DNA of 64,000 nucleotides from Acidobacteriota bacterium. Lineage in GTDB: Bacteria > Acidobacteriota > UBA6911. The notes under the pieces are model-generated. The model was not told the origin of the DNA. It did not search any database and saw only the letters and a program-made list of their open reading frames with translations. Made by a program: the position numbers and the translations under genes. Positions 1 through 64,000 of the stretch are shown here, piece after piece. The DNA lies in contig OY761556.1 of NCBI GenBank assembly GCA_963664705.1, positions 6,368,001-6,432,000 of the forward strand, written 5' to 3'. How positions within the stretch are numbered: position 1 is the first letter of the stretch; each line of letters begins with the position of its first letter.

Positions 1-153
1 CTCGGGATCCTCTTTGGCTTGGGCGGACTCGCAGGAATGTATTGCGGAGCGCGGCTGCAGAAACATATGCCGCAGAAATTTATCAAGATAATGTTAGGAA
101 CTATGCTTTTATTCCTCGCTGCAAACTACGTCAGAGAGTTCTTCACTCTCTAA
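1..153 (+). CDS. 3' end of a probable TauE/SafE (TSUP) family membrane protein, truncated by the window edge
   Basis: Frame 1 reads LGILFGLGGLAGMYCGARLQKHMPQKFIKIMLGTMLLFLAANYVREFFTL* (TAA 151-153). The G-rich helix followed by GARLQK is typical of TSUP C-termini. Confidence 0.6.
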   Translation, partial: LGILFGLGGLAGMYCGARLQKHMPQKFIKIMLGTMLLFLAANYVREFFTL

Positions 154-175
154 TCCTACGCCCAAAATCACACAA

Positions 176-340
176 TTATGATGAAACAGAAACAGGTTGG
201 ATGGCACTTGATGCCACCCTGACACCACATGCCACGGTAGCACGAGGTGCCATCATTAAAAATGATGATGATTATAAAAAAATAAATCGCCATCATTAAA
301 AGGCGAAAAAACAAAGTCGGCGGCAAGCATGTGGAAAAAA
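176..340 (+). repeat. Orphan degenerate copy of the iteron/AT-rich/DnaA-box segment of the Rep-like gene at 35081-35285
   Basis: Three 18-bp units (202-219 tggcacttgatgccaccc, 220-237, 238-255), then a gatgatgat/A-rich tract, aaaaggcgaa...ggcggcaagc and tgtggaaaa (330-338). Translation YDETETGWMALDATLTPHATVARGA matches YDETETGCMAPDATLAP...ATVARGA. Confidence 0.9.
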
Positions 341-745
341 ATATGCCGAAATCAGCGAGGTTGAGAAGGTGTTGCCGCAGGGAACCTGCTGTATTGTGCT
401 GCTCGCTGCTCCAAAACACACTGGCTCCCCCAATTTTTCACGATCATGTGTCCAGGTGGATTTTGGGCGGATATTACCTATACTGCCCAATCAAATTGAT
501 CGCAGGGCAATTGCCATTTTTGCAATGTGATATGCAGTGGGATTTTTCAGAATTGATCGACAGCGAATCTTCCGGAGTGCTTTGGGTGCAGCGATTGTGA
601 CACAACATATAGAGCATTCCATGATGTTGATTTGCAGTCAGGACGGAAATAATCATTCATCGGTTTTGAGAAGACCAAGATTCTTCATCGAAACACCCAC
701 TTCTCGCTTCATAGAAAACAGAAAACCAATCGAATATGCGCGGGT

Positions 746-1711
746 CTATACTGACTGCTGAACTATGCTGAGATACGCCTCTTCCAACGTCGAATCCCGC
801 ATCGCCATATATTCGATATTCTCCACGCCGATTATTCTGCGCACCTCATCTCTGATCTCCACATCCGGCTGCATATATAACGTCAGCTTTTGAACCGGGC
901 CGTCAGTGATATGCATGACCTCCTTTATATATGGAAGATTCTGGATCTCAGGCAAAACCCGCGTCATATCTTTTCGCAAGATGATTTCCATAACGGCGGT
1001 TTTGCTGAATTTCTTCTTGACCTCTCCGGGGGTGCCGCGTGCCACAATAACCCCTTTGTTGATGATGGCAATGTAATCGCTGAGTTCATCCGCCTCCGAC
1101 ATATAGTGCGTAGTGAGAAGGATCGTTTTGCCCCTGGCCGTCAATTGGGGAATCAAGACGCGCAGTTCGTGCGCTCCCTCAGGATCAAGCCCGATGGTCG
1201 GTTCGTCCATCAAGAGGACATCTGGATCGGTAAGTATCCCCCGGGCAATGTGCAGGCGCTGCTTCATCCCTTTGGAGTATCTCTCGGTCAGGATATCGGC
1301 GGCTTCGGTTAGGTTTACCTGTTCGAGAATACTAGCGATCCGCCGGTTTGCCTCGCGGCTTGGCATATTGTTCAATGCCGCGAAATACTTGAGGTTCTGA
1401 CGACCGGTCAGCCGCCCGTATAGGCCCCTGTCACCGCCCAGAATGAGCCCGATATGCTTTCTCACAACCGTCGGATTTTTAGCACAATTCTGGCCCATCA
1501 CCAGGGCGATGCCTGCGGTCGGGGTCAAGAGCGTTGCTAGAATACGCATGGTTGTGGTTTTTCCGGAACCGTTTGGGCCTAGAAGGCCAAAAACCATCCC
1601 CTTGTCAGCGGAAAAGCTGATTCCTCTGAGCGCTTTGGTCTCCTGTTTTTTCCCGAAAAGGCCTTTCGAAACATATGTCCTCTCAAGTTTTTCACACTCA
1701 ATTGCGGACAT
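746..1711 (-). CDS. ABC exporter ATP-binding protein (DrrA/NodI-like)
   Basis: Walker A GPNGSGKT, signature YSKGMKQR, Walker B LLMDEP, H-loop LTTHY. Confidence 0.92.
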   Translation of the reverse strand: MSAIECEKLERTYVSKGLFGKKQETKALRGISFSADKGMVFGLLGPNGSGKTTTMRILATLLTPTAGIALVMGQNCAKNPTVVRKHIGLILGGDRGLYGRLTGRQNLKYFAALNNMPSREANRRIASILEQVNLTEAADILTERYSKGMKQRLHIARGILTDPDVLLMDEPTIGLDPEGAHELRVLIPQLTARGKTILLTTHYMSEADELSDYIAIINKGVIVARGTPGEVKKKFSKTAVMEIILRKDMTRVLPEIQNLPYIKEVMHITDGPVQKLTLYMQPDVEIRDEVRRIIGVENIEYMAMRDSTLEEAYLSIVQQSV

Positions 1712-1737
1712 AAAGACAACTCTCCCGTTTGAGTTTG

Positions 1738-2520
1738 TTACTGCATGTCGCGCTCTAATGCGCCGGTGTGCCGCACACGAATCTCAAAAATCCGGAAAGC
1801 TACATATGCCAAGACACAATATGAAAACCCCACAACAAGCTCATGTAAGATATCCGCTCCCGCCTTATCCATATTTGCGCCCGTCAATCCCGCCCTTGCC
1901 GCTCTAAGGCCGTTAGTGATCGGCATCGCACGAGAAATAATGGCGAACAGCTTCGGGAGGATGTCTGTCGGAATGATGGCTCCGCATAATAACATAAGTA
2001 ATCCGAGCGCGATCCCCTGAACAAAGAGCCAATTACGCGTCACCATTGAAATAAGTCCCAACAACTGGCCAAAACATATAAGTGAAAAAGCAACAGACAA
2101 CACCGCAAGAACAAGCGGTGTCCAGCTGACACCCGAGAGATGGAGGTTTGCCGCATAGCACGAGGTCGCAAGACCCAACACAAATGCGAGCAGTGCATTC
2201 GGAAAGTGCAGCACGGCTCTGGCCAGATAGTTTTTTAGTCTATTGGCTCTCGAGGCATAAAAGAACGACATTGTCCCGAAGTACAGATCATAGGAATAGG
2301 ATTGTGCAAGCCCGTTGACACTTGAAAAGGACATCGAGAATATAACGATGCCGAGGGCAAATGCACTGTTAACCGTGCTGCCGCCTAAACGCCCGATTAG
2401 GGTATACATTAGGACATTCGCTACCGGATACAAGATAATGCTCGAAATATAGCCCGGCCAATTGAGCCACATAAAAAGTCCCTTATAGGTATAGAAGCAT
2501 TGCCTGAAAAAATTAGTCAA
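1738..2520 (-). CDS. ABC-2 type permease
   Basis: About six hydrophobic segments and a C-terminal LCGAIIP...LP...MPIT motif; in an operon with the ATPase. Confidence 0.8.
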   Translation of the reverse strand: MTNFFRQCFYTYKGLFMWLNWPGYISSIILYPVANVLMYTLIGRLGGSTVNSAFALGIVIFSMSFSSVNGLAQSYSYDLYFGTMSFFYASRANRLKNYLARAVLHFPNALLAFVLGLATSCYAANLHLSGVSWTPLVLAVLSVAFSLICFGQLLGLISMVTRNWLFVQGIALGLLMLLCGAIIPTDILPKLFAIISRAMPITNGLRAARAGLTGANMDKAGADILHELVVGFSYCVLAYVAFRIFEIRVRHTGALERDMQ

Positions 2521-2529
2521 TTCAGCCCC

Positions 2530-3324
2530 CTACCACTGTTTGCCTAAGTTGCCGCTGACGATAATCCGACGCTCGCCCCATCTGCAGAGGCCGTATGATA
2601 TCGTCAGCCAAACGGCCGATATTACGAGACACATAAACAGGTTAAACGCGATTTTTCTCAAGTTGGCGTCGTGCCCTACGGAAAACCAAAGGCTGTTCAT
2701 CGCCCATGACGACGGAATAAACATGGAAATTGCTTGAATAACCGCAGGCATTCGTTCCATCGGCAGAATATAGCCACTCAAGACGATCCCGAATGGGACG
2801 ATTCCCATAAAGAAACCGGCGCGGCCGCCAATCAGGACGATCAATACGCAAAAGAAATAGCCGATGACAACAGCACCCAAAATGGCGAAGATAAAAGAAA
2901 CCGCAAGCATAAGCGCATTTCCCACTTGGGGTGCCGTTTCTGATACGGCAAATACCGTGATCATGCCCATGATTCCCGATGGCAATTCAAAAAGAGCGGT
3001 TGCCAGAATTTTGCTGAAGAGAACCAGAGGTAGCGGCGCCGCGGAAATTAGTGTGAAATCGAGTGTCCCTGCTCCCATTTCAGCACTCATGGCCCAGCCA
3101 CCCGTTGCAATTGCACCAGCCCATACCATAATCATCGCAGCGCCGAAAGCCAGATATGTAACTGCTGCACGATTGCCCACCATTCTTGCGATATATGCGA
3201 TTGCAACGACTCCCAGGATTGCATAGAAAAGCTTCGGCAGTAAGCTGGAGCGAGCGGTCCTTATTTCCTTGCATACGGTAGATATGACGGTTCTCAGGAG
3301 TTTCTGCAAATTTGCATCCCCCAT
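2530..3324 (-). CDS. ABC-2 type permease
   Basis: Hydrophobic, with E..AGTLD and LSGYILP...P.SW ABC-2 motifs. Confidence 0.8.
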   Translation of the reverse strand: MGDANLQKLLRTVISTVCKEIRTARSSLLPKLFYAILGVVAIAYIARMVGNRAAVTYLAFGAAMIMVWAGAIATGGWAMSAEMGAGTLDFTLISAAPLPLVLFSKILATALFELPSGIMGMITVFAVSETAPQVGNALMLAVSFIFAILGAVVIGYFFCVLIVLIGGRAGFFMGIVPFGIVLSGYILPMERMPAVIQAISMFIPSSWAMNSLWFSVGHDANLRKIAFNLFMCLVISAVWLTISYGLCRWGERRIIVSGNLGKQW

Positions 3325-3793
3325 GAAATCATCTATACACTATTATCGCTTTATCTCTCAAACTAGCACAATTCCTAAAAAGTTGCCCGATTTTCCGATG
3401 TGCTTTCCTATGCCAGAAAAGGCGATAGAGCAAACATCAACCAGTAGCTGAACAAAAAGCCAGTATAACGTGTTTTTGTTTGCTTTAACTCGATATAGCC
3501 AGGGCTCCTCGAAACCTGAAATACACGAGGCAGCGCAACGAATGATGCACTATAAATCTAAGAAGGCTAAATTCACGCCTTGTGGCTCGGTGTCGAACAG
3601 TATCCAGCATTTAGTCAGACATTAAGAACTCTGCCAAATCCGGAACTGACGCGACCGCTCAAGCCATTGCTCATAAATACTGCTGCACGCTTAATCCGCA
3701 GGGATAAACGGTGATGAATATAGCTGAATAACAAAAGCCTGTCGGAATCAACACGCAATCTCCTCCTCTTCGTTGATACCTGAGAGCAACTCC

Positions 3794-5065
3794 TTAGGCA
3801 CCGACGATGATTGTCCAGATCATCGCTGCCGTCAGAGCCACCATGATAATGCTCGTTGCGATTGTAATAATGTTGGCAAGCCTTGTGTTCCGGTATTTCC
3901 CCATCAGACCTTTTTGATTCACCAGGCGAAGCATGAAATATAGTACAAAGGGCAGCAAGATGCCGTTGGCCACCTGTGAGAGCAAAATCAGCTTAATCAG
4001 TGGAATGTGTGGGATCAGCACGACTCCAGCGCCGAAGATAATTAGAGCAGTGTAGATGGTGTAGTATGTCGGAGCTTCTGAAAACCTCTTATTTATTCCG
4101 GACTCAAATCCAAGTCCCTCGCATATGTTATAGGTTGTAGCTAACGGTAAAATCGCAGCCGACATCAACGCTGCATTTATCAGTCCCAGCGCAAACAATA
4201 CGGATGCGAATTGACCGGCCAACGGCTTGAGGGCAACTGCCGCATCGGCGGCATCCCCAATATTATGGATGCCATTAACGTGCAATGTTGCGCCACAGGA
4301 CACGATGATAAAAAAGGCCACGATGTCCGTGACGAGACAACCTATAATCACGTCCCATTTGCTCCATCGATATTGATCGGCGGTGATGCCCTTTTCCACG
4401 ATTGAGGCCTGCAGATAGAACTGCATCCAAGGAGTAATCGTCGTACCAACCAATCCGACTACCATCACGAGATACTCCGAAGAACGAGTTGTCCCTTCGG
4501 GAACAAATGTGTCCCGGATAGCAGCCATCCAGTTCGGATGCGCCATAATGGCTGACCCGGCATATCCAAAATAGATGAGCGAAAGAAACAACAGCACTCG
4601 TTCCACAGGCTTGTACCTGCCGAAAACGATGAGCCCCCAAACCGACAATGCGCCGATTGGCACAGTGATGTATTTGCTCAAACCGAAAATGCCGAGTCCC
4701 GAAGCAATCCCTGCAAATTCGGCGGCGATATTGCCGAGGTCGGCCAAGCCGAATATGAGCATAGTTAAGAAAGTTGCACGGAACCCGAACTCCTCACGAA
4801 TCAGGTCAGACAGGCCTTTTCCGGTAATTGCGCCCATGCGCGCAGCCATCTCCTGCACAACAATGAGTGCAATCGTGGTCGGAATAAGGGTCCACAAGAG
4901 CGCATAGCCGAATTTCGCTCCCGCCTGCGAATACGTCAGAATGCCTCCGGGATCATTATCAACATTGGCGGTGATGAATCCCGGGCCGAGTATTGCGATA
5001 AATGCCAATATCCTATAACGGAGGATTTTGGTAGGTTTTAGAATCCTGTTTTGCAGTTCAGACAT
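3794..5065 (-). CDS. NRAMP-related Mg2+ transporter (NRMT/NrmT clade)
   Basis: GPGFITANVDNDPGGI (DND(A/P)GG type instead of DPGN). TM6 GTTITPW has Thr where Nramps have the metal-binding Met. Start placed at ATG 5065 after a GGAGGAG RBS. Lies downstream of an M-box. Confidence 0.85.
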   Translation of the reverse strand: MSELQNRILKPTKILRYRILAFIAILGPGFITANVDNDPGGILTYSQAGAKFGYALLWTLIPTTIALIVVQEMAARMGAITGKGLSDLIREEFGFRATFLTMLIFGLADLGNIAAEFAGIASGLGIFGLSKYITVPIGALSVWGLIVFGRYKPVERVLLFLSLIYFGYAGSAIMAHPNWMAAIRDTFVPEGTTRSSEYLVMVVGLVGTTITPWMQFYLQASIVEKGITADQYRWSKWDVIIGCLVTDIVAFFIIVSCGATLHVNGIHNIGDAADAAVALKPLAGQFASVLFALGLINAALMSAAILPLATTYNICEGLGFESGINKRFSEAPTYYTIYTALIIFGAGVVLIPHIPLIKLILLSQVANGILLPFVLYFMLRLVNQKGLMGKYRNTRLANIITIATSIIMVALTAAMIWTIIVGA

Positions 5066-5284
5066 GATCTCCTCCGTCAGAATGCGCACTTTGAGGAGTC
5101 GGGGGCCCTTATGGAGAAACTGCCTCATCCCTCGCATTCACCGCACGAATCTGCGGCAAATGCTGCGGGCGAAGCGATATGGGGTATCAGATCACCAGCA
5201 GATCTTCCGCAGAAAAATTCTCACTACAGCCTCTACTCGGAGGCTCGTCTTTTTCTGATCTCATATAGCTTTCTGGAGGCAGAT

Positions 5285-5318
5285 AAGAAGCTGGGAGGAG
5301 TTGTCACTCCTCCGCAGC
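5285..5318 (-). terminator. Probable intrinsic terminator in the M-box expression platform
   Basis: Minus strand gctgcGGAGGAG-tgacaa-CTCCTCCcagc-ttctt. Confidence 0.55.
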
Positions 5319-5356
5319 GGAGAAATGGCTCAATGCCTGAAGGGTATCAGCCGGAT

Positions 5357-5524
5357 TCCCCCACTGGTTTAAGCTTCAGCACCGCGCACCGTGAGAGGTC
5401 CGAAGACCTCAGCCACCTTAGGAAAACCCTTAACCCGGGAGTTCCTGTTCTACCCTAATCCGGCATCTTTGGATACCATAGGGCAGTGGCGTGTTTGTAC
5501 GTGGGAGCCTCGCTTACCGAGGAT
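5357..5524 (-). ncRNA. M-box (ykoK) Mg2+ riboswitch
   Basis: Minus strand ...GAGGCTCC...gccactgccc...ccAAAGATGCC...gggtAGAACAGG...taaggtggct...gtGCTGAAGCt... follows the ykoK consensus order; upstream of a Mg2+ transporter. Confidence 0.9.
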
Positions 5525-5619
5525 CCTTACAATTCGCTGAGCCTTAAAATGCATGATTTAAGACCCGTGAAAAAAATAGGCTTGGATTCAGGACATGTCA
5601 AGCAGTATGCATCTTTTTG

Positions 5620-5745
5620 AGGTACTGGGTGTCATTCTGGCGCTGCATGCCTGCCTGGCACCACGTGCTACCGTGGCACGTGGTGCCTCCCTAAAAGATG
5701 AAGATCTAAAATTGGCGGCGAGTCTGTGAAAAATCACACCACAGC
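5620..5745 (+). repeat. Second orphan degenerate copy of the iteron/DnaA-box segment
   Basis: 18-bp units at 5638-5655, 5656-5673 (tggcaccacgtgctaccg) and 5674-5691, then aaaattggcggcgagtctgtgaaaaatcacacc matching aaaattggcggcaagcttgtggaaaaccacacc at about 35250-35283. The AT-rich tract is deleted. Confidence 0.85.
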
Positions 5746-5768
5746 AACGTGAGGATGAATAGATCATT

Positions 5769-6617
5769 TTAAGCAAGCTTGGTGGCTTGAGCTTGAAAAA
5801 ACTCCGCGTTCCAAAGCTCCAAGGATGGCAATTCATTTGATTTTACGAACCTGCGAACGTCCTCACGGGCTTGTTTCCAATCAATGGCCTTGATTCGTTC
5901 ATTCAATCGTTCGAGACACCAGGACCTATCCGCTTTGACATTCTTTCCCTTCCAAGGACCTGTTTGATTTATTGCCGAGGAGAGCAATTCATAATTCGCC
6001 GGAGTCCGGCGAGCGGTATACCAGACAAAATCGTACCAATCCCGCCCCTTCAGATATTCACGGCATAGCAATGCATGAAGCTTGCCGGCGTAGAGGCTTG
6101 ACAGATCAAATACGCAGACGGCCGAAAGGAAAGGAAAGTCCACGTGCCTGGTTTCGAAGGTTGCACCTTCCGGCGGATTCGTATCCACTTCAACCTTGAT
6201 CCTCATCTTGCGCATCGGACCTGATATCGGTCTGAAATTTAGTTGGAGCAGTTTGCCGAGCGAATCATCCTTTACAAATGCTTTGCGCACTGTCTGTCCG
6301 ACCTTCGAACGGTCATCCATCTGGAGTTCAAATCCGTAGGCCGTCAGTTCCTTTTTCGCTGTGTCGAGATAGGGCTGCAATTTAAATGATGAGTCCGGTT
6401 CTTGCAGGGCAAAATCAAGGTCTTCAGAAAAACGGTTCAATCCGTGGAAAATTCGTAGACAGGTGCCGCCCTGAAATCCGGCCTTCTGGAAGAAATCCGT
6501 TCGTCCCAGTGCTGCCAACAAAATCTCCTGGGTGATTTCGCGGAGGGCTTGTTCTTCCTCAAGACTCGAACGGCAGTTATATCCGTTCAGCCGATCCTGG
6601 ATTATCCGTACACTCAT
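5769..6617 (-). CDS. AbiEii/AbiGii-family nucleotidyltransferase toxin (type IV TA)
   Basis: FQGGTCLRIFHGLNRFSEDLDF, K-L-H-A and GRDWYD motifs. Confidence 0.92.
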   Translation of the reverse strand: MSVRIIQDRLNGYNCRSSLEEEQALREITQEILLAALGRTDFFQKAGFQGGTCLRIFHGLNRFSEDLDFALQEPDSSFKLQPYLDTAKKELTAYGFELQMDDRSKVGQTVRKAFVKDDSLGKLLQLNFRPISGPMRKMRIKVEVDTNPPEGATFETRHVDFPFLSAVCVFDLSSLYAGKLHALLCREYLKGRDWYDFVWYTARRTPANYELLSSAINQTGPWKGKNVKADRSWCLERLNERIKAIDWKQAREDVRRFVKSNELPSLELWNAEFFQAQATKLA

Positions 6618-7276
6618 CTCTTCAGGTCCTTTCGCAATCCTTTAAGAAATCGCCGAACTCGCTGGGAAGAATAGTTGTTGATCAAAAGTTCAACGATCTC
6701 TGAGTCGATGCCTGCCAGCGAGTTTTCATCCACTCGCAGGCTTTCGATGACCGGCTCTGCGGATGTCCAATCAAGTCTGTGCGCATAGACGTAATCGGCC
6801 AGGGCTTTCAACGGAGATGCTATCAGGAAGCTTTCGCCGGCGAGAAAACTTGGTTCATTCCCATCCTGCTTTTCAATGCGAGTGACTTCTGCATAGAAGA
6901 CCTTCTGCGGAATCCGCGTGAAACTGAAATGCCCGAGAGGCGTCTCAAATTCGCGGGCACGATCCATGGAGGCGCTTGTAATAGCGTATACCGCTTCGGG
7001 GATCCAACCATGGTACGACAATGAAGTTTCCAGGCTGATATAGCTGGGTCCATGGATTAACTGGGCGAATATCAGCGGGTCGGGCTTTCGTCGCAGATAC
7101 TTGGGGGCAAGGCAATAAAGCCCACGGTGGATCCGGATCACCTCATTCGATTTCAGAGCCCGTTTGAGAAGAGCGAATTGGCGATTTGACGTTCCGCCAA
7201 CCCACTGCGAAAGCTCCAACAGGGTAAAGGCGCCAGTATCTGATTTCTCCAGAACGGTTTCCGTCAAACTTTGCAT
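6614..7276 (-). CDS. AbiEi-family antitoxin
   Basis: wHTH-type IHRGLY, PSYISLETSLSYHGWIPE and ASPLKALAD motifs; 4-bp overlap with the toxin. Confidence 0.88.
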   Translation of the reverse strand: MQSLTETVLEKSDTGAFTLLELSQWVGGTSNRQFALLKRALKSNEVIRIHRGLYCLAPKYLRRKPDPLIFAQLIHGPSYISLETSLSYHGWIPEAVYAITSASMDRAREFETPLGHFSFTRIPQKVFYAEVTRIEKQDGNEPSFLAGESFLIASPLKALADYVYAHRLDWTSAEPVIESLRVDENSLAGIDSEIVELLINNYSSQRVRRFLKGLRKDLKR

Positions 7277-7285
7277 TAATGCATC

Positions 7286-7308
7286 ATACTGTCATTATAT
7301 GACAGTAT
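7286..7308. promoter_or_regulatory. 23-bp inverted repeat, likely AbiEi autoregulatory operator
   Basis: ATACTGTCAT-tat-ATGACAGTAT, about 10 bp upstream of the abiEi start. Confidence 0.7.
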
Positions 7309-7357
7309 CAAGCATAAATACGATCAATCGTAGATAGGATACCATAATGCAAATCGA

Positions 7358-7392
7358 GCATAGTATGTCGACACTTTGTCGACATACTATGC
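7358..7392. repeat. Perfect 16-bp-arm inverted repeat
   Basis: GCATAGTATGTCGACA-ctt-TGTCGACATACTATGC between the methyltransferase stop and the abiE promoter. Confidence 0.9.
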
Positions 7393-7410
7393 GAAATGTT
7401 CAGTCTGCCA

Positions 7411-8049
7411 CTACTTGTTACCGACAATACAATAAAATCCAGGCTCATCAATAAACAGGCTAATGCTTAAAGCAGCTCGCTGAAAGAGATCATACATCTC
7501 GGATTTGCCGGGAAGATGATCATGCATCACGGCATGGCAGGATTCATGGTGCTTCTTAATGCCTTCCGACGAGTCCAAGTGAGCCACAACAAAAGTCCCG
7601 TCCCGTTTCAGAATTCGCGACAAGGCTAACATGGATTTTTCTTTGTCGTGAAAATGCGGAAATGAAGCAAAGCAGATGATGCTGTCGCAGGATGCGTCCT
7701 CCAAAGGAGCTTCTGCTGCATCCGCGACAACGAACCGTATATTCCCGTCCTTGTGAAGACTCTTGTTTGCCTCGATCATTCTTTCGGCAAAATCCAGTTC
7801 ATAAAGAATACCGGTTTCGGTAATTCGTTTCAGCACGAATGGAACGAGAACACCGGAGCCGCATCCTACATCCAGAACACTGTCTCCGGGTTTCAGCGGG
7901 ATCAGGGAAAAGAATCGATCGAGCGCTTTTTGGTGCAGGTCGTGTTGTCCGGATTCAGGATTCTTATAGAATGTATCCAGCCAGGTCGCAGCGCTGTCGT
8001 TAAAGAACTGTTTCCTCATCCGATAAATTTCTTCTGATGTCATGTGCAT
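7411..8049 (-). CDS. Class I SAM-dependent methyltransferase
   Basis: Motif I VLDVGCGSG, VVADA, and FPHF...RILKRDG; His-rich C-terminus HHESCHAVMHDH. Confidence 0.88.
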   Translation of the reverse strand: MHMTSEEIYRMRKQFFNDSAATWLDTFYKNPESGQHDLHQKALDRFFSLIPLKPGDSVLDVGCGSGVLVPFVLKRITETGILYELDFAERMIEANKSLHKDGNIRFVVADAAEAPLEDASCDSIICFASFPHFHDKEKSMLALSRILKRDGTFVVAHLDSSEGIKKHHESCHAVMHDHLPGKSEMYDLFQRAALSISLFIDEPGFYCIVGNK

Positions 8050-8932
8050 GATCGGAATTCCTTTGAGAACGTTTTAGTGCATTGCGCTTAGGCGAAAACA
8101 CGTAGGCCAAAGCAAATATGATTGTAGCCATGAGAACTACTGAGGCGCCGGACGGAAGGTCGAAAACGTATGATATCAGCAATCCCAGCACGCAGGCGCT
8201 TATTCCCGCTCCAGCGGCTATCAGGAAAAAGAGCTTGAGATCATACGCAAGCTGAAGCGCCGTGGCTCCTGGCTGAATGAGCAGCGCAAAAATCAGCAGG
8301 CCGCCTACGGTTGATAGATTTGATGATACAACCGCGCCTGTCAGGAACAGGAGAGAGTAATAAATGAGGCGCTCAGGCACTCCTGATGCTGCGGCCAGCC
8401 TTCTATTGAAGAGGACTGCTCGGATTTCCTTGAAGAAAAGAAAGATGAAAAGCAGCAACACGCATGTTATTGCCAAAAGAACTAGAACATCTCGATGCGA
8501 TAGGGACAACAGGTTCCCCCACATCAGTGACAGGATCCCGGCTTTTGTCTTGGTTAGAATGCCCAATCCGAGAAACGCAATCCCCATAAGGAAAGAGAAG
8601 AAAATGCCCAGCATATTTTCAGGAGCGATTCTTGCACGATCCGAGAGGGGACCAAGCACTCCCGCAACAGCCAGACATAAGATGAATCCCGCAACTACTG
8701 GATTGACTCCAAGCAGCATTCCCAAAACCGCTCCCGCAAATGCGGCGTGAGACATGGACACTCCAATGAGCGGCATCCGCATAAGGACGACAAAAACCGA
8801 AAGAAGAGAGCAACTCAATCCGCATAGAACGCAGGCAAGAAGCGCTCTCTGGATAGGCAGATAGGTCAAACCTTCCAATAGATGCTCAACCAAGGGAAAC
8901 AAACCTCCTGCCGTTTCGCTCGAAAATTTCAA
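8000..8932 (-). CDS. Metal ABC transporter permease (ZnuB/ABC-3 family)
   Basis: LSVFVVLMRMPLIGVSMSHAAFAG and VGGLLIFALLIQP motifs; start position uncertain. Confidence 0.88.
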   Translation of the reverse strand: MKFSSETAGGLFPLVEHLLEGLTYLPIQRALLACVLCGLSCSLLSVFVVLMRMPLIGVSMSHAAFAGAVLGMLLGVNPVVAGFILCLAVAGVLGPLSDRARIAPENMLGIFFSFLMGIAFLGLGILTKTKAGILSLMWGNLLSLSHRDVLVLLAITCVLLLFIFLFFKEIRAVLFNRRLAAASGVPERLIYYSLLFLTGAVVSSNLSTVGGLLIFALLIQPGATALQLAYDLKLFFLIAAGAGISACVLGLLISYVFDLPSGASVVLMATIIFALAYVFSPKRNALKRSQRNSDHAHDIRRNLSDEETVL

Positions 8933-9662
8933 GCGGGCAATTAAAGAGTCGGCTCAGCATAGAGCCTGTCAATGCTTCATCAATTGTGCCGTCGAATACG
9001 ACCCGCCCGCTATTCAGGAAAACAGCGCGCTTCATGCATTTTGGCAAAAGGTTGAAATCGTGGGTTACAAAAAGAACCGTTAGCGATTCCCGCTCATAGA
9101 GATCTGCAATCAGGTTCAACACTTCCATTTGAACCGCAATATCCAGATTGGAGGTGGGCTCATCGAGCAGGAGTATCTCGGGCTTTTGAATGATTGCGCG
9201 CGCAATCGAGATTTTTTGCCGTTCGCCACCTGACAGATGCCCGAGCGGGCGGTTCGCCAGATGAGCGATCCGCATCAGTTCCATCAACTCCGTTGCTCTT
9301 TTGCGATCCTGTTTGCCCGGCGAGTGGAATAAACCAATGCGACCATAAAGGCCGGTCAGGACTGCTTCAATGGCTAAGATTGGGAATCCCGGATCGATTT
9401 CGAATAATTGAGGAACATACCCGATCCGCGTGCGACTTTTTCGCGAACGGACCCAGGTTTCGTCGCGATCGAAAAGATGAAGATTGCCTTCGAATCTTTC
9501 GAAGCCGGCGACGGTATTCAGTAATGAAGTTTTGCCTGCGCCGTTTGGTCCGATAATGCCGACAAACTCATTTCTATGTACCTGGAGACTGATCTTATCC
9601 AACAGGACACAATTCGGCTTCCTTACGGATACCTCCTCGAGATTTATCACCGAAATGTTCAT
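8886..9662 (-). CDS. Metal ABC transporter ATP-binding protein (ZnuC-like)
   Basis: GPNGAGKT, IGYVPQ, LSGGERQ, LLDEPT and VTHD motifs. Confidence 0.92.
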   Translation of the reverse strand: MNISVINLEEVSVRKPNCVLLDKISLQVHRNEFVGIIGPNGAGKTSLLNTVAGFERFEGNLHLFDRDETWVRSRKSRTRIGYVPQLFEIDPGFPILAIEAVLTGLYGRIGLFHSPGKQDRKRATELMELMRIAHLANRPLGHLSGGERQKISIARAIIQKPEILLLDEPTSNLDIAVQMEVLNLIADLYERESLTVLFVTHDFNLLPKCMKRAVFLNSGRVVFDGTIDEALTGSMLSRLFNCPLEIFERNGRRFVSLG

Positions 9663-10498
9663 TAATTCGTTCCAGCTGCAGCCAGCGCCGCATTCACATT
9701 CTCGCTGAGCGTAGATACGTATCCTTTTTCCGACGGAAAGTTGGAAAAGATCACATGCGGCACATCTAATGCCTCCGCGATTCCCTTGCCGGCTTCAGGT
9801 CCCGATTGAAGATTATCCACGATCATAACGGCCTTTTTATCCTTGCCGATCCGAGTAAGCTCGACGATTTCCTTCGCCGAGAGAGATTCAGGTCTGCCGT
9901 ACTCGCCGACAACACGGAATCCCATCCATTCCAAAGGCTCCTTCAACATGGATGATGAGATCACCGGCTTTTGAGAAACGAAGGCTTGCTGCAATCTGTC
10001 ATTGAGACTCTTTGTCATTTCATCTGTGTCCCGGACCGCTCGCTCCTTCCGCTTTGAGATTTGTTGCCTCTGTCCAGGGAAGCGCTCGATGAGTCTTTCG
10101 GCGAGGATGCCCAAACCGGCGATATAGGAGGGTGGAGTCATCCAGTTGCGGCCTTTCGTGTCTATGAGGAGATGCTTGTCGGCCGCGATTTCTGTTTGAT
10201 TCATGAAAGGCATCCCGAGAAAGGATATAACAAGATCAGCCTGCTTCACTTTGGCGATATCTGTGAGCTTAATATCATAATGCCCTGGACACTGCCCTGG
10301 AGGCAGAATTGCGGTTGTCGCGAAACTGTCAGAAGGCAACAGTGCCTCGCACATTCCAGACAGAATAGTGTCGGAAGTTACAATGCTTTTAGGGCTTTTC
10401 TGTTGCTCGCTTGATGTGCTTCTCTGACAGCTTATAGTAATAAAGGCCAGGGCCAGCGTACCGATAGCAACAATGAATTTCGTTCTTTGAGCGATCAA
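9662..10498 (-). CDS. Metal ABC substrate-binding lipoprotein (ZnuA/TroA-like, divergent)
   Basis: Lipobox ITISC; ILPPGQCPGHYD in place of the usual DPH loop; operon context. Confidence 0.75.
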   Translation of the reverse strand: MIAQRTKFIVAIGTLALAFITISCQRSTSSEQQKSPKSIVTSDTILSGMCEALLPSDSFATTAILPPGQCPGHYDIKLTDIAKVKQADLVISFLGMPFMNQTEIAADKHLLIDTKGRNWMTPPSYIAGLGILAERLIERFPGQRQQISKRKERAVRDTDEMTKSLNDRLQQAFVSQKPVISSSMLKEPLEWMGFRVVGEYGRPESLSAKEIVELTRIGKDKKAVMIVDNLQSGPEAGKGIAEALDVPHVIFSNFPSEKGYVSTLSENVNAALAAAGTN

Positions 10499-10511
10499 GA
10501 GTCTCTCCCTG

Positions 10512-12542
10512 CTAGAATTTTATCCTCACGCCGCCGGCAGCATTCGTTCCTGGCATTGGATAGCCGGCAATCTCCTGATAGTCCCTGTCGAACAGATTGT
10601 CTACCATAGCAAAAATGGTCCAATGCTTTCCCATCGGGACCGTGCATTTGAGGGTCGCAGCAGTATAGGCATCAAGCCGAATTGTCCGGGCTGTATTGGC
10701 CCACGTGCGTCCGACAGAGCTTCCTCCAAAGGAAACGAAAGCATGAATCAAATCAACATCCAGCGAATAGTTGAATTTGTTTCCCGGAACATATGGAGCG
10801 AGATTGGTTGAGCTGAGATATGCGTATCCAGATGACAGACTGACACGGCGTGTCACGTTCCAACGGGCATTTGCTTCCAACCCGCGGTTAGACATGCGTC
10901 CAATGTTCTCCAATTTCAGATTGGGAAACATGCCAGTTGCTACAATGAGGTTGCTGACATCTGAATAGTATCCTGTGATCCAGGCTAAAAGACTGGCGCC
11001 GGGACGCACCTGAAAAGTAGCCTGATAATTCCAGAGTCTTTCGGGTTGCAGTGTGGGCGTAGGGGCAGGAAACAAGTACAGCTCTCTGATGGTTGGATTC
11101 CTGAATCCTTTGCCGATTGCCAGCGAGAGTGAGTAGCCGTTGGCAATGCGATAAGATGCACCAAATTCGGATGCAGTAACGCCTCCAAAAACCGAATTGT
11201 CGTCATAGCGAAATCCGGCATTCAGCCGTAGTCTGTTCGAAACAGTCCAACGTGCGCGAGCAAAACCGCCGCCTTCGCTCACATGGTGCTCGCCATAGTC
11301 ATAGCCGGTCGCAATGCTTTTCGCTCTCCCTCCATATTGGGCAGCGTCTCCGCCAAGGTCCAGTTCGAGATTCGATATGGGTGCAAACGTCTCTTGGATT
11401 CGAAAGCCTGTGTTGCTGTCGACTGAACGAAATCCGTCATAAATCATGTGATGACCATAGCTGGAAAAGAATCGTATGGATCCCCACGACTGTTCATCAC
11501 GGTTATCCAAACTCAGGCTGTACCCACCTCTCCCCACTCTTGACCAGTGCCCGGCTGTCGGAGCGTCAATGGTTCCCGGATCTTCTACATTGAAGTGTCC
11601 ATATCGTCCTTCTACCGAGGCCTTCCACACAGGAGTCAGGTCATACGACAGATGTATGCTGCCATCCTGATTCCGGAAGGAGGAATTTTCACGTTGGCCA
11701 TTGGTATGCTCAATACCGCCGGCAATCTGATAGTTAAACTGTCCCAACTGGCCGCCATGAGATAAACGATCTTGACCTGTGTAATAAGATCCCAAACTGG
11801 TGGTCAATTCCGTATGAAAGCCGGGTTCGGAAGAAGTCGGCTTGATTTCAATAGCTCCTCCCATGGCTCTATTACCATAGAGAACCGACGCCGGTCCGGC
11901 CGTAACGCTGATGCTCCCAACATCTGTTAAAGAGTAGAAGTCCGGGATCGGGTGTCCCATCAATCCCATGACCTCCGGGCGCCCGTCGATGACTACCAGC
12001 AACTCCGTCGTGGGCGAGCCGCCCACTCCTCTGAGAGCAATTGAATTGGATGTCCCCAAGCCATGGCCGAGAATGCCTCGGCTAGGGACATAGGCGCTGG
12101 GGATCAACTTATCCACTGCGTCATAGACCGTACGGGCTCCGCTGCGATCGATCACAAGTGCGCTTCTTTCAACGGATCCTTCCGATGCAGGATCCTCCTT
12201 CACCATCACTTCAATGGAGGTATGGAGTATCGCCGGTACCAGATGCAGTTTGATTGGTCCTGAGGAGGCATCGTCTATCCTTTGACTCAATGGTTCAAAA
12301 CCCGGCGCTTTCACCTGTACCGTGGCTGGTAGCTGTATCTCGGCGACGACACGACCCTGACCATCAGACACCATTGAGATAATTTGCCGGGGCTGTGTGA
12401 ATCCTCGAATCTCCACGGTTGCCCCCGGCACTGCGGAGTCGCTGGGGTCCAGTATCTGGACGGTGAAATCGTCAGAAATTAGGGGGGCTGAACAGATCAG
12501 AAACGCAAGGATAGACACGAACGTGATTTTGGCCATCATCAT
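10512..12542 (-). CDS. TonB-dependent receptor, probably nickel-related
   Basis: Signal peptide, carboxypeptidase-like N-domain, plug motifs LVVIDGRP and GPASVLYG...AMGG, C-terminal DNLFDRDY...IKF; divergent from nikR. Confidence 0.9.
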   Translation of the reverse strand: MMMAKITFVSILAFLICSAPLISDDFTVQILDPSDSAVPGATVEIRGFTQPRQIISMVSDGQGRVVAEIQLPATVQVKAPGFEPLSQRIDDASSGPIKLHLVPAILHTSIEVMVKEDPASEGSVERSALVIDRSGARTVYDAVDKLIPSAYVPSRGILGHGLGTSNSIALRGVGGSPTTELLVVIDGRPEVMGLMGHPIPDFYSLTDVGSISVTAGPASVLYGNRAMGGAIEIKPTSSEPGFHTELTTSLGSYYTGQDRLSHGGQLGQFNYQIAGGIEHTNGQRENSSFRNQDGSIHLSYDLTPVWKASVEGRYGHFNVEDPGTIDAPTAGHWSRVGRGGYSLSLDNRDEQSWGSIRFFSSYGHHMIYDGFRSVDSNTGFRIQETFAPISNLELDLGGDAAQYGGRAKSIATGYDYGEHHVSEGGGFARARWTVSNRLRLNAGFRYDDNSVFGGVTASEFGASYRIANGYSLSLAIGKGFRNPTIRELYLFPAPTPTLQPERLWNYQATFQVRPGASLLAWITGYYSDVSNLIVATGMFPNLKLENIGRMSNRGLEANARWNVTRRVSLSSGYAYLSSTNLAPYVPGNKFNYSLDVDLIHAFVSFGGSSVGRTWANTARTIRLDAYTAATLKCTVPMGKHWTIFAMVDNLFDRDYQEIAGYPMPGTNAAGGVRIKF

Positions 12543-12555
12543 TGTTCCCTTCTAA

Positions 12556-12582
12556 GTATTACGATTATATGAAACGTAACAC
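12556..12582. promoter_or_regulatory. NikR operator 1
   Basis: GTATTAC-N13-GTAACAC immediately upstream of the receptor RBS; resembles the GTGTTA-N15-TAACAC type NikR motif. Confidence 0.75.
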
Positions 12583-12645
12583 TAGCAGAGTAGGCCATAA
12601 TCAACAAGAAATATTCAAAATATTATGCCGGATTCATTGAATGGC

Positions 12646-12672
12646 GTATTACTGAATGAGCATACGTAATAC
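12646..12672. promoter_or_regulatory. NikR operator 2
   Basis: Perfect palindrome GTATTAC-N13-GTAATAC with the same spacing as site 1. Confidence 0.75.
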
Positions 12673-12785
12673 CATTGTCGTATTATTCAATAAATTAAAT
12701 GGGCTTTCCTTGCGCAAAAATCAGGCCGCGAATCATAAGCGCGATCATGTAAAATACGGGGAGCCTATATTGGGAGTGACTGCTT

Positions 12786-13205
12786 ATGTCAACATTGATA
12801 CGGACAGGTATTTCGCTTGAACAGGATCTTCTCGAAAGGTTTGATCAAGTTATCAAACAGAAGGGATACGGCAGTCGATCGGAAGCTCTCCGGGACCTGG
12901 TTAGAGATCATTTTGTTGAAGAAGAAGTTGCCACAAATAAGATCGTTGTTGGGACCATCACACTGGTTTACGATCATCATCAACCCAAGCTTTCCGAGCA
13001 GCTTGTTAGTGCTCAGCATGATTACAAGGGCCAGGTTTTGGCGACAACGCACGTTCATCTGGATCATCACAATTGTCTCGAGGTGATCATTCTCAAGGGG
13101 CATGGGACTGACGTCAAAAAATTCTCAGACCAACTTTTGAGCCTAAAAGGTGTAAAGCATGGGAAACTTGTGCTGACCAATGCTCCCGTGAGTCATCACC
13201 GATAA
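12786..13205 (+). CDS. nikR: Nickel-responsive regulator NikR
   Basis: RHH N-terminus (RTGISL...SRSEALRDLVR), QH, and THVHLDHHNCLEV Ni ligands. Confidence 0.97.
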   Translation: MSTLIRTGISLEQDLLERFDQVIKQKGYGSRSEALRDLVRDHFVEEEVATNKIVVGTITLVYDHHQPKLSEQLVSAQHDYKGQVLATTHVHLDHHNCLEVIILKGHGTDVKKFSDQLLSLKGVKHGKLVLTNAPVSHHR

Positions 13206-13383
13206 CAGTTCAGGTCTGCAAGCTCATCTCCAAGTCCTCTGGCGACGCGGCGACCTAAATTCCGAACTAAGAAATTCCTTCCAGCAAGACTCATTCTTAA
13301 AGACGCCAAGCTTTCGCCGGGGCATTTGTAGGCCTGGTGCACAGACAGTGGATAATTCAACTATCTGTGGAGTGCGCAAAGGG

Positions 13384-13413
13384 TTGAACACTATGTCATC
13401 TCTGACATATACT
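13384..13413 (+). promoter_or_regulatory. TA promoter with operator palindrome
   Basis: TTGAAC (-35) and TATACT (-10) bracket TATGTCA-tctc-TGACATA (13392-13409). Confidence 0.6.
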
Positions 13414-13421
13414 GCGGACGT

Positions 13422-13755
13422 CATAGCAACGAACCTAAGCCTCTTGTCTGGATGAGAGCGGTTGTTAAATCGCCTCCTTTTTCTAAGAATGCAAGACTTG
13501 AAGCCGGGGTTCTGCTGAGAAAGCTCCAAAAACGCCAAATGCTCGAAATGCCGCCTTCGCAACCCATGCCTATTGTCGGAGAACGATGCCATGAATTAAG
13601 AGTGGTCGATATTGAAAAGAATTGGCGAATTGTTTATCGCATTAATATTGATGCGATCGTGATTCTGGACGCCTTCAGCAACTAGACTCGAAGCACTCCA
13701 CAGTCAGTGATTGATCGGCAGAGAACAGAGATTGAGGGAGTACGACGATGCATAG
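13422..13755 (+). pseudogene. RelE/HigB (Gp49-like) toxin pseudogene
   Basis: KPLVW...KSPPFS...EAGVLLRKLQ...MP..GERCHELRV...WRIVYRI. The start ATG is damaged, there is an in-frame TAG at 13683 (FSN*TRSTP), and a later frameshift precedes REYDDA*. Confidence 0.75.
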
Positions 13756-14080
13756 CAATAAGAGAAAACGTCTCGAAGCGAAAGGATGGGAAATTGGAGA
13801 TGCTAAAGGATTTCTTGGGCTCACTCCGGAAGAAGAAGCTTACGTAGAAATCAAACTCAAGCTTTCTGAAAGCTTTCGCGCTCATAGATTGCGTCGCAAA
13901 ATGACGCAATCCGATGCTGCTAAACTGCTAAAATCGAGCCAATCTCGGGTTGCAAAAATGGAAGCTGGTGATAGTTCCGTGTCTCTGGATTTGCTTGTGC
14001 GCTCGATTCTCGCCCTCGGGGTATCCGGCAAAGGGTTGATTCAGAGGCTTTCAACGCGAAAACCATCCCGTGCTGCCTGA
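13748..14080 (+). CDS. XRE/HigA-type HTH antitoxin
   Basis: KRKRLEAKGWEIG...MTQSDAAKLLKSSQSRVAKMEAGD. Confidence 0.88.
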   Translation: MHSNKRKRLEAKGWEIGDAKGFLGLTPEEEAYVEIKLKLSESFRAHRLRRKMTQSDAAKLLKSSQSRVAKMEAGDSSVSLDLLVRSILALGVSGKGLIQRLSTRKPSRAA

Positions 14081-14130
14081 TTTTTTGTGCTCTCCCGTTA
14101 TTAGTTCTCAAGGATAATGGAGTTAATCCT

Positions 14131-14640
14131 ATGCTGTTGCCAATCCTTAAATACGGAGCTTCGGTACTGAAATCCCCAGTCAAACCGGTTGATTTCTTCA
14201 CTTCCGAACTCGAGAAAATCGCTCAGAATATGATCGAGACGATGTATGCGGCCTCTGGAGCCGGACTTGCCGCAAACCAGGTGGGGATAGATATAAACAT
14301 CACCACCATGGACATCTCAGGAGGACACGAAGCCGACAGGCTGATCACGCTTTGCAATCCCAAGATCATCTTCTCGGAAGGCGAACAGAGTGGAGAAGAG
14401 GGATGTCTCAGCATCCCTGACTTCAATGAAATCGTAACGCGGCCTCGAAAAGTAGTAGTCCGCGGACAGGATATTCATGGCGACGAGATAACTATTGAAG
14501 CAGAGGACATGCTTGCCCGTTGCCTAAGCCATGAAATCGATCATCTCAAAGGCGTGATGTTCATCGATCACCTGAGCGCTCTCAAGAGAAGCCTGATCAA
14601 GAACAGAATCAAGAGACTTATGAGAGCCGGCAAATGGTGA
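14131..14640 (+). CDS. def: Peptide deformylase
   Basis: Motifs GAGLAANQVG, EGCLS and HEIDHLKG. Confidence 0.96.
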   Translation: MLLPILKYGASVLKSPVKPVDFFTSELEKIAQNMIETMYAASGAGLAANQVGIDINITTMDISGGHEADRLITLCNPKIIFSEGEQSGEEGCLSIPDFNEIVTRPRKVVVRGQDIHGDEITIEAEDMLARCLSHEIDHLKGVMFIDHLSALKRSLIKNRIKRLMRAGKW

Positions 14641-14656
14641 TCTCCTGCCGGGTCGA

Positions 14657-17600
14657 TTACAGGCCCTTTTCCCGCAAGACATAAAAAATAGCTGGCGTTA
14701 CCAGCAACGATAAAATCATCGAGATTGCTACTCCGCCTATTACCGCAATTGCGAGCGGCTGAAGCATCTCTGCTCCGGAACCGATGCCGATAGCCAATGG
14801 CAGCATTCCAAATATTGTGGCCAGTGCAGTCATTGCGATAGGTCTCAAGCGGCGCCTGCCTGCCTGGAAAATAGCTTCACGAAGAGGAATCCCTTGCTCC
14901 GAAAACGCCTTTTCCGAATCCAGCATGAGAATACCGTTCTTATGAACGATGCCGACGACCATGATCGTTCCCATGAATGAAGAAATGTTGAGCGTCGTGT
15001 GAGTCAGGAAGAGCGCGAAAAGAGATCCTGATGTACAAAGAATCGTTGCCACCAGGATCGCGATCGGATGTGAAAACGATCGGAACTCGAACACGAGGAT
15101 GATGAATATTAGGATAATCGAGGCAAACAGGACCTGTGTCAGTCCAAGGAAGGATTCCAGCTGGACTTTATACAGACCGCCAAATTCTATCTCGGTCCCC
15201 TGCGGCATTGGAACTTCCTTGTAGATCCTGTCCTGGATCTCCTTCATGGCTGAGCCCAGGTCGCGACCGGCCAGCCGGGCTGTCACTGCGGAAGTATTTC
15301 TAAGGTTATCCCTCCTCACTTCCGTCATGCCCTCATCCATTTGTAATTCGGCTATGCTGGAGAGAGGAACGGTCTGACCGGTCGGCGAAGTTACCTGGAG
15401 TGATTTCAGCTTGTCGATCGAGGAGCGATATTCCGCCGGATAACGTACGCGGATGCCAATGAGCCGATTACCTCCGCGTATCATGTCCGAAGCCAGCTGA
15501 CCATCCAGAATCGCCGATTCAAGATCAGCCACATCGCGGACGCTGAAGCCGGCGCGCTGCGCCTTTTCCAGATCCACACGGAAATTTGCTGCAGGGCCGA
15601 TCACAAAAGTCTGGTTAACGATGTCGACTACTCCCGGAATTTTCGGAAGCCACTCCTCAATCCTCTTGGCAACCTCTTTGTATGTTGCCTCGTTATCGTG
15701 AAACACTTTGATCTCGATCGGCTGAGGCGACCAAGCAAGATCGCCGACAAGGTCTTCGAGAATGTGAGGAAACTCGACCTCGATCGCGGGTTCAGACGTT
15801 GTTATCTTGGTCCTGAGTTCTTCAGTTACCTCCTCGAGCGAGCGTTTGCGGTCCTTTTTCAGTTTGATAAGGAAATCGCCTGTGTTGGGCTCGGCTATCG
15901 CGAGAGCGAGGCGAACTCCAGTACGGCGTGAGTAGCTCTCGATTTCTGGGGTTTCGCCTAGATATTTCTCTACATGACGCAATACGCGATTGGTTTCTTG
16001 AAGAGAAGTGCCGGGTGGCATTCTATAGTCCAGGACAAAAGCACCTTCATCCATATCGGGAAGAAATCCGCTGCCAAGCTGGAAATAGACGACAACCGAG
16101 AGAACGATCACTCCCAGAGCTATCAGTAGAACCACGCGCGTGTGGAGCAGGACCCAGTGAAGCGCCTTTTCGTATCGCGCAGTCAGGAATCGGAGAATGC
16201 GTCCTTCGCCGGCCTGCTCAGCTTCCGCAATATCAGCATGTCCCTCAACCTTTGTATGTTTCAGGAATACCCCGGCCAAGACTGGAGTGAAGAAGATGGC
16301 AAGCACCAACGATGCAAGCAGTGCCGTTGCCATAGTAAAAGCAAGGGCTCTGAAGAACACCGCCGTGATCCCGCCAAGAAACACCAACGGAACAAAGACC
16401 ATGATCGGAGTCAGTGTCGATCCGATCAAGGCCGGCGTCAGTTCGTGAATTGCGTTCTTTGCCGCTTCCCGCGGAGGCTGACCGAGAGACATATGTACCA
16501 TGATGTTCTCGACCATCACGATTGCATCATCGATGACAACACCTATCGATGCAGCCAAACCTCCCAGGGTCATGAGATTAAAGCTTAGATTGAAAAGCTT
16601 CATGAAGACGATCGCGATCAGAGTGGCAATCGGGATCACGATTGCGGCAACCACAGTTGTACGCCAGTTCTTCAAAAACGCTATCAGCACCGCGATCGAG
16701 AGCAGCAGCCCGATAATGATACTGTCCCTAACACTTCCAATAGAGTCGCGGACAAGCGTTGATTGATCGTAGAAGACCGACAGGTGAATGTCAGGCGGAA
16801 GTGTTTTGCGAATTTCAGTCAATTCGCGATTCACGGCATTTGCTATATCTACTGCATTGCCGTCAGGCTGTTGCAGAACGTTCACCAAAACCGCGGGCTG
16901 ACCATTGGCCGTCACGATGTTGTAAACAGGTTGCTCGCCGGGGACGACCTGCGCCAGATTCCTGATCAGCACCGGAGTTCCTTTGGCAACATCCACGACG
17001 ATATTTTCTATCTGCTCCTTCTGCCGGATCAGGCCGGTGACCGTGGTCAGGTAAAGATGATAATTCTCCTGCACCATCCCGGCAGACTCGATCAGGTTCG
17101 TGTTGCGGATTGCATCCACAACTTTGGTAAGCGGCATTCCATAGCTATTGAGCTTTTCCGGATTCACCAACACGTGGTATTCCGGCTGCCGCCCTCCAAC
17201 AACCCGCGTCTCGGCTACGCCGGGGAGCCTGTAGAGTCGCGGCGTGAGATCGTAATAAGCAAGATCCCAAAGCTCGGTCGTGCTTCTTGTCGGAGAGGTG
17301 ATGCTGAAACCGATCATTGGGAAAACCGAGAACGTCAGGCGATTGATGTAGAACCGGGTCGAACTCGGCAGGGTCGGCAGAATCTGCGAAATCCTCCCTT
17401 GCACCAGGTGCAGCGCATCGTGGATGTCCACATCCCAGCGAAAGAAAACGCTGATTTCGCTGGAACCCCGGCTTGTCGTGGAACGGACGTCGGTGATGCC
17501 TGGAACCAAACGAATCGCCTGTTCAATGGGCCGGGTTACCGTGAGCATCTGCACGTCTACCGGCGCTATGCCGTTGTCCACAAGAATCACGATCCGAGGA

Positions 17601-17731
17601 AAATCGGTCTGTGGAAAAATTGCGATCGGCAACCGGAACAAAAACAATATTCCCGCAATCGCAAAGGCGAAGACGACCAGAATCAACGCCCGGCCGTGTG
17701 CTTCTATGAAATCCCCAAGACGTCCCGTCAC
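14657..17731 (-). CDS. RND efflux permease (CzcA/AcrB family)
   Basis: 1024 aa; NLMTLGG...IGVVIDDAIVMVEN and RLRPIAMT...GMLPLA motifs. Confidence 0.95.
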   Translation of the reverse strand: MTGRLGDFIEAHGRALILVVFAFAIAGILFLFRLPIAIFPQTDFPRIVILVDNGIAPVDVQMLTVTRPIEQAIRLVPGITDVRSTTSRGSSEISVFFRWDVDIHDALHLVQGRISQILPTLPSSTRFYINRLTFSVFPMIGFSITSPTRSTTELWDLAYYDLTPRLYRLPGVAETRVVGGRQPEYHVLVNPEKLNSYGMPLTKVVDAIRNTNLIESAGMVQENYHLYLTTVTGLIRQKEQIENIVVDVAKGTPVLIRNLAQVVPGEQPVYNIVTANGQPAVLVNVLQQPDGNAVDIANAVNRELTEIRKTLPPDIHLSVFYDQSTLVRDSIGSVRDSIIIGLLLSIAVLIAFLKNWRTTVVAAIVIPIATLIAIVFMKLFNLSFNLMTLGGLAASIGVVIDDAIVMVENIMVHMSLGQPPREAAKNAIHELTPALIGSTLTPIMVFVPLVFLGGITAVFFRALAFTMATALLASLVLAIFFTPVLAGVFLKHTKVEGHADIAEAEQAGEGRILRFLTARYEKALHWVLLHTRVVLLIALGVIVLSVVVYFQLGSGFLPDMDEGAFVLDYRMPPGTSLQETNRVLRHVEKYLGETPEIESYSRRTGVRLALAIAEPNTGDFLIKLKKDRKRSLEEVTEELRTKITTSEPAIEVEFPHILEDLVGDLAWSPQPIEIKVFHDNEATYKEVAKRIEEWLPKIPGVVDIVNQTFVIGPAANFRVDLEKAQRAGFSVRDVADLESAILDGQLASDMIRGGNRLIGIRVRYPAEYRSSIDKLKSLQVTSPTGQTVPLSSIAELQMDEGMTEVRRDNLRNTSAVTARLAGRDLGSAMKEIQDRIYKEVPMPQGTEIEFGGLYKVQLESFLGLTQVLFASIILIFIILVFEFRSFSHPIAILVATILCTSGSLFALFLTHTTLNISSFMGTIMVVGIVHKNGILMLDSEKAFSEQGIPLREAIFQAGRRRLRPIAMTALATIFGMLPLAIGIGSGAEMLQPLAIAVIGGVAISMILSLLVTPAIFYVLREKGL

Positions 17732-18990
17732 TTTGCCTTCTCCTCGGAAGAACGTACCTCCGTGCCGTCCGGAAGACCGTATCCCCCTTCCACGATCACC
17801 AGTTCTCCAGCAGTGATCCCGCTAATAATTCGAACTTTGTCGCCCGCCTTCTCACCTGTTTCGACTTCTCGTTTGTGCGCGATATTTTTGCCATCGACAG
17901 CCATAACGGTCCCCTTGGGAGTGCCCTCTTCAAATTGAACCGCCGCCAGGGGAACAACAACACTTCCCGGTATCGTGCCCTTGACAATTTTTACCCGTCC
18001 AAAAGCTCCGGACCGAAGCTCTTTTTGCCTTCCCGGGATTTCAGACCAGACCTCGACTGTACGCCTTGCAGGATCAACACTGCGATTCACCATTGTTACC
18101 TTGCCCTGAAAAACAGAAGCGGGACTATCCGTCGGACTGAAAATGGATAACTGACCAACCCCTATACCACCAGCTTCAGCTTCAGGAACCTGTGCGCGAG
18201 CTACTGCGACGGAAATATCGATCACAGTGAAAATTGGTGCATCCGGCTTCGCCATGTCGCCGGGATACATGAACTGCTCTATTATCGTGCCGGCAAATGG
18301 ACTTGCGATTTTTGTAAACTGGATTTGCTTATCGAGCAGTTCCAGCCTAGCTTTTGCCTGGTCCAGCCGGCTCTTGGCTATTGCAAGGTCTCGCTCGCGG
18401 GATTGCGTCAGAAGCAAATCCAGCGACTTTTTTGCAACCTCATAATCCGTCTTTGCCTGCGCCAGTTCGGTTTGGCTTGTCAGAACCTCCCGGCCCGAAA
18501 TCGCCCTCTGGTTCAAGAGTTCCCGGCGCTGATCGTAGATCTTCTGGGCTCTGTTGACAGCGGCTTCCGCGCTCTCAACTTGGCCCTTGGCGCGCTCGAT
18601 ATCCATAGGCAGGGTGCTTTGCGTAGTCTTCTGCAAATTAGCTTCTGCATCAGCTACAACTGCGACGGCTTCCTGTCTCTGAGCAACCAGATCGCTGTTG
18701 TCCAACTCTGCCAGAATCTGTCCTGCCTGTATGGAATCGCCTTTTTGGGCATGGAGTCGGCGTATCGGTGCTGTTACCCGAGCTGCGATGTTTGCTTGCT
18801 GGCGGGGGAAGATGGTCGCGGGGGCTGTCACCGAAAGCTGGATATCAGCTACCTGGGCGCGTTCCAATTTAACGGCCACGACTGGCTTTGCCTCCTTCTC
18901 TTCGGGCTTGGAGCAGGCTTGCCCAAAGAGAATTAGTGTGAAACCCATCAGCGCCGAACCTGCATAAAATTTATGTCTTTGCATGATCAA
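17728..18990 (-). CDS. RND periplasmic adaptor (membrane fusion protein), lipoprotein
   Basis: Lipobox GQAC, barrel-sandwich GD...GQIL, long coiled coil, IASPFAG. Confidence 0.92.
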   Translation of the reverse strand: MIMQRHKFYAGSALMGFTLILFGQACSKPEEKEAKPVVAVKLERAQVADIQLSVTAPATIFPRQQANIAARVTAPIRRLHAQKGDSIQAGQILAELDNSDLVAQRQEAVAVVADAEANLQKTTQSTLPMDIERAKGQVESAEAAVNRAQKIYDQRRELLNQRAISGREVLTSQTELAQAKTDYEVAKKSLDLLLTQSRERDLAIAKSRLDQAKARLELLDKQIQFTKIASPFAGTIIEQFMYPGDMAKPDAPIFTVIDISVAVARAQVPEAEAGGIGVGQLSIFSPTDSPASVFQGKVTMVNRSVDPARRTVEVWSEIPGRQKELRSGAFGRVKIVKGTIPGSVVVPLAAVQFEEGTPKGTVMAVDGKNIAHKREVETGEKAGDKVRIISGITAGELVIVEGGYGLPDGTEVRSSEEKAK

Positions 18991-20297
18991 TAGTTCCCCG
19001 TCAGTGTCTGAATCATTGCGATGGCAATCCGATATCGGGAGAGTCCGTCAGCATAAGCATTGCGAGACTGAGCCAGCGTAGTTTGCGCGTCCACTACTTC
19101 CAGAGCGGTAGACTCCCCGGCCTCATACCGCAGGTTCGTTAACCTCAGGCTTTCGGCAGCTAAATCCAGCGACCGCTTCAGCGAATCTATTTGAGCGAAG
19201 GCGGCCCTTGCTTCCAGATACGAATTCCGGAGGTTTGAATTCAATTCCCGTTGGGTGAGCACCAGATCCAGCTGCGCCTGCTGCTTTCTCAACTCTGCCT
19301 GCTTGACTTTGCTCTTAGTCACCCACCAGTTGAAAATGGGAATGTTCAATGTTGCCTGGGCGCCGGATCCAAGACGACGGAATCCCGCCTCATCTCGAGC
19401 TGCAAACTGAGGAGAGTCGATGCCATAGAAATATTCGACCGAGAATGTAGGCATGTACCCACTGCGCGCGGCTGCTACGCCAAATTGTTCCTGGCTCACA
19501 TTTGCTTGCGCTGCGCGGAGATCCGGGCTGGTTTCGTTTGCCAACTTCTGGATCTGATTGAAATCAGCCAGTGTTGGCATCGATTCCAAATCATCAACCA
19601 CGGAAAAATCCGATGTAAGATCCGGGAAAATCAGAATTGCCAGCCCAATCTTATTTTTTTCCACTGAGAGCTGAGCATCCTGGAGATCGCGTTCCCGCTG
19701 TTGCAGCGTTAACTGAGCTTTTGCTACGTCGGCATAAGAGATCTCTCCGCCTCTTTCAAGTTTCTCCGTTATTTCAACAAAATGCTGTGCCTCATTCTTG
19801 CTCTGCTGGGCGTTGGCAAAATGCCTTTGGGATACCACTATTCCGTAGTAGTTCTGAAATACAGTTGTCACGAGCCCGCGCAAGGCAACGTCGCGCCTTG
19901 CAGTGGCTGCGGCTTCCGCGGCGATTGAACGCCTGTACTCCGCCAACCGGCCGGGAACAAATACATCCTGGCGAACCACTCCCTGGCTGACATATTCATG
20001 AACCCCATTGCTGCCGACAAAAACGCCTTCCGGAGTGCCGTTGCCCTGAGTGTAAATGTATTGATTGTGGTACTCAGCGGAAGGATAGAAGGCTGATTTC
20101 GCCAGGTAGCGATCAATGCGTGCAACATCGACCGCCACCGAAGCCGATTGAAACTGCGGGCTGTAAGTGCGGGCTCGTTCGAGAGCAGTCTTTATATCTA
20201 TTGTGACCGTTGCCTGTTGTCCTTTGACAGCTGCAGAGAACAAGCACATTCCGACCAAGATAAAGATCGGCAAGCGTACTACCAAATTCTTGAACAT
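18987..20297 (-). CDS. TolC-family outer membrane factor
   Basis: RYEAGESTALEVVDAQ repeat motif; start trimmed to MFKNLVVRL, which gives a signal peptide. Confidence 0.9.
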   Translation of the reverse strand: MFKNLVVRLPIFILVGMCLFSAAVKGQQATVTIDIKTALERARTYSPQFQSASVAVDVARIDRYLAKSAFYPSAEYHNQYIYTQGNGTPEGVFVGSNGVHEYVSQGVVRQDVFVPGRLAEYRRSIAAEAAATARRDVALRGLVTTVFQNYYGIVVSQRHFANAQQSKNEAQHFVEITEKLERGGEISYADVAKAQLTLQQRERDLQDAQLSVEKNKIGLAILIFPDLTSDFSVVDDLESMPTLADFNQIQKLANETSPDLRAAQANVSQEQFGVAAARSGYMPTFSVEYFYGIDSPQFAARDEAGFRRLGSGAQATLNIPIFNWWVTKSKVKQAELRKQQAQLDLVLTQRELNSNLRNSYLEARAAFAQIDSLKRSLDLAAESLRLTNLRYEAGESTALEVVDAQTTLAQSRNAYADGLSRYRIAIAMIQTLTGNY

Positions 20298-20521
20298 AGA
20301 ATCCTCTAAAGAAATAGGATCTTGATTCCGGTCTCCTGAGAGTGCGAGCTTATCATTCATACTGGCTAGCGCAGGCAACGAGCAGGACGGTGAAGGTTGC
20401 ACGCTCGGCAGCTGAAACTTAGGCTCCCATTTGCCCTCATGTTCATAGGCAGGTACTCCAAAAACAATGAAAATCATCCTGCAACGCCTGCCGGGATGCC
20501 GCATTTCACGCATTGCTGCGG

Positions 20522-21583
20522 CTACAAGGCAGTAGCGCGATAGAATCGGATCTCTGCAGTTCGTCCGCTTTCTTGCGGCACAGCAAGAAAAAGTCCGTCC
20601 AACTCGGGCACGAAGAGCGAGGTTGCGGCGCCCTTCGCCGTGGATACCTTAGTAACGGATATATAGTGATCTGCATCCTGCTGCCGAATAACCTCGATGA
20701 CTCCTGTGCTGCAGGATGCATAGATCAATCTGCGCTTGGCATCATAATAGATGCCATCGCAGCCTTCGTCGATGTCCAGGCCGGCGATAGATTTGCCCGT
20801 AGCCGTATTAAGAACAACGAACTTGCCCGAATCGCACCCCACAAAAAGCCTGTGGTGCTGACGATCAAAGCCCATTGGAACATTCTCTTTGCCTACGGTT
20901 ATTGGCCAGGTTCCGATCACCGCCCCTTTGGCAATGTCCACAATAGCAACGTGGTTATCCGATGGGACGTTGACGTAAATCAGGTTGCCGTCTATCTCAA
21001 ACTGTTTTGGGTAATTCGCCAGCGGGATTTCGCCCCGCACAATGTCATGGCGCGTGTCAATCATGCCCAGTGCTCCGAAAGTCTTGCCTACGCCCACAAA
21101 GAGGAGGCCGCTGGCCGCATCGTAGCGCAAGTTATTGCACTTTTCCCTGAACTGAAAAGTCTTCACTGGCTCAAGTGTCTCCGAATCCAGGGCTGTGACC
21201 CGTGCATCGCCGGCAGTGGCGACATAGAGGCGTTTGGCTTCAGGGCGGTAGTTGAACCACTTGGGCTCATCGAAACCGGGCAAGCTGCGCAGGGGTTTCA
21301 TAGCTGCCAAATCCAGCACTTCTATGGAGTGATTGCTCTCAGCAGCGACAAACAGGCGATGCCCCCGCAGGTCTACGGCCATCAAATCGAATTCGCCCCG
21401 TACCGCAGGCAACGGGATGATTCGTTCAAGGCGCAGCAGCGGGGAGGAAATTGCAGTAGTTGGAGAACCCGGCTTACAGCCAGCAAAATTGAGAGCTGTT
21501 GCCACAATCGCCACTGTCGCGAGCCATGTATAACTGATCTTCATTCGCATAACCATTGTTGTAGAAGAAATAAAGTCATGCAC
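20522..21583 (-). CDS. YncE/YVTN-type beta-propeller lipoprotein
   Basis: Lipobox FAGC; repeated RLFVA/RLYVA/LLFVG/RLFVG/RLIYA blades; start uncertain. Confidence 0.8.
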   Translation of the reverse strand: MHDFISSTTMVMRMKISYTWLATVAIVATALNFAGCKPGSPTTAISSPLLRLERIIPLPAVRGEFDLMAVDLRGHRLFVAAESNHSIEVLDLAAMKPLRSLPGFDEPKWFNYRPEAKRLYVATAGDARVTALDSETLEPVKTFQFREKCNNLRYDAASGLLFVGVGKTFGALGMIDTRHDIVRGEIPLANYPKQFEIDGNLIYVNVPSDNHVAIVDIAKGAVIGTWPITVGKENVPMGFDRQHHRLFVGCDSGKFVVLNTATGKSIAGLDIDEGCDGIYYDAKRRLIYASCSTGVIEVIRQQDADHYISVTKVSTAKGAATSLFVPELDGLFLAVPQESGRTAEIRFYRATAL

Positions 21584-21794
21584 CTTTTTGGAAGTTGACG
21601 GTGCGATTCTAACGGACCTGTTATGTGCCTTTCAACTACGATTGTTTTGATTTAGAGACACTTCCCTTAGGAGAGGGAAGATAGCTAAGCAGCCGGGACA
21701 GATTATTGGAGATTCCTATTTCACATCCCCAATCCCCCTCTCTTCGGTCTGAGACAAGAAGAGTATACTGGTAACGAGGACAGGAGGTACGGCT

Positions 21795-22436
21795 ATGGAG
21801 GGAATAGAAAAGACTTATTTTCATAGTTTGTATCAGTTGGTTGCGACGCTGAACTCAACGCGTTCTGCCGAGAATATCTTCCACTCTATTGTTGAGGATG
21901 TGGCAAAGGCAATGGACGCGAAGGGCTGTTCATTGTTGTTGCTTACGCCTGATAGAAAAGAACTCATGCGCATCACAGCCTATGGGTTGAGCGACTGGTA
22001 TGCCCGAATCGGACCTGCCTTAGCTGACAAGAGCATGTCAGAGTCTCTGGAAGGCGAAGTAGTGGCGGTGTTGGACGCGACTACGGATGAAAGGGTGCAA
22101 TTCAGAAAACAGGTTGCACAGGAGGGGATAGCCTCCATTCTCAGTGTTCCGGTTAAGTTGAGAGAGACAGTCATCGGTGTTATGCGGGTTTATTCTTCTG
22201 AGCAGCGTCAATTCACCGATACAGATGCCTCCTTTGCCAGTGCGGCGGCGAATTTTGGCGCCATTGCATTGGAAAGCGCAAAATTTTACCAGACCCTGCA
22301 GAAAAGCTATGACGATCTTCGGGAGGAACTGCTGCAACGGAATTCAAATCTTGGCTATGAGTGGTCAGCGGAAGGGTCTATCGTAGCTGCTCCAAAGGAA
22401 GATGTAGAATTCCCATACGCGCCTCCGGGAGGTTAG
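21795..22436 (+). CDS. Stand-alone GAF domain protein
   Basis: AKGCSLLLL...EGIASILSVPV...VIGVMRVY...FT..D...A.ALE GAF signature; GGAGG RBS; no output domain. Confidence 0.85.
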   Translation: MEGIEKTYFHSLYQLVATLNSTRSAENIFHSIVEDVAKAMDAKGCSLLLLTPDRKELMRITAYGLSDWYARIGPALADKSMSESLEGEVVAVLDATTDERVQFRKQVAQEGIASILSVPVKLRETVIGVMRVYSSEQRQFTDTDASFASAAANFGAIALESAKFYQTLQKSYDDLREELLQRNSNLGYEWSAEGSIVAAPKEDVEFPYAPPGG

Positions 22437-22528
22437 CTGCCGGTACAGTACCACTGGTCTGCTTGTCTGCTCCGTTGGGTGCGAACGAATAGCGGCCGGG
22501 ATCAGAGCCAACCTGATCCTGGCCCACT

Positions 22529-23230
22529 CTATCGACGCGCATTCCGTAACACTGAGGACATTTTGTCCGCCACATCCTTTGAAAGTCCGCTTTCCTGTAA
22601 GCGCTTTACCGCACTTTCTACGTCATACCGGATTCGCTTCAAAATCACTTCGCCATCTTCCCAAACGGCTAAACAGCCGCGCGGGTCGCCATCGGTAGGC
22701 ATGCCTAGGCTGCCGGGATTCACCACTGTCAATCGGCCAATTTTTCTTATAAATGGCCAATGAGTATGGCCAACAAACAGCCACTCTTCCTGATCTGATA
22801 GTTCTCCAACCGCAGCCAGCCATTCTGATTCAGAAGCATCGCCATTCAGATATTCAAAAAGAGGATCGCGCGGCGTAGCGTGTATCAGATGTAACGTAGC
22901 GCCTTCCGCCCGATAGATGGATCCGGCTGGAAGTGAACGCATATAGTCCATCGATTCCTGGCTTATCACTGAACGAAAATGAGAACGCGTGGCAATCGAG
23001 AGCGCATAAGAATTGGAAGAACTGCGGCAGTCAGCTCCGGTTGCCATCGCGAAATCATGATTCCCGCTGATGGCGGTTGCTTCTCTCTCTCGAACCCAGC
23101 GCACCGCCTCTTCCGGTGAAGCGCCGTAGTCCACTATATCCCCGAGAACCAGCAGATCATCGAATTGTTCATCGATGGACTGCAAAGCATCGATATTGGC
23201 GTGGATATCGGTAAGAATTAGATAGCGCAC
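22529..23230 (-). CDS. Calcineurin-like metallophosphoesterase (YfcE/MJ0912 family)
   Basis: DIHAN, LGDIVDYG, GNHD, GHTH and NPGS motifs. Confidence 0.92.
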   Translation of the reverse strand: MRYLILTDIHANIDALQSIDEQFDDLLVLGDIVDYGASPEEAVRWVREREATAISGNHDFAMATGADCRSSSNSYALSIATRSHFRSVISQESMDYMRSLPAGSIYRAEGATLHLIHATPRDPLFEYLNGDASESEWLAAVGELSDQEEWLFVGHTHWPFIRKIGRLTVVNPGSLGMPTDGDPRGCLAVWEDGEVILKRIRYDVESAVKRLQESGLSKDVADKMSSVLRNARR

Positions 23231-23243
23231 CTGCGGGCCTCCT

Positions 23244-24452
23244 CTATTTCAAAATTCTAGGCATCAACGCGGGATCTTTCCGCACAGACATGAGCAACGG
23301 AATTGAGGCAAATTGAGACAACATTGAGAATCCTATTACCCACATCATCGAGAGTTCATAGAGATAACCCATGAGCGCGCTTCCCAAAAACCAGAAGATT
23401 CCATAACCGGTATTGAAGATGCCATATGCAGTGCCCCGCTTGTCGGCCGGAACAATTTCTGCAACAGCCGCTCTCATGACAGATTCCTGTGCTCCCATGC
23501 CCGCGCCCCAGAGAACCATACCAGTGAGACTCGTGAAAAAACCTCCAAGCAGAACCAGGGGTGCAAAGAATACCGACACAAGGACAGAAATAATCAGGAC
23601 GATGATACCCCTGCGGTCGAAAAGCCGTCCAAAAATCAATGCCGCAATAGCATCGACTCCCATCGCTACGGCATAGAAAATCGGAATCCAGTCGCGTGGA
23701 ACTGTAGCGGCCTTTTGGAAATGGAAAGCGATCAAAGGAAAATCCGCATAACCTGCCGCAACTAGAGCCATTGCCAGCACGTAGATCCGGAAAACCTTAG
23801 AGAGCCCTTCTGCCCGCAATGGCGGAGCGGCCGGTTCAAGGCTGCGAGGACGCGGATATAGCAGTGCTGCGGTTGCCAACACGCAAATTGCAAGTATTGC
23901 TGGTATGAGCAGGACAGCAAAACCGTTTCTGTAACTCCCCCTGAAATACAGAATTGCTGCCACGATAAGCGGTCCAAGTATGGCGCCGATCTGGTCCATC
24001 GCCTCGTGTAGAGCGAAGCCCCACCCGCGTCCCATTTCCGAGGTGGCATGGGACAGCATGACGTCTCGTACAGGAGTCCGCACTCCCTTGCCAGTGCGCT
24101 CGGCTATCATCAAAAGCGCTGCGGCTTGCCAACTGCCGGCCAGTGCGAGAAGCGGAACGGCAATCATATTTACAGCGTACCCGAAGATTGTTATTCCCCA
24201 ATATTTTCCTGTCCTGTCCGCGAAATAACCTGAAACCAAGCGCACGCAATAGCCGATCAATTCTCCTAGGCCTGAAACAAAACCAACAATTATGGCATTC
24301 GCACCCAAGAGAGCCAGAAACGGACCGGCAATACTGCGCGCGCCCTCATAGGTGATGTCTGCGAAGAGACTCACTGCCCCCAACAAAATGACAAACATTA
24401 CAGCGGGACGACGCACAGTATTTTGGCGGGCTTTGGATTCAGGCATATGCAA
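23244..24452 (-). CDS. MFS transporter
   Basis: About 12 TM segments; VSLFADITYE, SGYFADRTG, GKGVRTPVRD and GRLFDRRG motifs. Confidence 0.92.
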   Translation of the reverse strand: MHMPESKARQNTVRRPAVMFVILLGAVSLFADITYEGARSIAGPFLALLGANAIIVGFVSGLGELIGYCVRLVSGYFADRTGKYWGITIFGYAVNMIAVPLLALAGSWQAAALLMIAERTGKGVRTPVRDVMLSHATSEMGRGWGFALHEAMDQIGAILGPLIVAAILYFRGSYRNGFAVLLIPAILAICVLATAALLYPRPRSLEPAAPPLRAEGLSKVFRIYVLAMALVAAGYADFPLIAFHFQKAATVPRDWIPIFYAVAMGVDAIAALIFGRLFDRRGIIVLIISVLVSVFFAPLVLLGGFFTSLTGMVLWGAGMGAQESVMRAAVAEIVPADKRGTAYGIFNTGYGIFWFLGSALMGYLYELSMMWVIGFSMLSQFASIPLLMSVRKDPALMPRILK

Positions 24453-24471
24453 TCATCGGAACATATAATCG

Positions 24472-25755
24472 TTAGATCGGGGATTTAAACACGGCCGCGC
24501 TTCCAAGCTCTGCTTCAATTTCCAGGAGCCGGTTGTATTTCGCAATTCGCTCACTCCTGCAGGCAGAGCCGCTTTTGATTTGCCCCCCACCCATGGCAAC
24601 CGCAAAGTCTGCCATGAACGCGTCTTCAGTTTCACCGGAGCGATGAGAGATGACAAAGCCCCAACCGGCTTTCCTGCAGAGCTGAATCGCTTCTATGGTT
24701 TCCGTTACGCTTCCGATCTGGTTCAGCTTGATGAGAACAGCATTGGTCGACTTTTCAGCAATTCCGCGCGCGATGAATTTGGTGTTCGTTACATACAGAT
24801 CATCACCCACAATCTGAATTTTTGATCCCAGCGCGGCCGTATGTTCGCGGAAACCATCCCAGTCGTTCTCAGCCAGGCCATCTTCAATGGAGATCACTTG
24901 ATATTTATCGATCCAGGTCTTGTAGAGGGCCGTCATCTCAGCGCTTGTCTTTTTGCCCTGGCCGGACTTGGAGAGGTTGTAAACGCCGCCTTCGAAGAAT
25001 GAGCTGGCTGCCGGATCCAGAGCGATGCCGATATCTTTGCCGGGTTTATATCCTGCGCTCTGAATCGCCTCGACGATTACCTCGCAGGCTTCATCGTTGC
25101 TTTTGAGATTTGGCGCGAATCCACCTTCATCTCCCACGGCCGTGGCATACCCCTTTTTCTTGAGTATCTTCTTCAATGTGTGAAAGACTTCAGCGCTGTA
25201 GCGAAGTCCTTCGGCAAAAGTCGGAGCCCCGATAGGCATTACCATGAACTCCTGGAGGTCAACGCTGTTGTCGGCATGCTTTCCACCATTGAGGATATTC
25301 ATCATCGGCACGGGAACCTGAACGGCGCCGGGTCCGCCAAGATAAGCGTACAGCGGAAGATTGGCAGAAAGAGCTGCCGCGCGCGCCACAGCCATAGAGA
25401 CGCCGAGAATCGCATTCGCTCCCAAATTGGTTTTGTTGGGCGTTCCATCCAGATCAATCATGGCGCGGTCGATTTCTACCTGGAGGCTGGGATTCATACC
25501 AACGATTTTTGGAGCGATGGTCTTATTGACATTAGTTACAGCCTTTAGCACGCCTTTGCCGTCATAGCGTTTTTTATCATCGTCCCGCAGCTCGCAGGCC
25601 TCATTTTCTCCCGTGGAGGCTCCGGATGGCACGGATGCACTTGCGATTACCCCATTCTCCAGGGTCACAAAGGCTCGAAGAGTCGGATTCCCTCGTGAAT
25701 CCAAAATTTCCATGGCTCTAACTGCATTAATTTTTTGATTTCTCTTATGGCTCAT
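24472..25755 (-). CDS. eno: Enolase (phosphopyruvate hydratase)
   Basis: [43 protein letters not shown] and SHRSGETED motifs; start at ATG 25755 after AAGGAG. Confidence 0.98.
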
Positions 25756-25810
25756 GATTTCTCCTTTTCGAATAAGGATCTCTCGGTCCAAAGCTATGCC
25801 GACAACGCGA

Positions 25811-27487
25811 TTATTGCAGCCTGATCGTGTTTTTCATCAATTCTATTTCTTCAAGACTTGTCCGGATCTCCTGCGAATCCGAACGTGTTGTCGAGAGCAG
25901 TGCTTCGATGGTCAGGATCTGTTCATGCACATTTTTCTCGGCATCGCGTTGCATTTTCAGAATTGCGTTATTGATATTCTCGGTCCACTGCGATGCTAAA
26001 CGTGACAGGTTCTTTTCAGTTTCATAGGGAATCCGATTTATGAAGTGCTTGTCCGCCCAGGACCGAAACAGCCACATCGGAATTACAAACCAGAGCAAGT
26101 CAGTGTTGAACATGAATAGGTTGCCTATCGCGATGTCTGGTATGGTTGGCCTCTTTAGCTCGATCTCGAACGGCTCAACAGAAAAGCGCATGCCTAGAGC
26201 CTGTTCGATATTGCCGGCAAGACGATCGCGGAATCCCTGTACTGCTCTCGTCAAAGTCTCACGTGCCTCCTCGAGGGAAGCAATAAACAGGTCTCCGTCT
26301 CTGAGAGAAATCTCCTTCATTTCACGCCGCATAGACTCATCGAGCCAGCCCTCGAATGCGCGGCTCAGATTCCAGAGGTTCGATTGCAGCCCGGACAGCT
26401 TTTCCCTAAGCTCTAGCGTGATCCGCTTTTTGATATCGGGTCTCAGTTCTTCCATCCGTTTCATGAGCCAGGGGCGCGTCCGGCCGGCGCATTCTGCTGC
26501 TAATGCCTGCAATTCCATCCGGACCGATTCATGGCTGGTCTTCTCGTTCAGGATTTGCATCTTGAGCCTGGACCTGTCAGCATCCATGCGCTCCGCAGCA
26601 GCCAGAGCCAGAGAAAGATATTCCGTGGCCTTACTGAGTAATGAACCAAATTTGAATTGGGCGATCTCATAACGGGTGGTATCGCTGTTCTCCACCAGTG
26701 GAAGCAAAAGCTCGTGGTCCAGTGTTAATTGCAGGTGCTCATAATCCTGACGTACTGAAAACGGCACGATCTTAAACTCGGAACCGAATTCCTTCATCAG
26801 TTCCGCGCGGATGAATTCCGTGATTTCTTGCCTCTCGCTTTCGGTCACCAGATCCGATTTTGTAAGTAGGATGACAATCTTCGGCGTGTAACCGAGCAGG
26901 GTGCGGATGAGTTCGACATCATGTTTGGACAGCGGAGGATCTACGCTGACGGTCACCAGTGCTAGTCCCACTTTAGGCAACCAATCCAATGCCATTTCGG
27001 TATTGTGCTGAAACACGCTCTCCAGCCCGGGAGTGTCCACAAATTGCAGGCAACGATAAGGCTTCAGCGAAGGCAACTCGATGGTAACCGAAGCGACCTT
27101 TTTCATGTTCATCGGGTTTTCAGCTTCGGAAACAAATAATTCTACAGATTCTAGAGGGACAGTCTCCGATTTGCCGCCGTAGTACTGAACTGTCGTCCGT
27201 TCTTGCGGGCTATAGCGGAGACGTGTGATGACTGCAGTAACCGGAGTCACACCGACCGGCAAGACAGATCTCTTGGCAAGCAGATTTAGAAGCGAACTTT
27301 TTCCCGCCTTGAACCGGCCGAAAACCCCGACATCGATCAGGTCTTCCGCCTCCAGAACTGATCCGCAGGCCTCCAAATTGGGCTGGATTGCAGAGAGAGA
27401 GTACTTCTCCTGAATGACTTGGATTCGTTCCAGGACATCTCTAAGAGTGCCGTTCGCTTTACCGATTATTTTAGGATGGGCCATCAC
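25811..27487 (-). CDS. Bacterial dynamin-like GTPase A
   Basis: G1 [11 protein letters not shown]2 GVTPVT, G3 DTPG, G4 TKSD, a long helical stalk and a hydrophobic paddle [11 protein letters not shown]. Confidence 0.88.
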
Positions 27488-27496
27488 TTAGTCCTG

Positions 27497-27536
27497 AAAG
27501 CAAAAACCCCACCTCGGAAATTCCCGGGCGGGGTTC
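27497..27536 (-). terminator. Intrinsic terminator in the fluoride riboswitch 1 leader
   Basis: AACCCCGCCCGGGAA-tttCCGAGGTGGGGTTTTTGCTTT. Confidence 0.75.
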
Positions 27537-27579
27537 TTATTCTCAAACTATGCCCTACCCTGGTGTCGGTTGAGGTTCG

Positions 27580-27628
27580 GGTAGGAGTTATCAGGCCATC
27601 GGCCGGTTATCTGGCGAACTCCATCGCC
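27580..27628 (-). ncRNA. Fluoride (crcB) riboswitch 1
   Basis: GGCGATGGAGTTCGCC-agatAACC-ggcc-gat-ggcc-TGATAACTCCTACC; promoter TTGCGC/TATGAT just upstream. Confidence 0.93.
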
Positions 27629-27679
27629 AAAACATCATCATAACAACGGCACTAATGCTGCGCAAGTCAGTGTGAAGGC

Positions 27680-28105
27680 TTAGCTCTTCACTATCAGTAC
27701 GCTGCAATGCGCGTGATCGCTGACACGGTCCGCCGTGTCGCCCAGCAACCGTCCCCACAATCCGGAGTGGTCGCTGTGACCAATGATGATCAGATCACAT
27801 TGCTTCTCGTCCGCCGCCATGACAATCGTTTTTGCGGGATGGCCCGAACGAGACTCGCATTCAATGGCAATACCGTACTGCTTTGCAATGGCCTCAACTT
27901 CCCCACGACGCTCTTTGAAGTATTCCTGCGCAGCTTCCGTCTCCTCTTCGAACTCCCCAGGCAAATCCGAGTAACGTGGAAGCGGCTCTCGAACCCAGAG
28001 AGCCGTGAACCTGGCGTCATACTCTTTAGCCAATATTGCGGCTCTTTGCAGAGCCTTTTTTGAACTGTTCGATCCGTCATAGCCCACGAGGATGTTTTTG
28101 AACAT
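27680..28105 (-). CDS. Universal stress protein
   Basis: FKNILVGYDGS...DLIIIG...LLGDTADRV...AHCSVLIVK. Confidence 0.95.
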   Translation of the reverse strand: MFKNILVGYDGSNSSKKALQRAAILAKEYDARFTALWVREPLPRYSDLPGEFEEETEAAQEYFKERRGEVEAIAKQYGIAIECESRSGHPAKTIVMAADEKQCDLIIIGHSDHSGLWGRLLGDTADRVSDHAHCSVLIVKS

Positions 28106-28112
28106 TTGTTCC

Positions 28113-29330
28113 TCACTTTCCGCTGGTTATCGGAGCCTTCGCGCTTTTACCATTGATTCTTCGAGTGTATGTAACGCCCCACTCGATCATCGTCTCGATC
28201 TTCGGTTGAAAGAGTTTCTGAGCGATAAGGGTCGGCACAAATGCGCTCAGAATGACTACTGTCACAAGAATCGTATATTGCTTCTCATCGATGATCTTAT
28301 TCTGAAGGCCGAAAAGTGCAGAAATCGTACCGAAGGTCAGTCCGGTTGCCATGAGCAAGGTGGTGTAATTCGCTTCCCGGGTGGCCATGTAAAAGGCCTT
28401 GGTCGATGGTCAGACTCCCAGAAATTTCGTTGCGAGCTTCAATCCCAGCAAAACCACAATTATGCCCAGCGATGCCCATAGTGCGGGGAGTGAAACGTAA
28501 AGACCGGCTTTTATGAAGTAGAACGGAGTGAAGATTGCGAAAGCGATACTGCGCATACGGTGCACCAGCGTTTTATCGCGAAGGAATACACCTGCCACTA
28601 CCAGACCGACCAGATAAGCCGGGAGAACCGCTTCACTCTTGGCGGTCGACGCGAGTCCCCCCAAGAAGAAAAGAGTGAGAAAGATGAACTTTACTTCAGG
28701 CTCACTGACGCGTGTCGCGCCGAATGTATCGATCAGGAGCCTCGTCCACTTTGGTAGGAACCATAATGCGATCGATAGAACCACAACGAAAACCACAAGC
28801 CAGATGTCGAATTTGGCGAATAGGGTACCAAGAGCAAGAACGGTTCCGAAATCCGTTATGAAGCATGCCGCCAGAATCGTTTTGCCGAGGGCCGTCTCCC
28901 CAAGCCCGCCCTCAATCATAACGGCATAAACAACCGCGACAGATGTGGTCGAAAGGGCTATCCCGGCGATCTGCGCCTGGTGCAACGGCCACCCCAGCAC
29001 ATACTGTGCGAATATCCAGACGAAAACAAACGGAAGCAGAAAAGAGAGGATACCGATCGTGAGGCTGGCGCGAAGACTGGAACGCAGAGAAGCGGGATCG
29101 ATCTCAGCGCCTGCAAGGAATGTCAATACGCCGCTTCCGAGCATTGCCAGAAAGTTGGTCCATTCTGTAGTCTTCAGGATGTGGTGTTGGGCGCCGAACT
29201 GAAAATTCCCTGCGATTACTCCGACAACAATTTCGATCAAAGCTACTGAAATACCTGTGCGAATCGAGACTAGGCTGGCAACGAAGGCCAGCGCCATCCA
29301 TATGGCGGCTACATACCAGATATTATCCAT
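28113..29330 (-). pseudogene. Cation:proton antiporter (CPA2/Na_H_Exchanger) interrupted by one in-frame TGA
   Basis: TFLAGAEID, ALSTTSVAVV, ACFITD and FTPFYF motifs. The frame continues KFLGV*PSTKAFYMATREANYTTLLMATGLTFG through TGA 28412-28410. Confidence 0.85.
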
Positions 29331-29343
29331 GTTGTTCCTTGAG

Positions 29344-29703
29344 CTAGGTTCCCGTTTTTTCAGGAGGCACTTGCGAGGACCTGTAATCTATCACCTTCGC
29401 TTGTTCCAAAGTAACAAGGCCTCCGTTCATCATCCCATCGATTGCAGAAAGGAACGCGTTGATCCTCTCTTCAGTATCGATAATTTCAACAACCAGTGGC
29501 AGGTCCGACGAGATGTGCAGGGGCTTGGCCGCATGCAACCTGCTGGACAAACCATACCCCAAAGGACCTCGCAGCACGGTGGCGCCGGCCATATGCATTT
29601 GGCGGGCCTTGAGAACCAGGGCTTCATAAAGAGGTTGGTGCTTCCATCGGTCGCTTTCGCCAAGGAAGATTCGCAACAGCATCGCATCGTGTGGGAGATG
29701 CAT
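29344..29703 (-). CDS. DUF190 (PII-like, COG1993) protein
   Basis: LLRIFLGESD...PLYEALV...AGATVLRG..GYG...DLPLVVEIID; start after AAGGAG. Confidence 0.92.
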   Translation of the reverse strand: MHLPHDAMLLRIFLGESDRWKHQPLYEALVLKARQMHMAGATVLRGPLGYGLSSRLHAAKPLHISSDLPLVVEIIDTEERINAFLSAIDGMMNGGLVTLEQAKVIDYRSSQVPPEKTGT

Positions 29704-29846
29704 ATCAGGCTCCTTCATAAGAACAGATTCCTGGAACGCTATTCCCAATCCAAGCCCCGTCTGATTCTTCAGGTGAAGTATGCCGAAATTCTAGAAGAAA
29801 AACTGGTGCTGCCACTCACTTCATGCCGTATACCGAATTCGGGCAT

Positions 29847-29886
29847 AAAAAAACTCCTACCGAATCACGTTGGTCCGGGTAGGAGT
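29847..29886 (-). terminator. Terminator overlapping the 3' end of fluoride riboswitch 2
   Basis: ACTCCTACC...GGTAGGAGT-TTTTTT. Confidence 0.85.
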
Positions 29887-29948
29887 CATCAGCTCTGATG
29901 ATTTCAGGCGGTTTCTCACCATCTGGCGAGCAGGCAAACTCCATTGCC
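29878..29948 (-). ncRNA. Fluoride (crcB) riboswitch 2
   Basis: GGCAATGGAGTTTGCC-(extra hairpin)-AAACCGC...GCTGATGACTCCTACC. Confidence 0.92.
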
Positions 29949-30097
29949 TATAAACATTACTTTATACGTGTGCGGTTACCTTGCGCAAGCATCTTCACAT
30001 AGCAACATAAGGAACGATTAGGCTGAAGATTTATAATCTGATGCGAATTCCTCGCGATTGACATGAACCCGTAGGCTTGGATAACCTAGTTCTCAGA

Positions 30098-30147
30098 GGC
30101 GATGGAGTTCGCCCTTAACCATCTCCATGAGATTGATGACTCCTACC
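30098..30147 (+). ncRNA. Fluoride (crcB) riboswitch 3
   Basis: GGCGATGGAGTTCGCC-cttAACC-atctc-cat-gagat-TGATGACTCCTACC; TTGACA at 30058. Confidence 0.93.
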
Positions 30148-30177
30148 TGGAAAACTGGCCGGTAGGAGTTTTTTTTT
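30139..30177 (+). terminator. Terminator overlapping the 3' end of fluoride riboswitch 3
   Basis: ACTCCTACC...GGTAGGAGT followed by a T run. Confidence 0.85.
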
Positions 30178-30204
30178 ACGAAAATTCAAAACCGGCCGCA
30201 ATAA

Positions 30205-32262
30205 TTGGAGTCCACGGTGGCAGGTTTAAATGAGAATCACAAGCGCAGGCTGGTTGCCGCGTTTGGGCATGCCGACGAGCTGTTGACCCGGTGCCTCAAT
30301 GCCATGTCGCCTTCTAGACCCGGTCAGTTTTCACGTTATGTTCACGACATGTCCCCTTCTGATCAGCACTGGGTTGAGAGTTATATCGGAAAGATTCGCG
30401 AACAAATCTACCGCCTGATGCAGAGGTTTGAGGTGGAGGCGCCGTCTCCGTCTATAGCTTCGAGTTGGGCGCTGAAGACCGGCCTCATATCGCTTGACAT
30501 CTCTCTGGAAGATCTCTACCCCGATCAAATGAAGGGCTACGGGGCAATTGACGAAACGACAGCAGGCGAACTTACATGGACTCTTCAGGAAGTTCGGAGG
30601 CTCTTGAACCAGTTATTTGCTTTTCTGGCAGATGCGGGCGTAGCACAGGAAAAGCGGATACTTCAGCTCAAGGCAGAGCCGTCCCTCGTGAGCATGCTTC
30701 ATCAGTATGCGGCGATCATTTCGCGGCACCACCTCGTCGAGTTTCTCCCAACCCTGAACTCAATAACGCGCAAACTCGAGTCACACCGATATGAAATAGC
30801 GGTGTTCGGGCGCGTAAGCTCCGGGAAGTCTTCTCTGATAAACGAGCTTCTGGGTATTCAGTTGCTGCCGGTGGGTACCACGCCGATTACCGCTGTTCCA
30901 ATCCATATCGTGGCTGGACCCCAGCCGCGGCTACGCGTGACTTTCCTGGATCGAACGGTTGCAATGCGCGCAGAAGCTCTCCCGGAATTTGCGACTGAGC
31001 AGCTTAATCCGGCCAACTCAAAAGGTGTGGTTGGACTTGAACTTTCGGTCCCATCAAAACGCGTGCAGGATGGAGTAGCCTTTGTAGACACTCCCGGAAT
31101 CGCATCCCTCGCAACCACAGGTACAAAGCTTGCCTATGCTTACCTGCCGGACTGCGACTTTGCATTAGTCCTGGTTGACAGCCAATCGACTCTGGGACGG
31201 GATGACCTGGATATTTTGAGAGCGCTCCACACGTCTGGAATACCCTCAGCGGTTTTGATCACCAAATGCGATCTTCTTTCCCGGGAGGAGGTCGACCGGA
31301 CAGTGGCTTATACCCGCTCAGAAATAATGGAGCACTTAGGCCTTCACCCGGACGTGGTTCCTATCAGTTCAAAAGAATCCTGGGTTCCGGAGGTAAACAG
31401 ATGGTTTGATGCTACTATCCTTCCATTATTGGCACGTGCACGGGAATCACTCAACATTTCGACAAACAGAAAATTGCAGTCATTGCGCAATTCAATGCTG
31501 GCCACGCTGGAATCAAAAGCTCGACGCACAATGGGTGCCAGGAAAAACCCAAACGAATTGGAGAGCATCCTTCGTCCAATAGACGAAAGCCTATCGGCAT
31601 TTGCACAAAGCTGGGAAGAGAAACTCGAAAACATCTTGGATTGCACTTCGGAAATTGTTGCGAATGCATCAGTGCAAATGGCGCAGGAGCCGGGCCGTGA
31701 TGGTAAGAGCCGCACGGACATACTTACAAATTCGCTTTTACGTTCTGTAATGTCCCGATGCAATCCGTTCATGAGTGAATACGAAACGTTATCTCGAACG
31801 ATTGCCGATCAGCTTCATCTTCTGGCGACAGAGGCATCAACGCCAGAACAAATCCGACAATAAGAATCTCCGAAACTTTCCGGGCTTCCATCCCCGGTAC
31901 TGTCTTTTCTGGATGGACTGGAGATTTCCGGTCCGGGTGTTTTCATGAATGTCAGTCAAGCCACACGCGAGAGGCACTTTCGCAGCGAGCTGAAGCAGGA
32001 GGCGAGCGGGCCGCTGGAAAAAGTGCTGAAAGAGTTTAAGCCACGCCTGCGACATTGGTTTCGAGAAACGATCAGTACTTTGAAGGACAGCTACCACGTA
32101 CAAACGGATCCCTTAAGGTATCGACATCAAGGTCAAGAATTCGGTGTTGCCGACGATGTAGTCAGATCTGACATCGTGTTATTGAAGCATGGCGGAAACG
32201 GGAACATGATCGATTCAAATGAAGCCGTTCTGAAGGCAAACCCTGCATACCATCTGGACTGA
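30205..32262 (+). CDS. Bacterial dynamin-like GTPase B, with an in-frame TAA at 31861 separating the C-terminal about 130 aa
   Basis: N-terminal helical extension, G1 FGRVSSGKSS, G2 GTTPIT, G3 DTPG, G4 TKCD. ORFs 30205-31863 and 31945-32262 are in the same frame and joined by open codons (EQIRQ*ESPKLSGLP). Confidence 0.85.
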
Positions 32263-32265
32263 CAA

Positions 32266-32955
32266 ATGCTCTTTGGCAGGAAAAGGGAAGTCTGCAAACT
32301 GGTCCTCAATCTACGCAACGGAATAGGTACGCTCGTCTTTGGCGCTCAAGGTGTCGGGAAATCTGCCATTTTGCTGGAAGCAGCAGCCATGCTTGCTTCG
32401 GAAGGCGTTGAGGTTGTCTACGTAAATGACTGCAGATCCCGGAGGACGCTTCTTGAAGAGGCGATAAAAAACCGATGCCTCAGCAATTCGCAAATTCGGG
32501 AAATGTCCGTAAAGGACCTGCGAAATGCGTTGCTGCGGTCAGGAAAAAAACAACGCCTTTGCCTCATTCTGGATCATTTGCCAAGGCTGCATCATCCGCT
32601 GCAACATCTGATTGAGATCATGGAAGAGCATTGTGTCCTGGCATTCGGGGTGACCAGTGTCCCCGGCTCGTACGATCTTTATTTCTGGAAATTTAAGTCT
32701 CTCGAGATCAACAACCTTACCAGAAAGGCCTCTCTGGATTGGATCAATGAGGAACTCCGGAATATGAACTATTCCGAGGCGCTGAGAAAGAACATTGCCT
32801 CCGAAATCTTCCGATTAACCCGCGGGAATCCGGGCGCAATTTCCCGAACCATGTCTGCCATTAGCAAACAACCCAGGCTTGTGGACGATCCGATTCGAAT
32901 CCGGCGCATATTTGTGGATGGCAAAATAAGTCAGCTCAGTTCGAGACAACTGTGA
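32266..32955 (+). CDS. P-loop ATPase (AAA/STAND-like) of unknown function
   Basis: LFGRKRE, Walker A GAQGVGKS, Walker B LILDH, C-terminal TRGNPG motif; starts 3 bp after dynamin B. Confidence 0.75.
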   Translation: MLFGRKREVCKLVLNLRNGIGTLVFGAQGVGKSAILLEAAAMLASEGVEVVYVNDCRSRRTLLEEAIKNRCLSNSQIREMSVKDLRNALLRSGKKQRLCLILDHLPRLHHPLQHLIEIMEEHCVLAFGVTSVPGSYDLYFWKFKSLEINNLTRKASLDWINEELRNMNYSEALRKNIASEIFRLTRGNPGAISRTMSAISKQPRLVDDPIRIRRIFVDGKISQLSSRQL

Positions 32956-33473
32956 TGCATCACCTGCGTCAGGGTTTGATTCTGGAGAGCCTTCTCGGCT
33001 GGTTAGCCGTTGACACTCACCTTCTCCGCATTGACCAGGCCGACTCATACATCAGCATAAAACACCAATAAATGGATATAGGATATTAGATTGTGTAGAC
33101 AAGTATTCCACATAACAATAGAAAAACCCGCCACACTGCCGTTGCACTCCAATTAGGTATTATCACTGACCTCCGGAAGCCTTCATCTGACAAGGGTTTA
33201 CGCAGGTTGGGAATAATCCACTTTAGACCGTTTGGGATTTTATGGGATTATTAGCAATTCACTTCTCTAAGACATATGATATCAAATAGAGATTACCTGG
33301 AAGTGCAATAACCACAGGACGATCGGAGCCTGGCAAAGTTACGAATAATCGAATTATTCTGACTTCGACCATGGGATTTTGCATACACAAGTGGGCGAAG
33401 AAAGCGCAAATTCCTCTCAAAATATTTTGGGTGTCATCTCTGTATGTTGTTGATTTTGTGTAACTTGGAGAGT

Positions 33474-33522
33474 TGGTAGCGACGGGTGGATTTGAACCAC
33501 CGACCTCGGGGTTATGAATCCC
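33474..33522 (-). tRNA. 3' fragment (49 bp) of a tRNA with CAT anticodon; att-site core, not a complete tRNA
   Basis: Minus strand gggaTTCATAAccccg-aggtc-GGTGG-TTCAAAT-CCACC-cgtcgct-A-CCA. The D-arm and 5' acceptor strand are absent. Confidence 0.85.
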
Positions 33523-33716
33523 TAACCTGCCTGAACGTCGTACTAAACGGTACTAAAACCTCCTATAAATCCTGGATTCGGCGGAATTCTTTTAGGACGG
33601 TTTCGGCTCCAGTAGGATCCAGAACCGCCACACAACCGTCACACTCGCTGCTTTTGGATCAAAAAGCCATCGGCGGCGCCTGTGACAAGTTTGTTCCGAC
33701 GAATCGAGGATACAAA

Positions 33717-34523
33717 ATGGCATATACATTCACGCTCACTAATGCAAAAGGCGGCTGCGGTAAAACCACAACAGCTCTAAACCTAGCAATTTGCTTTGCA
33801 AAGGCAGGATATCGTACCCTTGCCATCGATTTGGATCAACAAGGAAATTTGAGTTCCGGCCTGGGCGTTGATCTCAACCAACTAAACATGACGGCGCATC
33901 GTTTGCTGATTAACGAAGTGCCGGAGATTGGTAAGTATCTCGTTGAGGTCCGTCCTCAACTGAAGCTGTTGCCTAATTCCATCGATATCGAAGCCGACGA
34001 TCTGCTGGAAGCCAAGAAGGTCAACCGAGAGGTTCTCCTTCGCCGACAACTTAAACCGATCAAGACTGAGTTCGATGTCATCCTGATCGACACTCCGCCG
34101 GCAATGCGGGCAGCCACAGTCAACGCTCTGGTTGTTGCCGACTCAGTCATTGTCCCAATCGACAGCAGTTCATTTGCTCTCCTGGGCATGACTCAGCTGC
34201 TTAAAACCATCGCGGCCATCAGCGAGACTCATAACCCCAATCTGAAAATCCATGTTCTGACAACGATGTTCAACAAGCGACAGAACCTGGACAAAGTCAT
34301 CCGCCAGCAGGTCGAAGAATTCTTCGGTCAGAGCCTGGTTCTGGAATCAATCATTCATCGTTATGTCGGTGTTGCTGAAGCAACCGCCATGAAGAAAGGA
34401 GTAGTGGAAAACACTGCTGCTACGTCCGCCACGTTCGACTTTACGAAGCTCTTCAACGAACTCAAAGAGGAAATGGATCATGAACAAGAGAGACATGCAG
34501 CAGCTGAAAGCATCAATCGCTAG
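33717..34523 (+). CDS. parA: ParA/Soj partition ATPase
   Basis: Deviant Walker A KGGCGKTT, IDLDQQGN and ILIDTPP motifs; start at ATG 33717 after GAGG. Confidence 0.93.
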   Translation: MAYTFTLTNAKGGCGKTTTALNLAICFAKAGYRTLAIDLDQQGNLSSGLGVDLNQLNMTAHRLLINEVPEIGKYLVEVRPQLKLLPNSIDIEADDLLEAKKVNREVLLRRQLKPIKTEFDVILIDTPPAMRAATVNALVVADSVIVPIDSSSFALLGMTQLLKTIAAISETHNPNLKIHVLTTMFNKRQNLDKVIRQQVEEFFGQSLVLESIIHRYVGVAEATAMKKGVVENTAATSATFDFTKLFNELKEEMDHEQERHAAAESINR

Positions 34524-35703
34524 AGATTTGGTACAAGGCCAGGGGGACAATTCAGCGACCAGAGATTTGCTAAAGCAGTACGTTCCGCTTAATGGGGTCG
34601 TTAGCAAGTCGGAGCCGGAAATTCGACACGAAATGCCTGTGGAAAACTGCCTGGCACCACGTGCCACCGTGGCACAGAACGACATTCCTGCATGGCACGG
34701 TGCCACCGTGGCACCTCATGCTACCCTGGCACCACATGCCACGGTAGCACGATATGCTAGGGTGGAAGGCGAATTGCGCGTTCCAAATACCATCAGTTTC
34801 CGCCTATTTCCTACGCTCGATCCGTTCGCAAAAGCGGTTTATTACCAACTCTTCTTAAAGTCATATGGTTTCCGGAGCAATACATGCCTGGTTAGCCTTC
34901 CGACATTGGCAAAATCGGTGCTGATGTCCCAGCGAAAGGTTCAAAACACAATCAGTTATCTCGAATCGCGCGGATTGGTTAAAAGGCTTGGATCCAGGCT
35001 CGGTGGAAAAGATCGCGGCAATTATTATCAGGTGTTTGTTCCGGAAGATGCTCCTTCAAACAACCCCAATATTCCGCCAGATGAATACGATGAAACAGAG
35101 ACCGGCTGCATGGCACCTGATGCCACCCTGGCACCACGTGCCAGCCTAGCACCAGATGCTACGGTGGCACGAGGTGCCACCAATCAAAATGATGATGATG
35201 ATGATATAAAAATAAAAAACAAATCATCATCATCAAAAGGCGAAGAAACCAAAATTGGCGGCAAGCTTGTGGAAAACCACACCCCCGCGGCGGCGCCGCG
35301 AGAGAAAGAAACTGCCGAACAAAACTTTCTGCTCGTGCGCGAAGCGTATGAAAAAGCAACCGGGAATCGGTGGAATCAATCCGATTCCGATGCCTACAAG
35401 CAAAACAGCATCGGAAATTTTCCGGCAAACAAAATCGCCTCGGTCATAGAAACAGTAGTTCGTCGAACGCCGACAAAGATCAACAGCTTCAAATATTTCG
35501 TAAAGGAAATCACCGTCCAGCCGGATCCACGCAATCGCGCCTGGCAGAAAAAGCGGCTTGAGAAAATCGTTCACAAAATCCGGGATATTTCGGTTGGCCG
35601 TGGCAACTATTCGATGGCCGATTTTGTGGAGGACGTCAAATGCAGCTGCGCTCGGGAGGGAGTTGTGTTCGAGAACGATCTGTTTAACGAACTGGTGAGC
35701 TGA
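34480..35703 (+). CDS. Rep-like HTH DNA-binding protein with internal hexapeptide (LAPHAT/VA) repeats
   Basis: Central wHTH CLVSLPTLAKSVLMSQRKVQNTISYLESRGLVKR...NYYQV is typical of HTH_36 replication initiators. It overlaps parA and carries internal DNA repeats. Confidence 0.65.
   Translation: MNKRDMQQLKASIARDLVQGQGDNSATRDLLKQYVPLNGVVSKSEPEIRHEMPVENCLAPRATVAQNDIPAWHGATVAPHATLAPHATVARYARVEGELRVPNTISFRLFPTLDPFAKAVYYQLFLKSYGFRSNTCLVSLPTLAKSVLMSQRKVQNTISYLESRGLVKRLGSRLGGKDRGNYYQVFVPEDAPSNNPNIPPDEYDETETGCMAPDATLAPRASLAPDATVARGATNQNDDDDDIKIKNKSSSSKGEETKIGGKLVENHTPAAAPREKETAEQNFLLVREAYEKATGNRWNQSDSDAYKQNSIGNFPANKIASVIETVVRRTPTKINSFKYFVKEITVQPDPRNRAWQKKRLEKIVHKIRDISVGRGNYSMADFVEDVKCSCAREGVVFENDLFNELVS
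34638..34762 (+). repeat. Iteron array 1 with a DnaA-box-like site
   Basis: tgtggaaaa (34638-34646), then units tggcaccacgtgccaccg, tggcacggtgccaccg, tggcacctcatgctaccc, tggcaccacatgccacgg and tagcacgatatgctaggg. Confidence 0.85.
35111..35276 (+). repeat. Iteron array 2 + AT-rich tract + DnaA box (putative replication origin)
   Basis: Four tandem 18-bp palindromic units at 35111-35182, an AT-rich tract at about 35183-35250 with (gat)n...(atc)n inversion, and tgtggaaaa (reverse complement TTTTCCACA, fits TTWTNCACA). Confidence 0.75.
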
Positions 35704-35774
35704 TTTTTGCCGGCGGATATTGTCTGGGAAAGATGGTTCATCAATTCTTGTGCGAAGGAGGTTTGTAAAAACCT

Positions 35775-35966
35775 ATGCTAACGGGAATACGAATAATTGG
35801 TCTGGGAATATGGGTTGCGATTCTCAGTATGGCGATCTCAGCGTTGTTCTTCCGACATAGCACGGAGGAAAATGCCACGCTTATTTTCGTGGCTATCATG
35901 GACTTCATTGTGATTGCGCTCGCTGCGAAAGCCGTGCTGATAATGTGCCACAAAAAGCGAAGTTGA
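35775..35966 (+). CDS. Small hypothetical two-TM membrane protein
   Basis: 63 aa, two hydrophobic stretches, AAGGAGG upstream although distant from the ATG. Confidence 0.4.
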   Translation: MLTGIRIIGLGIWVAILSMAISALFFRHSTEENATLIFVAIMDFIVIALAAKAVLIMCHKKRS

Positions 35967-36025
35967 GAGTCCTTTTATCCATTTGGCTTCCCATGGCTCT
36001 GAAAGCAGAAAAAATCCGCTTGCTC

Positions 36026-36057
36026 TTGTCACGAAAAATACCTATTATTCGTGACAA
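36026..36057. promoter_or_regulatory. Inverted repeat, likely operator of the second AbiE operon
   Basis: TTGTCACGAA-a-AATA-cc-TATT-a-TTCGTGACAA just upstream of ATG 36074. Confidence 0.7.
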
Positions 36058-36073
36058 ATCACTCGGATCGCAT

Positions 36074-36697
36074 ATGGAACAAAACATTGCAAATAAGATA
36101 CTTTCACGGATATATGGTCTTGGTAGGGGTAAGGTGTTTACCCCAAAAGACTTCTTGGATCTGGGCAGCCACGAAATAGTGCGACAATCCTTGTCTCGAT
36201 TGGCCAAAGAAGGCAAAATCCGCCGCTTACTGAGAGGTGTTTATGAATATCCGGCATTTAGCAGGCTACTAAATGCACCGGCAAATCCGGATCCGGACAC
36301 AATCGCTCAGGCCATCGCGCGGGCACACGGGTGGACGCTCATTCCTTCTGGAGAAACGGCGCTGAATATTTTGGGTTTGTCGACGCAAGTGACAGCTCAA
36401 TGGCAGTACTACAGCGACGGACCATCCAAAAAGTTCAACTGGCAAGGCGGAACTCTGATTTTGAAGCATCGGACGAATAAGGAAACATCGAAGCTTTCTC
36501 CAATGACAGCTTTGGTGGTCCAGGCGCTCAAGGCATTGGGCGAAGATAATGTCGATAAATCTGTGCCGGCGACACTCCGGAAAAAACTAGATTCGGCCGA
36601 GCGCAATCGCGCTGTTCGAGAAGCCCGATACGTCACTTCCTGGATTTATGAAATCATCAAGAAATTAGCGGCGGAGGATAAATCACTCAATGCGTGA
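36074..36697 (+). CDS. DUF6088/AbiEi-type antitoxin
   Basis: VFTPKDFLDLGS...LSRL...IRRLLRGVY...PSGETALNILGLSTQV...SDGPS. Confidence 0.88.
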   Translation: MEQNIANKILSRIYGLGRGKVFTPKDFLDLGSHEIVRQSLSRLAKEGKIRRLLRGVYEYPAFSRLLNAPANPDPDTIAQAIARAHGWTLIPSGETALNILGLSTQVTAQWQYYSDGPSKKFNWQGGTLILKHRTNKETSKLSPMTALVVQALKALGEDNVDKSVPATLRKKLDSAERNRAVREARYVTSWIYEIIKKLAAEDKSLNA

Positions 36698-37676
36698 CGT
36701 TGCACGATTGCCGGAAAATGATCGGCGGGATCTGTTCAGGGCGGCAGCACAGAAAATGCGCATTCATGAAGCCATTGTCGAGAAAGATTTCTGGGTTTGC
36801 TGGATCTTGGATTACCTCTTTCACGACTACCCATCGAAAGATCATTTTGTTTTCAAAGGTGGAACCAGTCTTTCCAAAGCCTTTGGCGCAATCGAGAGAT
36901 TTTCAGAAGATATCGATCTTATCCTGGATTGGAAACTCCTTGGATATTCGCCGGAAGAACCGTGGCAGAAACGTAGTGCGACAAAGCAGGATGCCTTTGG
37001 CAAGGAATCCAACCGACGAACAGCCGATTTTCTCACACGAGAGTTTGTACCGGCAATTCATCAAGGTTTGTCCGAACTGATTGGACGCACCATAGGAGTA
37101 GAGGCGCGAGAACAGGATGTTCTCATAACATATCCCGCCGCATTTTCGCTTGCAGCTATTCAACCCCAGATCAGGCTTGAAATTGGTCCAATGGCGGCAT
37201 GGGTTCCCAATGAGCAGCGGGCAATTCATCCATATGCATCGGATCATTTTCCGCAATTATTCAAACAGGCTGAAACCTCGATTTGTACCATTGTGGCGGA
37301 ACGGACCTTCTGGGAAAAAGCGACAATCCTGCACCAGGAAGCACATCGCGGACCGGACAAGCCATTGCCTCGACACTATTCGCGTCACTACTACGATCTG
37401 TATAGGCTAAGCCTCCTTCCGATCCGTGATAATGCCTTCAAGAAGATCGATCTGCTGCAGGATGTGGTTCAATTCAAGATGCGGTTTTACCGTTGTCCAT
37501 GGGCTAGGTATGAAGATGCAAAGCCCGGAAGCTTGAAATTGCTGCCACCCGAGCATCACCTCGCGGAACTGAAGAGAGATTACCAGTCAATGCAGGACAT
37601 GCTTTTCGGAAAAATACCAGGTTTCGATGAAATCATGGCGCAGATTGAATCTTTGGAGAAGATGATTAACGCGTAG
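36690..37676 (+). CDS. AbiEii/AbiGii-family nucleotidyltransferase toxin
   Basis: VEKDFWV, FKGGTSLSK...IERFSEDID, ERTFWEKATILH and SRHYYD motifs. Confidence 0.93.
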   Translation: MRDVARLPENDRRDLFRAAAQKMRIHEAIVEKDFWVCWILDYLFHDYPSKDHFVFKGGTSLSKAFGAIERFSEDIDLILDWKLLGYSPEEPWQKRSATKQDAFGKESNRRTADFLTREFVPAIHQGLSELIGRTIGVEAREQDVLITYPAAFSLAAIQPQIRLEIGPMAAWVPNEQRAIHPYASDHFPQLFKQAETSICTIVAERTFWEKATILHQEAHRGPDKPLPRHYSRHYYDLYRLSLLPIRDNAFKKIDLLQDVVQFKMRFYRCPWARYEDAKPGSLKLLPPEHHLAELKRDYQSMQDMLFGKIPGFDEIMAQIESLEKMINA

Positions 37677-37695
37677 ATTGCGTCAGAAAATAGCC

Positions 37696-38349
37696 ATGCG
37701 AATCCGATCAGACGAACTTGTTGCAGGTTTTCCTGCCAAACAGATTAGAGAGCTTCTGCGCCAAAACGATCAGTACCTATCTGTCATTCATGTTGCCAAG
37801 GTTTTAGGACTCAGAGGGAAAAAGGCTCTGAAGCTTTTGGAGACTCTCGAAAGGCAGGAATTCATTGAGAAGAGTGACACAGATTCTGATGGTACGCAGT
37901 ATTGGAAACTCACGCTCCGAGGAAGTGCGCTTAGTAAAGCACTATTCTCCGCTCCTGTCTCCCGGAGGAATGCGGAGAAGAAACTGAGTGAATTCATCGA
38001 CCGTGTTCACAGCGTAAACGAGGATAGCCGGTTTCTATATAGGGTTCGCAAAGTGATTGTATTTGGCAGTTTCCTAACTGAGTCGCCTACCGTTGGAGAC
38101 GTGGATATCGCAATCGATCTGGAACCCAAAGAGCCTGACACGAAAAGGCACTCAGATTTGGTTCAAGACCGTGCGGACAAAGCTGCTCGAAATGGCAAAC
38201 GCTTTCAGAATTTCGTCGAGAGGCTCTATTTTGCTGACCGCGAAGTGAGATCATTTCTAAAAGCCCGTTCAAGAATCATTCAGCTAACGGATTGCGGCGA
38301 TGGTGTCCTGAAGATTGCTGAACATAGGGTCATTTACGAATACCAATAA
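37696..38349 (+). CDS. wHTH + minimal nucleotidyltransferase (Pol-beta fold) protein
   Basis: N-terminal HTH-like VAKVLGL...LLETLERQEFIE; C-terminal VFGSFL...VGDVDIAID (GS...DxD). Confidence 0.72.
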   Translation: MRIRSDELVAGFPAKQIRELLRQNDQYLSVIHVAKVLGLRGKKALKLLETLERQEFIEKSDTDSDGTQYWKLTLRGSALSKALFSAPVSRRNAEKKLSEFIDRVHSVNEDSRFLYRVRKVIVFGSFLTESPTVGDVDIAIDLEPKEPDTKRHSDLVQDRADKAARNGKRFQNFVERLYFADREVRSFLKARSRIIQLTDCGDGVLKIAEHRVIYEYQ

Positions 38350-38457
38350 ATTCAGGCTAGGATGCGCACTTAATGAGCATTCTGAAGGAAACTGCAATAG
38401 AATCCACCGCCTGTCTAAAAATCGATTGAGGATCAACCTCGCTGGACAGGCACAAGA

Positions 38458-39831
38458 TCACGCCTCTGAACTTGACTGAGCCATATATTGAACAAAATGA
38501 TTCACGGCTTCCGGACATGAAGCAAAGTGAAGATGAATATAGCTGGCCAGGATATTCTTGTTTGTGAATCCTTCCCGAAATGTCTCTCCGGACCGCGTCA
38601 GCCTGACTGTGTAGGCGGTTACCCAGTTTGGAGGGTAAATCAGTTCGGAATAGTGATATTCATGGCCGCGCAGGATTTCCCCTTCCAATCCCCAAAACGT
38701 TAATGCGGCGAGTTGCACTTCAACATATCGGAGCGTTTTCAGTCTATTTCCTATGCGCACCCAGCTTGGCAGCAATCCGACCTGCGGATAGCGACTGCCG
38801 TCTTGCCGCTCTATTCCTTCGACGAGATACATTAGACCACCGCACTCCGCATAGATCGTGCCGGAGAAATTTCGAATCTGTTCCAATATCGGACCATTGG
38901 CAGAAAGCTCAGCGGCATGTTCCTCTGGATAGCCACCTCCAATGTAAAGCCCGTTCAGTCCATTGGGAAGTCGGGAATCGTGAATAGGCGAAAACTCCAC
39001 TAACTCGCAGCCAGCCTGCTCCAAGGCATCGAGATTGTCCGGATAATAGAAATGGAATGCTTCATCCCTGGCGATTCCTAATCTGCATCGTTTCGGCACA
39101 GGATGGATGTCCGGAAAAAGATCCGGTTGCGGAGGCACTGCTTGCGCCGCTTTCACAATGCTCTCTATATCCACCGTCGGGGCCAGGACATCCGCCAATC
39201 TCTCGATCAAATGGCTGGGGCTGCTATTTAAATTGGCGTTTACCAAACCAAGATGGCGACTCGATAATTCGGGAAGGCTTTCGCGCATCACAAAGCCCAG
39301 CATCTTTGTACGAGACTTTGATTCCACAGCTTCACGTAACCCGCGCGCATGGCTTTCCGAACCGCAACGATTGGCGATAACACCGACAATCTGAACACCA
39401 TGTTCGAAGGTCGAGTATCCATGCATGATTGCTGCAAGGCTACCCGCCAATCCGGATACATCCGTAACCAGGATTATGGGCGCATCCAGCCATTGTGCGA
39501 TTTGCGCAGTGCTTCCATCTAAGGAAACAGGATCGGCTCCATCAAATAGCCCCATGACTCCCTCAATAACGGCGATATCCGAATCTGCCGTTGCGCGGGA
39601 GAACAGGCGTTCTATGTATCTCCTGCCGGTCATCCAACTATCAAGGTTATAGCAGGGCCGGCCGGAGGCCATTGCGAGATAGGTTGGATCCAAATAGTCC
39701 GGCCCAACCTTGAAAGTTTGCACGCGCAATCCATTGCGCCGAAGCAGCGCCACAATTCCAAGCGTCAGTGACGTTTTGCCAACACCACTGTGAGTCCCCG
39801 CTATGACTATTCTGGGGATGTGCCGCATCAA
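38458..39831 (-). CDS. cbiA: Cobyrinate a,c-diamide synthase
   Basis: AGTHSGVGKT, FKVGPDYLDP, IEGVMGLFDG, SRHLGL, AFHFYY, GGGYPE and YAECGG motifs. Confidence 0.96.
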   Translation of the reverse strand: MMRHIPRIVIAGTHSGVGKTSLTLGIVALLRRNGLRVQTFKVGPDYLDPTYLAMASGRPCYNLDSWMTGRRYIERLFSRATADSDIAVIEGVMGLFDGADPVSLDGSTAQIAQWLDAPIILVTDVSGLAGSLAAIMHGYSTFEHGVQIVGVIANRCGSESHARGLREAVESKSRTKMLGFVMRESLPELSSRHLGLVNANLNSSPSHLIERLADVLAPTVDIESIVKAAQAVPPQPDLFPDIHPVPKRCRLGIARDEAFHFYYPDNLDALEQAGCELVEFSPIHDSRLPNGLNGLYIGGGYPEEHAAELSANGPILEQIRNFSGTIYAECGGLMYLVEGIERQDGSRYPQVGLLPSWVRIGNRLKTLRYVEVQLAALTFWGLEGEILRGHEYHYSELIYPPNWVTAYTVRLTRSGETFREGFTNKNILASYIHLHFASCPEAVNHFVQYMAQSSSEA

Positions 39832-40346
39832 TATTCAACTCCGCGCTGAGCCGTGTTCCCCTGCTGCAATGCATGCTTTACACAATGCATTTCGGTAACC
39901 GTGTCCGCTGCCTCAATCAAGCCTGGGCTCGCATGCCTGCCGGTCAGGATGATGCATGAAACCGTTGTTTCTTTTTTCAGAAGCTCCAATACTCGATCTT
40001 CTTCAATGAGCTTTTTGTGAACGGCAATACAAACTTCATCCAACACAATAAGGTCGTGTAATCCCGCACTCAGCGCTTTTTCAGCAAAGGTCATGGCATC
40101 GCTGGCCGTCTGGCAATGATCCTTGAATTGCGAATGGTTTGGGTTCGGAACGAAACCGCGCCCCATCTGTACAATCTCGACCCCGGCAAGAACCCTGCCG
40201 GCACCGGCTTCTCCAGTCTCGCCATCCGACTTGACAAACTGAATGACCAGGCACTTCTGGCCATGGCCGGCAGCGCGCAAAACGACTCCGAGCGCCGCCG
40301 TGGTTTTTCCTTTCCCATCACCGGTGAACAACAAAATGCGTTTCAT
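39828..40346 (-). CDS. btuR: Cob(I)yrinate a,c-diamide adenosyltransferase (CobA/BtuR/CobO)
   Basis: TGDGKGKTTAA, QFVK, LDE, LTGR and ADTVTEM...KH motifs. Confidence 0.95.
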   Translation of the reverse strand: MKRILLFTGDGKGKTTAALGVVLRAAGHGQKCLVIQFVKSDGETGEAGAGRVLAGVEIVQMGRGFVPNPNHSQFKDHCQTASDAMTFAEKALSAGLHDLIVLDEVCIAVHKKLIEEDRVLELLKKETTVSCIILTGRHASPGLIEAADTVTEMHCVKHALQQGNTAQRGVEY

Positions 40347-40372
40347 GCCGATTCCTCCAGAATAAGGCAAGT

Positions 40373-41317
40373 CTAGACGATTGCTGCGCGAACGCCGGCA
40401 AACAGCAGCAAGAACAGGATCGCGGTACCAAGCATTAATTGGTTGGCCGAGAGAATATCGCGTGTGTCGAGTGATCGCAGCGGATCGCCGAAATAATTTC
40501 CCTCATACCGCTCGCCGCCATAATAATTCACGCCTCCAAGTTGTACGCCCAATGCTCCGGCCACAGCTGCTTCCGATAATCCGGCATTGGGGCTGGCGTG
40601 CTTGCGCCCATCCCGCAAACAAATACGCAGACAATTCAGCGGCCGGAATCCCAGGATTGCGGCTGCTGCTGCAATCAAGGGAGCCGTTACCCTGGCCGGC
40701 AGATAATTCGCAACGTCATCCAATCTCGCGGAGGCCCATCCGAAATACAGGTATCGTTCGTCTTTGTAGCCGAATGTGGAGTCCAATGTGCTGACAGCCT
40801 TATACATCATTGCAGCAAGCGGGCCTCCCAGGATGGCAAAAAACAGCGGCGCAGTAATTCCATCCACAAGATTTTCCGCCACGCTCTCTACTGCGGCCCG
40901 TGAGACATCCCGCTCATTTAGTTGATCCGTGTCTCGTCCCACGAGCATGGAAACGCAGCGTCGCGCCTCCCCCAGATCTTTCTGCCTAAGAGCCCGATAG
41001 ACACGATAGCTGTGTTTCGCAAGATCCCTGGAAGCAAAGGTGGTATAAAGCAAAACGATGGACACGGCATTGCCGGCATAAGGATGCATCCGTGACGATC
41101 CCGAAATCAGGGCATATGTGATTAGGCCTGTAAGTCCGACAACCAGAGATGCCGCAGTAATTCCGGCTATACGCTCGTTTGGAATCATGCGTCGCAACGG
41201 CTTTTCCAATGTCACAGCGAACCTGCCGATCCATCTGACCGGATGAGGAAACCATCGCGGATCCCCGAGCAGAAGGTCTAATCCAAACGCCGCCAGTATC
41301 TGAATCTCGAGTCTCAT
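40373..41317 (-). CDS. cbiB: Adenosylcobinamide-phosphate synthase
   Basis: [31 protein letters not shown] and HASPNAG motifs. Confidence 0.96.
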
Positions 41318-43848
41318 CGCAATCCCATCAGCCGATAGATTTCATCTACGCGAATGCTTTTGCGCACCACTTCGGCCAATCGGTCAAGCGCCGGCTCCAG
41401 GTTATAGGGAGCGCATATTTTTCCCAAAGGCGCAAGTCGCCGGCGCTTTCGTAACCGATCGATGAACCAGCGGCGAAACCCATCTGCATCGAAGATGCCG
41501 TGGAGATACGTTCCCCAGATGAGATCTGTTCCGCTACCGATAATCGCGCCATCAGGACGGACTACAACAGACGGAAGACTGTCTCCATTACTTAGGCCGT
41601 GATGAATCTCATAGCCATGTACGCTGTGCCCAGAGCAGTGTGTGGCAGCAGAGCGCACCAGCGTTTTTTCTGCAGCCATGGTCGTCGTAAGTTCCAACAG
41701 TCTCAGTCCCTGAGTCTCTTTGCGAGTTGATTCAATGCCGGCAGGATCGCTAATTCTTGTCCCCATCATCTGATATCCGCCGCAAATTCCTACAATTTCC
41801 ACAGTCTGCGCCTGTCGCAGTATTGCCTTATCTATGCCGCTTTGCCGCAGGCACGCCAGATCTTCGAGAACATTCTTGCTTCCAGGCAGAATAATGGCAT
41901 CCGGAGATCCAAGATCGCACGGAGACCGCACTACTCGAACGGTTACGTCCGGTTCATTTCGCAGAGCATCAAAATCGGTAAAGTTTGAAATATGCGGAAG
42001 ATCAATTAGGGCGATGTCGACACCTTCCGTCAGATCTCGTTCCTGAGCTGTCGACGTGCCTTTGAATGTTACGGAGTCCTCCTCAGGCAAACCGAGCTGA
42101 GAAATAAAGGGAACAACTCCATACACCATCTTCCCGGTATGACGTTCGGTATATTCGTGAGCCTCCCGAAGCAGGGATTCTCTGCCTCGAAAGCGATTCA
42201 CGACAAATCCTGCAACCAGAGCTCGTTCCCATTCCTCCAGCACTTCCATCGTACCTACAAATGATGCATATACGCCGCCGCGATCGATGTCGCCGACCAG
42301 GAGCACCGGTGCTTGGGCATAGCGCGCCATGCTCATGTTCACAATATCGTGGCTCTTGAGATTGACTTCCGCCGGGCTGCCCGCACCTTCCAGAACTATT
42401 GCATCATATTCTTCCGACAGACTGTCGTAGGCCTCCTGGGCGGCACGGAATGCCTCCGGTTTGAAACGGATATATTCTTCCACACTCATATGGTCCACAG
42501 GCTTGCCGCAGACAATCACCTGGCATCCAACATCGGAACTGGGCTTCAATAGAACCGGATTCATTTGGGCTTCAGGCTCGATATGGCAGGCCTGAGCCTG
42601 AACAACCTGCGCACGGCCCATTTCTCCTCCATCCTGCGTTACATAGGAGTTGAGCGACATGTTCTGCGATTTGAATGGAGCCACGCGGTATCCATCCTGC
42701 AGCAAAATCCGGCATAGGGCGGTGGTCAGGATGCTCTTACCGGCATTCGAACTTGTTCCTTGAAACATGACCGCCGGCCTTTTCGCCATTTTCCGTCTGG
42801 TCTTGCGACTTCCCAGGCACTCACACAGCCGCACATTTTCCGACTCGGTCCGGACCGCAATTCTGAAAAAGCGGTCATCCAGCCCCTTGAAATCACTGCA
42901 GGTCCGGATTGCAATGCCTTGATCCAATAGTTGCTGAGCAAGCGTGGAGGCATCCAGCCCCGGACGGTCAATGCGTATCAGCAGGAAATTTGCATGTCCC
43001 GGAAAGACTGTGAAGCCTCCCAAGGTTTTTATTCCCCGCATAAGGAGATCCCGCTGCCGGGTCACATACTCTCGCGTCCTGCGCAAATACTCGGAATCGT
43101 TTAGCGCGGCCACTCCTACTGCTTGCGCCAGGGAGTTCACCGACCATGGAGCCTGGACTTCACGAAGTCGGCCAATAACGGAGGCATCAGCGATCGCGCA
43201 TCCCAATCGAAGACCGGGAATGGCGAAGATTTTGGTCAGTGAAAGAAGAACAATAATATTGTTAGGACGATTCCGGGTTAGCCGGTCCATACCATCAACA
43301 AAATCAGCAAAAGCCTCATCGACAACAAAGATCGTGGAGGGATTGCGCTCAGCCAATCGCCGAATTGTTTCGGCATCACAGATCGTGCCTGTCGGATTGT
43401 TCGGTTGCCCTAAAAAAACAAGATCCTCGCCTTGCAGCACGGAACCAAGCTCTTCCACATCGAGTGCAAAATCATTGACCTCCGCGAGCGGAAAATGATC
43501 CACCTGCTTGCCCGATATCGTGCAGGCACGTACGTAATCGGTGTAGGAAGGGACAGGCACGACGCACCGCCTGCCGTACAAACGGGGAATCAAATAAAGA
43601 ATTTCGCTCGAACCATTCCCAATGATAATTTCATTCAATCCGGCGCCATAGCGCTTTGCCACAGCATCAAGAAGAATCAGGCACTCAGGATCAGGATAAT
43701 GCACCAGTGTGCTGATCTTGGAACTGATTAGAGGCCGCAACCATTCCGGTGGTCCCAAAGGATTCAAGTTAGCGGAAAAATCGAGTATTTCTTTTTCCGA
43801 CTTTCCTGTAGATTGAGCCAACAAGCGCAGATTCCCGCCGTGCATCAT
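41314..43848 (-). CDS. cbiP: Fusion of threonine-phosphate decarboxylase (CobD) and cobyric acid synthase (CbiP/CobQ)
   Basis: N-terminal HGGN...[12 protein letters not shown]...PNNPTG...[14 protein letters not shown]; C-terminal [39 protein letters not shown] and GTYLHG. Start overlaps the cobS stop (ATGA). Confidence 0.93.
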
Positions 43849-44588
43849 GCTCTCCACCCCCAGGATGCACAAATCAACGCTGGCAGGATTTCGGTTATCT
43901 CGCAGACAGCTCCGAGCGTGTCTCCTGTAAATCCGCCTATTTTTTTGCGGCACCAAAGTGAAAAAACAATTGTCATCAGGAAAACTATTCCAGCAATCAC
44001 TAGTCCAGGAATATTCATTACAAACCATGCAGCGACTGACAGAATCGATAATGCAGCAATCAGAGCCGGCCAACCCGGCCGCCCAAACACTGTGACTAAT
44101 CCTCCTTGAGTGCGGGCATAGGGAACGGCCTTCATGCCAAGCACCAAGGCGCATCGTCCGGCCAAAGGCATCAACAGAACCGCGCGCCAATGCAATAGTC
44201 CGGGCACTGAGGCCAAAGCGGAAATTTTCAGCGCCAGTACGCAGACGATGGCAATAACACCCATCGGCCCCACATGGCTGTCTCTCATAATCTCCAGAAT
44301 TCGTTCTCTGGGTCTGGAACTTAAAAAACCGTCTGCGGTATCCGCCAGCCCATCCATGTGAAAACAACCCGACACAGCCAGCATCAGGATAACCATGACG
44401 ACGTTTGCCGGAAGCGGCGGGAATAATCGGCAAACTCCGCAATCCAGGACAGCCAGCACTCCCCCGAGAATCAAGCCTACGACAGGAAAGAAAAGAACGC
44501 TCTGCCGCAGTTCTTTCTCACCGACTTGAAAACGAGAAGAGACGGGGAAAATGGTCAAAAATTGAATGGCGGCAAGCAGAGGTTTCAT
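43845..44588 (-). CDS. cobS: Cobalamin synthase
   Basis: [25 protein letters not shown] and [10 protein letters not shown] motifs. Confidence 0.96.
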
Positions 44589-45649
44589 TTGTTCTCCTTC
44601 GAAACAGCAGCCTCTTCAAAGGAAGCTACTTCGGTGAGAACGTGCACTGCCGCTTCCACAATGTGCATGGCGAGCGCTGCGCCGGTTCCTTCGCCAAGAC
44701 GCAGGTTCAGATCAAGGAGCGGTTCTTTGTTTATATGCTGCAGAGCCCGGCGATGTCCTTGCTCAACGCTTCGATGGGCGGCAATGGCATATTCCATGCA
44801 ATTGGGCTGCAGGGTGTGCGCGATCAATGCCCCTGCGGTGGAAATCAAGCCATCTACCAAAACAGGTTTCTTCATGGAGGCAACTCCGAGAATTAGGCCC
44901 GCAATGCCGCCGATTTCGTAGCCTCCCACTTTTGAAAGCAGATCAATGGCATCGGAGGGATCTGGCCGATTTACCTGCAGAGCCTTTTCGATGATGGCTA
45001 CCTTATGTTTAAACTGCGCTTCGTCAATGCCGGTTCCATGCCCGGTAGCTTCGGCCACACTGCATCCGGTAATGGAGGCGATGATAGCGCTGCTGGACGT
45101 GGTATTGCCGATCCCCATATCTCCGGTTGCGTAGAGGTCGGTGCTTGAAGAAAGCTCGCGCGCCACAGCAATGCCGGCTTCGAGAGATTGTATTGCCTCT
45201 TCCCTGGACATCGCGGGCCCCTGCGCCATATTCCTGGTGCCGGCGCCAATCCGATGAGAAAGAATCTTGCCCGACGCCACGAGAGAGCGCAGGTCTCCTG
45301 CCACACCCATATCTACCACCACAACGCGTGCATTCGCCTGGCGCGCCAGCGCATTAATGCCTGCCCCCCCAGCTACAAAGTTTTGAACCATCTGCGTGGT
45401 AACTTCCTGCGGATATTTGCTGACGCCTTCGGTCGCTACCCCATGATCACCCGCCATTGTCACAATGGTCCGCCGCGAGACAGAAGGGTGTATAGAGCGC
45501 GTCATGCCCGCCAAATCCTCTGCAAGGTCCATAAGCCGGCCCAGCGCCCAGTATGGTATTGCCAGCTGTTCTAGTCGCGCATGGGCGGCCGCGCGCGTGG
45601 CAGAATCCTGTGGCTCAATTTGATCAAGAGTCGAAGAAAGAAGTTTCAT
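44585..45649 (-). CDS. cobT: Nicotinate-nucleotide--dimethylbenzimidazole phosphoribosyltransferase
   Basis: AGDHGV, GGAGIN, GDMGIGNTT, GGYEI and LRLGEGTGA motifs. Confidence 0.96.
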   Translation of the reverse strand: MKLLSSTLDQIEPQDSATRAAAHARLEQLAIPYWALGRLMDLAEDLAGMTRSIHPSVSRRTIVTMAGDHGVATEGVSKYPQEVTTQMVQNFVAGGAGINALARQANARVVVVDMGVAGDLRSLVASGKILSHRIGAGTRNMAQGPAMSREEAIQSLEAGIAVARELSSSTDLYATGDMGIGNTTSSSAIIASITGCSVAEATGHGTGIDEAQFKHKVAIIEKALQVNRPDPSDAIDLLSKVGGYEIGGIAGLILGVASMKKPVLVDGLISTAGALIAHTLQPNCMEYAIAAHRSVEQGHRRALQHINKEPLLDLNLRLGEGTGAALAMHIVEAAVHVLTEVASFEEAAVSKENK

Positions 45650-45659
45650 TGCACAACTC

Positions 45660-46214
45660 CTATAAAGAATCTGTAAGCTGCTTGATTTCGATCGGCTGCC
45701 CGGACACCAGGAGAACTACGCGCATGCTCGCTTCAGCGATTATCTGATTGCATCTGCCGACGAGATCGCGATAAAGACGCGACAACGCGTTTTCAGGAAT
45801 GAGTCCCATCCCTATTTCGTTGGTTACAAAAATGACTGTACCCGGATGCGCTTTACATGCGGTCACGAGGCTATTGCACTCTTCGGCGATATCAGTTTCG
45901 GATATTCCCCTGCCGTTTTGTTCTGCCTGATACAAAAGGTTGTTAACCCAGAGCGTAAGGCAATCGACCAGGATTGTCGGAAACTCATGGTTATTATCAA
46001 TAACCTTTGCAGCATCCAGCGACTCCTCGATGGTATGCCATCGCTTCTGACACCGGGCATCCTGATGTTTCCGGATGCGCTCGCGCATCTCTTCATCAAT
46101 TGGCGGACATGTTGCCAGAAAGGCACGAGGTTCCGGCAGTGTCTCCGCCAACTTCTGGGCATAGGTGCTTTTGCCGCTTCGACCACCGCCGGTTATGAGA
46201 ATAATGTGTCCCAT
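45660..46214 (-). CDS. cobU: Adenosylcobinamide kinase/guanylyltransferase
   Basis: ITGGGRSGKS, EMRERIRKH, VDCLTLW and VTNEIGMG...YRD motifs. Confidence 0.96.
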   Translation of the reverse strand: MGHIILITGGGRSGKSTYAQKLAETLPEPRAFLATCPPIDEEMRERIRKHQDARCQKRWHTIEESLDAAKVIDNNHEFPTILVDCLTLWVNNLLYQAEQNGRGISETDIAEECNSLVTACKAHPGTVIFVTNEIGMGLIPENALSRLYRDLVGRCNQIIAEASMRVVLLVSGQPIEIKQLTDSL

Positions 46215-46819
46215 GACGTTGTGTCCTCGCTGAAACATGAATGGTTGAGACCGGTCAAGACGCCTTTGCCGCCGAAGAGATCCAGAATGGTCAGCGATGC
46301 GTAGTCCACATTGAAAAGGACGTATTGCCGGGGATGAAGCCCGAGAAAATGACAGAGCAGTGCGCGGATAACGCCCGCGTGTGTAACGGCAAGAATCGTC
46401 TCTTCGGGACAGGAAACGAATGTGGATGCGGCCCGTTGAATGCGGATCAAAAAATCTTCAAGCCGCTCGCCACCGGGAAATGAAAATGCCGGACTAAAGT
46501 CCGCCCATTGATTTACGGTCTCCGGATCTGATTGCTGAATTTCGTCAAACGTTTTCCTCTCCCAAGAGCCGAAATCCACTTCTCTCAGGTCCGCATTAAT
46601 TTCGGTCGATATTCCCTGCAATGGCTGAATGGTTTCAAGGCAACGCTTAAGCGGGCTGCATAAGCAGCGACCCGGCCGATACCTTCTGATAAGAGAGATA
46701 AGAGATGCAGCTTGCCTGCGTCCATGTTCCGAGAGGCCTATATCAGTAGAACCGATGAATTGATGAAGATGCGCCGCTTCGTGTTCGGCATGCCGCAGAA
46801 GCAAGAGTTTCTTTTTCAT
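46193..46819 (-). CDS. cobC: Histidine phosphatase, probable alpha-ribazole/adenosylcobalamin-phosphate phosphatase
   Basis: LRH, SPLKRC, LREVDFGSWE, PGGE and VTHAGVIR motifs; cob operon context. Confidence 0.85.
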   Translation of the reverse strand: MKKKLLLLRHAEHEAAHLHQFIGSTDIGLSEHGRRQAASLISLIRRYRPGRCLCSPLKRCLETIQPLQGISTEINADLREVDFGSWERKTFDEIQQSDPETVNQWADFSPAFSFPGGERLEDFLIRIQRAASTFVSCPEETILAVTHAGVIRALLCHFLGLHPRQYVLFNVDYASLTILDLFGGKGVLTGLNHSCFSEDTTSWDTLFS

Positions 46820-46844
46820 TTCTTTATTCAAGGATGAAAACACG

Positions 46845-47573
46845 TCAATCCTGCGCGCGCCGGATAACAAATAAGGATAGGGTTACGAACATAACAGTAA
46901 GAATCACAAGGTAAATAAGAGCAACCCAAGGCATCGGCTGGCCTGCGGCCGCAGCCCGAATCACCTGGGATGCCGGCGTCAGTGGCAAGATCTTAATGAA
47001 CCACCGCAGCCAGGAAGGATAGGTGTCCACGGGGAAAAAAGTGCCGCAGAGAAAAGCCATAGGTGTAATAACAAAACTGGTCAGCATTCCTTGATCCGCA
47101 TGGGATCGAGCAAGCATTGCAGTACTGATCGCAAGAGCCGAAAAAACCGTTGTTGTCATAATGATCCCCAATAGCAGCACAGGAGATGGCGAGATAGGCA
47201 CGCGAAACAGAAGACCTATCAGGACAACGATAGACGCGGCAATAAATCCCCGTACAATTCCACTAACAATCTCCCCCACCACGTAAGCCCAATCGGCCAC
47301 CGGAGCCGTGCGAATCTCATCGAAGGTTTTCCAGTAGAAACGAGCAATATTGATCTCAGTTGAAAGGCCATAGCTGTTGATCATGGCGCTCATGGCGATG
47401 AGGCCGGGAAGAATAAAAAGGCTGTAATCAGTCCTTTCCGCCGAGCCCTTTCCGCCCCATCCAAAGGTGATGAAATAAAGCAGGGGCGATATGGTGAAGG
47501 AGAAGAAGTATCGCCAAAACTTCCGCTTAAGAATGATGAGTTCGCGCAACATGACTGCCAGCACCTGATGCAT
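46845..47573 (-). CDS. ABC-2 type permease (NodJ-like)
   Basis: YSLFILPGLIAM and ITPMAFLCGTFFP...LPLT motifs. Confidence 0.88.
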   Translation of the reverse strand: MHQVLAVMLRELIILKRKFWRYFFSFTISPLLYFITFGWGGKGSAERTDYSLFILPGLIAMSAMINSYGLSTEINIARFYWKTFDEIRTAPVADWAYVVGEIVSGIVRGFIAASIVVLIGLLFRVPISPSPVLLLGIIMTTTVFSALAISTAMLARSHADQGMLTSFVITPMAFLCGTFFPVDTYPSWLRWFIKILPLTPASQVIRAAAAGQPMPWVALIYLVILTVMFVTLSLFVIRRAQD

Positions 47574-48434
47574 GTGCGATATCTCCTTCCTGTTGGTTCG
47601 GATTGACACGACGTCCGGTAAGCTTAATGAAAATATCTTCCAGATTTGCGTGACGGATTGTCGCCCGCACATCATGTTTTGACAGGAATTCTGCGGCTGC
47701 ATCCCGGTTATCAAAGAACAGAGTCTTCGTTCCTGTTGAGTTCAAGTAATCAACGACCACTGTTCCCACGGATGCGATCAAGGTCTGCGGGCTTCCCTGG
47801 GCAATTACGTGTCCCCGATCAATGATGACCACGTGGTCAGCCAACATTTCTGCCTCTTCAATATAGTGAGTGGTGAGAACGATCGTGCATCCTTCAACTC
47901 GCAGACGCCGGATCAAGTCCAGACTCTACGGCGCGCATGCGCATCGAGGCCTACGGTCGGTTCATCCAGAAGCAGAACGCGGGGACGGTGCATCATGGCG
48001 CGGGCAATCGAGAGGCGCCTCTTCATCCCGCCAGAATAGGTCGACACTCTTCTGCCGGCTTGTTCGACAAGCTCGGAGAACTCCAGCATTTCTTTAATCC
48101 GGACGGTCAGGTCGCTTCGCTCCATGCCATAGAGCATGCCGTGAATCCGGAGGCTCTCTTCGCCTGTCAGCTCCGGATCAAAATTGAGTGTTTGATGTAC
48201 GACTCCAATCTGTTGCTTCACTTTCAACGGCTGGATGGCTACGTTGTGCCCGTCAACAGTAACCGAGCCCCTGGTTGGCTTTGTCAATGTTGACAGTATG
48301 CGAACGGTGGTTGTTTTGCCGGCTCCATTGGGGCCGAGCAAGCCGTGAACTTTGCCTGCGGAGAGATGCAGCGACAAATTATCCACCGCGATCAAACTTC
48401 CATATTGTTTGGTTAATCCGTCAAAATGAATCAT
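47527..48434 (-). pseudogene. ABC exporter ATPase (NodI/DrrA-like) with a 1-bp frameshift near 47920
   Basis: GPNGAGKT, YSGGMKRR and LDEPT in one frame; LIRRL...LTTHYIEEA in the next. Adding one G (TGG GAC TTG) restores RRRVWDLIRRL. May be a sequencing error. Confidence 0.8.
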
Positions 48435-48470
48435 AGGATGTGCACGCTTTCTTCCTCTGCGGTCAGATTT

Positions 48471-49781
48471 TCATGTCCAGAGAACCCATCGGACTTCCCG
48501 AAGTATGGACTCAACAAGCCATGCGCCGCCCAGAGTCCCCAGCATTGATTTCGGCACAATATCGATTACTCGTCCTGAGGGGAACGCGACCTCGATCCCT
48601 CCGCATTTGTTACCGAATCGGGCTTGGAGTACTTCCTGACCGTCTGCAAACAGAATCTCCGGATCCGCCATGCGCCAGGGCTTTTGCCAGACATCCCCAC
48701 ATCCTATGCCTTCGAGCCACGTTTTGAGTTTTGCTGCCGCATCCGTAGAATAGAAATCAGGCGTTTCCACAGAAACAGGCAGCATTCCAAGATATTGGAA
48801 TAACCATTGAGCAAGAGGCAGCGCGAATGAAGGATCCGACTGTACCGCAAACGTTGTTCCTTTGAGAGCCTCCGTGTAACTCGAAGCTCGATCGATCATT
48901 CTCGAAACCTGACGCCTGCGATCCTGAATGTCGCTAATTGCAGGTGTTGGATCTGAGTGTACTGCATGAGCAACAGCGGTGATCCATTCCATCGTTGCGG
49001 AAAAGCCGACAGGAGCTCCTGAATTGCTTGCTGCTATCATGCCGCCATATTGGCGCTCCAGCCATGGCACCACACAATCGGCATATTCATCGTGTATGAC
49101 TGCATAGCAGGAGGCTTGCGGGATCCGCTGATATTCATCTGTGGCGCTTCCCGCTCCAATGGCACAGAGGACTTCAATCCCGCATAATTCAAGAAGACGC
49201 CGCAATTCTTCAATGCTTCCAGACCAGTATTGGTGGGCAATCGATAAGCCGACCAGCACGACAGTTTTAGGAATGTGCGGTTGAGGTTTCGGGGACAGGG
49301 CCTCAAGAATTGAAATCACCCCCTGCTGATAACCTGCGGCAAAAGGATGGGAGAGCATCGGCATCTCGATTGTCGCGCAGGGGGTGAAAGGCGCTGCTTC
49401 AGTGGCACATCTTTTGAGATCATCTCCTATGAGGGCAGCTCCTGGAGAGTTTATTACTGTAACCAAAGCGGCATTATGTTTCGCAACCAATGCAATTGCC
49501 TGGGTCAGTTTTTCTCTTCCTCCAAAAACATAGTCGTCTCCATCCAGATATGTTGTGGGGATACGCGATTGACTGAAGTAGAAACGTTCTGCGTAATTCA
49601 GTTGTTTGCCGGCATCAAGCCGGGGAAAAAAACGATCAGACATCGCACCGTGGAGCCCCCGGCATCCTGTGGGGCCATGGAGAATCACAGCGCCGTCCCG
49701 CACGCTCTCGCAGGCTAGCAGTGCGCCGCTGAATCCGTCAGGTATGCGTGAATTCCCGCCATGTTTAGGACAAATCATCAC
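48471..49781 (-). CDS. Nitrogenase component-1-like subunit (NifK/BchZ-like)
   Basis: ILHGPTGC, PTTYLD..DYVFGG..KL, ALIGDDL and PVGF..T..W motifs; only one of the three canonical cluster Cys is retained. Confidence 0.85.
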   Translation of the reverse strand: MMICPKHGGNSRIPDGFSGALLACESVRDGAVILHGPTGCRGLHGAMSDRFFPRLDAGKQLNYAERFYFSQSRIPTTYLDGDDYVFGGREKLTQAIALVAKHNAALVTVINSPGAALIGDDLKRCATEAAPFTPCATIEMPMLSHPFAAGYQQGVISILEALSPKPQPHIPKTVVLVGLSIAHQYWSGSIEELRRLLELCGIEVLCAIGAGSATDEYQRIPQASCYAVIHDEYADCVVPWLERQYGGMIAASNSGAPVGFSATMEWITAVAHAVHSDPTPAISDIQDRRRQVSRMIDRASSYTEALKGTTFAVQSDPSFALPLAQWLFQYLGMLPVSVETPDFYSTDAAAKLKTWLEGIGCGDVWQKPWRMADPEILFADGQEVLQARFGNKCGGIEVAFPSGRVIDIVPKSMLGTLGGAWLVESILREVRWVLWT

Positions 49782-51972
49782 GCCACCCTTCCTTCTCCGG
49801 CAGTTGCATCAGTCGCCCCCAGCGTTCCGCCCTGGTCAGACCACTGAAAAAACCCACATCCGGCACCAGCGGAATTGCATCGATCCGCACGCTCGCCGGA
49901 CGGTCCTCCCAGAATCCATTTGTCAACATCAGGTCCGGTGCAAGGGTGTGAACCTCTTCATCCCGTTTTTGTTGTGTATAGGAAAGCTCTATCGGGAAGT
50001 GCCCTTCGTAGCGGGTGGCGAACGCATCGTCCCATACGGAATTGAGCACGCCTAACTTGACGATTTCCATATCGAGATCGGCAATCAGGCTGAGAAGCCA
50101 ATCGATTTGGTAATTAGGCGTGACCACAAACACTCGCTTTCCTGCAAGGGAAGGTCGAAGAGCTGAGAGTGCAGTCTCATACAGCTTTCGATTATGCTCG
50201 ATGATAGCGTCGGCATCGTTTTGTTTTTCAAAAACATCGGCAATGCGCTTTAGCCAATCTGCTGTGGCCTCAAACCCAACGGGGAACGGATCATCGAGGA
50301 AGCTCGCCTGATAACGGTCAATTAGAAAATCCCGGATGGATCTGCCGCATCGGTCCGCGGAGGCAAGCAAATTCAAGCGGCCGCGCTTAAATTGTTTTAG
50401 TTGAATACCGGTGCAATTACGCAGGAAACGGCAGTTGATGCCGAGCCCAAGTTCATGAAGCAGGTCTCTCACAGTATTAAAATTTGCATCAGTATTGCCG
50501 GCGAGGTTTTTTTCTCCGACGATGTTTACAGCATCCGGATCGAAAGGCATTTCGGGATCGATAAAATGGTCTGCGACAGCCATCATGGCATTGATAATGC
50601 CCTGCATATAATCACCGGCGATGTCCCCGTCTGTTTGAATCGGAATAACCGGAATCTCTGTCCGCATGCGCGCGCGTGCAGCTTCTACGGATTTTGTGAT
50701 GTCATCGCCGATTATTCCGGATGCGCAAGTAGTAACAACAAAGAGCGCCTCGGGATTTGATCCCAGGGAATTCAAAATCCCCTTCTCCAGGCTCTCACCG
50801 CCTCCGAAGATAGAGATGGTTTCATCCATCTCAGAGCTTTGGATGGACGCCAGGCTCGAAACCTCAAAAGAATTTCCATTTCGGCGTTCGACGCGAAGGG
50901 CAGATGATGCCATCCCAATGTACGAAATATGGGCACAGCTGCGCGGTCCATGCGCGAGAATTGCAGTGTTTCCAATTTGCATTAATGTGTGGATAGCGCC
51001 ATTGAAGGCGCATCCGTGCAAAGCTTCATGGGCACGAACACTTTTTGAGTGATATTGCTTTGGCGGCAACGGTGCAGGAATCGGAAGGGCCGCTTCATGC
51101 CTGGCGGATGCGGGAATCCGGCTCTCGTGCAGAGCTGATTCGGAGATCGTCCCTGCTGTTACCATTTCATTCCCCAGGATTATCGCTTCCAGGTTATCAG
51201 GCGAAAGGGGCTGCGCAGCGTAGGGCGGGGGGAACTGCAGAATCTCCTTGGCAAGATCACGGAAGCAAACAGCCAAAAAGCTGTCAGGAAAAGCCTCCGT
51301 GAGGGATTGTCCCAGGCGTTCGGCTTCAGTGATTTCCGGACTTCTGGGAAAGGAGGCAATGACGGGCAGTCGAACGGCATCGGCAAAGCGTTGAATACGA
51401 TCCTTTTCGTGTGGCAGACCGCGTTCATTGAAAATCAGTCCTGCCATTCGAGCGCCATTCTTCTCATAATTCCGGACGCCGCGGAGAATGTTGTTGGCGG
51501 CATACAAAGACATGAACTCGCCCGAAGTCACAACGTAGACAATGTCGGCGTACTTGTCCCGCAGCGGCATCGCAAAACCGCCACAAACCACATCGCCCAG
51601 AATGTCGTAGATTGCGACATCAAAATCGCACCCGGCAATATTGAGAGACTGCATCAACTCGAACGCAGTGAGGATGCCACGGCCGGCACAACCAACTCCC
51701 GGCTCAGGGCCGCCGGCTTCCACGCAAGCCACACCCGCAAATCCCGAGTGCAGAATGGCGTTCAACCCTCTTTCCTCCGGTTTTGTTTTTCTGATGTACT
51801 CAAGAACCGGAAGCGCTTTCCGTCCCTGCAAAAGAAGTCGGGTTGAATCCTGCTTCGGGTCACAGCCTACTTGTAGAATTCGCATTCCCGACATAGCCAT
51901 TGCCGCCGAGAGATTCGCCGCAATGGTTGATTTGCCTATGCCGCCTTTTCCATAAATAGCAATCTGTTTCAC
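49765..51972 (-). CDS. Nitrogenase-like fusion: NifH/CfbC-type Fe protein + NifD/CfbD-type component-1 domain
   Basis: YGKGGIGKST, GCDPKQDST, GGPEPGVGCAGRG and GDVVCGGFAMP; then a Pro-rich linker; then HGCAFNGA, HGPRSC and TTCASGIIGDDI. Confidence 0.92.
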   Translation of the reverse strand: MKQIAIYGKGGIGKSTIAANLSAAMAMSGMRILQVGCDPKQDSTRLLLQGRKALPVLEYIRKTKPEERGLNAILHSGFAGVACVEAGGPEPGVGCAGRGILTAFELMQSLNIAGCDFDVAIYDILGDVVCGGFAMPLRDKYADIVYVVTSGEFMSLYAANNILRGVRNYEKNGARMAGLIFNERGLPHEKDRIQRFADAVRLPVIASFPRSPEITEAERLGQSLTEAFPDSFLAVCFRDLAKEILQFPPPYAAQPLSPDNLEAIILGNEMVTAGTISESALHESRIPASARHEAALPIPAPLPPKQYHSKSVRAHEALHGCAFNGAIHTLMQIGNTAILAHGPRSCAHISYIGMASSALRVERRNGNSFEVSSLASIQSSEMDETISIFGGGESLEKGILNSLGSNPEALFVVTTCASGIIGDDITKSVEAARARMRTEIPVIPIQTDGDIAGDYMQGIINAMMAVADHFIDPEMPFDPDAVNIVGEKNLAGNTDANFNTVRDLLHELGLGINCRFLRNCTGIQLKQFKRGRLNLLASADRCGRSIRDFLIDRYQASFLDDPFPVGFEATADWLKRIADVFEKQNDADAIIEHNRKLYETALSALRPSLAGKRVFVVTPNYQIDWLLSLIADLDMEIVKLGVLNSVWDDAFATRYEGHFPIELSYTQQKRDEEVHTLAPDLMLTNGFWEDRPASVRIDAIPLVPDVGFFSGLTRAERWGRLMQLPEKEGWRDDLS

Positions 51973-52025
51973 TGTGCCTCTTACCTTCTTTTTTGTCTGT
52001 TTGCTCCAATCGGTCTCATAGAAAG

Positions 52026-52859
52026 TCAGTCACTGAAAGCAAAGCGTATAGGCAAAATGGCTTTGACCGTTATTGGCGTACCGTTTCGAATGGCAGGAAG
52101 AAAAGACGATTTCTTCAGCGCCGCAATTGATGGCGGCACGAAAAGCGGATCGGAGGCTTCAATAACCTCCACATGCTTTAGGCACCCATTCGCATCAATA
52201 GTGATGGCAAGAACAACCTTCCCTTCTTTTTTCTGCCTTCGTGCTGCAAACGGGTATTCAGGCATCTTTCTTTGAAGAAATCGCGGACCGGTGGGAGATC
52301 CAAAGCTGACAAGATTTGAGCTATCCCCATTACCTTGCCCTGTGCCACCGTTTCCGAATCCGCCACTCCCATCCAAGCCGCCTCCGCCACCAATGCCCTT
52401 GCCCGAATTGCCGCCTCTGCCAACTCCGGTGATACTCCCGCCGGGAAATCCTTGAGCCACCGGTTCAGTCATTGTTAACGGCGCGATTTCTTCATTTGTT
52501 GAAAGCAAGCTTTCTCCCAGGATTTCAGTGCGAGTTTGTTGACTATTTCCATTTTCAACTGCCACAGCTATTGGGCTAGGCCGCGTGCCTTCATCCTGGG
52601 TTGCGGTGTTGTTTCGCTCCGTTGAAACCTCGGCTGCTTTTTGCTTAATAGGCTGCACTGGCCGTCCCGGTTTTACTGAAATCTCCGCGATCTCTTCCAT
52701 GGGAAGAGTGAGAGAGTTTTCATCTATCGGGACTACTTCGACAACATCAACGTCTCGAGGCGTATTCCTGACAGAGGATAGGATTGCCGCCAGAATAATC
52801 GCGTGCATCAACACCGATACCGCTATGCTCTTCAAGCGCCTGCCCCGATTTGTTGCCAT
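52026..52859 (-). CDS. tonB: TonB energy transducer
   Basis: TM with SVLMHA, a Gly-rich linker, and C-terminal PEYP..AR..KKEGKV...IDANG...FLPA...G.P; start at ATG 52859. Confidence 0.88.
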   Translation of the reverse strand: MATNRGRRLKSIAVSVLMHAIILAAILSSVRNTPRDVDVVEVVPIDENSLTLPMEEIAEISVKPGRPVQPIKQKAAEVSTERNNTATQDEGTRPSPIAVAVENGNSQQTRTEILGESLLSTNEEIAPLTMTEPVAQGFPGGSITGVGRGGNSGKGIGGGGGLDGSGGFGNGGTGQGNGDSSNLVSFGSPTGPRFLQRKMPEYPFAARRQKKEGKVVLAITIDANGCLKHVEVIEASDPLFVPPSIAALKKSSFLPAIRNGTPITVKAILPIRFAFSD

Positions 52860-52878
52860 CGAATAATCCCCGAATCGG

Positions 52879-52925
52879 GCAAAAAAAATCCCCGGATCCG
52901 GCCAATAGGGCCAAATCCGGGGATG
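52879..52925 (-). terminator. Terminator of cobalamin riboswitch 1
   Basis: ATCCCCGGAT-ttggcc-ctatt-ggccgg-ATCCGGGGAT-TTTTTTT. Confidence 0.85.
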
Positions 52926-52989
52926 CCGTTTTTCATCCTCGATGTTTTGCCAGAGCACCCAATCCACGAGGTGCAGCGCAAATTTTTCT

Positions 52990-53145
52990 GTTCAGGTCTT
53001 CCGGCTTCCGGATCGTTCTACTTGCCGCGCCTTCCCATCCCATCGGACAGTGGCAATCTGCGGTTTTCGTCCCCGGTTACGGCGGCGGGTCCGCGACGGA
53101 TTTCAACCGTCTTCCCTATCGAATTTTCAAAATAGAACTTTTACA
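52990..53145 (-). ncRNA. Cobalamin riboswitch 1 (controls the tonB-nfl-cob operon)
   Basis: AGGGAAgacGGTtgAAATCCgtcGCGGaCCCgCCGCCGTAA...GCCACTG...GGGAAGG...AGCCGGAAGACCTG (B12 box). Confidence 0.95.
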
Positions 53146-53207
53146 GACAATGCGTGATGCAAGTCAAGCTAATTTCAATGTTGTTGACCCGCACCGTTGA
53201 TCGCTAT

Positions 53208-53396
53208 ATATTGGCGCCGCTTTTCGGTTCTTCGCGAATACGAAGAAAAAAGGGAACCTGGTGCGAATCCAGGACTGCCCCGCAGCGGTAAGCAGGAACG
53301 AAAGCCATCACCAAGCACTGATCCTCTCCGGGATTGGGAAGCGATGGCCAGTAGAGATTAAGTTTTATTGCCTGCAAGTCCGAAAACCTGCCGATA
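53208..53396 (+). ncRNA. Cobalamin riboswitch 2 (controls cbiZ)
   Basis: AAAAGGGAAcctGGTGcgAATCCaggACTGcCCCGCAGCGGTAA...GCACTG...GGGAAG...AAGTCCGAAAACCTGCC. Confidence 0.93.
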
Positions 53397-53529
53397 GCTG
53401 ACGCGATCCTCGCGTTGAAATTCACGAGTCGCCGAGGGGCGGGCTGGTACCTCCCATTATTGATATATGGGCATATGTTTTTCCCCTTTTGGCTAAAACC
53501 TTGAGCGATAGCAGAAAGGGTGATCAAGC

Positions 53530-54267
53530 GTGATGGAAATTGTCGAAGAAGTGATTCCGCTACCGCGAGATAAATCTTTTGTTTGCCGGAAGTGTGATAA
53601 GACGCTCGTAGTTTCATTCGCGTTGCCGCGTCCCGTTCTCAGTTGGGCCGCCTATAACGGCGGATTTCGCACGAATGTCTCCCACGTCATCATTCATGCC
53701 GTGGACTCAATTCCGGTACAAAGCGCGCGCCAAGCGGCAAGTAGACTGGACCTGCGCGGTACCGTCGTCGGCATGATGACGCGACACGAGTTGGATTTCC
53801 AGACAGTTACGGTGGCCGAGGGAGATCTGCAGGTTTCCGCCATAGCGGTTGCAGATTGTTCAATGATGGCAACAGTCGGAGAACATCCGGTGCATCCAAT
53901 CGAAAGACCAGGACCGAATATTCACCTTACTTTATTCAATCTCATTCTGGTTACAAATTACCGCTTCACGCAAGAAGCTATGCTGGAAGCCATTTCCATA
54001 GCAACTGAAGCAAAATCCCGCGCAATCTGCGAACTGGGTCTCCATACGCGAAGCGGAGAGCTCGCCACTGGCGGCACCGCCGATTGTGTGGCTATGGTTT
54101 CGGGTCTTGATCGGCGCTATGAATGCTGCTCCAAAGAGGAGGCGTGGGGAATGCTGATTGGACGGGCCTCGCTCGAATGCATGCGAAGGGCGCTGGCCGG
54201 CAGTGCTGCTGTTTCACATTCGATCCAGCGAGCCCAATTTTGTCATCGAACCACAAAAGCCCTCTAA
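53530..54267 (+). CDS. cbiZ: Adenosylcobinamide amidohydrolase CbiZ-like
   Basis: VLSWA.YNGG, VGMMT, NLIL...EAI.IATEAK and ATGGTADC motifs (canonical ATGTxTD); B12 riboswitch upstream. Confidence 0.75.
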   Translation: MMEIVEEVIPLPRDKSFVCRKCDKTLVVSFALPRPVLSWAAYNGGFRTNVSHVIIHAVDSIPVQSARQAASRLDLRGTVVGMMTRHELDFQTVTVAEGDLQVSAIAVADCSMMATVGEHPVHPIERPGPNIHLTLFNLILVTNYRFTQEAMLEAISIATEAKSRAICELGLHTRSGELATGGTADCVAMVSGLDRRYECCSKEEAWGMLIGRASLECMRRALAGSAAVSHSIQRAQFCHRTTKAL

Positions 54268-54945
54268 CGCTATGCTTGATGTGACAATGGCACAAGTTGC
54301 CGGACCGGCGCTTTCCCACAGGACAGAAATATCAAACCCAGATATCAGTCTGGTGTGTAATCCGGTTTCTTCCTCCAATACGTGCAACTCCCAGCCAATC
54401 CCCCGCGAGCCGCAAGGGATCACATCTCCTATACCTGTATTCTCGCGCAATTGACGAATCTGCCTGGGAGTCGGCAATACAGCCAGGTTCACAAGCACTT
54501 CTTCTCCAACATAAGGTTTCCCGAGCAAATACACATCGTCTCCCGCTTGAGCAAGCCGCCACGAAAGCTGCTTGCATTCGCCGAGAAGCGTGATTCCTAT
54601 CGCTGTAATATTGGTTGGTACATTATCTTCAGTGCTTCCTCCCCATGAAAGGTCCGGATATCCGGAATCGGCAAGCTCAGCTTGTATTCCGGATAATAAT
54701 CGGGTGCCTGTCGGTTCACGCTCATTGCATGTCAATGCCATCAGTGAGAAAGGAACAGCACCTACCGACAGTGTCTCCATCAGACAGACGCGCGCTGTCA
54801 TACGACCGCATAATTCGGGCGCTACTTGGATTGCATCGCCCGGTTTCATCCCGAGGCCACCCAAGCTATCGGCGGCAATGGTGAGGAAGCCCTCCTTTTG
54901 CTGGTATACCAGAATATCGCGCGATGTCTGCACCAATGGGATCAT
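54214..54945 (-). CDS. cblS: Alpha-ribazole kinase CblS-like (AIR synthase-related)
   Basis: RD...AADSLGGLG.K..D...GRMTARVCLME...EREPTG, GSTEDN, G.PYVGEEV, IPCGSRGI..E and SAGPATC motifs. Confidence 0.72.
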   Translation of the reverse strand: MIPLVQTSRDILVYQQKEGFLTIAADSLGGLGMKPGDAIQVAPELCGRMTARVCLMETLSVGAVPFSLMALTCNEREPTGTRLLSGIQAELADSGYPDLSWGGSTEDNVPTNITAIGITLLGECKQLSWRLAQAGDDVYLLGKPYVGEEVLVNLAVLPTPRQIRQLRENTGIGDVIPCGSRGIGWELHVLEEETGLHTRLISGFDISVLWESAGPATCAIVTSSIALEGFCGSMTKLGSLDRM

Positions 54946-55946
54946 TATTCGTCCTTCACATTGGGATGAACTCCGGCCATGGCATTTCGCTGGAGGCAGA
55001 TTTTGCCCAACCATTCTTCGCGCGACCTGTACGAAAATTCGTAGGTCACATAGGCGGGATCAATTACGTCAAAAAGGCCAGCAATGGCCGGATCCTCAAA
55101 AGGATCATGATGATCAATCCGGTTTACGTGATCGATTGCCTGATGGTATCGATCCCAGAAAGTCCCGGTTGCTACTGGAGGTGACGGTAGCACGAGGGTT
55201 TTCGCCACATATTCCGCCGAAAGACTTCGCGTCAGATGAACTCCGCGGATAGTTCGGCGAGCCTCTCCCAAGGAACGCACAGACCGAATAAGGAATTCGA
55301 TACCCGCTGCTTCCGTAAAAATGCTCTGGTTGGTATTCAGCATATGCCCTGTGTCAAAAACAACTCCGGTATGTGGGTAAGTGATGCGTTCCATCGCATA
55401 CTCGATTTCTTCCGGGTGTAGCGCTCGGAAACTTCCCGGCCACCATAAATTTTCAAGGAGCAAGTCGCCGCGAAACGGAGAATCGGCAAGGACTGCATTC
55501 AGCAGTTCCGCACACATATCTACCGTATCGCGCCAATCCCAGGGAAACTGCCAGTTGTATATGTAATCGAATTCGCTTTGTGCCAGATGAAAAACGGCAT
55601 ACGCACATCCAAGCTGATGTGCAAGTGTCAATTGGCGCCGGTAGTTCGCTATCAGCGACTCGCGCGTTGGTCCTCCATAAAATGTTGAAACCGTCTCCGA
55701 GTCACCGAATATTTCCAGCAGGCGCCGGTTGTCCTCAGTCCAGAATGGCCTGAGAATCGGGTAGAAGCGCAGATGCATCCCGATGATCAATCCTTTGGGA
55801 ATAGTCTCCCATGCATGTTCACCTACTGGATATAATTCAAATCCGTCAAACCCTTCGGCTTCCAGAATTCCTCGAGCATTGTTCCAGTCGTGGCCAATAA
55901 TCGCCTGGTCACCGGGATGAGTGCTGATATTCAACGCGAACTTCAT
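54945..55946 (-). CDS. AP-endonuclease-2/xylose-isomerase-like TIM barrel; candidate CbiR cobamide phosphodiesterase
   Basis: DGFE, GMHLRFYP, YAVFH, LLENLWWPG, FDTGH, GVHL and IDHHDPF motifs. The fold call is firm; the CbiR call rests on family and context. Confidence 0.62.
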   Translation of the reverse strand: MKFALNISTHPGDQAIIGHDWNNARGILEAEGFDGFELYPVGEHAWETIPKGLIIGMHLRFYPILRPFWTEDNRRLLEIFGDSETVSTFYGGPTRESLIANYRRQLTLAHQLGCAYAVFHLAQSEFDYIYNWQFPWDWRDTVDMCAELLNAVLADSPFRGDLLLENLWWPGSFRALHPEEIEYAMERITYPHTGVVFDTGHMLNTNQSIFTEAAGIEFLIRSVRSLGEARRTIRGVHLTRSLSAEYVAKTLVLPSPPVATGTFWDRYHQAIDHVNRIDHHDPFEDPAIAGLFDVIDPAYVTYEFSYRSREEWLGKICLQRNAMAGVHPNVKDE

Positions 55947-55982
55947 TCAGGAGAGTTCCTTTCTCTTAAGGCGGCACTTGTT

Positions 55983-57581
55983 TTATTTCGTCGGTTTTAA
56001 ATCCAAGGTGTCTCGGCGGAGAAGAAGATTGTAGTCAAAGCGATCGTAAAACCGTTTATTCCTGCTCTTCGAAGCATCCAGCCTCATTGAACACGCGCCC
56101 TTGCCGTAAGCAGCGGCCTCATCCCATCGATGGTGGCTGTCCGTGGGAGCACAGACTATGGCTTTGTTGCTGCTGGCCGCTGCGATATAGAGTTGTTCGA
56201 TGCTCCTGGTTGCCAGAGCTCGGCTCATCTGCTCGCTAAGCTCTTTCCCAGTTGATGCCACTGCTATATCACAGCCAAGCTTTGCTCCCGCCAAAGCAAG
56301 TTCGGGATGCATCAGCTCTTCAGCACAGGCAAGCAGAACTCTCGCCCCGGCGATATCCGCAATGCAGAGCTTGTCTGTGGCGTTCTTTCCCATTGGCTGA
56401 TGGTGTCGGATGATGCGGCCTGAGGCTTCGGCGAGAATCATGGTACAGTTGTCCGGATTTGAATTGTCCAGAAATCCAGCGCACACATCTACGCCACGGC
56501 GTGTTGCAACCGCGGCGAGAATATTCTCCGCTTCAGCGATCGAAGAAGCTTTGCCGGCGGGCAATACCAGAAGGCGCGCATCCGGTCCTGAAGTTGCGCT
56601 GTTAAGAATGTTCTCAATCGCCAAAGAAGAAAAAACCTGCTCGGGAGGCAGCACTGCAGAAATCAGGATGCGTTCTACGGGTTTTGGAAGCTCATAATAT
56701 GATGTTAGATCGGCAGCGTAGCGCATATCCAGGTACATCGGCGTATAGAGATGCGGAGTTCTTGATTGGAGTCGCTCCAAGGAAAGGCTCGCGAGTCTTC
56801 CGTTGTACAACGGCAGGCATGCATAAAATATTTTAGAGTCCGTACTGCTCTCCTGCACAAGAGTCTCTCCATACGGTGTGTAGCAGCATGATTTTGCATT
56901 AAGAAATTCCATAGTGCGGTCGGTCCCGCACCGATTGCAGGCGGCGATATAAACCCCATTTTCAAAGGCCCTGGATTGCCAGAGTTCTGCCGGGTCGAGA
57001 GGATCCGACGGCCAATTGGCTGGAACCAAAATGATGTCCGCTCCTCTCAGAGCCGTGGTACGCGGGATGGCCCCGAAATAGGTGTCGGAACAAATAAGGA
57101 TTCCCGCCCGTCCCCATGGAGTCTCAAATGTATTCTGCTGTTGAGGATCTCCCGGGCAAGCCCACCGCACCTCCGCTGATGTTTTCCGATAATGGCAAAC
57201 AATATTGCCTCCGGGCGAAAGAGCCGATGCTGCATTATAAAAAATGCCGGTTGCATCATCGCGTTCCGCATAACCCACAACGATATAGGCTCCATGCTCG
57301 GACGCAATGCCTGCGAGCGCATGGATTAGTGGCCCGTCCATTGTTTGAGCCGCGCCCGCGATATCGTCACATGATCGAAAACTGTAGCCGGAAATGCAAA
57401 GTTCGGTATTAACAATGATCTTTGCACCAGCCTCCGCAGCCTTGCGATTGAGCGATATCAGTTCTCTTAGGTTATGCTCCGGCTGATTGTAGCGAACGTT
57501 TAGATGAACCAGCCCGATCTTCAGTAGTTCCATACATGACTCCAAGGGATGCTGAACAGGAGATGCACGCATCTCTGACAA
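55983..57581 (-). CDS. Two-domain carbon-nitrogen hydrolase (nitrilase superfamily)
   Basis: The N-domain has the catalytic E (NTELCISGY), K (HYRK) and C (LICSD), plus PANW. The C-domain is a degenerate repeat (LLACAEELMHPE...AKLGCD). Start uncertain (57581, 57572 or 57533). Confidence 0.85.
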   Translation of the reverse strand: MSEMRASPVQHPLESCMELLKIGLVHLNVRYNQPEHNLRELISLNRKAAEAGAKIIVNTELCISGYSFRSCDDIAGAAQTMDGPLIHALAGIASEHGAYIVVGYAERDDATGIFYNAASALSPGGNIVCHYRKTSAEVRWACPGDPQQQNTFETPWGRAGILICSDTYFGAIPRTTALRGADIILVPANWPSDPLDPAELWQSRAFENGVYIAACNRCGTDRTMEFLNAKSCCYTPYGETLVQESSTDSKIFYACLPLYNGRLASLSLERLQSRTPHLYTPMYLDMRYAADLTSYYELPKPVERILISAVLPPEQVFSSLAIENILNSATSGPDARLLVLPAGKASSIAEAENILAAVATRRGVDVCAGFLDNSNPDNCTMILAEASGRIIRHHQPMGKNATDKLCIADIAGARVLLACAEELMHPELALAGAKLGCDIAVASTGKELSEQMSRALATRSIEQLYIAAASSNKAIVCAPTDSHHRWDEAAAYGKGACSMRLDASKSRNKRFYDRFDYNLLLRRDTLDLKPTK

Positions 57582-57654
57582 AATATCATCGCGGGTTTAA
57601 GGTTGAGCCTTGTGCGGACTTAAGAAGACCGTCTGGCACCCCTGATCCCGGAGG

Positions 57655-57755
57655 CATTCGTCCTCTGACTGATAGATCGTCCGATAGGGCGTCTAAACAC
57701 AGTTACGGGTATAGTCTCGGATTCTCACCGAATTCCCTGCCAAAAATCCGTAATC
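57655..57755 (-). ncRNA. Cobalamin riboswitch 5, short form lacking the P8-P12 extension (class II-like)
   Basis: Minus strand AGGGAAttcGGTGagAATCCgagACTATACCCGTAACTGTG-short hairpin-cAGTCAGAggAC; no GCCACTG/GGGAAG extension. Confidence 0.72.
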
Positions 57756-57861
57756 AAATATCATTGCCGTTTCAGAAATGTCAACGAATTTGATTTTTGT
57801 GAAAACCCGAACGTGGATTCAAAAAGCGCTTGACTTCAAAGCGACTTGTTTGTAATTTCGC

Positions 57862-58015
57862 ATTTCGATCGCTCTTTTAAATATGATCAGGGAAGACGGT
57901 AGAAGCCGTCGCGGACCCGCCGCCGTAACCGGGGACGAAAGCTGCAGAATGCCACTGTCTGATTGGATGGGAAGGCGCAGCAAGTAGAACGATCCGGGAG
58001 CCGGAAGACCTGAAT
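57862..58015 (+). ncRNA. Cobalamin riboswitch 3 (first of a tandem pair before btuB)
   Basis: AGGGAAgacGGTagAAGCCgtcGCGGaCCCgCCGCCGTAA...GCCACTG...GGGAAGG...AGCCGGAAGACCTG; near-copy of riboswitch 1. Confidence 0.95.
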
Positions 58016-58073
58016 GCTTTGCGCCTCGCGGAATGGGCGTTGCACCTGATGTATAACGAGGATGAAAAACGGC

Positions 58074-58118
58074 ATCCCCGGATTTGGCCGAACTGGCCGG
58101 ATTCGGGGATTTTTTTTG
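58074..58118 (+). terminator. Terminator of cobalamin riboswitch 3
   Basis: ATCCCCGGAT-ttggcc-gaact-ggccgg-ATTCGGGGAT-TTTTTTT. Confidence 0.85.
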
Positions 58119-58154
58119 GCTTGTCAATATTCTTAATGAGGTGATGCACAAAAA

Positions 58155-58305
58155 TTGACCATGTAGCTCCGGATCCAGGGAAGGGAGTGAAACGCTCCCA
58201 CCGCCCCGCGACTGTAATCGGGACGAAAGCCGCAGGATGCCACTGTCCTAAGGGATGGGAAGGCGCGGCAAGTAGGCAGAACGAAAGTCAGGAAACCTGT
58301 TCCGG
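58155..58305 (+). ncRNA. Cobalamin riboswitch 4 (second of the tandem pair before btuB)
   Basis: AGGGAAgggAGTGAAAcgCTcccACCGcCCCGCGACTGTAA...GCCACTG...GGGAAGG...AAGTCAGGAAACCTG. Confidence 0.92.
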
Positions 58306-58355
58306 CGGCATTTAAAAACTCTATTTCCTTCGCGGGAAGTTAAGGAGATTATCCA

Positions 58356-60320
58356 ATGAGAAGATTTCGTTTCGTTTTGCCCTTAGTGGCATTGCTGTTG
58401 ATTTTTCACTTCGTGCCTGCCCTGATCGCTCAGGATTCAAGCAATTCCAAGCCGTCGACGAGCGATAAATCCAATGAACACCAATACCAGCTTGAGGAGC
58501 TTGTAGTAACCGCAACCAAAGTGGAGACCCCCACAAAGGAAATTGGAAGTTCCATAACTGTTATTACAAGCCAAGAGATTGCGGAAAAGCAGCAGTCAAG
58601 CGTCCTCGATGTCCTGCGCTCCGTACCATCGCTGGATGTTGCTCGAAGTGGCGGTATGGGTCAGACAACTTCAGTATTCATGCGCGGCGCCGATTCCGAA
58701 CACACGCTGGTTCTCATAGACGGAGTCGAGATGAATGACCCCATTTCAGCCGGGCGTTCCTTTGATTTCGCAAACCTCACTACCGACAACATTGAGCGCA
58801 TTGAAATATTGCGCGGCCCGCAAAGCACTCTTTATGGATCCGACGCCATCGGCGGTGTAATCAACATCATCACAAAAACCGGAGAGGGCAAACCAAACGG
58901 GTTCTTTTCAGTTGAAGGTGGATCTTTTAAATCATTTAGGGAAGCTGGTGGGCTTAATGGAGGCAATCAACGAATCAAGTATTCCGTAGGCTTTTCTAGA
59001 CAGGATACTGATGGAATTTCCGCTGCCGGAGAAAAATACGGGAACTCCGAAAAGGATGGGTATGGAAACACTTCCGTTTCGGCGAAACTCGGTATAACGC
59101 CAGTTCATAATCTCAATGTTGACATAATTTTCAGGCGGATAGACGCCAAGGCAGACATAGATTCTATCGGAGGGCCTGGAGGTGACGACCCAAATGACAC
59201 CACCAGTTCCACTGAACACTATGTCAGAGCACAAACGAGACTTTCACTGTTTCACAATATCTGGGATCAGAAAATCGGGTTTTCGCTAACCAACAATAGC
59301 CGAACCTATAAAAATGAAACTGATGCAGCACATCCGTATGATAGCGATCACTCTTCCTACGATGGAAACATTTATAAGTTCGACTGGCAAAATAATTTCA
59401 ATATTCACCGGACGAATGTGCTGACAGCCGGATTGGAGACTGAACAGGAAAAAGGCAAATCGGATTATTATTCGACGAGTGCCTATGGACCCTACTCCAG
59501 TATCTTCCCGGAAAAAACAGCCCGCACCAACGGCTACTATCTTCAGGATCAGGTAAAATTGTGGGGATCGTGGTTTACCACTCTTGGAGTTCGGCTGGAT
59601 GACCATAGCAGGTTCGGTACAAAATCGACATACCACTTTGCATCCGCCTATGTTTTTGAGAAAACCGGAACAAAAATCAAGGGCAGCTATGGAACCGGAT
59701 TCAAAGCACCTTCGCTCTATCAGCTTTATTCCACCTACGGCGATGAAAATCTGAAGCCGGAAGAAAGCACAGGATGGGATCTTGGATTGGAGCAGTCGCT
59801 CGTTGGCCAAAGAGTAACAATCGATGCCACTTATTTTCACAACGATTTCGAAAACCTGGTGGATTTCAACAGCGCGACCTACAGGTACACGAACATCGCC
59901 AAAGCCAAGACGCAGGGAGTCGAATTATCTGCATCTATCCATGCAAGTGAATCACTGGTCCTCCGTGGAAGTTACACATATACGGATACGGAGGATAAGG
60001 ATACAGGGCTTGCGCTTCTTCGAAGGGCAAGAAATAAGGCCGGGCTCGACGCAAATTATCGGCTGTCGACAAAAGCAAATCTCAATTTGGGGGTTCACTA
60101 TGTGGGGAAAAGATCGGACGTTGATTATTCCGCCTATCCCTACCCGCGTGTAGAAATGCCGGGGTATGTGCTGGCAAACATAGCGGCTTCATATAATTTA
60201 ACAAGGAATTTTCAGGTTTTTTGTCGCATAGACAATCTTTTGAACCGCGACTATGAAGAGGTAAAGGGTTACGGGACGCCTGGAATTTCTGCGTTTGGCG
60301 GAATAAGGATCCCCTTTTAG
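58356..60320 (+). CDS. btuB: TonB-dependent cobalamin receptor
   Basis: TonB box ELVVTA, plug MRGADSEHTLVLIDG and IERIEILRGPQSTLYGSDAIGGVINI, FKAPSLYQLY, C-terminal NLLNRDYE...F. Confidence 0.93.
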   Translation: MRRFRFVLPLVALLLIFHFVPALIAQDSSNSKPSTSDKSNEHQYQLEELVVTATKVETPTKEIGSSITVITSQEIAEKQQSSVLDVLRSVPSLDVARSGGMGQTTSVFMRGADSEHTLVLIDGVEMNDPISAGRSFDFANLTTDNIERIEILRGPQSTLYGSDAIGGVINIITKTGEGKPNGFFSVEGGSFKSFREAGGLNGGNQRIKYSVGFSRQDTDGISAAGEKYGNSEKDGYGNTSVSAKLGITPVHNLNVDIIFRRIDAKADIDSIGGPGGDDPNDTTSSTEHYVRAQTRLSLFHNIWDQKIGFSLTNNSRTYKNETDAAHPYDSDHSSYDGNIYKFDWQNNFNIHRTNVLTAGLETEQEKGKSDYYSTSAYGPYSSIFPEKTARTNGYYLQDQVKLWGSWFTTLGVRLDDHSRFGTKSTYHFASAYVFEKTGTKIKGSYGTGFKAPSLYQLYSTYGDENLKPEESTGWDLGLEQSLVGQRVTIDATYFHNDFENLVDFNSATYRYTNIAKAKTQGVELSASIHASESLVLRGSYTYTDTEDKDTGLALLRRARNKAGLDANYRLSTKANLNLGVHYVGKRSDVDYSAYPYPRVEMPGYVLANIAASYNLTRNFQVFCRIDNLLNRDYEEVKGYGTPGISAFGGIRIPF

Positions 60321-60327
60321 CCGCAGA

Positions 60328-60402
60328 GATGGCCCCGCATTGCTATTCGCATTTGGCCGTGATTCACGGGCTTGGCGAGGCGGGAAGCAATGCGGGGCCA
60401 TC
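60328..60402 (+). repeat. Intergenic hairpin with a perfect 17-bp stem
   Basis: GATGGCCCCGCATTGCT...AGCAATGCGGGGCCATC; no U tract. Confidence 0.8.
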
Positions 60403-60423
60403 GTATCCCGGCATTTGTCGAAT

Positions 60424-61662
60424 ATGATGAAACAACCAAAACGCATGTGGTGCTTGTTGGCCGGTCTCTGGATGTTCGCAGCATGCGGAGGCTGCAGCAT
60501 CGTGAAGCATGGAGATTCTGAAGCCGAGGCGCCTCAATCCACCGCTTTAACTATTCCCCATCCAACTCTCGACCAGCATGCAAGTACCACCTCGATTCGA
60601 TACGCCAAGGGATTCACTCTGGAACAACGGCAGGGATACAGATTAATGCGGGTGCTTACTCCCTGGCGTGATGCGAAAACAACATTTTCCTATGCGCTTG
60701 TACGGCGCGGCGAAAAAATTCCTCAAATAGAGCCTGGTGCCGTCGTGGTAGAAACTCCGGTGCGCCATATTGTTTTGGCAAGCACAACCTTCATTGTTTA
60801 TTTCGCCATGCTTGGCTTGGAGGATTCCGTTGTCGGAATATCGGGATGCAAGATGGTCAACACGCCTTCAATTGCCGCCCGCATTCATGATGGACGAATT
60901 CTGGAGGTCGGCGACGGCAGCATGAGCGCAAAGAGTTTCAACATGGAGAGGTTGTTCAACCTTCAGCCCGATCTCCTCATGATTTATGGAACAGGCAATC
61001 CGGAATACGATCAACAGAACAAGCTTCAGGAAGCAGGCTTTCATGTAGCCGTCAATTCCGAATATATGGAGACAACGCCTCTCGGTCGAACGGAGTGGAT
61101 CAAGTTTATTGCGGCCTTTTTCAATAAGGATGCTGAGGCGGATCTCCTGTTCACAGATATCGTCGCACGATACGAGAAACTGGCTGAAAAGTCTCGCAAC
61201 GTTACAATGAGGCCGACGGTATTCTGCGGATCAAACTGGCGGGGTTCTTGGCATATGCCGGGGGGAAATAGTTATGTCGCAATGTTTCTCCGCGACGCCG
61301 GAGCAAGGTATCTCTGGAGCGATGATCAAAGCACGGGCAGCATGCCGCTGAATGTTGAATCCGTTATTGCGCGGGCGAAAGATGCTGATTTCTGGCTCAA
61401 TCCCGGCGTTCACCGCTCCAAAGAGGAGATAGCGGGAGAAGATGACCGTTATCCGGTATTTCGTGCTTTCCGAACCGGCCGTGTATTCAACAACAATGCA
61501 ATTGTGGATGCCGGAGGAGGCAACGACATCTGGGAAACAGGAATCGCGAATCCGGACAAAGTACTGGCGGACCTGATCAGCATATTTCACCCGGAGCTTC
61601 TGCCTGGCCATCAACGCACGTGGTTTTGGCAGCTTCCAGAAAAAGCAATCGAGCAGAAATGA
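60424..61662 (+). CDS. btuF: Cobalamin ABC substrate-binding lipoprotein (BtuF-like)
   Basis: YAKGF, EYMETTPLGRTEWIKF and PDKVLADLI.IFHP motifs; Cys-containing signal peptide. Confidence 0.85.
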   Translation: MMKQPKRMWCLLAGLWMFAACGGCSIVKHGDSEAEAPQSTALTIPHPTLDQHASTTSIRYAKGFTLEQRQGYRLMRVLTPWRDAKTTFSYALVRRGEKIPQIEPGAVVVETPVRHIVLASTTFIVYFAMLGLEDSVVGISGCKMVNTPSIAARIHDGRILEVGDGSMSAKSFNMERLFNLQPDLLMIYGTGNPEYDQQNKLQEAGFHVAVNSEYMETTPLGRTEWIKFIAAFFNKDAEADLLFTDIVARYEKLAEKSRNVTMRPTVFCGSNWRGSWHMPGGNSYVAMFLRDAGARYLWSDDQSTGSMPLNVESVIARAKDADFWLNPGVHRSKEEIAGEDDRYPVFRAFRTGRVFNNNAIVDAGGGNDIWETGIANPDKVLADLISIFHPELLPGHQRTWFWQLPEKAIEQK

Positions 61663-62738
61663 CAGCTACAAAGCATTCGGCAACACAGATCACACTATTT
61701 CCCCGTGTCCGTCCTGCCATATGGTTTGGCCTTATTTTATTGTTTGTGGCTGCTTTGGCATTGGAACTTGCGCTTGGGTCTCTCATGATCCCAATTAAAA
61801 GTGTAATTTCCATTTTGCTCGGAAGAAATGATGTTCCGGAGGGATGGCGGCAGATTGTTTTGCTTTTCCGCCTTCCGCGGGCTTTTACCGCTGCATTGGC
61901 GGGAGCAGCTTTGGGAATTGCCGGTTTGAAAATGCAAACTCTCTTTCGCAACCCTCTGGCCGATCCTTTTGTATTGGGCATAAGTTCCGGGGCCGGATTG
62001 GGTGTTGCATTAGTCGTTTTGGCAGCTGGAGGAATTGGATGGAAATCCATAGTGGCCAAGACAGGGCTTTTGGGAAATGCTTCCATAATCATTGCCGCAA
62101 TCGTGGGTGCCGCTATTGTGATGGGAATTGTGCTCGGAGTTGCGCGCAAGGTTGAAAACTCTCTGACATTGCTGATCGTCGGTTTGATGTTTGGCTACAT
62201 CTCCAGTTCTCTCGTCAATGTGCTCATGCAATTTTCTATGGAACATCAGATGCAAAGCTACATCACATGGACTTTCGGATCCTTTGCCGGTGTAACCTGG
62301 CGACAATTGGCCGTGTTTGCTCCTGTAGTGATTGTCGGAATTCTTCTGGCGTGGCTGCTGGCGAAACCGCTAAATGCTCTATTGTTGGGAGACAGCTACG
62401 CCCGCAGCATGGGAGTGCACGTCCAATACGTTCGCAATTTCATCATTATAGGAACTGCTTTGCTGGCCGGTTCGGTTACGGCATTTTGCGGCCCGATCGG
62501 ATTCCTGGGAATTGCTGTGCCGCACTTGAGCCGCATGCTTTTAAAAACCGGAGATCACCACACACTGGTCCCGGCAGTGATGTTACTGGGATCGGTACTG
62601 GCAATGCTGGCCGATATTATTTCGCAAGTGCCCGGCACGCAAATCTCCTTGCCTTTAAATTCCGTCACGGCTCTGATCGGCGCTCCCGTTGTTGTCGGAG
62701 TCATTCTCAGGCGACGCCACGTTATGGAGGCGGCATAA
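61659..62738 (+). CDS. btuC: Cobalamin ABC permease (BtuC/FecCD)
   Basis: RLPRA, MQTLFRNPLADPFVLGISSGA and GPIGFLGIAVPH motifs. Confidence 0.9.
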   Translation: MTATKHSATQITLFPRVRPAIWFGLILLFVAALALELALGSLMIPIKSVISILLGRNDVPEGWRQIVLLFRLPRAFTAALAGAALGIAGLKMQTLFRNPLADPFVLGISSGAGLGVALVVLAAGGIGWKSIVAKTGLLGNASIIIAAIVGAAIVMGIVLGVARKVENSLTLLIVGLMFGYISSSLVNVLMQFSMEHQMQSYITWTFGSFAGVTWRQLAVFAPVVIVGILLAWLLAKPLNALLLGDSYARSMGVHVQYVRNFIIIGTALLAGSVTAFCGPIGFLGIAVPHLSRMLLKTGDHHTLVPAVMLLGSVLAMLADIISQVPGTQISLPLNSVTALIGAPVVVGVILRRRHVMEAA

Positions 62739-63787
62739 TGACGGAATCCGCAGTTATTCATCTTGAAAATGTGACAATCGGATATCGGCAGCATAGGCAT
62801 CCGCAACGGATAGTGGCGAAGAATATTTCGGTCGCCTTAAACGCAGGAGAATTTGTTTGCCTTCTTGGGCCCAACGGTGCAGGAAAATCCACGCTGATTC
62901 GAACGATCTCAGGTATGCAACCGCCCCTGACTGGAGTGGTTAGACTCGATGGGAAACATCTATCATCCTATTCATCCCGAGAACTAGCTCAGCGCATGAG
63001 CCTTGTCCTGACTCAGCGCGCCGCTGTGGGAATGATGTCCGCGTCCACATTGGTATCTCTCGGTCGGCATCCCTATACCAGTTGGACTGGGAAACTCGGT
63101 GCCCATGATGTGGAAGCCGTTCAAGCAGCAATGGCTGCAGTTGGAATCGAAACACTGGCGCACCGTCCTGTTTGTGAACTGAGCGATGGAGAGCGACAAA
63201 AAGTGATGATCGCCCGCGCTCGGGCTCAGGATCCTCAGGTGATGATTCTAGATGAAGCAACAGCATTTCTTGATTTGCCGCGCCGCGTCGAATTCATGCA
63301 TTTGCTTCGTCGTCTTGCTCCTGCCGGTAAGCGGGCAATTCTTCTTTCGACGCATGATCTCGATCTGGCATTACGATGCGCAGATCGACTCTGGCTGCTT
63401 CCACCTGGCGGTCCCCTGCAACAAGGTGCGCCGGAAGATCTGGTGCTGACCGATGCTCTTGCATCTGCTTTCCGGGACGCTGAGGTGAAGTTTAATAAAG
63501 AGTCCGGTGCATTCCAGCATCGGCGCGGCGATCGGGGAAGTATTGCCCTGCATGGCGAAGATGTTCCGGCGATGTGGACCTATCGAGCACTGGAAAGAGC
63601 AGGCTATAGGGTTGTTGCTCCCGGTGAAGCACAAACCTGTGTTGAGGTCCGGCACGAAGGCGATTCGATTGTCTGGAATATCCGGGAGATAGACAGGTCC
63701 CGCTGCAATTCAGTTGAGGCATTGCTGGCGCAGCTGCGACTGATCGAGGTGAAAGGAACGGCGAATGCGTCTGGGCACCTACTATGA
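62738..63787 (+). CDS. btuD: Cobalamin ABC ATPase (BtuD/FepC)
   Basis: GPNGAGKST, LGRHPY, LSDGERQ, LDE and STHDL motifs; start at ATG 62738 after GGAGG. Confidence 0.9.
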   Translation: MTESAVIHLENVTIGYRQHRHPQRIVAKNISVALNAGEFVCLLGPNGAGKSTLIRTISGMQPPLTGVVRLDGKHLSSYSSRELAQRMSLVLTQRAAVGMMSASTLVSLGRHPYTSWTGKLGAHDVEAVQAAMAAVGIETLAHRPVCELSDGERQKVMIARARAQDPQVMILDEATAFLDLPRRVEFMHLLRRLAPAGKRAILLSTHDLDLALRCADRLWLLPPGGPLQQGAPEDLVLTDALASAFRDAEVKFNKESGAFQHRRGDRGSIALHGEDVPAMWTYRALERAGYRVVAPGEAQTCVEVRHEGDSIVWNIREIDRSRCNSVEALLAQLRLIEVKGTANASGHLL

Positions 63788-64000
63788 CGGTGTGGAATTA
63801 CATCGCGAAGATAAGATAGTTTATGCGCGGTTTTTGCTTCCGCACCGGGTGATATCTACTTGCCCGGCTGCAGGCGGACTGAGGGACAATCTCGTATACC
63901 TATACAATCATCAATCTTGCGAGCCGGCAGGACACAATCCGTCCATCCATCGCCTTGTTTCCCACGATCCTCAAACCTATCGGCGCCTGATTTGTCGTCA
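63765..64000 (+). CDS. 5' part of a second CbiZ-like amidohydrolase, truncated by the window edge
   Basis: MRLGTYYDGVELHREDKIVYARFLLPHRVISTCPAAGGLRDNLVYLYNHQSCEP; HRVIST...GG...NHQ is a CbiZ N-terminal pattern. Confidence 0.62.
   Translation, partial: MRLGTYYDGVELHREDKIVYARFLLPHRVISTCPAAGGLRDNLVYLYNHQSCEPAGHNPSIHRLVSHDPQTYRRLICR

Follow-up and report, generated by a model that had tools for sequence, protein, structure and literature searches.

Fluoride riboswitches precede two dynamin-like GTPases, DLP-A and DLP-B, in an Acidobacteriota genome, and our data indicate that this arrangement is widespread and specific to one group of dynamins. Because the same pairing is found in many bacteria, the response to fluoride stress likely includes these GTPases as a component that has so far been overlooked; their predicted task is protection of the cell membrane. 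The copy studied here, in a window of 64,000 nucleotides (contig OY761556.1, positions 6,368,001 to 6,432,000), is carried by a tRNA-Met island and shows partial decay in this genome.

Three fluoride riboswitches at one locus

Within 2.6 kb, the Rfam covariance model RF01734 gives three matches of 49-55 bits against a gathering score of 34 bits (Table 1), in agreement with the three fluoride aptamers proposed by the first-pass annotation. No further RF01734 was found in the 6.9-Mb genome, with 150 of 964 candidates scored and a whole-genome nhmmer search also returning three. In an alignment of 24 examples including two from the window, P1 is paired in 88% of cells and the pseudoknot in 99%; the P1 stem and pseudoknot pairing of RS2 were inspected separately. 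The terminator postulated for each aptamer was recovered as a hairpin by folding in all three cases. At RS3 and RS2, hairpin and U-run overlap the aptamer tail (z -3.4 and -4.6, respectively), so that the expression platform competes with the aptamer as in an ON switch. At RS1, one hairpin sequesters the aptamer and a second, distinct one behind it is the terminator (z -5.0). Sequence in the window and in three relatives could form an antiterminator duplex of -10 to -18 kcal/mol, and in the equilibrium fold the terminator still wins over it. Judging from known riboswitch behaviour, binding of Mg-fluoride would stop terminator formation at RS2 and RS3 and would free the antiterminator strand at RS1. 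The promoter-like element that had been assigned to each aptamer was not recovered: a consensus scan of the region gave 7 sites versus 10.9 expected, none of them ahead of the three riboswitches, where only -35-like hexamers can be discerned by eye.

Table 1. Features of the riboswitch-DLP locus (positions in the window)
Feature	Position	Strand	Remarks
Calcineurin-like metallophosphoesterase	22529..23230	-	PF12850 73.3 bits; last gene of RS1 unit
MFS transporter	23244..24452	-	PF07690 128.1 bits
Enolase, second copy	24472..25791	-	59.5% identical to the other copy elsewhere in the genome
DLP-B, dynamin-like GTPase, intact	25811..27487	-	557 aa from ATG 27484; Pfam Dynamin_N 75.9 bits
RS1, fluoride riboswitch RF01734	27575..27637	-	49.3 bits; leads DLP-B; sequestering hairpin, then terminator 27545-27495
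Universal stress protein (Usp)	27680..28105	-	PF00582 120.9 bits
Cation/H+ antiporter (CPA family), broken	28113..29330	-	PF00999; in-frame TGA at codon 307
DUF190 (PII-like) protein	29344..29748	-	PF02641 123.6 bits
RS2, fluoride riboswitch RF01734 with insertion	29873..29957	-	49.1 bits; terminator to about 29848; leads DUF190-antiporter-Usp
RS3, fluoride riboswitch RF01734	30089..30152	+	54.9 bits; terminator hairpin and U-run to about 30177; leads DLP-A
DLP-A, dynamin-like GTPase, broken	30205..32262	+	likely start GTG 30217; Pfam Dynamin_N 81 bits; TAA 31861-31863
DLP-A N-terminal four-helix domain	30217..30639	+	from model of orthologue; without Pfam family
Small STAND/AAA-like P-loop ATPase	32266..32955	+	3 bp after DLP-A; weak Pfam matches below cut-off
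Attachment-site repeat (3' half of tRNA-Met and flank)	33473..33560	-	blastn and ARAGORN on genome; right end of island

Gene order, island and broken genes

RS1 and RS3 stand directly ahead of DLP-B and DLP-A, as first annotated. The two genes are indeed divergent, but they are not neighbours as the term divergent pair would imply, since they lie 2.7 kb apart with a third riboswitch operon between them. The island carrying the locus measures roughly 38.8 kb. Its left repeat copy is at C1:6362633-6362720 and the intact tRNA-Met at C1:c6522611-6522687; a ParA/HTH module recurs behind both attachment-site copies, and AbiE-type toxin-antitoxin genes lie in the same island. ARAGORN reports no tRNA in the window, the piece at 33473 being half a tRNA.

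The in-frame TAA noted earlier in DLP-A is present, at a position where close orthologues of 678 aa have Tyr or His, and it cuts off the tip of the trunk together with the final helices (about the last 130 residues). The TGA of the antiporter is Trp in a 93%-identical copy of genome G002. A sequencing error behind both stops was rejected, as contigs assembled from runs X1 and X3 cover 22000-33500 without a single difference, a check limited by the fact that both runs are one sample and possibly the source of the assembly. For recoding of TGA, the count under table 11 versus 4 was indecisive; read-through of both TAA and TGA would be needed. Since DLP-A is truncated, the pair as drawn is probably nonworking here, and given both stop codons it is likely that only the arm of DLP-B, enolase, MFS transporter and phosphoesterase is fully working. 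In G033, DLP-A is likewise reduced, to a stop-containing remnant, in G002 it is split, and split DLP genes occur at several other loci; selection on the DLPs is therefore not constant.

Generality of the riboswitch-DLP association

The expectation that the association extends beyond this genome was borne out: of 160 related loci, 133 carry a riboswitch on the same strand no more than 5 kb upstream. At 89 of the 160 it lies within 400 bp, i.e. in direct adjacency to the start, and one more is direct by Rfam; these cases come from many phyla. At 20 loci, including all three from Bacteroidota, there is no riboswitch; among the 21 loci first scored negative, 13 had under 1 kb of upstream DNA. In a phylum sample of 151 genomes, 15 of 70 fluoride riboswitches have a DLP as the gene next behind them, which makes it the second commonest in this position after Fluc (20) and ahead of CLC (5), antiporter (7) and enolase (5). 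The link is confined to this group, as 28 of 31 high-scoring Dynamin_N matches are riboswitch-linked versus 0 of 18 other dynamin genes in the same genomes, although these genes are kin and not independent. A linked DLP is missing in 27 of the 51 riboswitch-bearing genomes of the sample and is therefore accessory, and the distribution is patchy (45 of 401 genomes). The tree used in this analysis is a quick tree only.

A separate riboswitch for each partner, as originally described, is present here and often kept by DLP-A and DLP-B elsewhere despite reshuffled gene order (head-to-head, tandem or convergent). The commonest non-DLP neighbour is the STAND/AAA-like P-loop ATPase (66 of 160 loci), besides the established fluoride-response genes antiporter (50), enolase (49), DUF190 (48), Usp (30) and Fluc (29). 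Fluc often follows immediately after DLP-A, the antiporter occurs in DLP-A operons and DLP-B is often the sole recognised gene behind its riboswitch. Hyf/formate-hydrogenlyase genes are co-regulated in relatives, and uncharacterised companions comprise the N-domain gene, unknowns of 290 aa and 204 aa, DUF6062 and HEAT proteins.

The first-pass annotation had read the two GTPases as partners of a heterotypic pair. DLP-B is the only Dynamin_N gene in four of five other genomes checked (G201-G204), and of 11 genomes in the phylum sample only 3 have full-length DLP-A together with DLP-B. DLP-A is nearly always partnered and DLP-B is often alone, so an obligate heterotypic pair is not supported as a rule.

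In comparison with established fluoride riboswitch (crcB motif) regulons such as the FRM operon of Enterobacter cloacae, the locus shares the aptamer, the overlap of terminators with the aptamer's 3' end and the familiar company of enolase, cation/H+ antiporter, Usp, MFS and DUF190, in relatives also Fluc and Hyf. The difference lies in the first gene, here a dynamin-like GTPase, and neither Fluc nor CLC is present at the locus. A dynamin-like GTPase is not named in PMC2864571 (main text and 8 supplements) or in PMC11139923 (main text), and our literature search, whose reach did not include the gene list of Baker et al. 2012, retrieved no paper linking the fluoride riboswitch with dynamin.

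Fold and relationship of the two GTPases

Both proteins, the sole dynamin-like GTPases of this genome, have the complete G1-G4 motifs already described (GRVSSGKS, T229, DTPG and TKCD in DLP-A; DTPG and TKSD among those of DLP-B) and Dynamin_N scores above the Pfam cut-off of 27 bits; the motifs are conserved across 90 DLP-A and 86 DLP-B proteins. According to models, fold search and PDB profile search, both fold like IniA/BDLP1/Cj-DLP. The predicted model of DLP-B (pLDDT 86.7) matches IniA/BDLP1, that of a DLP-A orthologue (P0122) aligns to IniA over 489 residues (Z 22.5, rmsd 5.3), and neck and trunk helical bundles are seen in both models. The trunk tip of DLP-B is aromatic and hydrophobic (about residues 452-478), and its aromatic character is conserved; the median best tip hydropathy, a sequence property of this putative lipid-binding element, is 1.28 for DLP-B and 0.94 for DLP-A.

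The four-helix domain of DLP-A exists elsewhere as a stand-alone gene in DLP-B loci. For this domain, Pfam gave nothing at cut-off besides one doubtful Inhibitor_I9 match, a PDB sequence search with its profile reached at best E 0.035, and the ESM Atlas held no usable match, the stand-alone copy leading only to unnamed clusters under 0.9. Complex prediction of the N-domain (1-150) with DLP-B scored 0.00 in two runs and allows no call either way.

Among characterized dynamins, mycobacterial IniA/IniC are the best fold match for both DLPs and likewise products of stress-inducible genes (PMC6715688, in part). However, identity is 17-18%, the ini genes are induced by cell-wall drugs and not via a riboswitch, and IniB is missing here. 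Campylobacter jejuni likewise has a pair of DLPs, of which one is extended by an N-terminal domain (PMC6104087, in part), and Cj-DLP2 is the best PDB sequence match of DLP-B (E 7e-22). A pair of the Cj-DLP type would have its genes next to each other in one operon, need both of them and have the assembly domain of DLP1 bind helix 1 of DLP2; our genes form separate riboswitch units. Unlike in the Cj-DLP pair, DLP-B is without the conserved free N-terminal helix before the neck, and the N-domain of DLP-A also occurs as a separate gene; a comparison that took this domain as part of the whole protein gave no alignment with the Cj assembly domain (5owv_A residues 1-124). DynA of Bacillus subtilis serves as functional model, with membrane surveillance and lysis delay (PMC8844932, in part), but consists of two fused DLPs, about 1190 aa in all. 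Identity with DynA was rejected (NF052648 37-58 bits versus a cut-off of 1600), as was identity with CrfC (NF007368 about 20 bits versus 1146). LeoABC/Eleos and CrfC share the dynamin GTPase domain and the presence on mobile islands; assignment to an Eleos/LeoABC system failed, as there is no full-length LeoA with LeoBC in one operon and just 21-32-bit matches around G1.

A possible role in fluoride stress

Fluoride enters as HF and lowers the proton-motive force that its export needs, and membrane-integrity genes respond to it (PMC11139923, in part). Many species are lysed by fluoride (PMC12700350, in part), and DynA delays lysis by supporting membrane integrity (PMC8844932, in part). Against this background, fluoride build-up in the cell would switch on DLP-A and DLP-B via the riboswitches, and the DLPs may attach to the inner membrane and keep it stable, which would maintain the proton-motive force during fluoride export, a role to which we give about even chances. 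Exporters, antiporter, enolase and Usp are conserved companions of the DLPs, which supports a function in the fluoride response. Based on anatomy and on DynA, IniA and the Campylobacter pair, DLP-B (or a related DLP-C elsewhere) would be the membrane-binding core, able to act alone, and DLP-A, with its less hydrophobic tip and extra four-helix domain, an accessory partner. Membrane repair, sequestration or vesiculation, as initially suggested, could also be what the DLPs do. Counting against repair, IniA as the closest fold performs fission in vitro (PMC6715688, in part), and our literature search found no account of fluoride causing dynamin-repairable membrane lesions.

Removal of fluoride itself, by budding or compartmentalising membrane that holds insoluble metal fluoride or by organising Fluc and antiporter, perhaps with GDP-Mg-fluoride as activating ligand, seems to us unlikely. 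It would fit the position of Fluc and antiporter relative to DLP-A, the set of uncharacterised partners that travels with the DLPs, the fluoride granules of unknown make-up that have been reported (PMC11139923, in part) and the membrane cutting by IniA (PMC6715688, in part). On the other hand, DLP-B often has no recognised partner behind its riboswitch, and Fluc lies here 1.8 Mb from the locus without a riboswitch. Similarly doubtful is a third fluoride-defence branch beside Fluc and CLC-F, in which a fluoride-induced dynamin family, switched on by a G-domain dimer locked by GDP-Mg-fluoride, would assemble with the new four-helix adaptor and the STAND-like ATPase and seal or bud membrane, thereby removing or confining fluoride.

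There is also a small chance that cytoplasmic fluoride serves as a proxy signal for acid stress or for a pH gradient that is breaking down, and that the dynamins guard against these, or against lysis in general, but not against fluoride as such. Fluoride accumulation follows the pH gradient (PMC11139923, in part), and the co-regulated antiporter and Hyf/formate-hydrogenlyase are pH-homeostasis functions; yet the aptamer reads fluoride, and the operons hold the fluoride-specific Fluc and enolase. Peat, bog, fen, soil or anaerobic sludge make up many of the named source records, an uncontrolled tally that may suit such a cue.

We regard it as distinctly improbable that the GTPases are simply proteins hit by fluoride, with Mg- or Al-fluoride holding them in a transition-state-like form with GDP, and that they are overproduced for compensation like enolase. 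GDP-AlF4 is a standard dynamin trap (PMC6104087, in part), overexpression of inhibited enzymes is an accepted reading for enolase and phosphatases (PMC11139923, in part), and the regulon is rich in phosphate and nucleotide handlers (enolase, phosphoesterase, P-loop ATPase, Usp, PII-like DUF190). However, the genome contains an additional, unregulated enolase gene but no such copy of the DLPs, and the other dynamin groups of the phylum, expected to be equally inhibitable, are never riboswitch-linked (0 of 18). That the DLPs are anti-phage or neutral island cargo placed among fluoride genes by chance, as the AbiE-type genes of the island, the patchy distribution, the broken copies and weak LeoA matches might suggest, is very unlikely in view of direct adjacency at 89 of 160 loci in many phyla, separate riboswitches that survive rearrangement and LeoA scores of merely 24-32 bits over the G1 region.

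Stabilisation of the inner membrane by fluoride-induced DLPs, as favoured here, is best pursued in relatives, since the copy of this genome is partly decayed. For bacterial dynamin-like proteins, the lack of known triggers is a main reason why their cellular role is unsettled, and the riboswitch names such a trigger. As first gene in the phylum sample, the DLP outranks CLC, antiporter and enolase. The DLPs are a candidate explanation for differences in fluoride tolerance that exporters leave unexplained, and could be of use as a part in the engineering of defluorinating microbes.

A fluoride riboswitch locus with two dynamin-like genes

Dynamin-like proteins (DLPs) and fluoride riboswitches are each of a known kind, and the link between them is real and widespread. 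This regulatory link is apparently unreported so far: no such coupling was found in the literature searched, with most subscription journals outside the search. Dynamin genes of this sort may, however, be listed in the supplement of Baker et al. 2012. The word "dynamin" is absent from the main text and eight supplements of PMC2864571 and from the main text of PMC11139923.

In the window (C1:6368001-6432000), the three aptamers proposed by the first-pass annotation (RS1, RS2 and RS3) all score above the Rfam cut-off of 34 bits for RF01734, and they are the only ones found in the genome, a single contig of 6.89 Mb (150 of 964 candidates scored; nhmmer was also run over the whole genome). On the minus strand, RS2 heads DUF190, cation/H+ antiporter and Usp genes, and RS1 heads DLP-B, enolase, MFS and metallophosphoesterase genes; on the plus strand, RS3 is followed by DLP-A and a small P-loop ATPase. 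Apart from two short G1-only matches, the genome has only two full Dynamin_N domains, each directly behind a riboswitch (RS1 and RS3), as had been proposed. The terminators were likewise recovered: in RS2 and RS3 the 3' aptamer tail is taken into the terminator fold, and in RS1 a hairpin sequestering the tail precedes the terminator. Cross-pairing between the 3' arm of this hairpin and the terminator's 5' arm is predicted to be possible (-10 to -18 kcal/mol in the window and three of four relatives, the fourth folding differently) and would fit an antiterminator; with the RS1 aptamer locked, folding still favours the terminator at equilibrium. The promoter-like elements claimed for each aptamer were not confirmed, as a consensus scan found no promoter ahead of the riboswitches.

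Features of the window, of contig C1 and of related loci (L-handles, loci from other genomes or metagenomes)
Feature	Position	Strand	Remark
RS1	27575-27637	-	RF01734, 49.3 bits, ahead of DLP-B
RS2	29873-29957	-	RF01734, 49.1 bits, ahead of DUF190
RS3	30089-30152	+	RF01734, 54.9 bits, ahead of DLP-A
In-frame TAA of DLP-A	31861-31863		
M-box (magnesium) riboswitch	5353-5528	-	ahead of Nramp-family transporter
Nramp-family transporter	3794-5137		
AbiEii-type toxin-antitoxin modules	5769-7276; 35945-37676		one per island
GAF-domain protein	21795-22436	+	alone, convergent with end of enolase operon
Four cobalamin riboswitches	52974-53409; 57845-58319		one divergent, one tandem pair
tRNA-Met array	C1:c6522611-6522687; 6316667; 6362633; 6401473		integrated elements in tandem; the first coordinates are those of the tRNA-Met
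Integrase-like ORF	C1:6361372-6362550		in tRNA-Met array region
DLP-C	L087:3487-5301; L106:6378-8882; L029:6593-9262		G1 GQFKRGKS
~290-aa protein	L098:3473-4321		adjoins DLP-A
204-aa protein	L104:12432-13046		adjoins DLP-A

The fluoride locus is island cargo for ion homeostasis. It lies within a segment of ~38.8 kb flanked by two partial tRNA-Met gene copies, each followed by a ParA/HTH module, and its companions are an M-box-led Nramp gene, a metal ABC/TonB uptake system and an RND pump. Integrated elements are arrayed in tandem at one tRNA-Met, and two of them start with near-identical ParA and HTH genes. A second enolase (59.5% identity) and a Fluc-DUF190 pair without riboswitch are encoded elsewhere in the genome.

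The window's copy of the locus is partly decayed. DLP-A carries an in-frame TAA, and its orthologues (79-86% identity) have 678 aa; the stop is a recent change, because the stretch behind it is still 68-77% identical to them. Codon 307 of the antiporter is an in-frame TGA, with Trp in the 93%-identical copy of another genome (G002). Over 22000-33500, contigs of two runs show 0 differences, both from one sample that may be the assembly's own source.

Linkage in related loci and in the phylum

Uniqueness to this genome, raised by the first-pass annotation, did not hold, as in 89 of 160 related loci a same-strand riboswitch lies no more than 400 bp upstream of the DLP (45/80 for DLP-B, 44/80 for DLP-A; at least 20 bits, using a model from 24 examples, 22 of them from these very loci). 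The samples, with some near-duplicates, each hold the 80 best loci: for DLP-B, out of 512 that came from scanning 13 of 64 parts of the GTDB genomes, and for DLP-A, out of 456 from 16 of 64 parts of the metagenomes. A further 23 and 21 loci, respectively, have one within 5 kb upstream on the same strand and three each elsewhere in the locus; at this threshold it is absent from nine DLP-B and twelve DLP-A loci. Upstream DNA is shorter than 1 kb in 13 of these 21, and when 13 of the negatives were rescanned with Rfam, one additional riboswitch emerged, directly upstream of the DLP (L061). With Rfam itself, 14 of the first 16 loci had a same-strand riboswitch upstream, in a trial where upstream DNA came to 3 and 415 bases in L083 and L086. 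Named hosts include Acidobacteriota, delta-proteobacterial groups, Verrucomicrobiota, Planctomycetota, Spirochaetota, Thermoleophilia and Methylomirabilota; none of three Bacteroidota loci has a riboswitch. Frequent neighbours in the 160 loci are P-loop ATPase (66), antiporter (50), enolase (49), DUF190 (48), phosphoesterase (30), Usp (30), Fluc (29) and MFS (25). Two unclassified proteins, without match in Pfam, NCBIfam or PADLOC, adjoin DLP-A in 26 (~290 aa) and 16 (204 aa) loci, and L088, L093, L117 and L152 each cluster five to six fluoride riboswitches in ~10-20 kb.

As a control, 151 genomes sampled evenly across the host's phylum were searched for RF01734 (32 candidates scored in each) and, separately, for Dynamin_N, and the hits were joined by position. 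Dynamin_N hits were split at a gap of 59.7-76.4 bits, set after the gap was seen. Of the 31 high-scoring hits, 28 have a riboswitch on their own strand no more than 5 kb upstream (26 of 29 once the window's genome is set aside); no riboswitch shares a contig with any of the 18 low-scoring genes (merged by hand from 32 partial rows). An unfiltered rescan of 16 low-scoring loci (~1 kb upstream) and four unlinked high-scoring or DLP-A loci found no riboswitch either. Among the three unlinked high-scoring hits, one begins at a contig end, and in a second a contig break probably separates DLP from riboswitch. A quick tree was built from 88 GTPase domains: 14 of the 16 low-scoring rows form their own branch (99% SH-aLRT), and DLP-A (100) and DLP-B (97) are sister groups (99), type C being less resolved. 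DLP-C, a third riboswitch-linked type sometimes fused to DUF6062, is the commonest in this sample.

Linked DLPs occur in 24 of 51 riboswitch-bearing genomes. The tally of first genes suggested by the first-pass annotation, made by hand for 70 of 77 riboswitch hits (excluding three of the window's genome and the four weakest), gave Fluc 20, DLP 15, CPA antiporter 7, CLC 5, enolase 5, Hyf 5, MFS 2, DUF190 2 and other or none 9; one DUF190 row comes from an unpublished genome (G082) and carries no conclusion. Hyf/formate-hydrogenlyase-like operons headed by fluoride riboswitches (L262, L266, L271, L275, L152, L040) often share a genome with DLP operons.

Protein architecture and pairing

DLP-A and DLP-B are 32% identical in the GTPase region, and the G motifs are kept in types A, B and C. 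The DLP-B model (pLDDT 86.7) matches IniA, BDLP1 and Cj-DLP2, the last being also its best PDB sequence match; that of P0122, a full-length DLP-A orthologue (86% identical; pLDDT 83.6), matches IniA from residue 154 onward. The trunk tip is aromatic and conserved in DLP-B and less hydrophobic in DLP-A, and by hydropathy neither has a clear transmembrane helix there. Residues 1-145 of DLP-A form four helices belonging to no Pfam family; this domain is a stand-alone gene in nine of 80 DLP-B loci, and its profile collected 2865 representatives, both fused and short, including some fragments.

Heterotypic pairing, which the first-pass annotation took as common, is one-sided here. With two to three candidates scored per genome, 11 of 401 genomes have DLP-B, only three of them with full-length DLP-A; full-length DLP-A occurs in eight, seven of which also have B or C. 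DLP-B is the sole Dynamin_N gene in four of five other genomes checked, and in genome G033 an intact DLP-B is accompanied by a stop-bearing DLP-A remnant. Since A is rarely alone and B often lacks A, DLP-B or C would seem to be the core, with DLP-A as an accessory.

A possible role of DLPs under fluoride

Given the known behaviour of this riboswitch family and the terminators found here, fluoride would very probably switch the DLP genes on. For their function we favour membrane stabilisation, a proposal with about even chances, because fluoride harms the proton-motive force and lyses cells, and because of known DLP activities. According to published work, fluoride enters as HF, acidifying the cytoplasm and lowering the proton-motive force, which Fluc and CLC-F export needs (PMC11139923), and causes lysis in many species (PMC12700350); DynA helps to maintain membrane integrity and delays lysis (PMC8844932), a Campylobacter DLP pair tethers membranes (PMC6104087), and IniA, which binds lipid with the tip of its trunk, cuts membranes (PMC6715688). 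We rank this above direct removal of fluoride by the DLPs and above fluoride serving as a proxy for acid stress, both of which are unlikely. Slightly less likely still, DLP induction might compensate for a fluoride-inhibited enzyme; the DLPs, however, lack any unregulated copy, and none of the 18 other dynamin genes in the phylum sample is riboswitch-linked. Hitch-hiking or defence is very improbable. Under the favoured membrane stabilisation, fluoride would turn on the DLP genes via the riboswitches, and the DLPs would then stabilise the membrane while fluoride is exported.

What the first reader, a model, noticed from the sequence alone, without database searches (positions are those of the whole stretch)
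48471..53145. Cobalamin-riboswitch-controlled nitrogenase-like reductase (NifH-NifD fusion + NifK-like) heading a late cobamide operon
Seen: riboswitch, tonB, a 735-aa fusion, a 436-aa partner, an ABC pair, then cobC-cobU-cobT-cobS-cobD/cbiP-cbiB-btuR-cbiA, all co-oriented with short gaps or overlaps. The Fe-protein domain keeps its P-loop and both cluster Cys. The D-like domain keeps three Cys (GCAF, GPRSC, TTC) and the partner keeps one (GPTGC). No His442-equivalent, nifB or nifEN is visible. Established: a 3+1 ligand [4Fe-4S] arrangement is that of the tetrapyrrole reductases COR/DPOR, and CfbCD reduces Ni-sirohydrochlorin a,c-diamide made by a CbiA homologue. No nitrogenase-like enzyme is part of the known B12 pathways. 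No corrin ring-building cbi genes are in the window. Inference: an undescribed ATP-driven reductase acting on a corrinoid or other imported tetrapyrrole (ring or Co reduction, repair, upper-ligand removal) or in lower-ligand synthesis.
Basis: partly seen in the sequence, partly recalled or inferred. Interest (0 to 1): 0.9.

Follow-up and report, generated by a model that had tools for sequence, protein, structure and literature searches.

The report
B12-switched nitrogenase-like corrinoid reductase
A vitamin-B12-sensing RNA switch heads an intact operon that joins an unstudied nitrogenase-like enzyme to the late B12-finishing genes of a bacterium with no detectable B12 ring-building genes, and the enzyme likely uses ATP to reduce scavenged B12-type molecules for reuse, which would be a new job for this enzyme family.

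Summary
A cobalamin riboswitch with a 16-bp terminator heads tonB, a 735-aa NflH-D fusion, a 436-aa NflK, an ABC-2 pair and cobC-U-T-S-D/P-cbiB-btuR-cbiA.

The catalytic pair has a COR-like 3+1 cysteine pattern and lacks the FeMo-co cysteine. The K model is closest to DPOR BchB (Z 38.6). The proteins form their own well-supported clade and fail the cut-offs of Nif, Bch and Cfb models.

The B12 link is conserved: 20 of 37 homologue lineages have a B12-specific neighbour, against 0 of 40 control loci. The family is rare, about 1% of sampled genomes.

12 of 13 also have cbiJ, so it is not a CbiJ substitute. This genome and one other keep it without ring genes or cobalt chelatase, which argues against cobalt scavenging.

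A corrinoid substrate is likely (~0.8). The best single mechanism is ATP-driven reduction at cobalt of salvaged corrinoids (0.4); ring repair is the main rival (0.25). No substrate has been shown. The fusion was mentioned in 2012; my searches found no paper on the B12 link.

The parts
52974..53150 (-). Cobalamin riboswitch aptamer heading the operon
   Evidence: Rfam RF00174, 94.5 bits, E 3e-22
52881..52924 (-). Intrinsic terminator (16-bp stem, U7 tail), the likely expression platform
   Evidence: switching itself not shown
52026..52859 (-). tonB (likely start ATG 52859, after the terminator)
   Evidence: TonB_C; 43% identical to the tonB of the same module in G301
49765..51972 (-). NflH-NflD fusion, 735 aa: Fe-protein domain (P-loop, Cys95, Cys130) plus D domain (Cys321, Cys346, Cys416; no Cys275 equivalent)
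48471..49781 (-). NflK partner, 436 aa: Cys40 at the NifK Cys95/BchZ Cys position, conserved Asp15 at the NifK Cys70 position; BchB-like fold
   Evidence: AlphaFold model pLDDT 85.5; top match BchB Z 38.6, rmsd 2.7 over 399 residues
47527..48434 (-). ABC ATPase; the apparent frameshift near 47918 is an assembly error
46845..47714 (-). ABC-2 permease (exporter type)
   Evidence: PF01061; the same pair is in the G301 and G302 modules
38458..46870 (-). cobC, cobU, cobT, cobS, cobD-cbiP fusion, cbiB, btuR, cbiA: late cobamide genes, co-oriented with the reductase genes
53208..54267 (+). Divergent cobalamin riboswitch (53208-53409) and cbiZ-like gene (53530-54267)
   Evidence: RF00174, 109.8 bits; PF01955
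54214..57581 (-). Unknown ORF, TIM-barrel protein and CN-hydrolase; the last two recur beside homologues
   Evidence: each in 3 of 37 lineages; weak riboswitch-like hit upstream, below the gathering score
57845..63787 (+). Tandem cobalamin riboswitches and btuB-btuF-btuC-btuD-type importer; a second, long cbiZ follows at the window end

Best explanation
The riboswitch-headed NflH-D/NflK pair is likely an ATP-driven, single-[4Fe-4S] reductase that binds a salvaged or newly made corrinoid and reduces its cobalt (Co(III)/Co(II) to Co(I), likely shedding any upper ligand) so that it can be adenosylated and finished by the late cob genes. Shown: gene order, riboswitch and terminator, ligand pattern, a distinct clade and a conserved B12 neighbourhood. 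Inferred from DPOR/COR: two tethered Fe domains form the Fe-protein dimer, electrons pass to a cluster held by 3 Cys of D and 1 Cys of K, and the substrate sits in the pocket where nitrogenase holds FeMo-co. Inferred from context only: the substrate is a corrinoid and cobalt is the site of reduction. It would be an accessory, anaerobic stand-in for the step that CobR or free flavins perform between cobalt insertion and BtuR/PduO.
For: Regulation and operon. Architecture: the 3+1 Cys pattern equals BchY/BchZ column for column, with no Cys275 equivalent (COR ligands as described in PMC13474568 section 5.2). The K model is closest to BchB (Z 38.6), above MarK (33.8) and NifK (32.4). Context: 20 of 37 lineages have a B12-specific neighbour, against 0 of 40 control loci. 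Rfam-confirmed riboswitches lie upstream on the same strand with only co-oriented genes between in L001, L002, L011, L098, L107, L188 and L190. An adenosyltransferase lies beside or within a few genes of the pair in L006, L007, L102, L107 and L115, ends the G301 module and is in this operon; mutAB-meaB adjoin it in L006, L007, L100, L101 and L109. BtuR or PduO is present in 16 of 18 carrier genomes. No other tested partner except cbiD and cbiA is near-universal: CobN 9 of 16, CbiZ 9 of 16. G000 has no cbiD, cbiC, cobN, cbiK or cbiX hit, and G518 no cbiD, cbiC, cobN or cbiX hit, yet both keep the pair among riboswitch-led uptake and late cob genes. G518 also gave no cobQ hit, so a substrate common to complete and incomplete corrinoids fits best. 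The CobNST-CobR-CobO order is in PMC7242693, and G301 has cobN-chlD-chlI-cbiZ-btuR in the module. That cobalt is reduced before the ring in a Co-corrin is recalled chemistry, from no call.
Against: There is no biochemical or expression evidence. 14 of 37 lineages show no B12 or uptake neighbour in the DNA fetched; Syntrophomonas copies sit beside Fur-ZnuABC and larBCE. 17 of 18 other carriers are de novo producers against 62 of 151 in a control phylum, an enrichment that a general cobalt reductase does not predict. G309 and G312 have neither BtuR nor PduO (EutT not tested). The recurring CobN-ChlID, CbiZ, CN-hydrolase, radical SAM and exporter neighbours suggest deeper remodelling than a redox change. 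The characterised tetrapyrrole members of the family (DPOR, COR, CfbCD) reduce the ring, not the metal. Most B12 producers lack the enzyme (4 of 351, 3 of 399 and 2 of 301 genomes). G518 is a fragmented assembly, so its absences are soft. The control loci are mostly archaeal and not dereplicated, and the marker list was drawn from the test loci.
Confidence: 0.4

Rival explanations
1. Ring repair or maturation. The enzyme reduces the macrocycle of an imported oxidised, damaged or metal-free corrin, as DPOR and COR reduce chlorins. Amidases (CbiZ, CN-hydrolase) trim it, CobN-ChlID inserts cobalt where present, and CbiA/CbiP re-amidate it.
For: COR-like ligands and a BchB-like fold. A conserved Asp in K in 76 of 85 sequences could serve as a proton donor or ligand. 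The module nflHD-nflK-btuFCD-rSAM-cobN-chlD/I-cbiZ-ABC2, with a CN-hydrolase, is shared by G301 and G302. cbiA is in 18 of 18 carriers, and this operon keeps cbiA and cbiP without ring genes. The producer enrichment fits a product that enters at the cobyrinate stage.
Against: cbiA-like genes are common anyway (102 of 151). G518 has no cobQ, cobN or cbiZ hit. No natural damaged-corrin substrate was found in the one search made (listing only). CobN is absent from 7 of 16 carriers and from G000.
Confidence: 0.25
2. Cobalt scavenging. Reduction loosens the metal of an imported cobalt tetrapyrrole, a CobN-type protein removes it as HmuS removes iron from heme, and the ABC-2 pair exports the empty ring. 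The cobalt feeds de novo B12 synthesis.
For: 17 of 18 other carriers have cbiD. Neighbours include CobN-ChlID, an exporter, cbiK directly after nflK in L130, Fur-ZnuABC, CobW and FmdE. HmuS, a CobN homologue, de-chelates heme and needs NADH (PMC12583661 passages).
Against: G000 keeps an intact riboswitch-led pair inside its late cob operon with no ring genes and no CobN, CbiK or CbiX hit; G518 is similar. The CobN copies here come with ChlI/ChlD ATPases as insertion chelatases do, whereas HmuS de-chelation needs no ATP.
Confidence: 0.15
3. Non-corrinoid substrate. The enzyme serves a B12-related or metal-related metabolism and travels with B12 islands without acting on a corrinoid.
For: 14 of 37 lineages have no B12 neighbour in view. 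B12 riboswitches also head B12-independent alternative enzymes such as metE and nrdD in these loci. Other group IV systems are tied to sulfur metabolism.
Against: It is embedded within uptake, CobN, CbiZ and late cob operons across Desulfobacterota, Chloroflexota, Bacteroidota, Bacillota and Holophaga. It lacks MAR and ISR ligand patterns. A sulfur-assimilation neighbour (a Cys/Met PLP enzyme) stood out in only one of the loci I annotated, L009.
Confidence: 0.13
4. Lower-ligand chemistry, for example a reductive step in anaerobic dimethylbenzimidazole synthesis.
For: The genome has a riboswitch-led bzaF/C/D/E-like operon about 13 kb from the fusion gene.
Against: That operon looks complete on its own. 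Only 2 of 80 metagenome loci (L145, L154) had a BzaC-like methyltransferase hit, and none had a BzaF, BzaD or BzaE hit.
Confidence: 0.05

Closest known systems
COR (BchXYZ) and DPOR (BchLNB), NFL Group V
   Same: Fe protein plus a two-subunit catalytic part with 3 Cys from one subunit and a fourth ligand at the NifK Cys95 position (Cys as in BchZ). No FeMo-co cysteine. The K model's best structural match is BchB (Z 38.6).
   Different: Far below all Bch model cut-offs (for example BchB 50 against 490 bits). It forms a separate clade, has the Fe protein fused to D, has no photosynthesis genes nearby and is under a B12 riboswitch.
[quoted passage not shown]
   Same: The best NCBIfam hit of the Fe domain is CfbC (310.6 bits, close to nifH at 306.7). 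It is a simple Fe-S tetrapyrrole reductase with a CbiA homologue nearby.
   Different: Below the cut-offs (CfbC 402; CfbD model 39.5 and 31.6 bits against 268). It is heteromeric D+K rather than single CfbD, with 3+1 Cys against 2. Grouping with CfbD was unstable between trees.
Fused nifH-nifE-like plus nifN-like arrangement noted by Dos Santos et al. 2012 (PMC3464626)
   Same: The same architecture and similar hosts (Archaea, Firmicutes, Deltaproteobacteria); this is probably the same family.
   Different: That paper gave it as 'data not shown', filtered fused sequences out of its tree, and tied it to no function. Its 'cobalamin reduction' remark concerned NflD beside a CbiA homologue, the arrangement now known as CfbBCD.
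CobR corrin reductase / flavin-mediated Co(II) reduction
   Same: The proposed pathway slot, between cobalt insertion and adenosylation (PMC7242693 passages).
   Different: CobR is a flavoprotein of the aerobic route with no homology to this ATP-driven Fe-S system; the analogy is functional and untested.
Group VI NFL of Elusimicrobia (10.1101/765248)
   Same: Lacks the FeMo-co Cys ligand, has at most four cluster Cys, and is proposed to reduce a tetrapyrrole.
   Different: Described with many radical SAM genes and often multi-copy D/K; no riboswitch, Btu, CbiZ or chelatase link in the passages read. No named Group VI sequence was in my trees.

Membership tests
Nitrogenase superfamily (NFL two-component reductase) | Fe protein with P-loop and two cluster Cys, plus PF00148 catalytic subunits | tested here: met
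True nitrogenase (NifHDK/Vnf/Anf) | Six P-cluster Cys | tested here: not met
   K has Asp/Cys/Pro at the three positions
True nitrogenase (NifHDK/Vnf/Anf) | FeMo-co ligand Cys275 | tested here: not met
   LNLLAS aligns to NifD LNLIHC/LNTVMC; no Cys in the six fused D rows
True nitrogenase (NifHDK/Vnf/Anf) | FeMo-co ligand His442 | not tested
   The pairwise alignments ended before this region
COR BchXYZ / DPOR BchLNB | 3+1 ligand pattern for one [4Fe-4S] cluster | tested here: met
   The same columns as BchY and BchZ; DPOR has Asp at the fourth position
COR BchXYZ / DPOR BchLNB | Equivalog score and clade membership | tested here: not met
   Far below the cut-offs; separate starred clades (one Bch set as reference)
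CfbCD (Group IV-B) | Single homomeric CfbD passing TIGR03282 | tested here: not met
   39.5 and 31.6 bits against 268.4; the reference CfbD rows scored 396 and 410
MAR (Group IV-C) | P-cluster Cys set plus MarD Cys270/His429 and marB | tested here: not met
   K has one Cys, there is no Cys at the Cys275-equivalent column and no nifB-like gene in the operon. His429 itself was not tested and no Mar sequence was in the trees.
ISR (Group IV-F) | IsrD with only Cys88; IsrK with Cys70/95/153; isrB | tested here: not met
   The pattern here is the reverse, D 3 and K 1
Group VI NFL | NflH clade sister to Group V | tested here: inconclusive
   The quick Fe-protein tree has long BchL/BchX branches and no named Group VI reference
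Corrin reductase function (works like CobR) | Forms Co(I) corrinoid for adenosyltransferase | not testable with these tools
   Needs an anaerobic assay

The most novel reading that the evidence does not exclude
This fused clade is the first nitrogenase-like enzyme of vitamin B12 metabolism. It would be the core of an undescribed anaerobic corrinoid-recycling module (BtuBFCD import, CbiZ and CN-hydrolase trimming, CobN-ChlID metallation, ATP-driven NflHDK reduction, ABC-2 export of by-product) that rescues spent, damaged or metal-free corrins and returns them to the late pathway.
Probability: 0.6. Interest if true: 0.9.

Novelty: new variant of a known kind. Interest (0 to 1): 0.72.

Why it matters
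A 2026 review names the functions of uncharacterised nitrogenase-like systems as a main open problem and says gene context has been of little help (PMC13474568, section 10). It lists no B12-linked system in the sections and passages I read. Here, context gives a regulator (a B12 riboswitch with a terminator), a short list of purchasable or preparable substrates and a two-gene enzyme with a tethered Fe protein. Named cultured carriers exist (Holophaga foetida DSM 6591, Bengtsoniella intestinalis BP47G). If true, it adds a corrin to the chlorin and F430 substrates of the family and reveals an unknown branch of cobamide sharing in anaerobic communities. It also flags a source of false nifH calls: the Fe domain is about 45% identical to NifH.

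Tried and rejected
CbiJ replacement (ring-D reduction in de novo synthesis) was rejected: 12 of 13 fused-clade genomes have cbiJ, and G000 has no ring genes.

An obligatory partnership with CobN or CbiZ was rejected: each is in 9 of 16 carriers.

CbiA as a specific marker was weakened by its 102 of 151 base rate. That DsrN-type paralogues inflate this rate is recalled, from no call.

A sister relation of NflK to CfbD (SH-aLRT 99 in the quick tree) did not hold with another alignment and model. Deep placement is unresolved.

A decayed or pseudogenising island was rejected because the one apparent frameshift is an assembly error. A recent foreign-composition island is not seen: GC is 0.526 against a genome mean of 0.532 +/- 0.020.

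The promoter and terminator scan as a whole was at chance level (14 against 12.7; 20 against 18.0); only the 16-bp stem stands out. No RNA holder was listed, and run X7 laid no reads. The plasmid search found no record covering 80% of the fusion, among 274 records with a match.

No model of the fusion protein and no D-K complex was obtained, so pocket size is untested. Literature searches found no paper linking this clade to B12. The library lacks most subscription journals, and I opened no supplements, where fused sequences or neighbourhood figures (for example Dos Santos Fig. S2 or the North 2020 sequence sets) may appear.


Full report
OBSERVATION. Rfam finds a cobalamin aptamer at 52974-53150(-) (94.5 bits). 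A 16-bp hairpin with a U7 tail follows at 52924-52888. This is the layout of a transcription-terminating switch, and it moves the likely tonB start to 52859. Then come a 735-aa protein with an Fe-protein domain and a component-1 domain, and a 436-aa component-1 protein that overlaps it by 17 nt. An ABC ATPase/ABC-2 permease pair and cobC, cobU, cobT, cobS, cobD-cbiP, cbiB, btuR and cbiA follow, all co-oriented. The ATPase appears frameshifted. Contigs of two runs from one sample carry one more base at 47918 and otherwise match 46800-52938 exactly, so the operon is intact. That sample may be the window's source, so it corrects the sequence but is not independent support. Co-transcription and B12 repression are inferred, not shown.

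WIDER ISLAND. The operon is one arm of a larger B12 island. A divergent riboswitch heads a cbiZ. TIM-barrel and CN-hydrolase genes follow, then tandem riboswitches with btuBFCD. Past the window end lie a second long cbiZ and a riboswitch-led ThiC-like, O-methyltransferase, BzaD-like and radical SAM set. I read it as a bzaF/C/D/E-like operon; BzaD scores 415 against a cut-off of 450, so the names are inferred. The genome is one contig, 98% complete with 6% contamination. It gave no hit for CbiD, CbiC, CbiJ, CobN, CbiX or CbiK. Its three tetrapyrrole-methylase hits are a CysG/SirA type, RsmI and one unassigned protein far below the cbi cut-offs. It is therefore a corrinoid salvager and remodeller. 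A true nifHDKENB cluster lies elsewhere.

PROTEIN ANATOMY. The P-loop and Cys95/Cys130 of the Fe domain and Cys321/346/416 of the D domain are invariant in 13 of 13 aligned fusions. The D cysteines align with the three NifD P-cluster ligands, and the FeMo-co Cys275 position holds no Cys. His442 was not tested. K has Asp, Cys and Pro at the NifK Cys70/95/153 columns, and the Asp motif is kept in 76 of 85 homologues with that region. This 3+1 pattern matches BchY/BchZ, which the 2026 review describes as the likely COR cluster ligands. The K model (pLDDT 85.5, 18 sequences) matches BchB best (Z 38.6, rmsd 2.7, 399 aligned), ahead of MarK (33.8) and NifK (32.4). A shared fold shows no function. 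All Nif, Bch and Cfb models score below their cut-offs. In two trees the fused D and K sequences each form starred clades (100/100), sister to an unfused group that keeps 3+3 Cys and has similar B12/CobN neighbours. A grouping with CfbD did not survive. The trees had one reference set each for Bch and Nif, two CfbD rows, and no Mar, Isr or named Group VI rows.

HOMOLOGUE CONTEXT. One search gave 72 loci, 13 with near full-length fused-type matches (one, L006, split into two ORFs). One search gave the best 80 of 207 metagenome matches to K. The family has 124 representatives at E<=1e-30 in the 50%-identity library. I clustered 98 K sequences at 70% identity into 57 lineages and dropped 20 whose longest locus was under 10 kb. 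Of the remaining 37, 20 had a B12-specific neighbour (riboswitch 11, CobN 10, CbiZ 6, others fewer), 23 had that or a Btu-type importer, and 14 had neither. Of 40 control Fe-protein loci, 0 had such a neighbour once 11 with a CbiA/CfbB-like gene were set aside. The controls are mostly archaeal and not dereplicated, the markers came from the test loci, and the riboswitch profile was partly built from them. Rfam confirmed riboswitches in 7 of 15 loci and in 9 of 9 loci chosen because the profile had flagged them. In L001, L002, L011, L098, L107, L188 and L190 the switch lies upstream on the same strand with only co-oriented genes between. G301 and G302 share a module of nflHD, nflK, btuFCD, CN-hydrolase, radical SAM, cobN, chlD/I, long cbiZ, ABC-2 pair, btuB and tonB. 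The window's island has homologues of all of these except the radical SAM and chelatase genes. G303 has much of the module on a different contig from its nfl genes.

GENOME CO-OCCURRENCE. The family is rare: 2 of 301 genomes in the window's phylum, 4 of 351 in G301's phylum and 3 of 399 in G307's class, each count including the centre genome. Among 18 other carriers (one, G792, showing only a short K at its locus), cbiD was found in 17, against 62 of 151 in the control phylum. So most carriers are de novo producers and the window's genome is the exception. cbiJ was found in 12 of 13, which rejects a CbiJ substitute. cobN and cbiZ were each in 9 of 16. BtuR was in 15 of 18, and PduO in 1 of the other 3. 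cbiA was in 18 of 18, but its base rate is 102 of 151. G518, a fragmented assembly, repeats the window's case: no cbiD, cbiC, cobN or cbiX hit, and also no cobQ or cbiZ hit. Its nfl genes are behind a riboswitch next to btuFCD and cobT/S/C. Kin are not independent, so these counts are descriptive.

MECHANISM. The enzyme has the build of the family's tetrapyrrole reductases and is wired into every kind of B12 context: uptake, remodelling, CobN-type chelation, adenosylation, late assembly and mutase use. I put the odds of a corrinoid or other cobalt-tetrapyrrole substrate at about 0.8. The feature common to producers and to the two ring-less, chelatase-less genomes is a corrinoid that must be reduced at cobalt before adenosylation. 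This is the step CobR performs between CobNST and CobO, and the passage on the anaerobic route names no specific reductase for it (PMC7242693). I commit to ATP-driven cobalt reduction, likely with loss of the upper ligand, at 0.4. Ring repair of damaged or metal-free corrins (0.25) explains the amidases, CobN and the producer enrichment better, and it matches what DPOR, COR and CfbCD do, but it fits G518 poorly. Cobalt scavenging in the manner of HmuS (0.15) fits the producers and the exporter but not this genome. A non-corrinoid role (0.13) and lower-ligand chemistry (0.05) remain.

WHAT IS KNOWN. Papers seen:
- PMC13474568: outline, part 1 of section 2.3, sections 2.4, 5.2 and 7, part 1 of sections 9 and 10, and term passages. 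No B12-linked system; 'fused' and 'fusion' occur 0 times.
- PMC3464626: the section on nitrogenase-like sequences and passages. It notes fused nifH-nifE-like plus nifN-like genes as data not shown and filtered them out.
- Passages only: 10.1101/765248, PMC13753814, 10.64898/2026.08.20.746119, PMC6461909, PMC8620254, PMC7242693, PMC12583661, PMC10418091 and PMC13759103. PMC8620254 reports speculation that CobN/Bch chelatases beside BtuB insert cobalt into imported material.
Searches returned no paper on the B12 link; the other papers were seen as listings only, and no supplements were opened. Earlier notes of this scan describe similar B12-linked nitrogenase-like clusters in other genomes. They are unchecked leads and not support.

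VERDICT. This is a real, intact and conserved feature: a distinct, functionally unassigned clade of nitrogenase-like reductases under B12 control. It is a new variant of a known enzyme kind, with a testable new substrate class. The architecture is in print in one sentence; the B12 link was not found in print; the mechanism is inferred.

Noticed in passing
G000:C1:6433061-6439105 (L092:2374-8105), just beyond the window: Riboswitch-led bzaF/C/D/E-like operon for anaerobic lower-ligand synthesis in a genome without corrin ring genes, followed by a riboswitch region beside nrdD/nrdG.
   Followed up: partly
window 54214-57581 (-): An unknown 266-aa ORF (no Pfam hit; homologue in the late cob operon of L149), a TIM-barrel protein and a two-domain CN-hydrolase recur in B12 modules of other phyla: candidate new corrinoid-remodelling enzymes.
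   Followed up: partly
L191, L192, L193 (G301, G302, G303): Conserved btuFCD - CN-hydrolase - radical SAM - cobN - chlD/I - long cbiZ - ABC-2 module in anaerobic de novo producers; function undescribed, present in G303 apart from the nfl genes.
   Followed up: partly
L014, L015, L023-L025, L029: Unfused sister clade with 3+3 Cys beside riboswitches, BtuB/BtuF-like genes and CobN; G318 has 17 CobN matches and G316 has 9.
   Followed up: partly
L003, L005, L008, L121: Syntrophomonas-type copies of the fused reductase sit beside Fur-ZnuABC and/or larB/C/E nickel-pincer genes instead of btu genes.
   Followed up: no
window 27575-30152: Three fluoride riboswitches (27575-27637 -, 29873-29957 -, 30089-30152 +) around a cation/proton-antiporter-like ORF and dynamin-like GTPase ORFs (labels recalled from motifs, not scanned).
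   Followed up: no
window 3794-5528 (-): M-box riboswitch (117.5 bits) upstream of an NRAMP-like transporter ORF (label from motif recall).
   Followed up: no
window 33486-38349: ParA-like and replication-initiator-like ORFs with AbiE-type gene pairs next to the end of the cob operon, suggesting an integrated mobile element; labels not scanned.
   Followed up: no
G000:C1:5863549-5867623: A second cbiP with btuB behind tandem cobalamin riboswitches elsewhere in the genome.
   Followed up: no

Follow-up and report, generated by a model that had tools for sequence, protein, structure and literature searches.

Cobamide remodelling determines which microbes use which forms of B12. Few enzymes of this process are known, namely CbiZ, CbiR and some CobS proteins (PMC7733943). 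CbiR of Akkermansia muciniphila is the precedent for phosphodiester chemistry within the superfamily of AP endonuclease 2, and a BLAST E-value below 1e-3 serves as the similarity criterion for its clade (PMC7733943). The name CblS has been given to a gene of L. plantarum pMF1298-5 (PMC6722938). In Listeria and lactobacilli, CblS belongs to CblT-CblS salvage. Class II cobalamin riboswitches (RF01689) comprise Cbl-IIa (env8), the Me/OH-Cbl type, and Cbl-IIb, the latter described as lacking P2, carrying a short-hairpin P6 extension and binding AdoCbl (PMC7367189).

The locus studied here lies in a window of 64,000 nucleotides (the whole stretch of DNA that was analysed). According to the preliminary description, three co-oriented genes stand behind a compact aptamer unlike the four long ones, and both the gene calls and the RF00174 scan agree with this arrangement. 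The features are as follows:

53208-53409, long cobalamin riboswitch of the short cbiZ, RF00174 match
53530..54267, + strand, short cbiZ, convergent with the operon (CbiZ E 8e-25)
54214..54945, - strand, CblS-family gene, 243 aa, likely alpha-ribazole kinase of PurM/ThiL fold
54945..55946, - strand, TIM-barrel gene, 333 aa, AP-endonuclease-2, ENLWWP family, predicted metal-dependent phosphodiesterase, not CbiR
55983..57533, - strand, hydrolase gene, 516 aa, tandem nitrilase-fold, first gene of the operon
57639..57755, - strand, compact cobalamin-type riboswitch, sub-threshold Rfam matches, three copies
57757..57784, - strand, sigma70-like promoter TTGACA-16-GATATT, directly upstream of the compact aptamer
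57845..58319, + strand, two tandem long cobalamin riboswitches at the head of the divergent btuB-F-C-D operon
63765..64000, + strand, start of the long cbiZ (392 aa), last gene of the btu operon, extending beyond the window

The ATG of the CblS-family gene and the stop codon of the TIM-barrel gene overlap by one base. Positions 54000-57935 are covered without differences by contigs of one DNA run, which may be the source sample.

The hydrolase and its corrinoid neighbourhood

The hydrolase consists of two fused nitrilase-fold domains. Pfam CN_hydrolase matches its N-terminal half (E 5.5e-37), where the triad E44-K117-C148 is encoded by codons at 57404, 57185 and 57092; the C-terminal domain is degenerate and has lost the triad. 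The alignment of 120 homologues bears out the E-K-C triad and degenerate second domain described earlier, with E44 conserved in 117/120, K117 in 119/120 and C148 in 117/120. Conserved residues of the second domain occupy positions which we take to be equivalent to nitrilase dimer-interface motifs, and the protein appears to be a one-chain pseudo-dimer with a single cysteine active site. The corrinoid-binding role suggested for this domain in the preliminary description finds no support. The best structural matches are amidases: PH0642 (TM about 0.8), Nit2 and a glutaramide-bound amidase. Eleven NCBIfam models match, and the hydrolase falls far below the cut-off of every one, which sets aside the named amidase branches (AguB, Nit1, AmiE/F, NadE, Lnt and archaeal nitrilase).

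The nearest described group is presumably the CDD nitrilase_1_R1/R2 subgroup of tandem two-domain nitrilases. With it and the PH0642/Nit2-type amidases the hydrolase shares a duplicated nitrilase fold whose second copy is without the cysteine, and the distant matches P0118-P0120 have the same duplicated build. The subfamily differs from nitrilase_1_R1/R2 in a more eroded C-terminal domain, a C-S/A-D nucleophile motif and the corrinoid neighbourhood. We know of no substrate for either, and literature searches returned no paper tying the hydrolase family to B12, CbiZ or cobalamin riboswitches.

As had been proposed from this one locus, the family is linked to B12: a corrinoid gene or riboswitch occurs at 40/57 non-redundant hydrolase loci by tblastn, against a background of 93/6878 (1.4%) windows of the host genome. 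Among loci of at least 8 kb the share is 30/34. The relatives with B12-salvage genes next to them come from many anaerobes. Counts from ORF calls were 38/57 and 28/34, and the tblastn recount added cobO in L046 and L056. Seventeen of the 57 loci carry no strict corrinoid marker, four of them of at least 8 kb (L028, L036, L047 and L067). In a tree built without three short hydrolase fragments, the linkage is spread across the whole family, archaeal-type members included; it holds at 30-50% identity and in differing gene orders in Chlorobi, deltaproteobacterial-type, acidobacterial and Methanothrix-type lineages. The gene cbiZ is present at 30/57 loci and adjoins the hydrolase gene in 22. Other frequent neighbours are SPASM-type radical SAM proteins (19/57), CobN (15/57) and CbiK (9/57).

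Among 121 Chlorobiaceae genomes, the hydrolase and cbiZ both occur in the same 20 and are adjacent in 18; all 17 TIM-barrel carriers lie among these 20. This co-occurrence reflects one linked island among kin and not independent events. Beyond the window, the three-gene order recurs in 1/57 hydrolase locus groups, the TIM barrel is found at 7/57 loci and CblS in 0/121 Chlorobiaceae genomes, so the three proteins need not share one path. The conserved unit is the hydrolase with the long CbiZ and not the three-gene operon. This partnership is absent from the preliminary description; here the long cbiZ ends the divergent btu operon. A complex prediction for the two proteins scored 0.00 in two runs made without control pairs, and we take it as evidence neither for nor against the partnership.

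Judged by gene neighbourhood, the predicted substrate of the hydrolase is a corrinoid carboxamide. The enzyme would then share with CbiZ, the cobinamide amidohydrolase of remodelling (PMC7733943), amide hydrolysis on imported corrinoids, as well as the linkage to btu transport. In contrast to CbiZ, it has an unrelated nitrilase fold with a cysteine nucleophile, and it accompanies the long CbiZ subfamily (380-400 aa) without replacing it.

The TIM-barrel and CblS-family proteins

The second gene product had been called CbiR-like. Its superfamily assignment stands (Pfam AP_endonuc_2, E 5.5e-12), whereas membership of the CbiR family does not. The protein scores 17.6 bits on the CbiR model NF041277 (cut-off 105), below two further host proteins (37.9 and 27 bits). 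In comparisons with CbiR proteins of Chlorobiaceae, the best BLASTP match is 20.8 bits over 20 aa, outside the clade's similarity criterion (E < 1e-3), hhalign gives 0.6%, and a profile of 24 CbiR proteins reaches at best 2.4 bits against 120 TIM-barrel proteins. In addition, a real CbiR coexists with the TIM barrel in 16 of the 17 Chlorobiaceae carriers. The two proteins also differ in size (333 aa against the 249 positions of NF041277) and in neighbours, which for the TIM barrel are the hydrolase, cbiZ, radical SAM and cobN, or CblS.

Nine His, Asp and Glu residues (H58, H120, E165, D198, H201, H237, D278, H280 and E303) are kept in 117-120 of 120 homologues. By our mapping to endonuclease IV numbering they presumably form the metal set, so the protein likely works like CbiR, with which it shares superfamily, metal set and B12-locus context, and probably the type of bond cleaved. 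We predict a metal-dependent phosphodiesterase. Endonuclease IV tops the Foldseek matches, and in a wider fold search sugar isomerases (Z 18.8) tie with it (Z 17-18); the sequence search against the PDB gave no match and the ESM Atlas only generically named clusters. Cobamide genes adjoin members of the family. For two distant relatives, in Fusobacterium and Acetoanaerobium (26-31% identity), no cobalamin riboswitch was found closer than 7 kb, and none of the ORF starts was recognised as that of a B12 gene.

The third protein was earlier taken for CblS-like, and sequence comparison concurs. It is 39% identical to CblS of L. plantarum pMF1298-5 (E 7e-44) and 31% identical (E 4e-36) to the Listeria gene ahead of cobU-cobS-cobC, which we take, judging by position, to be cblS; a 60% identical match is annotated as alpha-ribazole kinase. 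Evidence for the AIRS fold is weak but consistent (AIRS E 0.027, ThiL structure E 0.14), and the thiL model matches 13/26 relatives. With known CblS proteins it shares 31-39% identity over about 210 aa, the PurM/ThiL fold, a length of about 245 aa and the B12 context, and it is likely, by sequence, an alpha-ribazole kinase. It differs in its acidobacterial host and in its link to a predicted intracellular phosphodiesterase and not to a transporter and cobS/cobC. CblT, which the preliminary description had reported missing, indeed gave no tblastn match in the host genome with one CblT query; a divergent transporter may nevertheless be present. Pairing a phosphodiesterase with a kinase, also put forward there, is plausible as recycling logic because relatives of the TIM barrel and of CblS seem to lie on common contigs in 8/44 cases.

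A possible route of corrinoid salvage

The host genome (98% complete) contains cobB, cobO, cbiB, cobD-cobQ, cobS, cobT, cobU and cobC, together with two cbiZ genes and a bza-like operon. CbiD, CbiK, CbiHC, CbiET, CbiJ and CobN were not found in it, nor were ChlI/D and a close radical SAM orthologue; since genes of corrin-ring synthesis were not found, the host is considered a corrinoid salvager.

In view of the order of the genes, the folds of their products, the retention of catalytic residues, the corrinoid linkage throughout the family and the pathways present in the host, we give about even chances to the reading that the operon helps to dismantle imported corrinoids for reuse of their pieces. 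BtuB/F/C/D would bring in corrinoids that are foreign or incomplete. By cutting the phosphodiester of the nucleotide loop, the TIM barrel would free an alpha-riboside from the cobamide or, alternatively, from a linker-nucleotide fragment released by CbiZ. Phosphorylation of the released alpha-ribazole by the CblS-family protein would provide alpha-ribazole-5'-phosphate for CobS. The hydrolase and the long CbiZ may pare the corrin moiety down to a core of the cobyric/cobyrinic type, with a side-chain amide, lactam or linker amide as candidate targets of the hydrolase; since CbiZ already cleaves the linker amide, it is not obvious which step would require another amidase. CobB, CobQ, CobO, CbiB/CobD, CobU, CobS and CobC could then rebuild the cofactor, the bza-like operon supplying the lower base. 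With cofactor in abundance, the riboswitch would switch off the three-gene operon.

The broader reading, to which we give slightly less than an even chance, is a widespread and as yet undescribed corrinoid-dismantling module that would hold the first B12 enzyme of the nitrilase superfamily and a second, CbiR-independent family of cobamide phosphodiesterases. Here a pseudo-dimeric cysteine amidase would strip or repair corrin amides with the long-type CbiZ in green sulfur bacteria, sulfate reducers, acidobacteria and Methanothrix-type methanogens. The locus brings forward two families, both uncharacterised, whose catalytic residues are intact and which are tightly linked to B12 loci. It also gives leads on the role of the long CbiZ subfamily and on CblS without CblT, where ribazole would be generated inside the cell. 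If true, genome-based predictions of remodelling would change for digesters, sediments and stratified lakes.

In place of the corrin, the substrate of the hydrolase might be a small molecule that is either a co-product or co-imported, such as a released linker or lower-base fragment or a cobalt-carrying metallophore imported by receptor/ABC systems. We consider this rather unlikely. Nitrilase-fold amidases of solved structure do use small amides, the SPASM radical SAM, CobN and CbiK neighbours point to cobalt handling, and a glycerophosphodiester phosphodiesterase lies near the hydrolase at four loci, all without the TIM barrel; however, CbiZ is the most constant partner. The host retains the hydrolase, TIM barrel and CbiZ, and as CobN, CbiK, ChlI/D and a close radical SAM orthologue were not found in its genome, the hydrolase cannot serve here to provide cobalt for de novo synthesis.

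A glutaminase or omega-amidase role of the hydrolase, supplying ammonia for CobB/CobQ or cleaning up after them, is improbable. A nitrilase-fold domain supplies ammonia in NAD synthetase, the top folds include Nit2 and the glutaramide-bound amidase, cobQ lies immediately 3' of the hydrolase in two locus groups, and cobB is at most two genes away in four (ORF calls) or three (tblastn). Yet both genes are missing at the majority of loci, every CobB and CobQ protein inspected has a GATase_3 domain of its own, and NAD-synthetase models score 48 bits against a cut-off of 479.

Equally hard to favour is a hydrolase unrelated to corrinoids and carried as a passenger in a mobile B12 island. The patchiness of the families (hydrolase in 2/61 relatives, TIM barrel in 1/401 genomes of the phylum) and the hydrolase loci without a B12 marker would agree with it, but the linkage persists at the identities and over the lineages given above, the hydrolase stands first behind its own riboswitch here, and its distant paralogue in the host lies 245 kb from the nearest cobalamin riboswitch.

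The Nit1C cluster combines a nitrilase, a radical SAM protein and an AIRS-like protein, and true nitrilases carry the nucleophile motif C-W-E. Detoxification or assimilation of cyanide or nitriles, Nit1C-like or from cyano-corrinoids as suggested earlier, is very improbable: the gene set is superficially similar (nitrilase and AIRS folds here, radical SAM at many related loci), but the hydrolase is separated from the branch 1 nitrilases, cyanide hydratases and Nit1C by 22.7 against 502.6 bits on TIGR04048 (Nit6803) and by its C-S/A-D motif, the AIRS-fold protein matches CblS and not the Nit1C AIRS model (weak matches in only 3/26 relatives, none to the window protein), and cyano-corrinoids are mostly a product of extraction.

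The compact cobalamin-type element

The window contains four long RF00174 aptamers above the gathering score. The Infernal comparison suggested in the preliminary description did return matches of the compact element to both cobalamin families, at scores below both gathering scores: 29.4 bits on RF00174 (gathering score 31.5; 57736-57660; E 3.4e-5), the only sub-cut-off match among ten genome-wide, and 25.3 bits on RF01689 (gathering score 36.5; 57755-57644; E 0.004). The RF01689 score assigns no class, because two long aptamers also score on this model (27.5 and 22.5).

The sister species G020 has the element twice, with promoter and kissing loop. One copy precedes the orthologous operon (85% identical to the window element; 25.0 bits on RF00174) and the other a TonB receptor gene (74% identical), which makes the element more than chance. 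Across 400 further genomes from this phylum, a pattern built from it had no match, and viral contigs held no further copies; with three copies, covariation stays underpowered. In the structure drawn from them, 69/69 cells are paired with one compensatory change; covariation is not significant (178/500 shuffles), and the energy of folding does not by itself stand out (z +0.9).

The architecture comprises a P3-P6 core without P2, a short-hairpin P6 extension and a predicted kissing loop between L5 (CCCG) and L13 (CGGG). The lack of P2, the small P6 extension, the L5-L13 loop and the length of about 110 nt are shared with class II riboswitches; in contrast to these, the element keeps a class-I-like AGUCAGA segment, lies under both Rfam cut-offs and has a P1 that is not conserved in the third copy. 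On sequence grounds the RNA likely senses cobalamin. The preference for Me/OH-cobalamin expected earlier finds no support, as the lack of P2 and the short-hairpin P6 extension fit what is described for Cbl-IIb, an AdoCbl binder. The fit to Cbl-IIb is tentative, with J3/4 and J6/3 positions that lack a reliable mapping. The promoter has 10/12 consensus matches, in a region with 4 such sites against 3.9 expected by chance, and its TTGACA is common to all three copies of the element.

Operon anatomy and leader RNA

The operon comprises three genes:

57533-55983 (-): gene 1, tandem nitrilase-fold hydrolase, 516 aa; Pfam CN_hydrolase on the first half
55946-54945 (-): gene 2, TIM barrel, 333 aa; Pfam AP_endonuc_2
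54945-54214 (-): gene 3, CblS family, 243 aa; weak Pfam AIRS match

The findings amount to a variant of corrinoid remodelling with two uncharacterised families, the hydrolase and the TIM barrel; gene 3 and the short riboswitch add members to kinds already known. The operon probably serves in corrinoid salvage.

Rfam models detect four cobalamin aptamers of the long type in the window. The short leader element scores below the cut-offs of RF00174 (29.4 vs. 31.5 bits; genome-wide E 3.4e-5) and RF01689 (25.3 vs. 36.5 bits). However, further copies occur in the sister species (G020), ahead of the orthologous operon and ahead of a TonB receptor gene, and a TTGACA promoter hexamer precedes the element in 3/3 copies. 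A 23-pair model, derived from the same three sequences on which it was scored, comprises P3-P6, a hairpin P6 extension and a CCCG/CGGG kissing loop. All 69 of 69 cells are paired, with one compensatory change, which is not significant with n = 3 sequences. The element has neither P2 nor a large P6 domain, which is class II architecture by the definitions in the available part of PMC7367189. The compact B12 aptamer of the preliminary description is supported by its architecture and recurrence, but passes neither Rfam cut-off. The same part of PMC7367189 assigns a hairpin extension to Cbl-IIb, an AdoCbl binder, so the proposed Me/OH-Cbl preference is unsupported. In the accessible text of PMC9600662, more than one corrinoid triggers each of the 38/38 cobalamin riboswitches tested.

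The three protein families

The homologue search with gene 1 gave 124 matches; the 120 listed are mostly full-length, with 29-74% identity, and those named include Chlorobi, Desulfobacterota/Deltaproteobacteria, Accumulibacter and Methanothrix. An E-K-C hydrolase with a degenerate second domain had been described, and this was borne out: the triad is conserved in most of the 120 listed homologues (E44 in 117, K117 in 119, C148 in 117), and the C-terminal half carries a second nitrilase domain (hhalign 98.9%) from which the triad is absent. The halves of one Methanothrix member are 31% identical. The structure model is confident (pLDDT 94), with amidases PH0642, Nit2 and carbamoylases as the best fold matches, and the matching NCBIfam models (11/11) are far under cut-off. 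The conserved C-domain residues HPE and RxxE are presumably equivalents of the nitrilase dimer-interface motifs, so a structural pseudo-dimer half would be a simpler reading of this domain than a dedicated corrinoid-binding one. A literature search that covered few subscription journals turned up no study connecting a nitrilase-fold enzyme with B12.

The identification of gene 2 as CbiR was rejected. Against the CbiR model it reaches 17.6 bits, where the cut-off is 105 and two other host-genome proteins do better; comparison with CbiR proteins of Chlorobiaceae (n = 24) by BLAST, hhalign and profile gives no match. Of 121 genomes of the Chlorobiaceae (the family of a Prosthecochloris genome), 105 encode a true CbiR, among them 16 of the 17 TIM carriers. 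Nine His/Asp/Glu residues of gene 2, conserved in 117-120 of 120 homologues, correspond to the three-metal set of endonuclease IV. The latter also ranks first in Foldseek, although isomerases tie with it in a wide structural alignment. On these shared features, and despite the tie, gene 2 is likely a phosphodiesterase. Two distant TIM relatives have no nearby cobalamin riboswitch and no recognisable B12 gene.

The assignment of gene 3 to CblS holds, with 39% identity to the gene that lies between cblT and cobS on an L. plantarum plasmid, named CblS in PMC6722938, and 31% to the Listeria gene preceding cobU-cobS-cobC. The family comprises 342 clusters at E<1e-30. PMC8123684 describes CblT as a transporter and CblS as a kinase; CblT, noted earlier as absent, was not found in the host genome by tblastn with one CblT query. 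For eight of 44 CblS relatives, the length of the longest contig is identical to that of a TIM relative, and none of these lengths recurs among the listed hydrolases; this points indirectly to a TIM-CblS pair that recurs. CblS occurs in 0/121 Chlorobiaceae genomes. The three-gene operon is therefore read as a local joining of hydrolase-CbiZ(-TIM) and TIM-CblS modules.

Gene neighbourhoods of the hydrolase

Clustering at 90% identity reduces the best 80 of at least 414 confirmed metagenome loci, with loci L001, L002 and L004 (L001 and L004 proteins identical), to 57 groups; riboswitches were called by nhmmer profile. Of these 57, 40 contain a corrinoid gene by strict criteria or a cobalamin riboswitch, as do 30 of the 34 groups of at least 8 kb, against 93/6878 (1.4%) equal-sized host-genome windows, which supports the B12 linkage of the family. 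Of the 17 groups without a strict marker, 13 are <8 kb; L028, L036, L047 and L067 are not. The most frequent gene is cbiZ (30/57, directly adjoining the hydrolase in 22), followed by radical SAM (19), cobN (15), riboswitch (13), cbiK (9), TIM and cobO (7 each), GDPD (4) and cblS (1).

Hydrolase and cbiZ are present in an identical set of 20 of the 121 Chlorobiaceae genomes, adjacent in 18 and on separate contigs in 2, and every TIM carrier lies within this set. This is a single linked island among kin, and hence evidence of linkage, not of independent recurrence; wider support comes from gene orders that differ across the hydrolase tree. The available part of PMC8620254 reports variable regions with cbiZ and B12 transport in which a 'predicted amidohydrolase' adjoins a 'sugar phosphate isomerase/epimerase', both of matching length; it classes the two under general function and proposes no B12 role for the pair there.

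The radical SAM proteins accompanying hydrolase, cbiZ and cobN (e.g., loci L032 and L133) form a SPASM-type family of ~340 aa, for which every NCBIfam model is far under cut-off. In four locus groups without a TIM barrel (L026, L034, L059, L064), a glycerophosphodiester phosphodiesterase beside the hydrolase is a possible functional substitute.

Host corrinoid pathway and proposed role

The host genome (98% complete) carries cobB, cobO, cbiB, cobD-cobQ, cobS, cobT, cobU, cobC, btuBFCD, two cbiZ and a riboswitch-led bza-like operon, while CbiD, CbiK, CbiL, CbiHC, CbiET, CbiJ and CobN were not found in it; the host is thus a corrinoid salvager. A pure cobinamide salvager would have no need for the retained CobB, which is consistent with handling of de-amidated corrins.

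In the joint scheme, the TIM barrel would cut the nucleotide loop, CblS would recycle the ribazole, and the hydrolase, with the long CbiZ, would cleave a corrin carboxamide. The operon anatomy, folds, conserved residues, linkage and pathway content are observed and the chemistry is inferred; we give this scheme an even chance. A small co-product or metallophore as the hydrolase substrate is rather unlikely. That the hydrolase supplies ammonia is improbable, as is its being a passenger in these neighbourhoods, and action on cyanide, suggested previously, is very improbable.

In the host long CbiZ (63765 onward; 766-1944 of L115, the region continuing past the window), GTETD and GNH replace the GTGTD and GKH of the 22 other aligned members, and the protein may be altered or impaired. 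The bza-like operon, which lies shortly beyond the window (G000:C1:6433061-6439100, L115), encodes a ThiC-like protein, a methyltransferase with DUF2284, a BzaD-like protein and another radical SAM; judged by its genes, it looks like anaerobic benzimidazole synthesis, its first gene being above ThiC cut-offs and not above BzaB's. A long ORF at 41314-44570 (-) fuses a CobD-type aminotransferase to CobQ, with cobS overlapping its start. Two long cobalamin aptamers stand in tandem ahead of btuB (57845-58319, +), the first nearly identical to that at 52974-53150, with a similar hairpin downstream.

At 48471-51972 (-) lie a NifH-NifD-like fusion of 735 aa, whose best model is CfbC (311 vs. cut-off 402), and a second component-1-like gene. 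Both stand behind the cobalamin riboswitch 52974-53150 (-) and tonB and are followed by ABC-2 and cob genes, with comparable nitrogenase-like genes near the hydrolase at loci L074 and L081; in a salvager they are candidates for a nitrogenase-like reductase under B12 control. The region is bordered by a ParA gene and two toxin-antitoxin loci of AbiEii type (5769-6617, 35945-37676), which suggests an acquired island. Three fluoride riboswitches (27575-30152) surround dynamin-like GTPase, Na+/H+ exchanger and enolase genes, and an M-box riboswitch (5353-5528, -) precedes an Nramp transporter.
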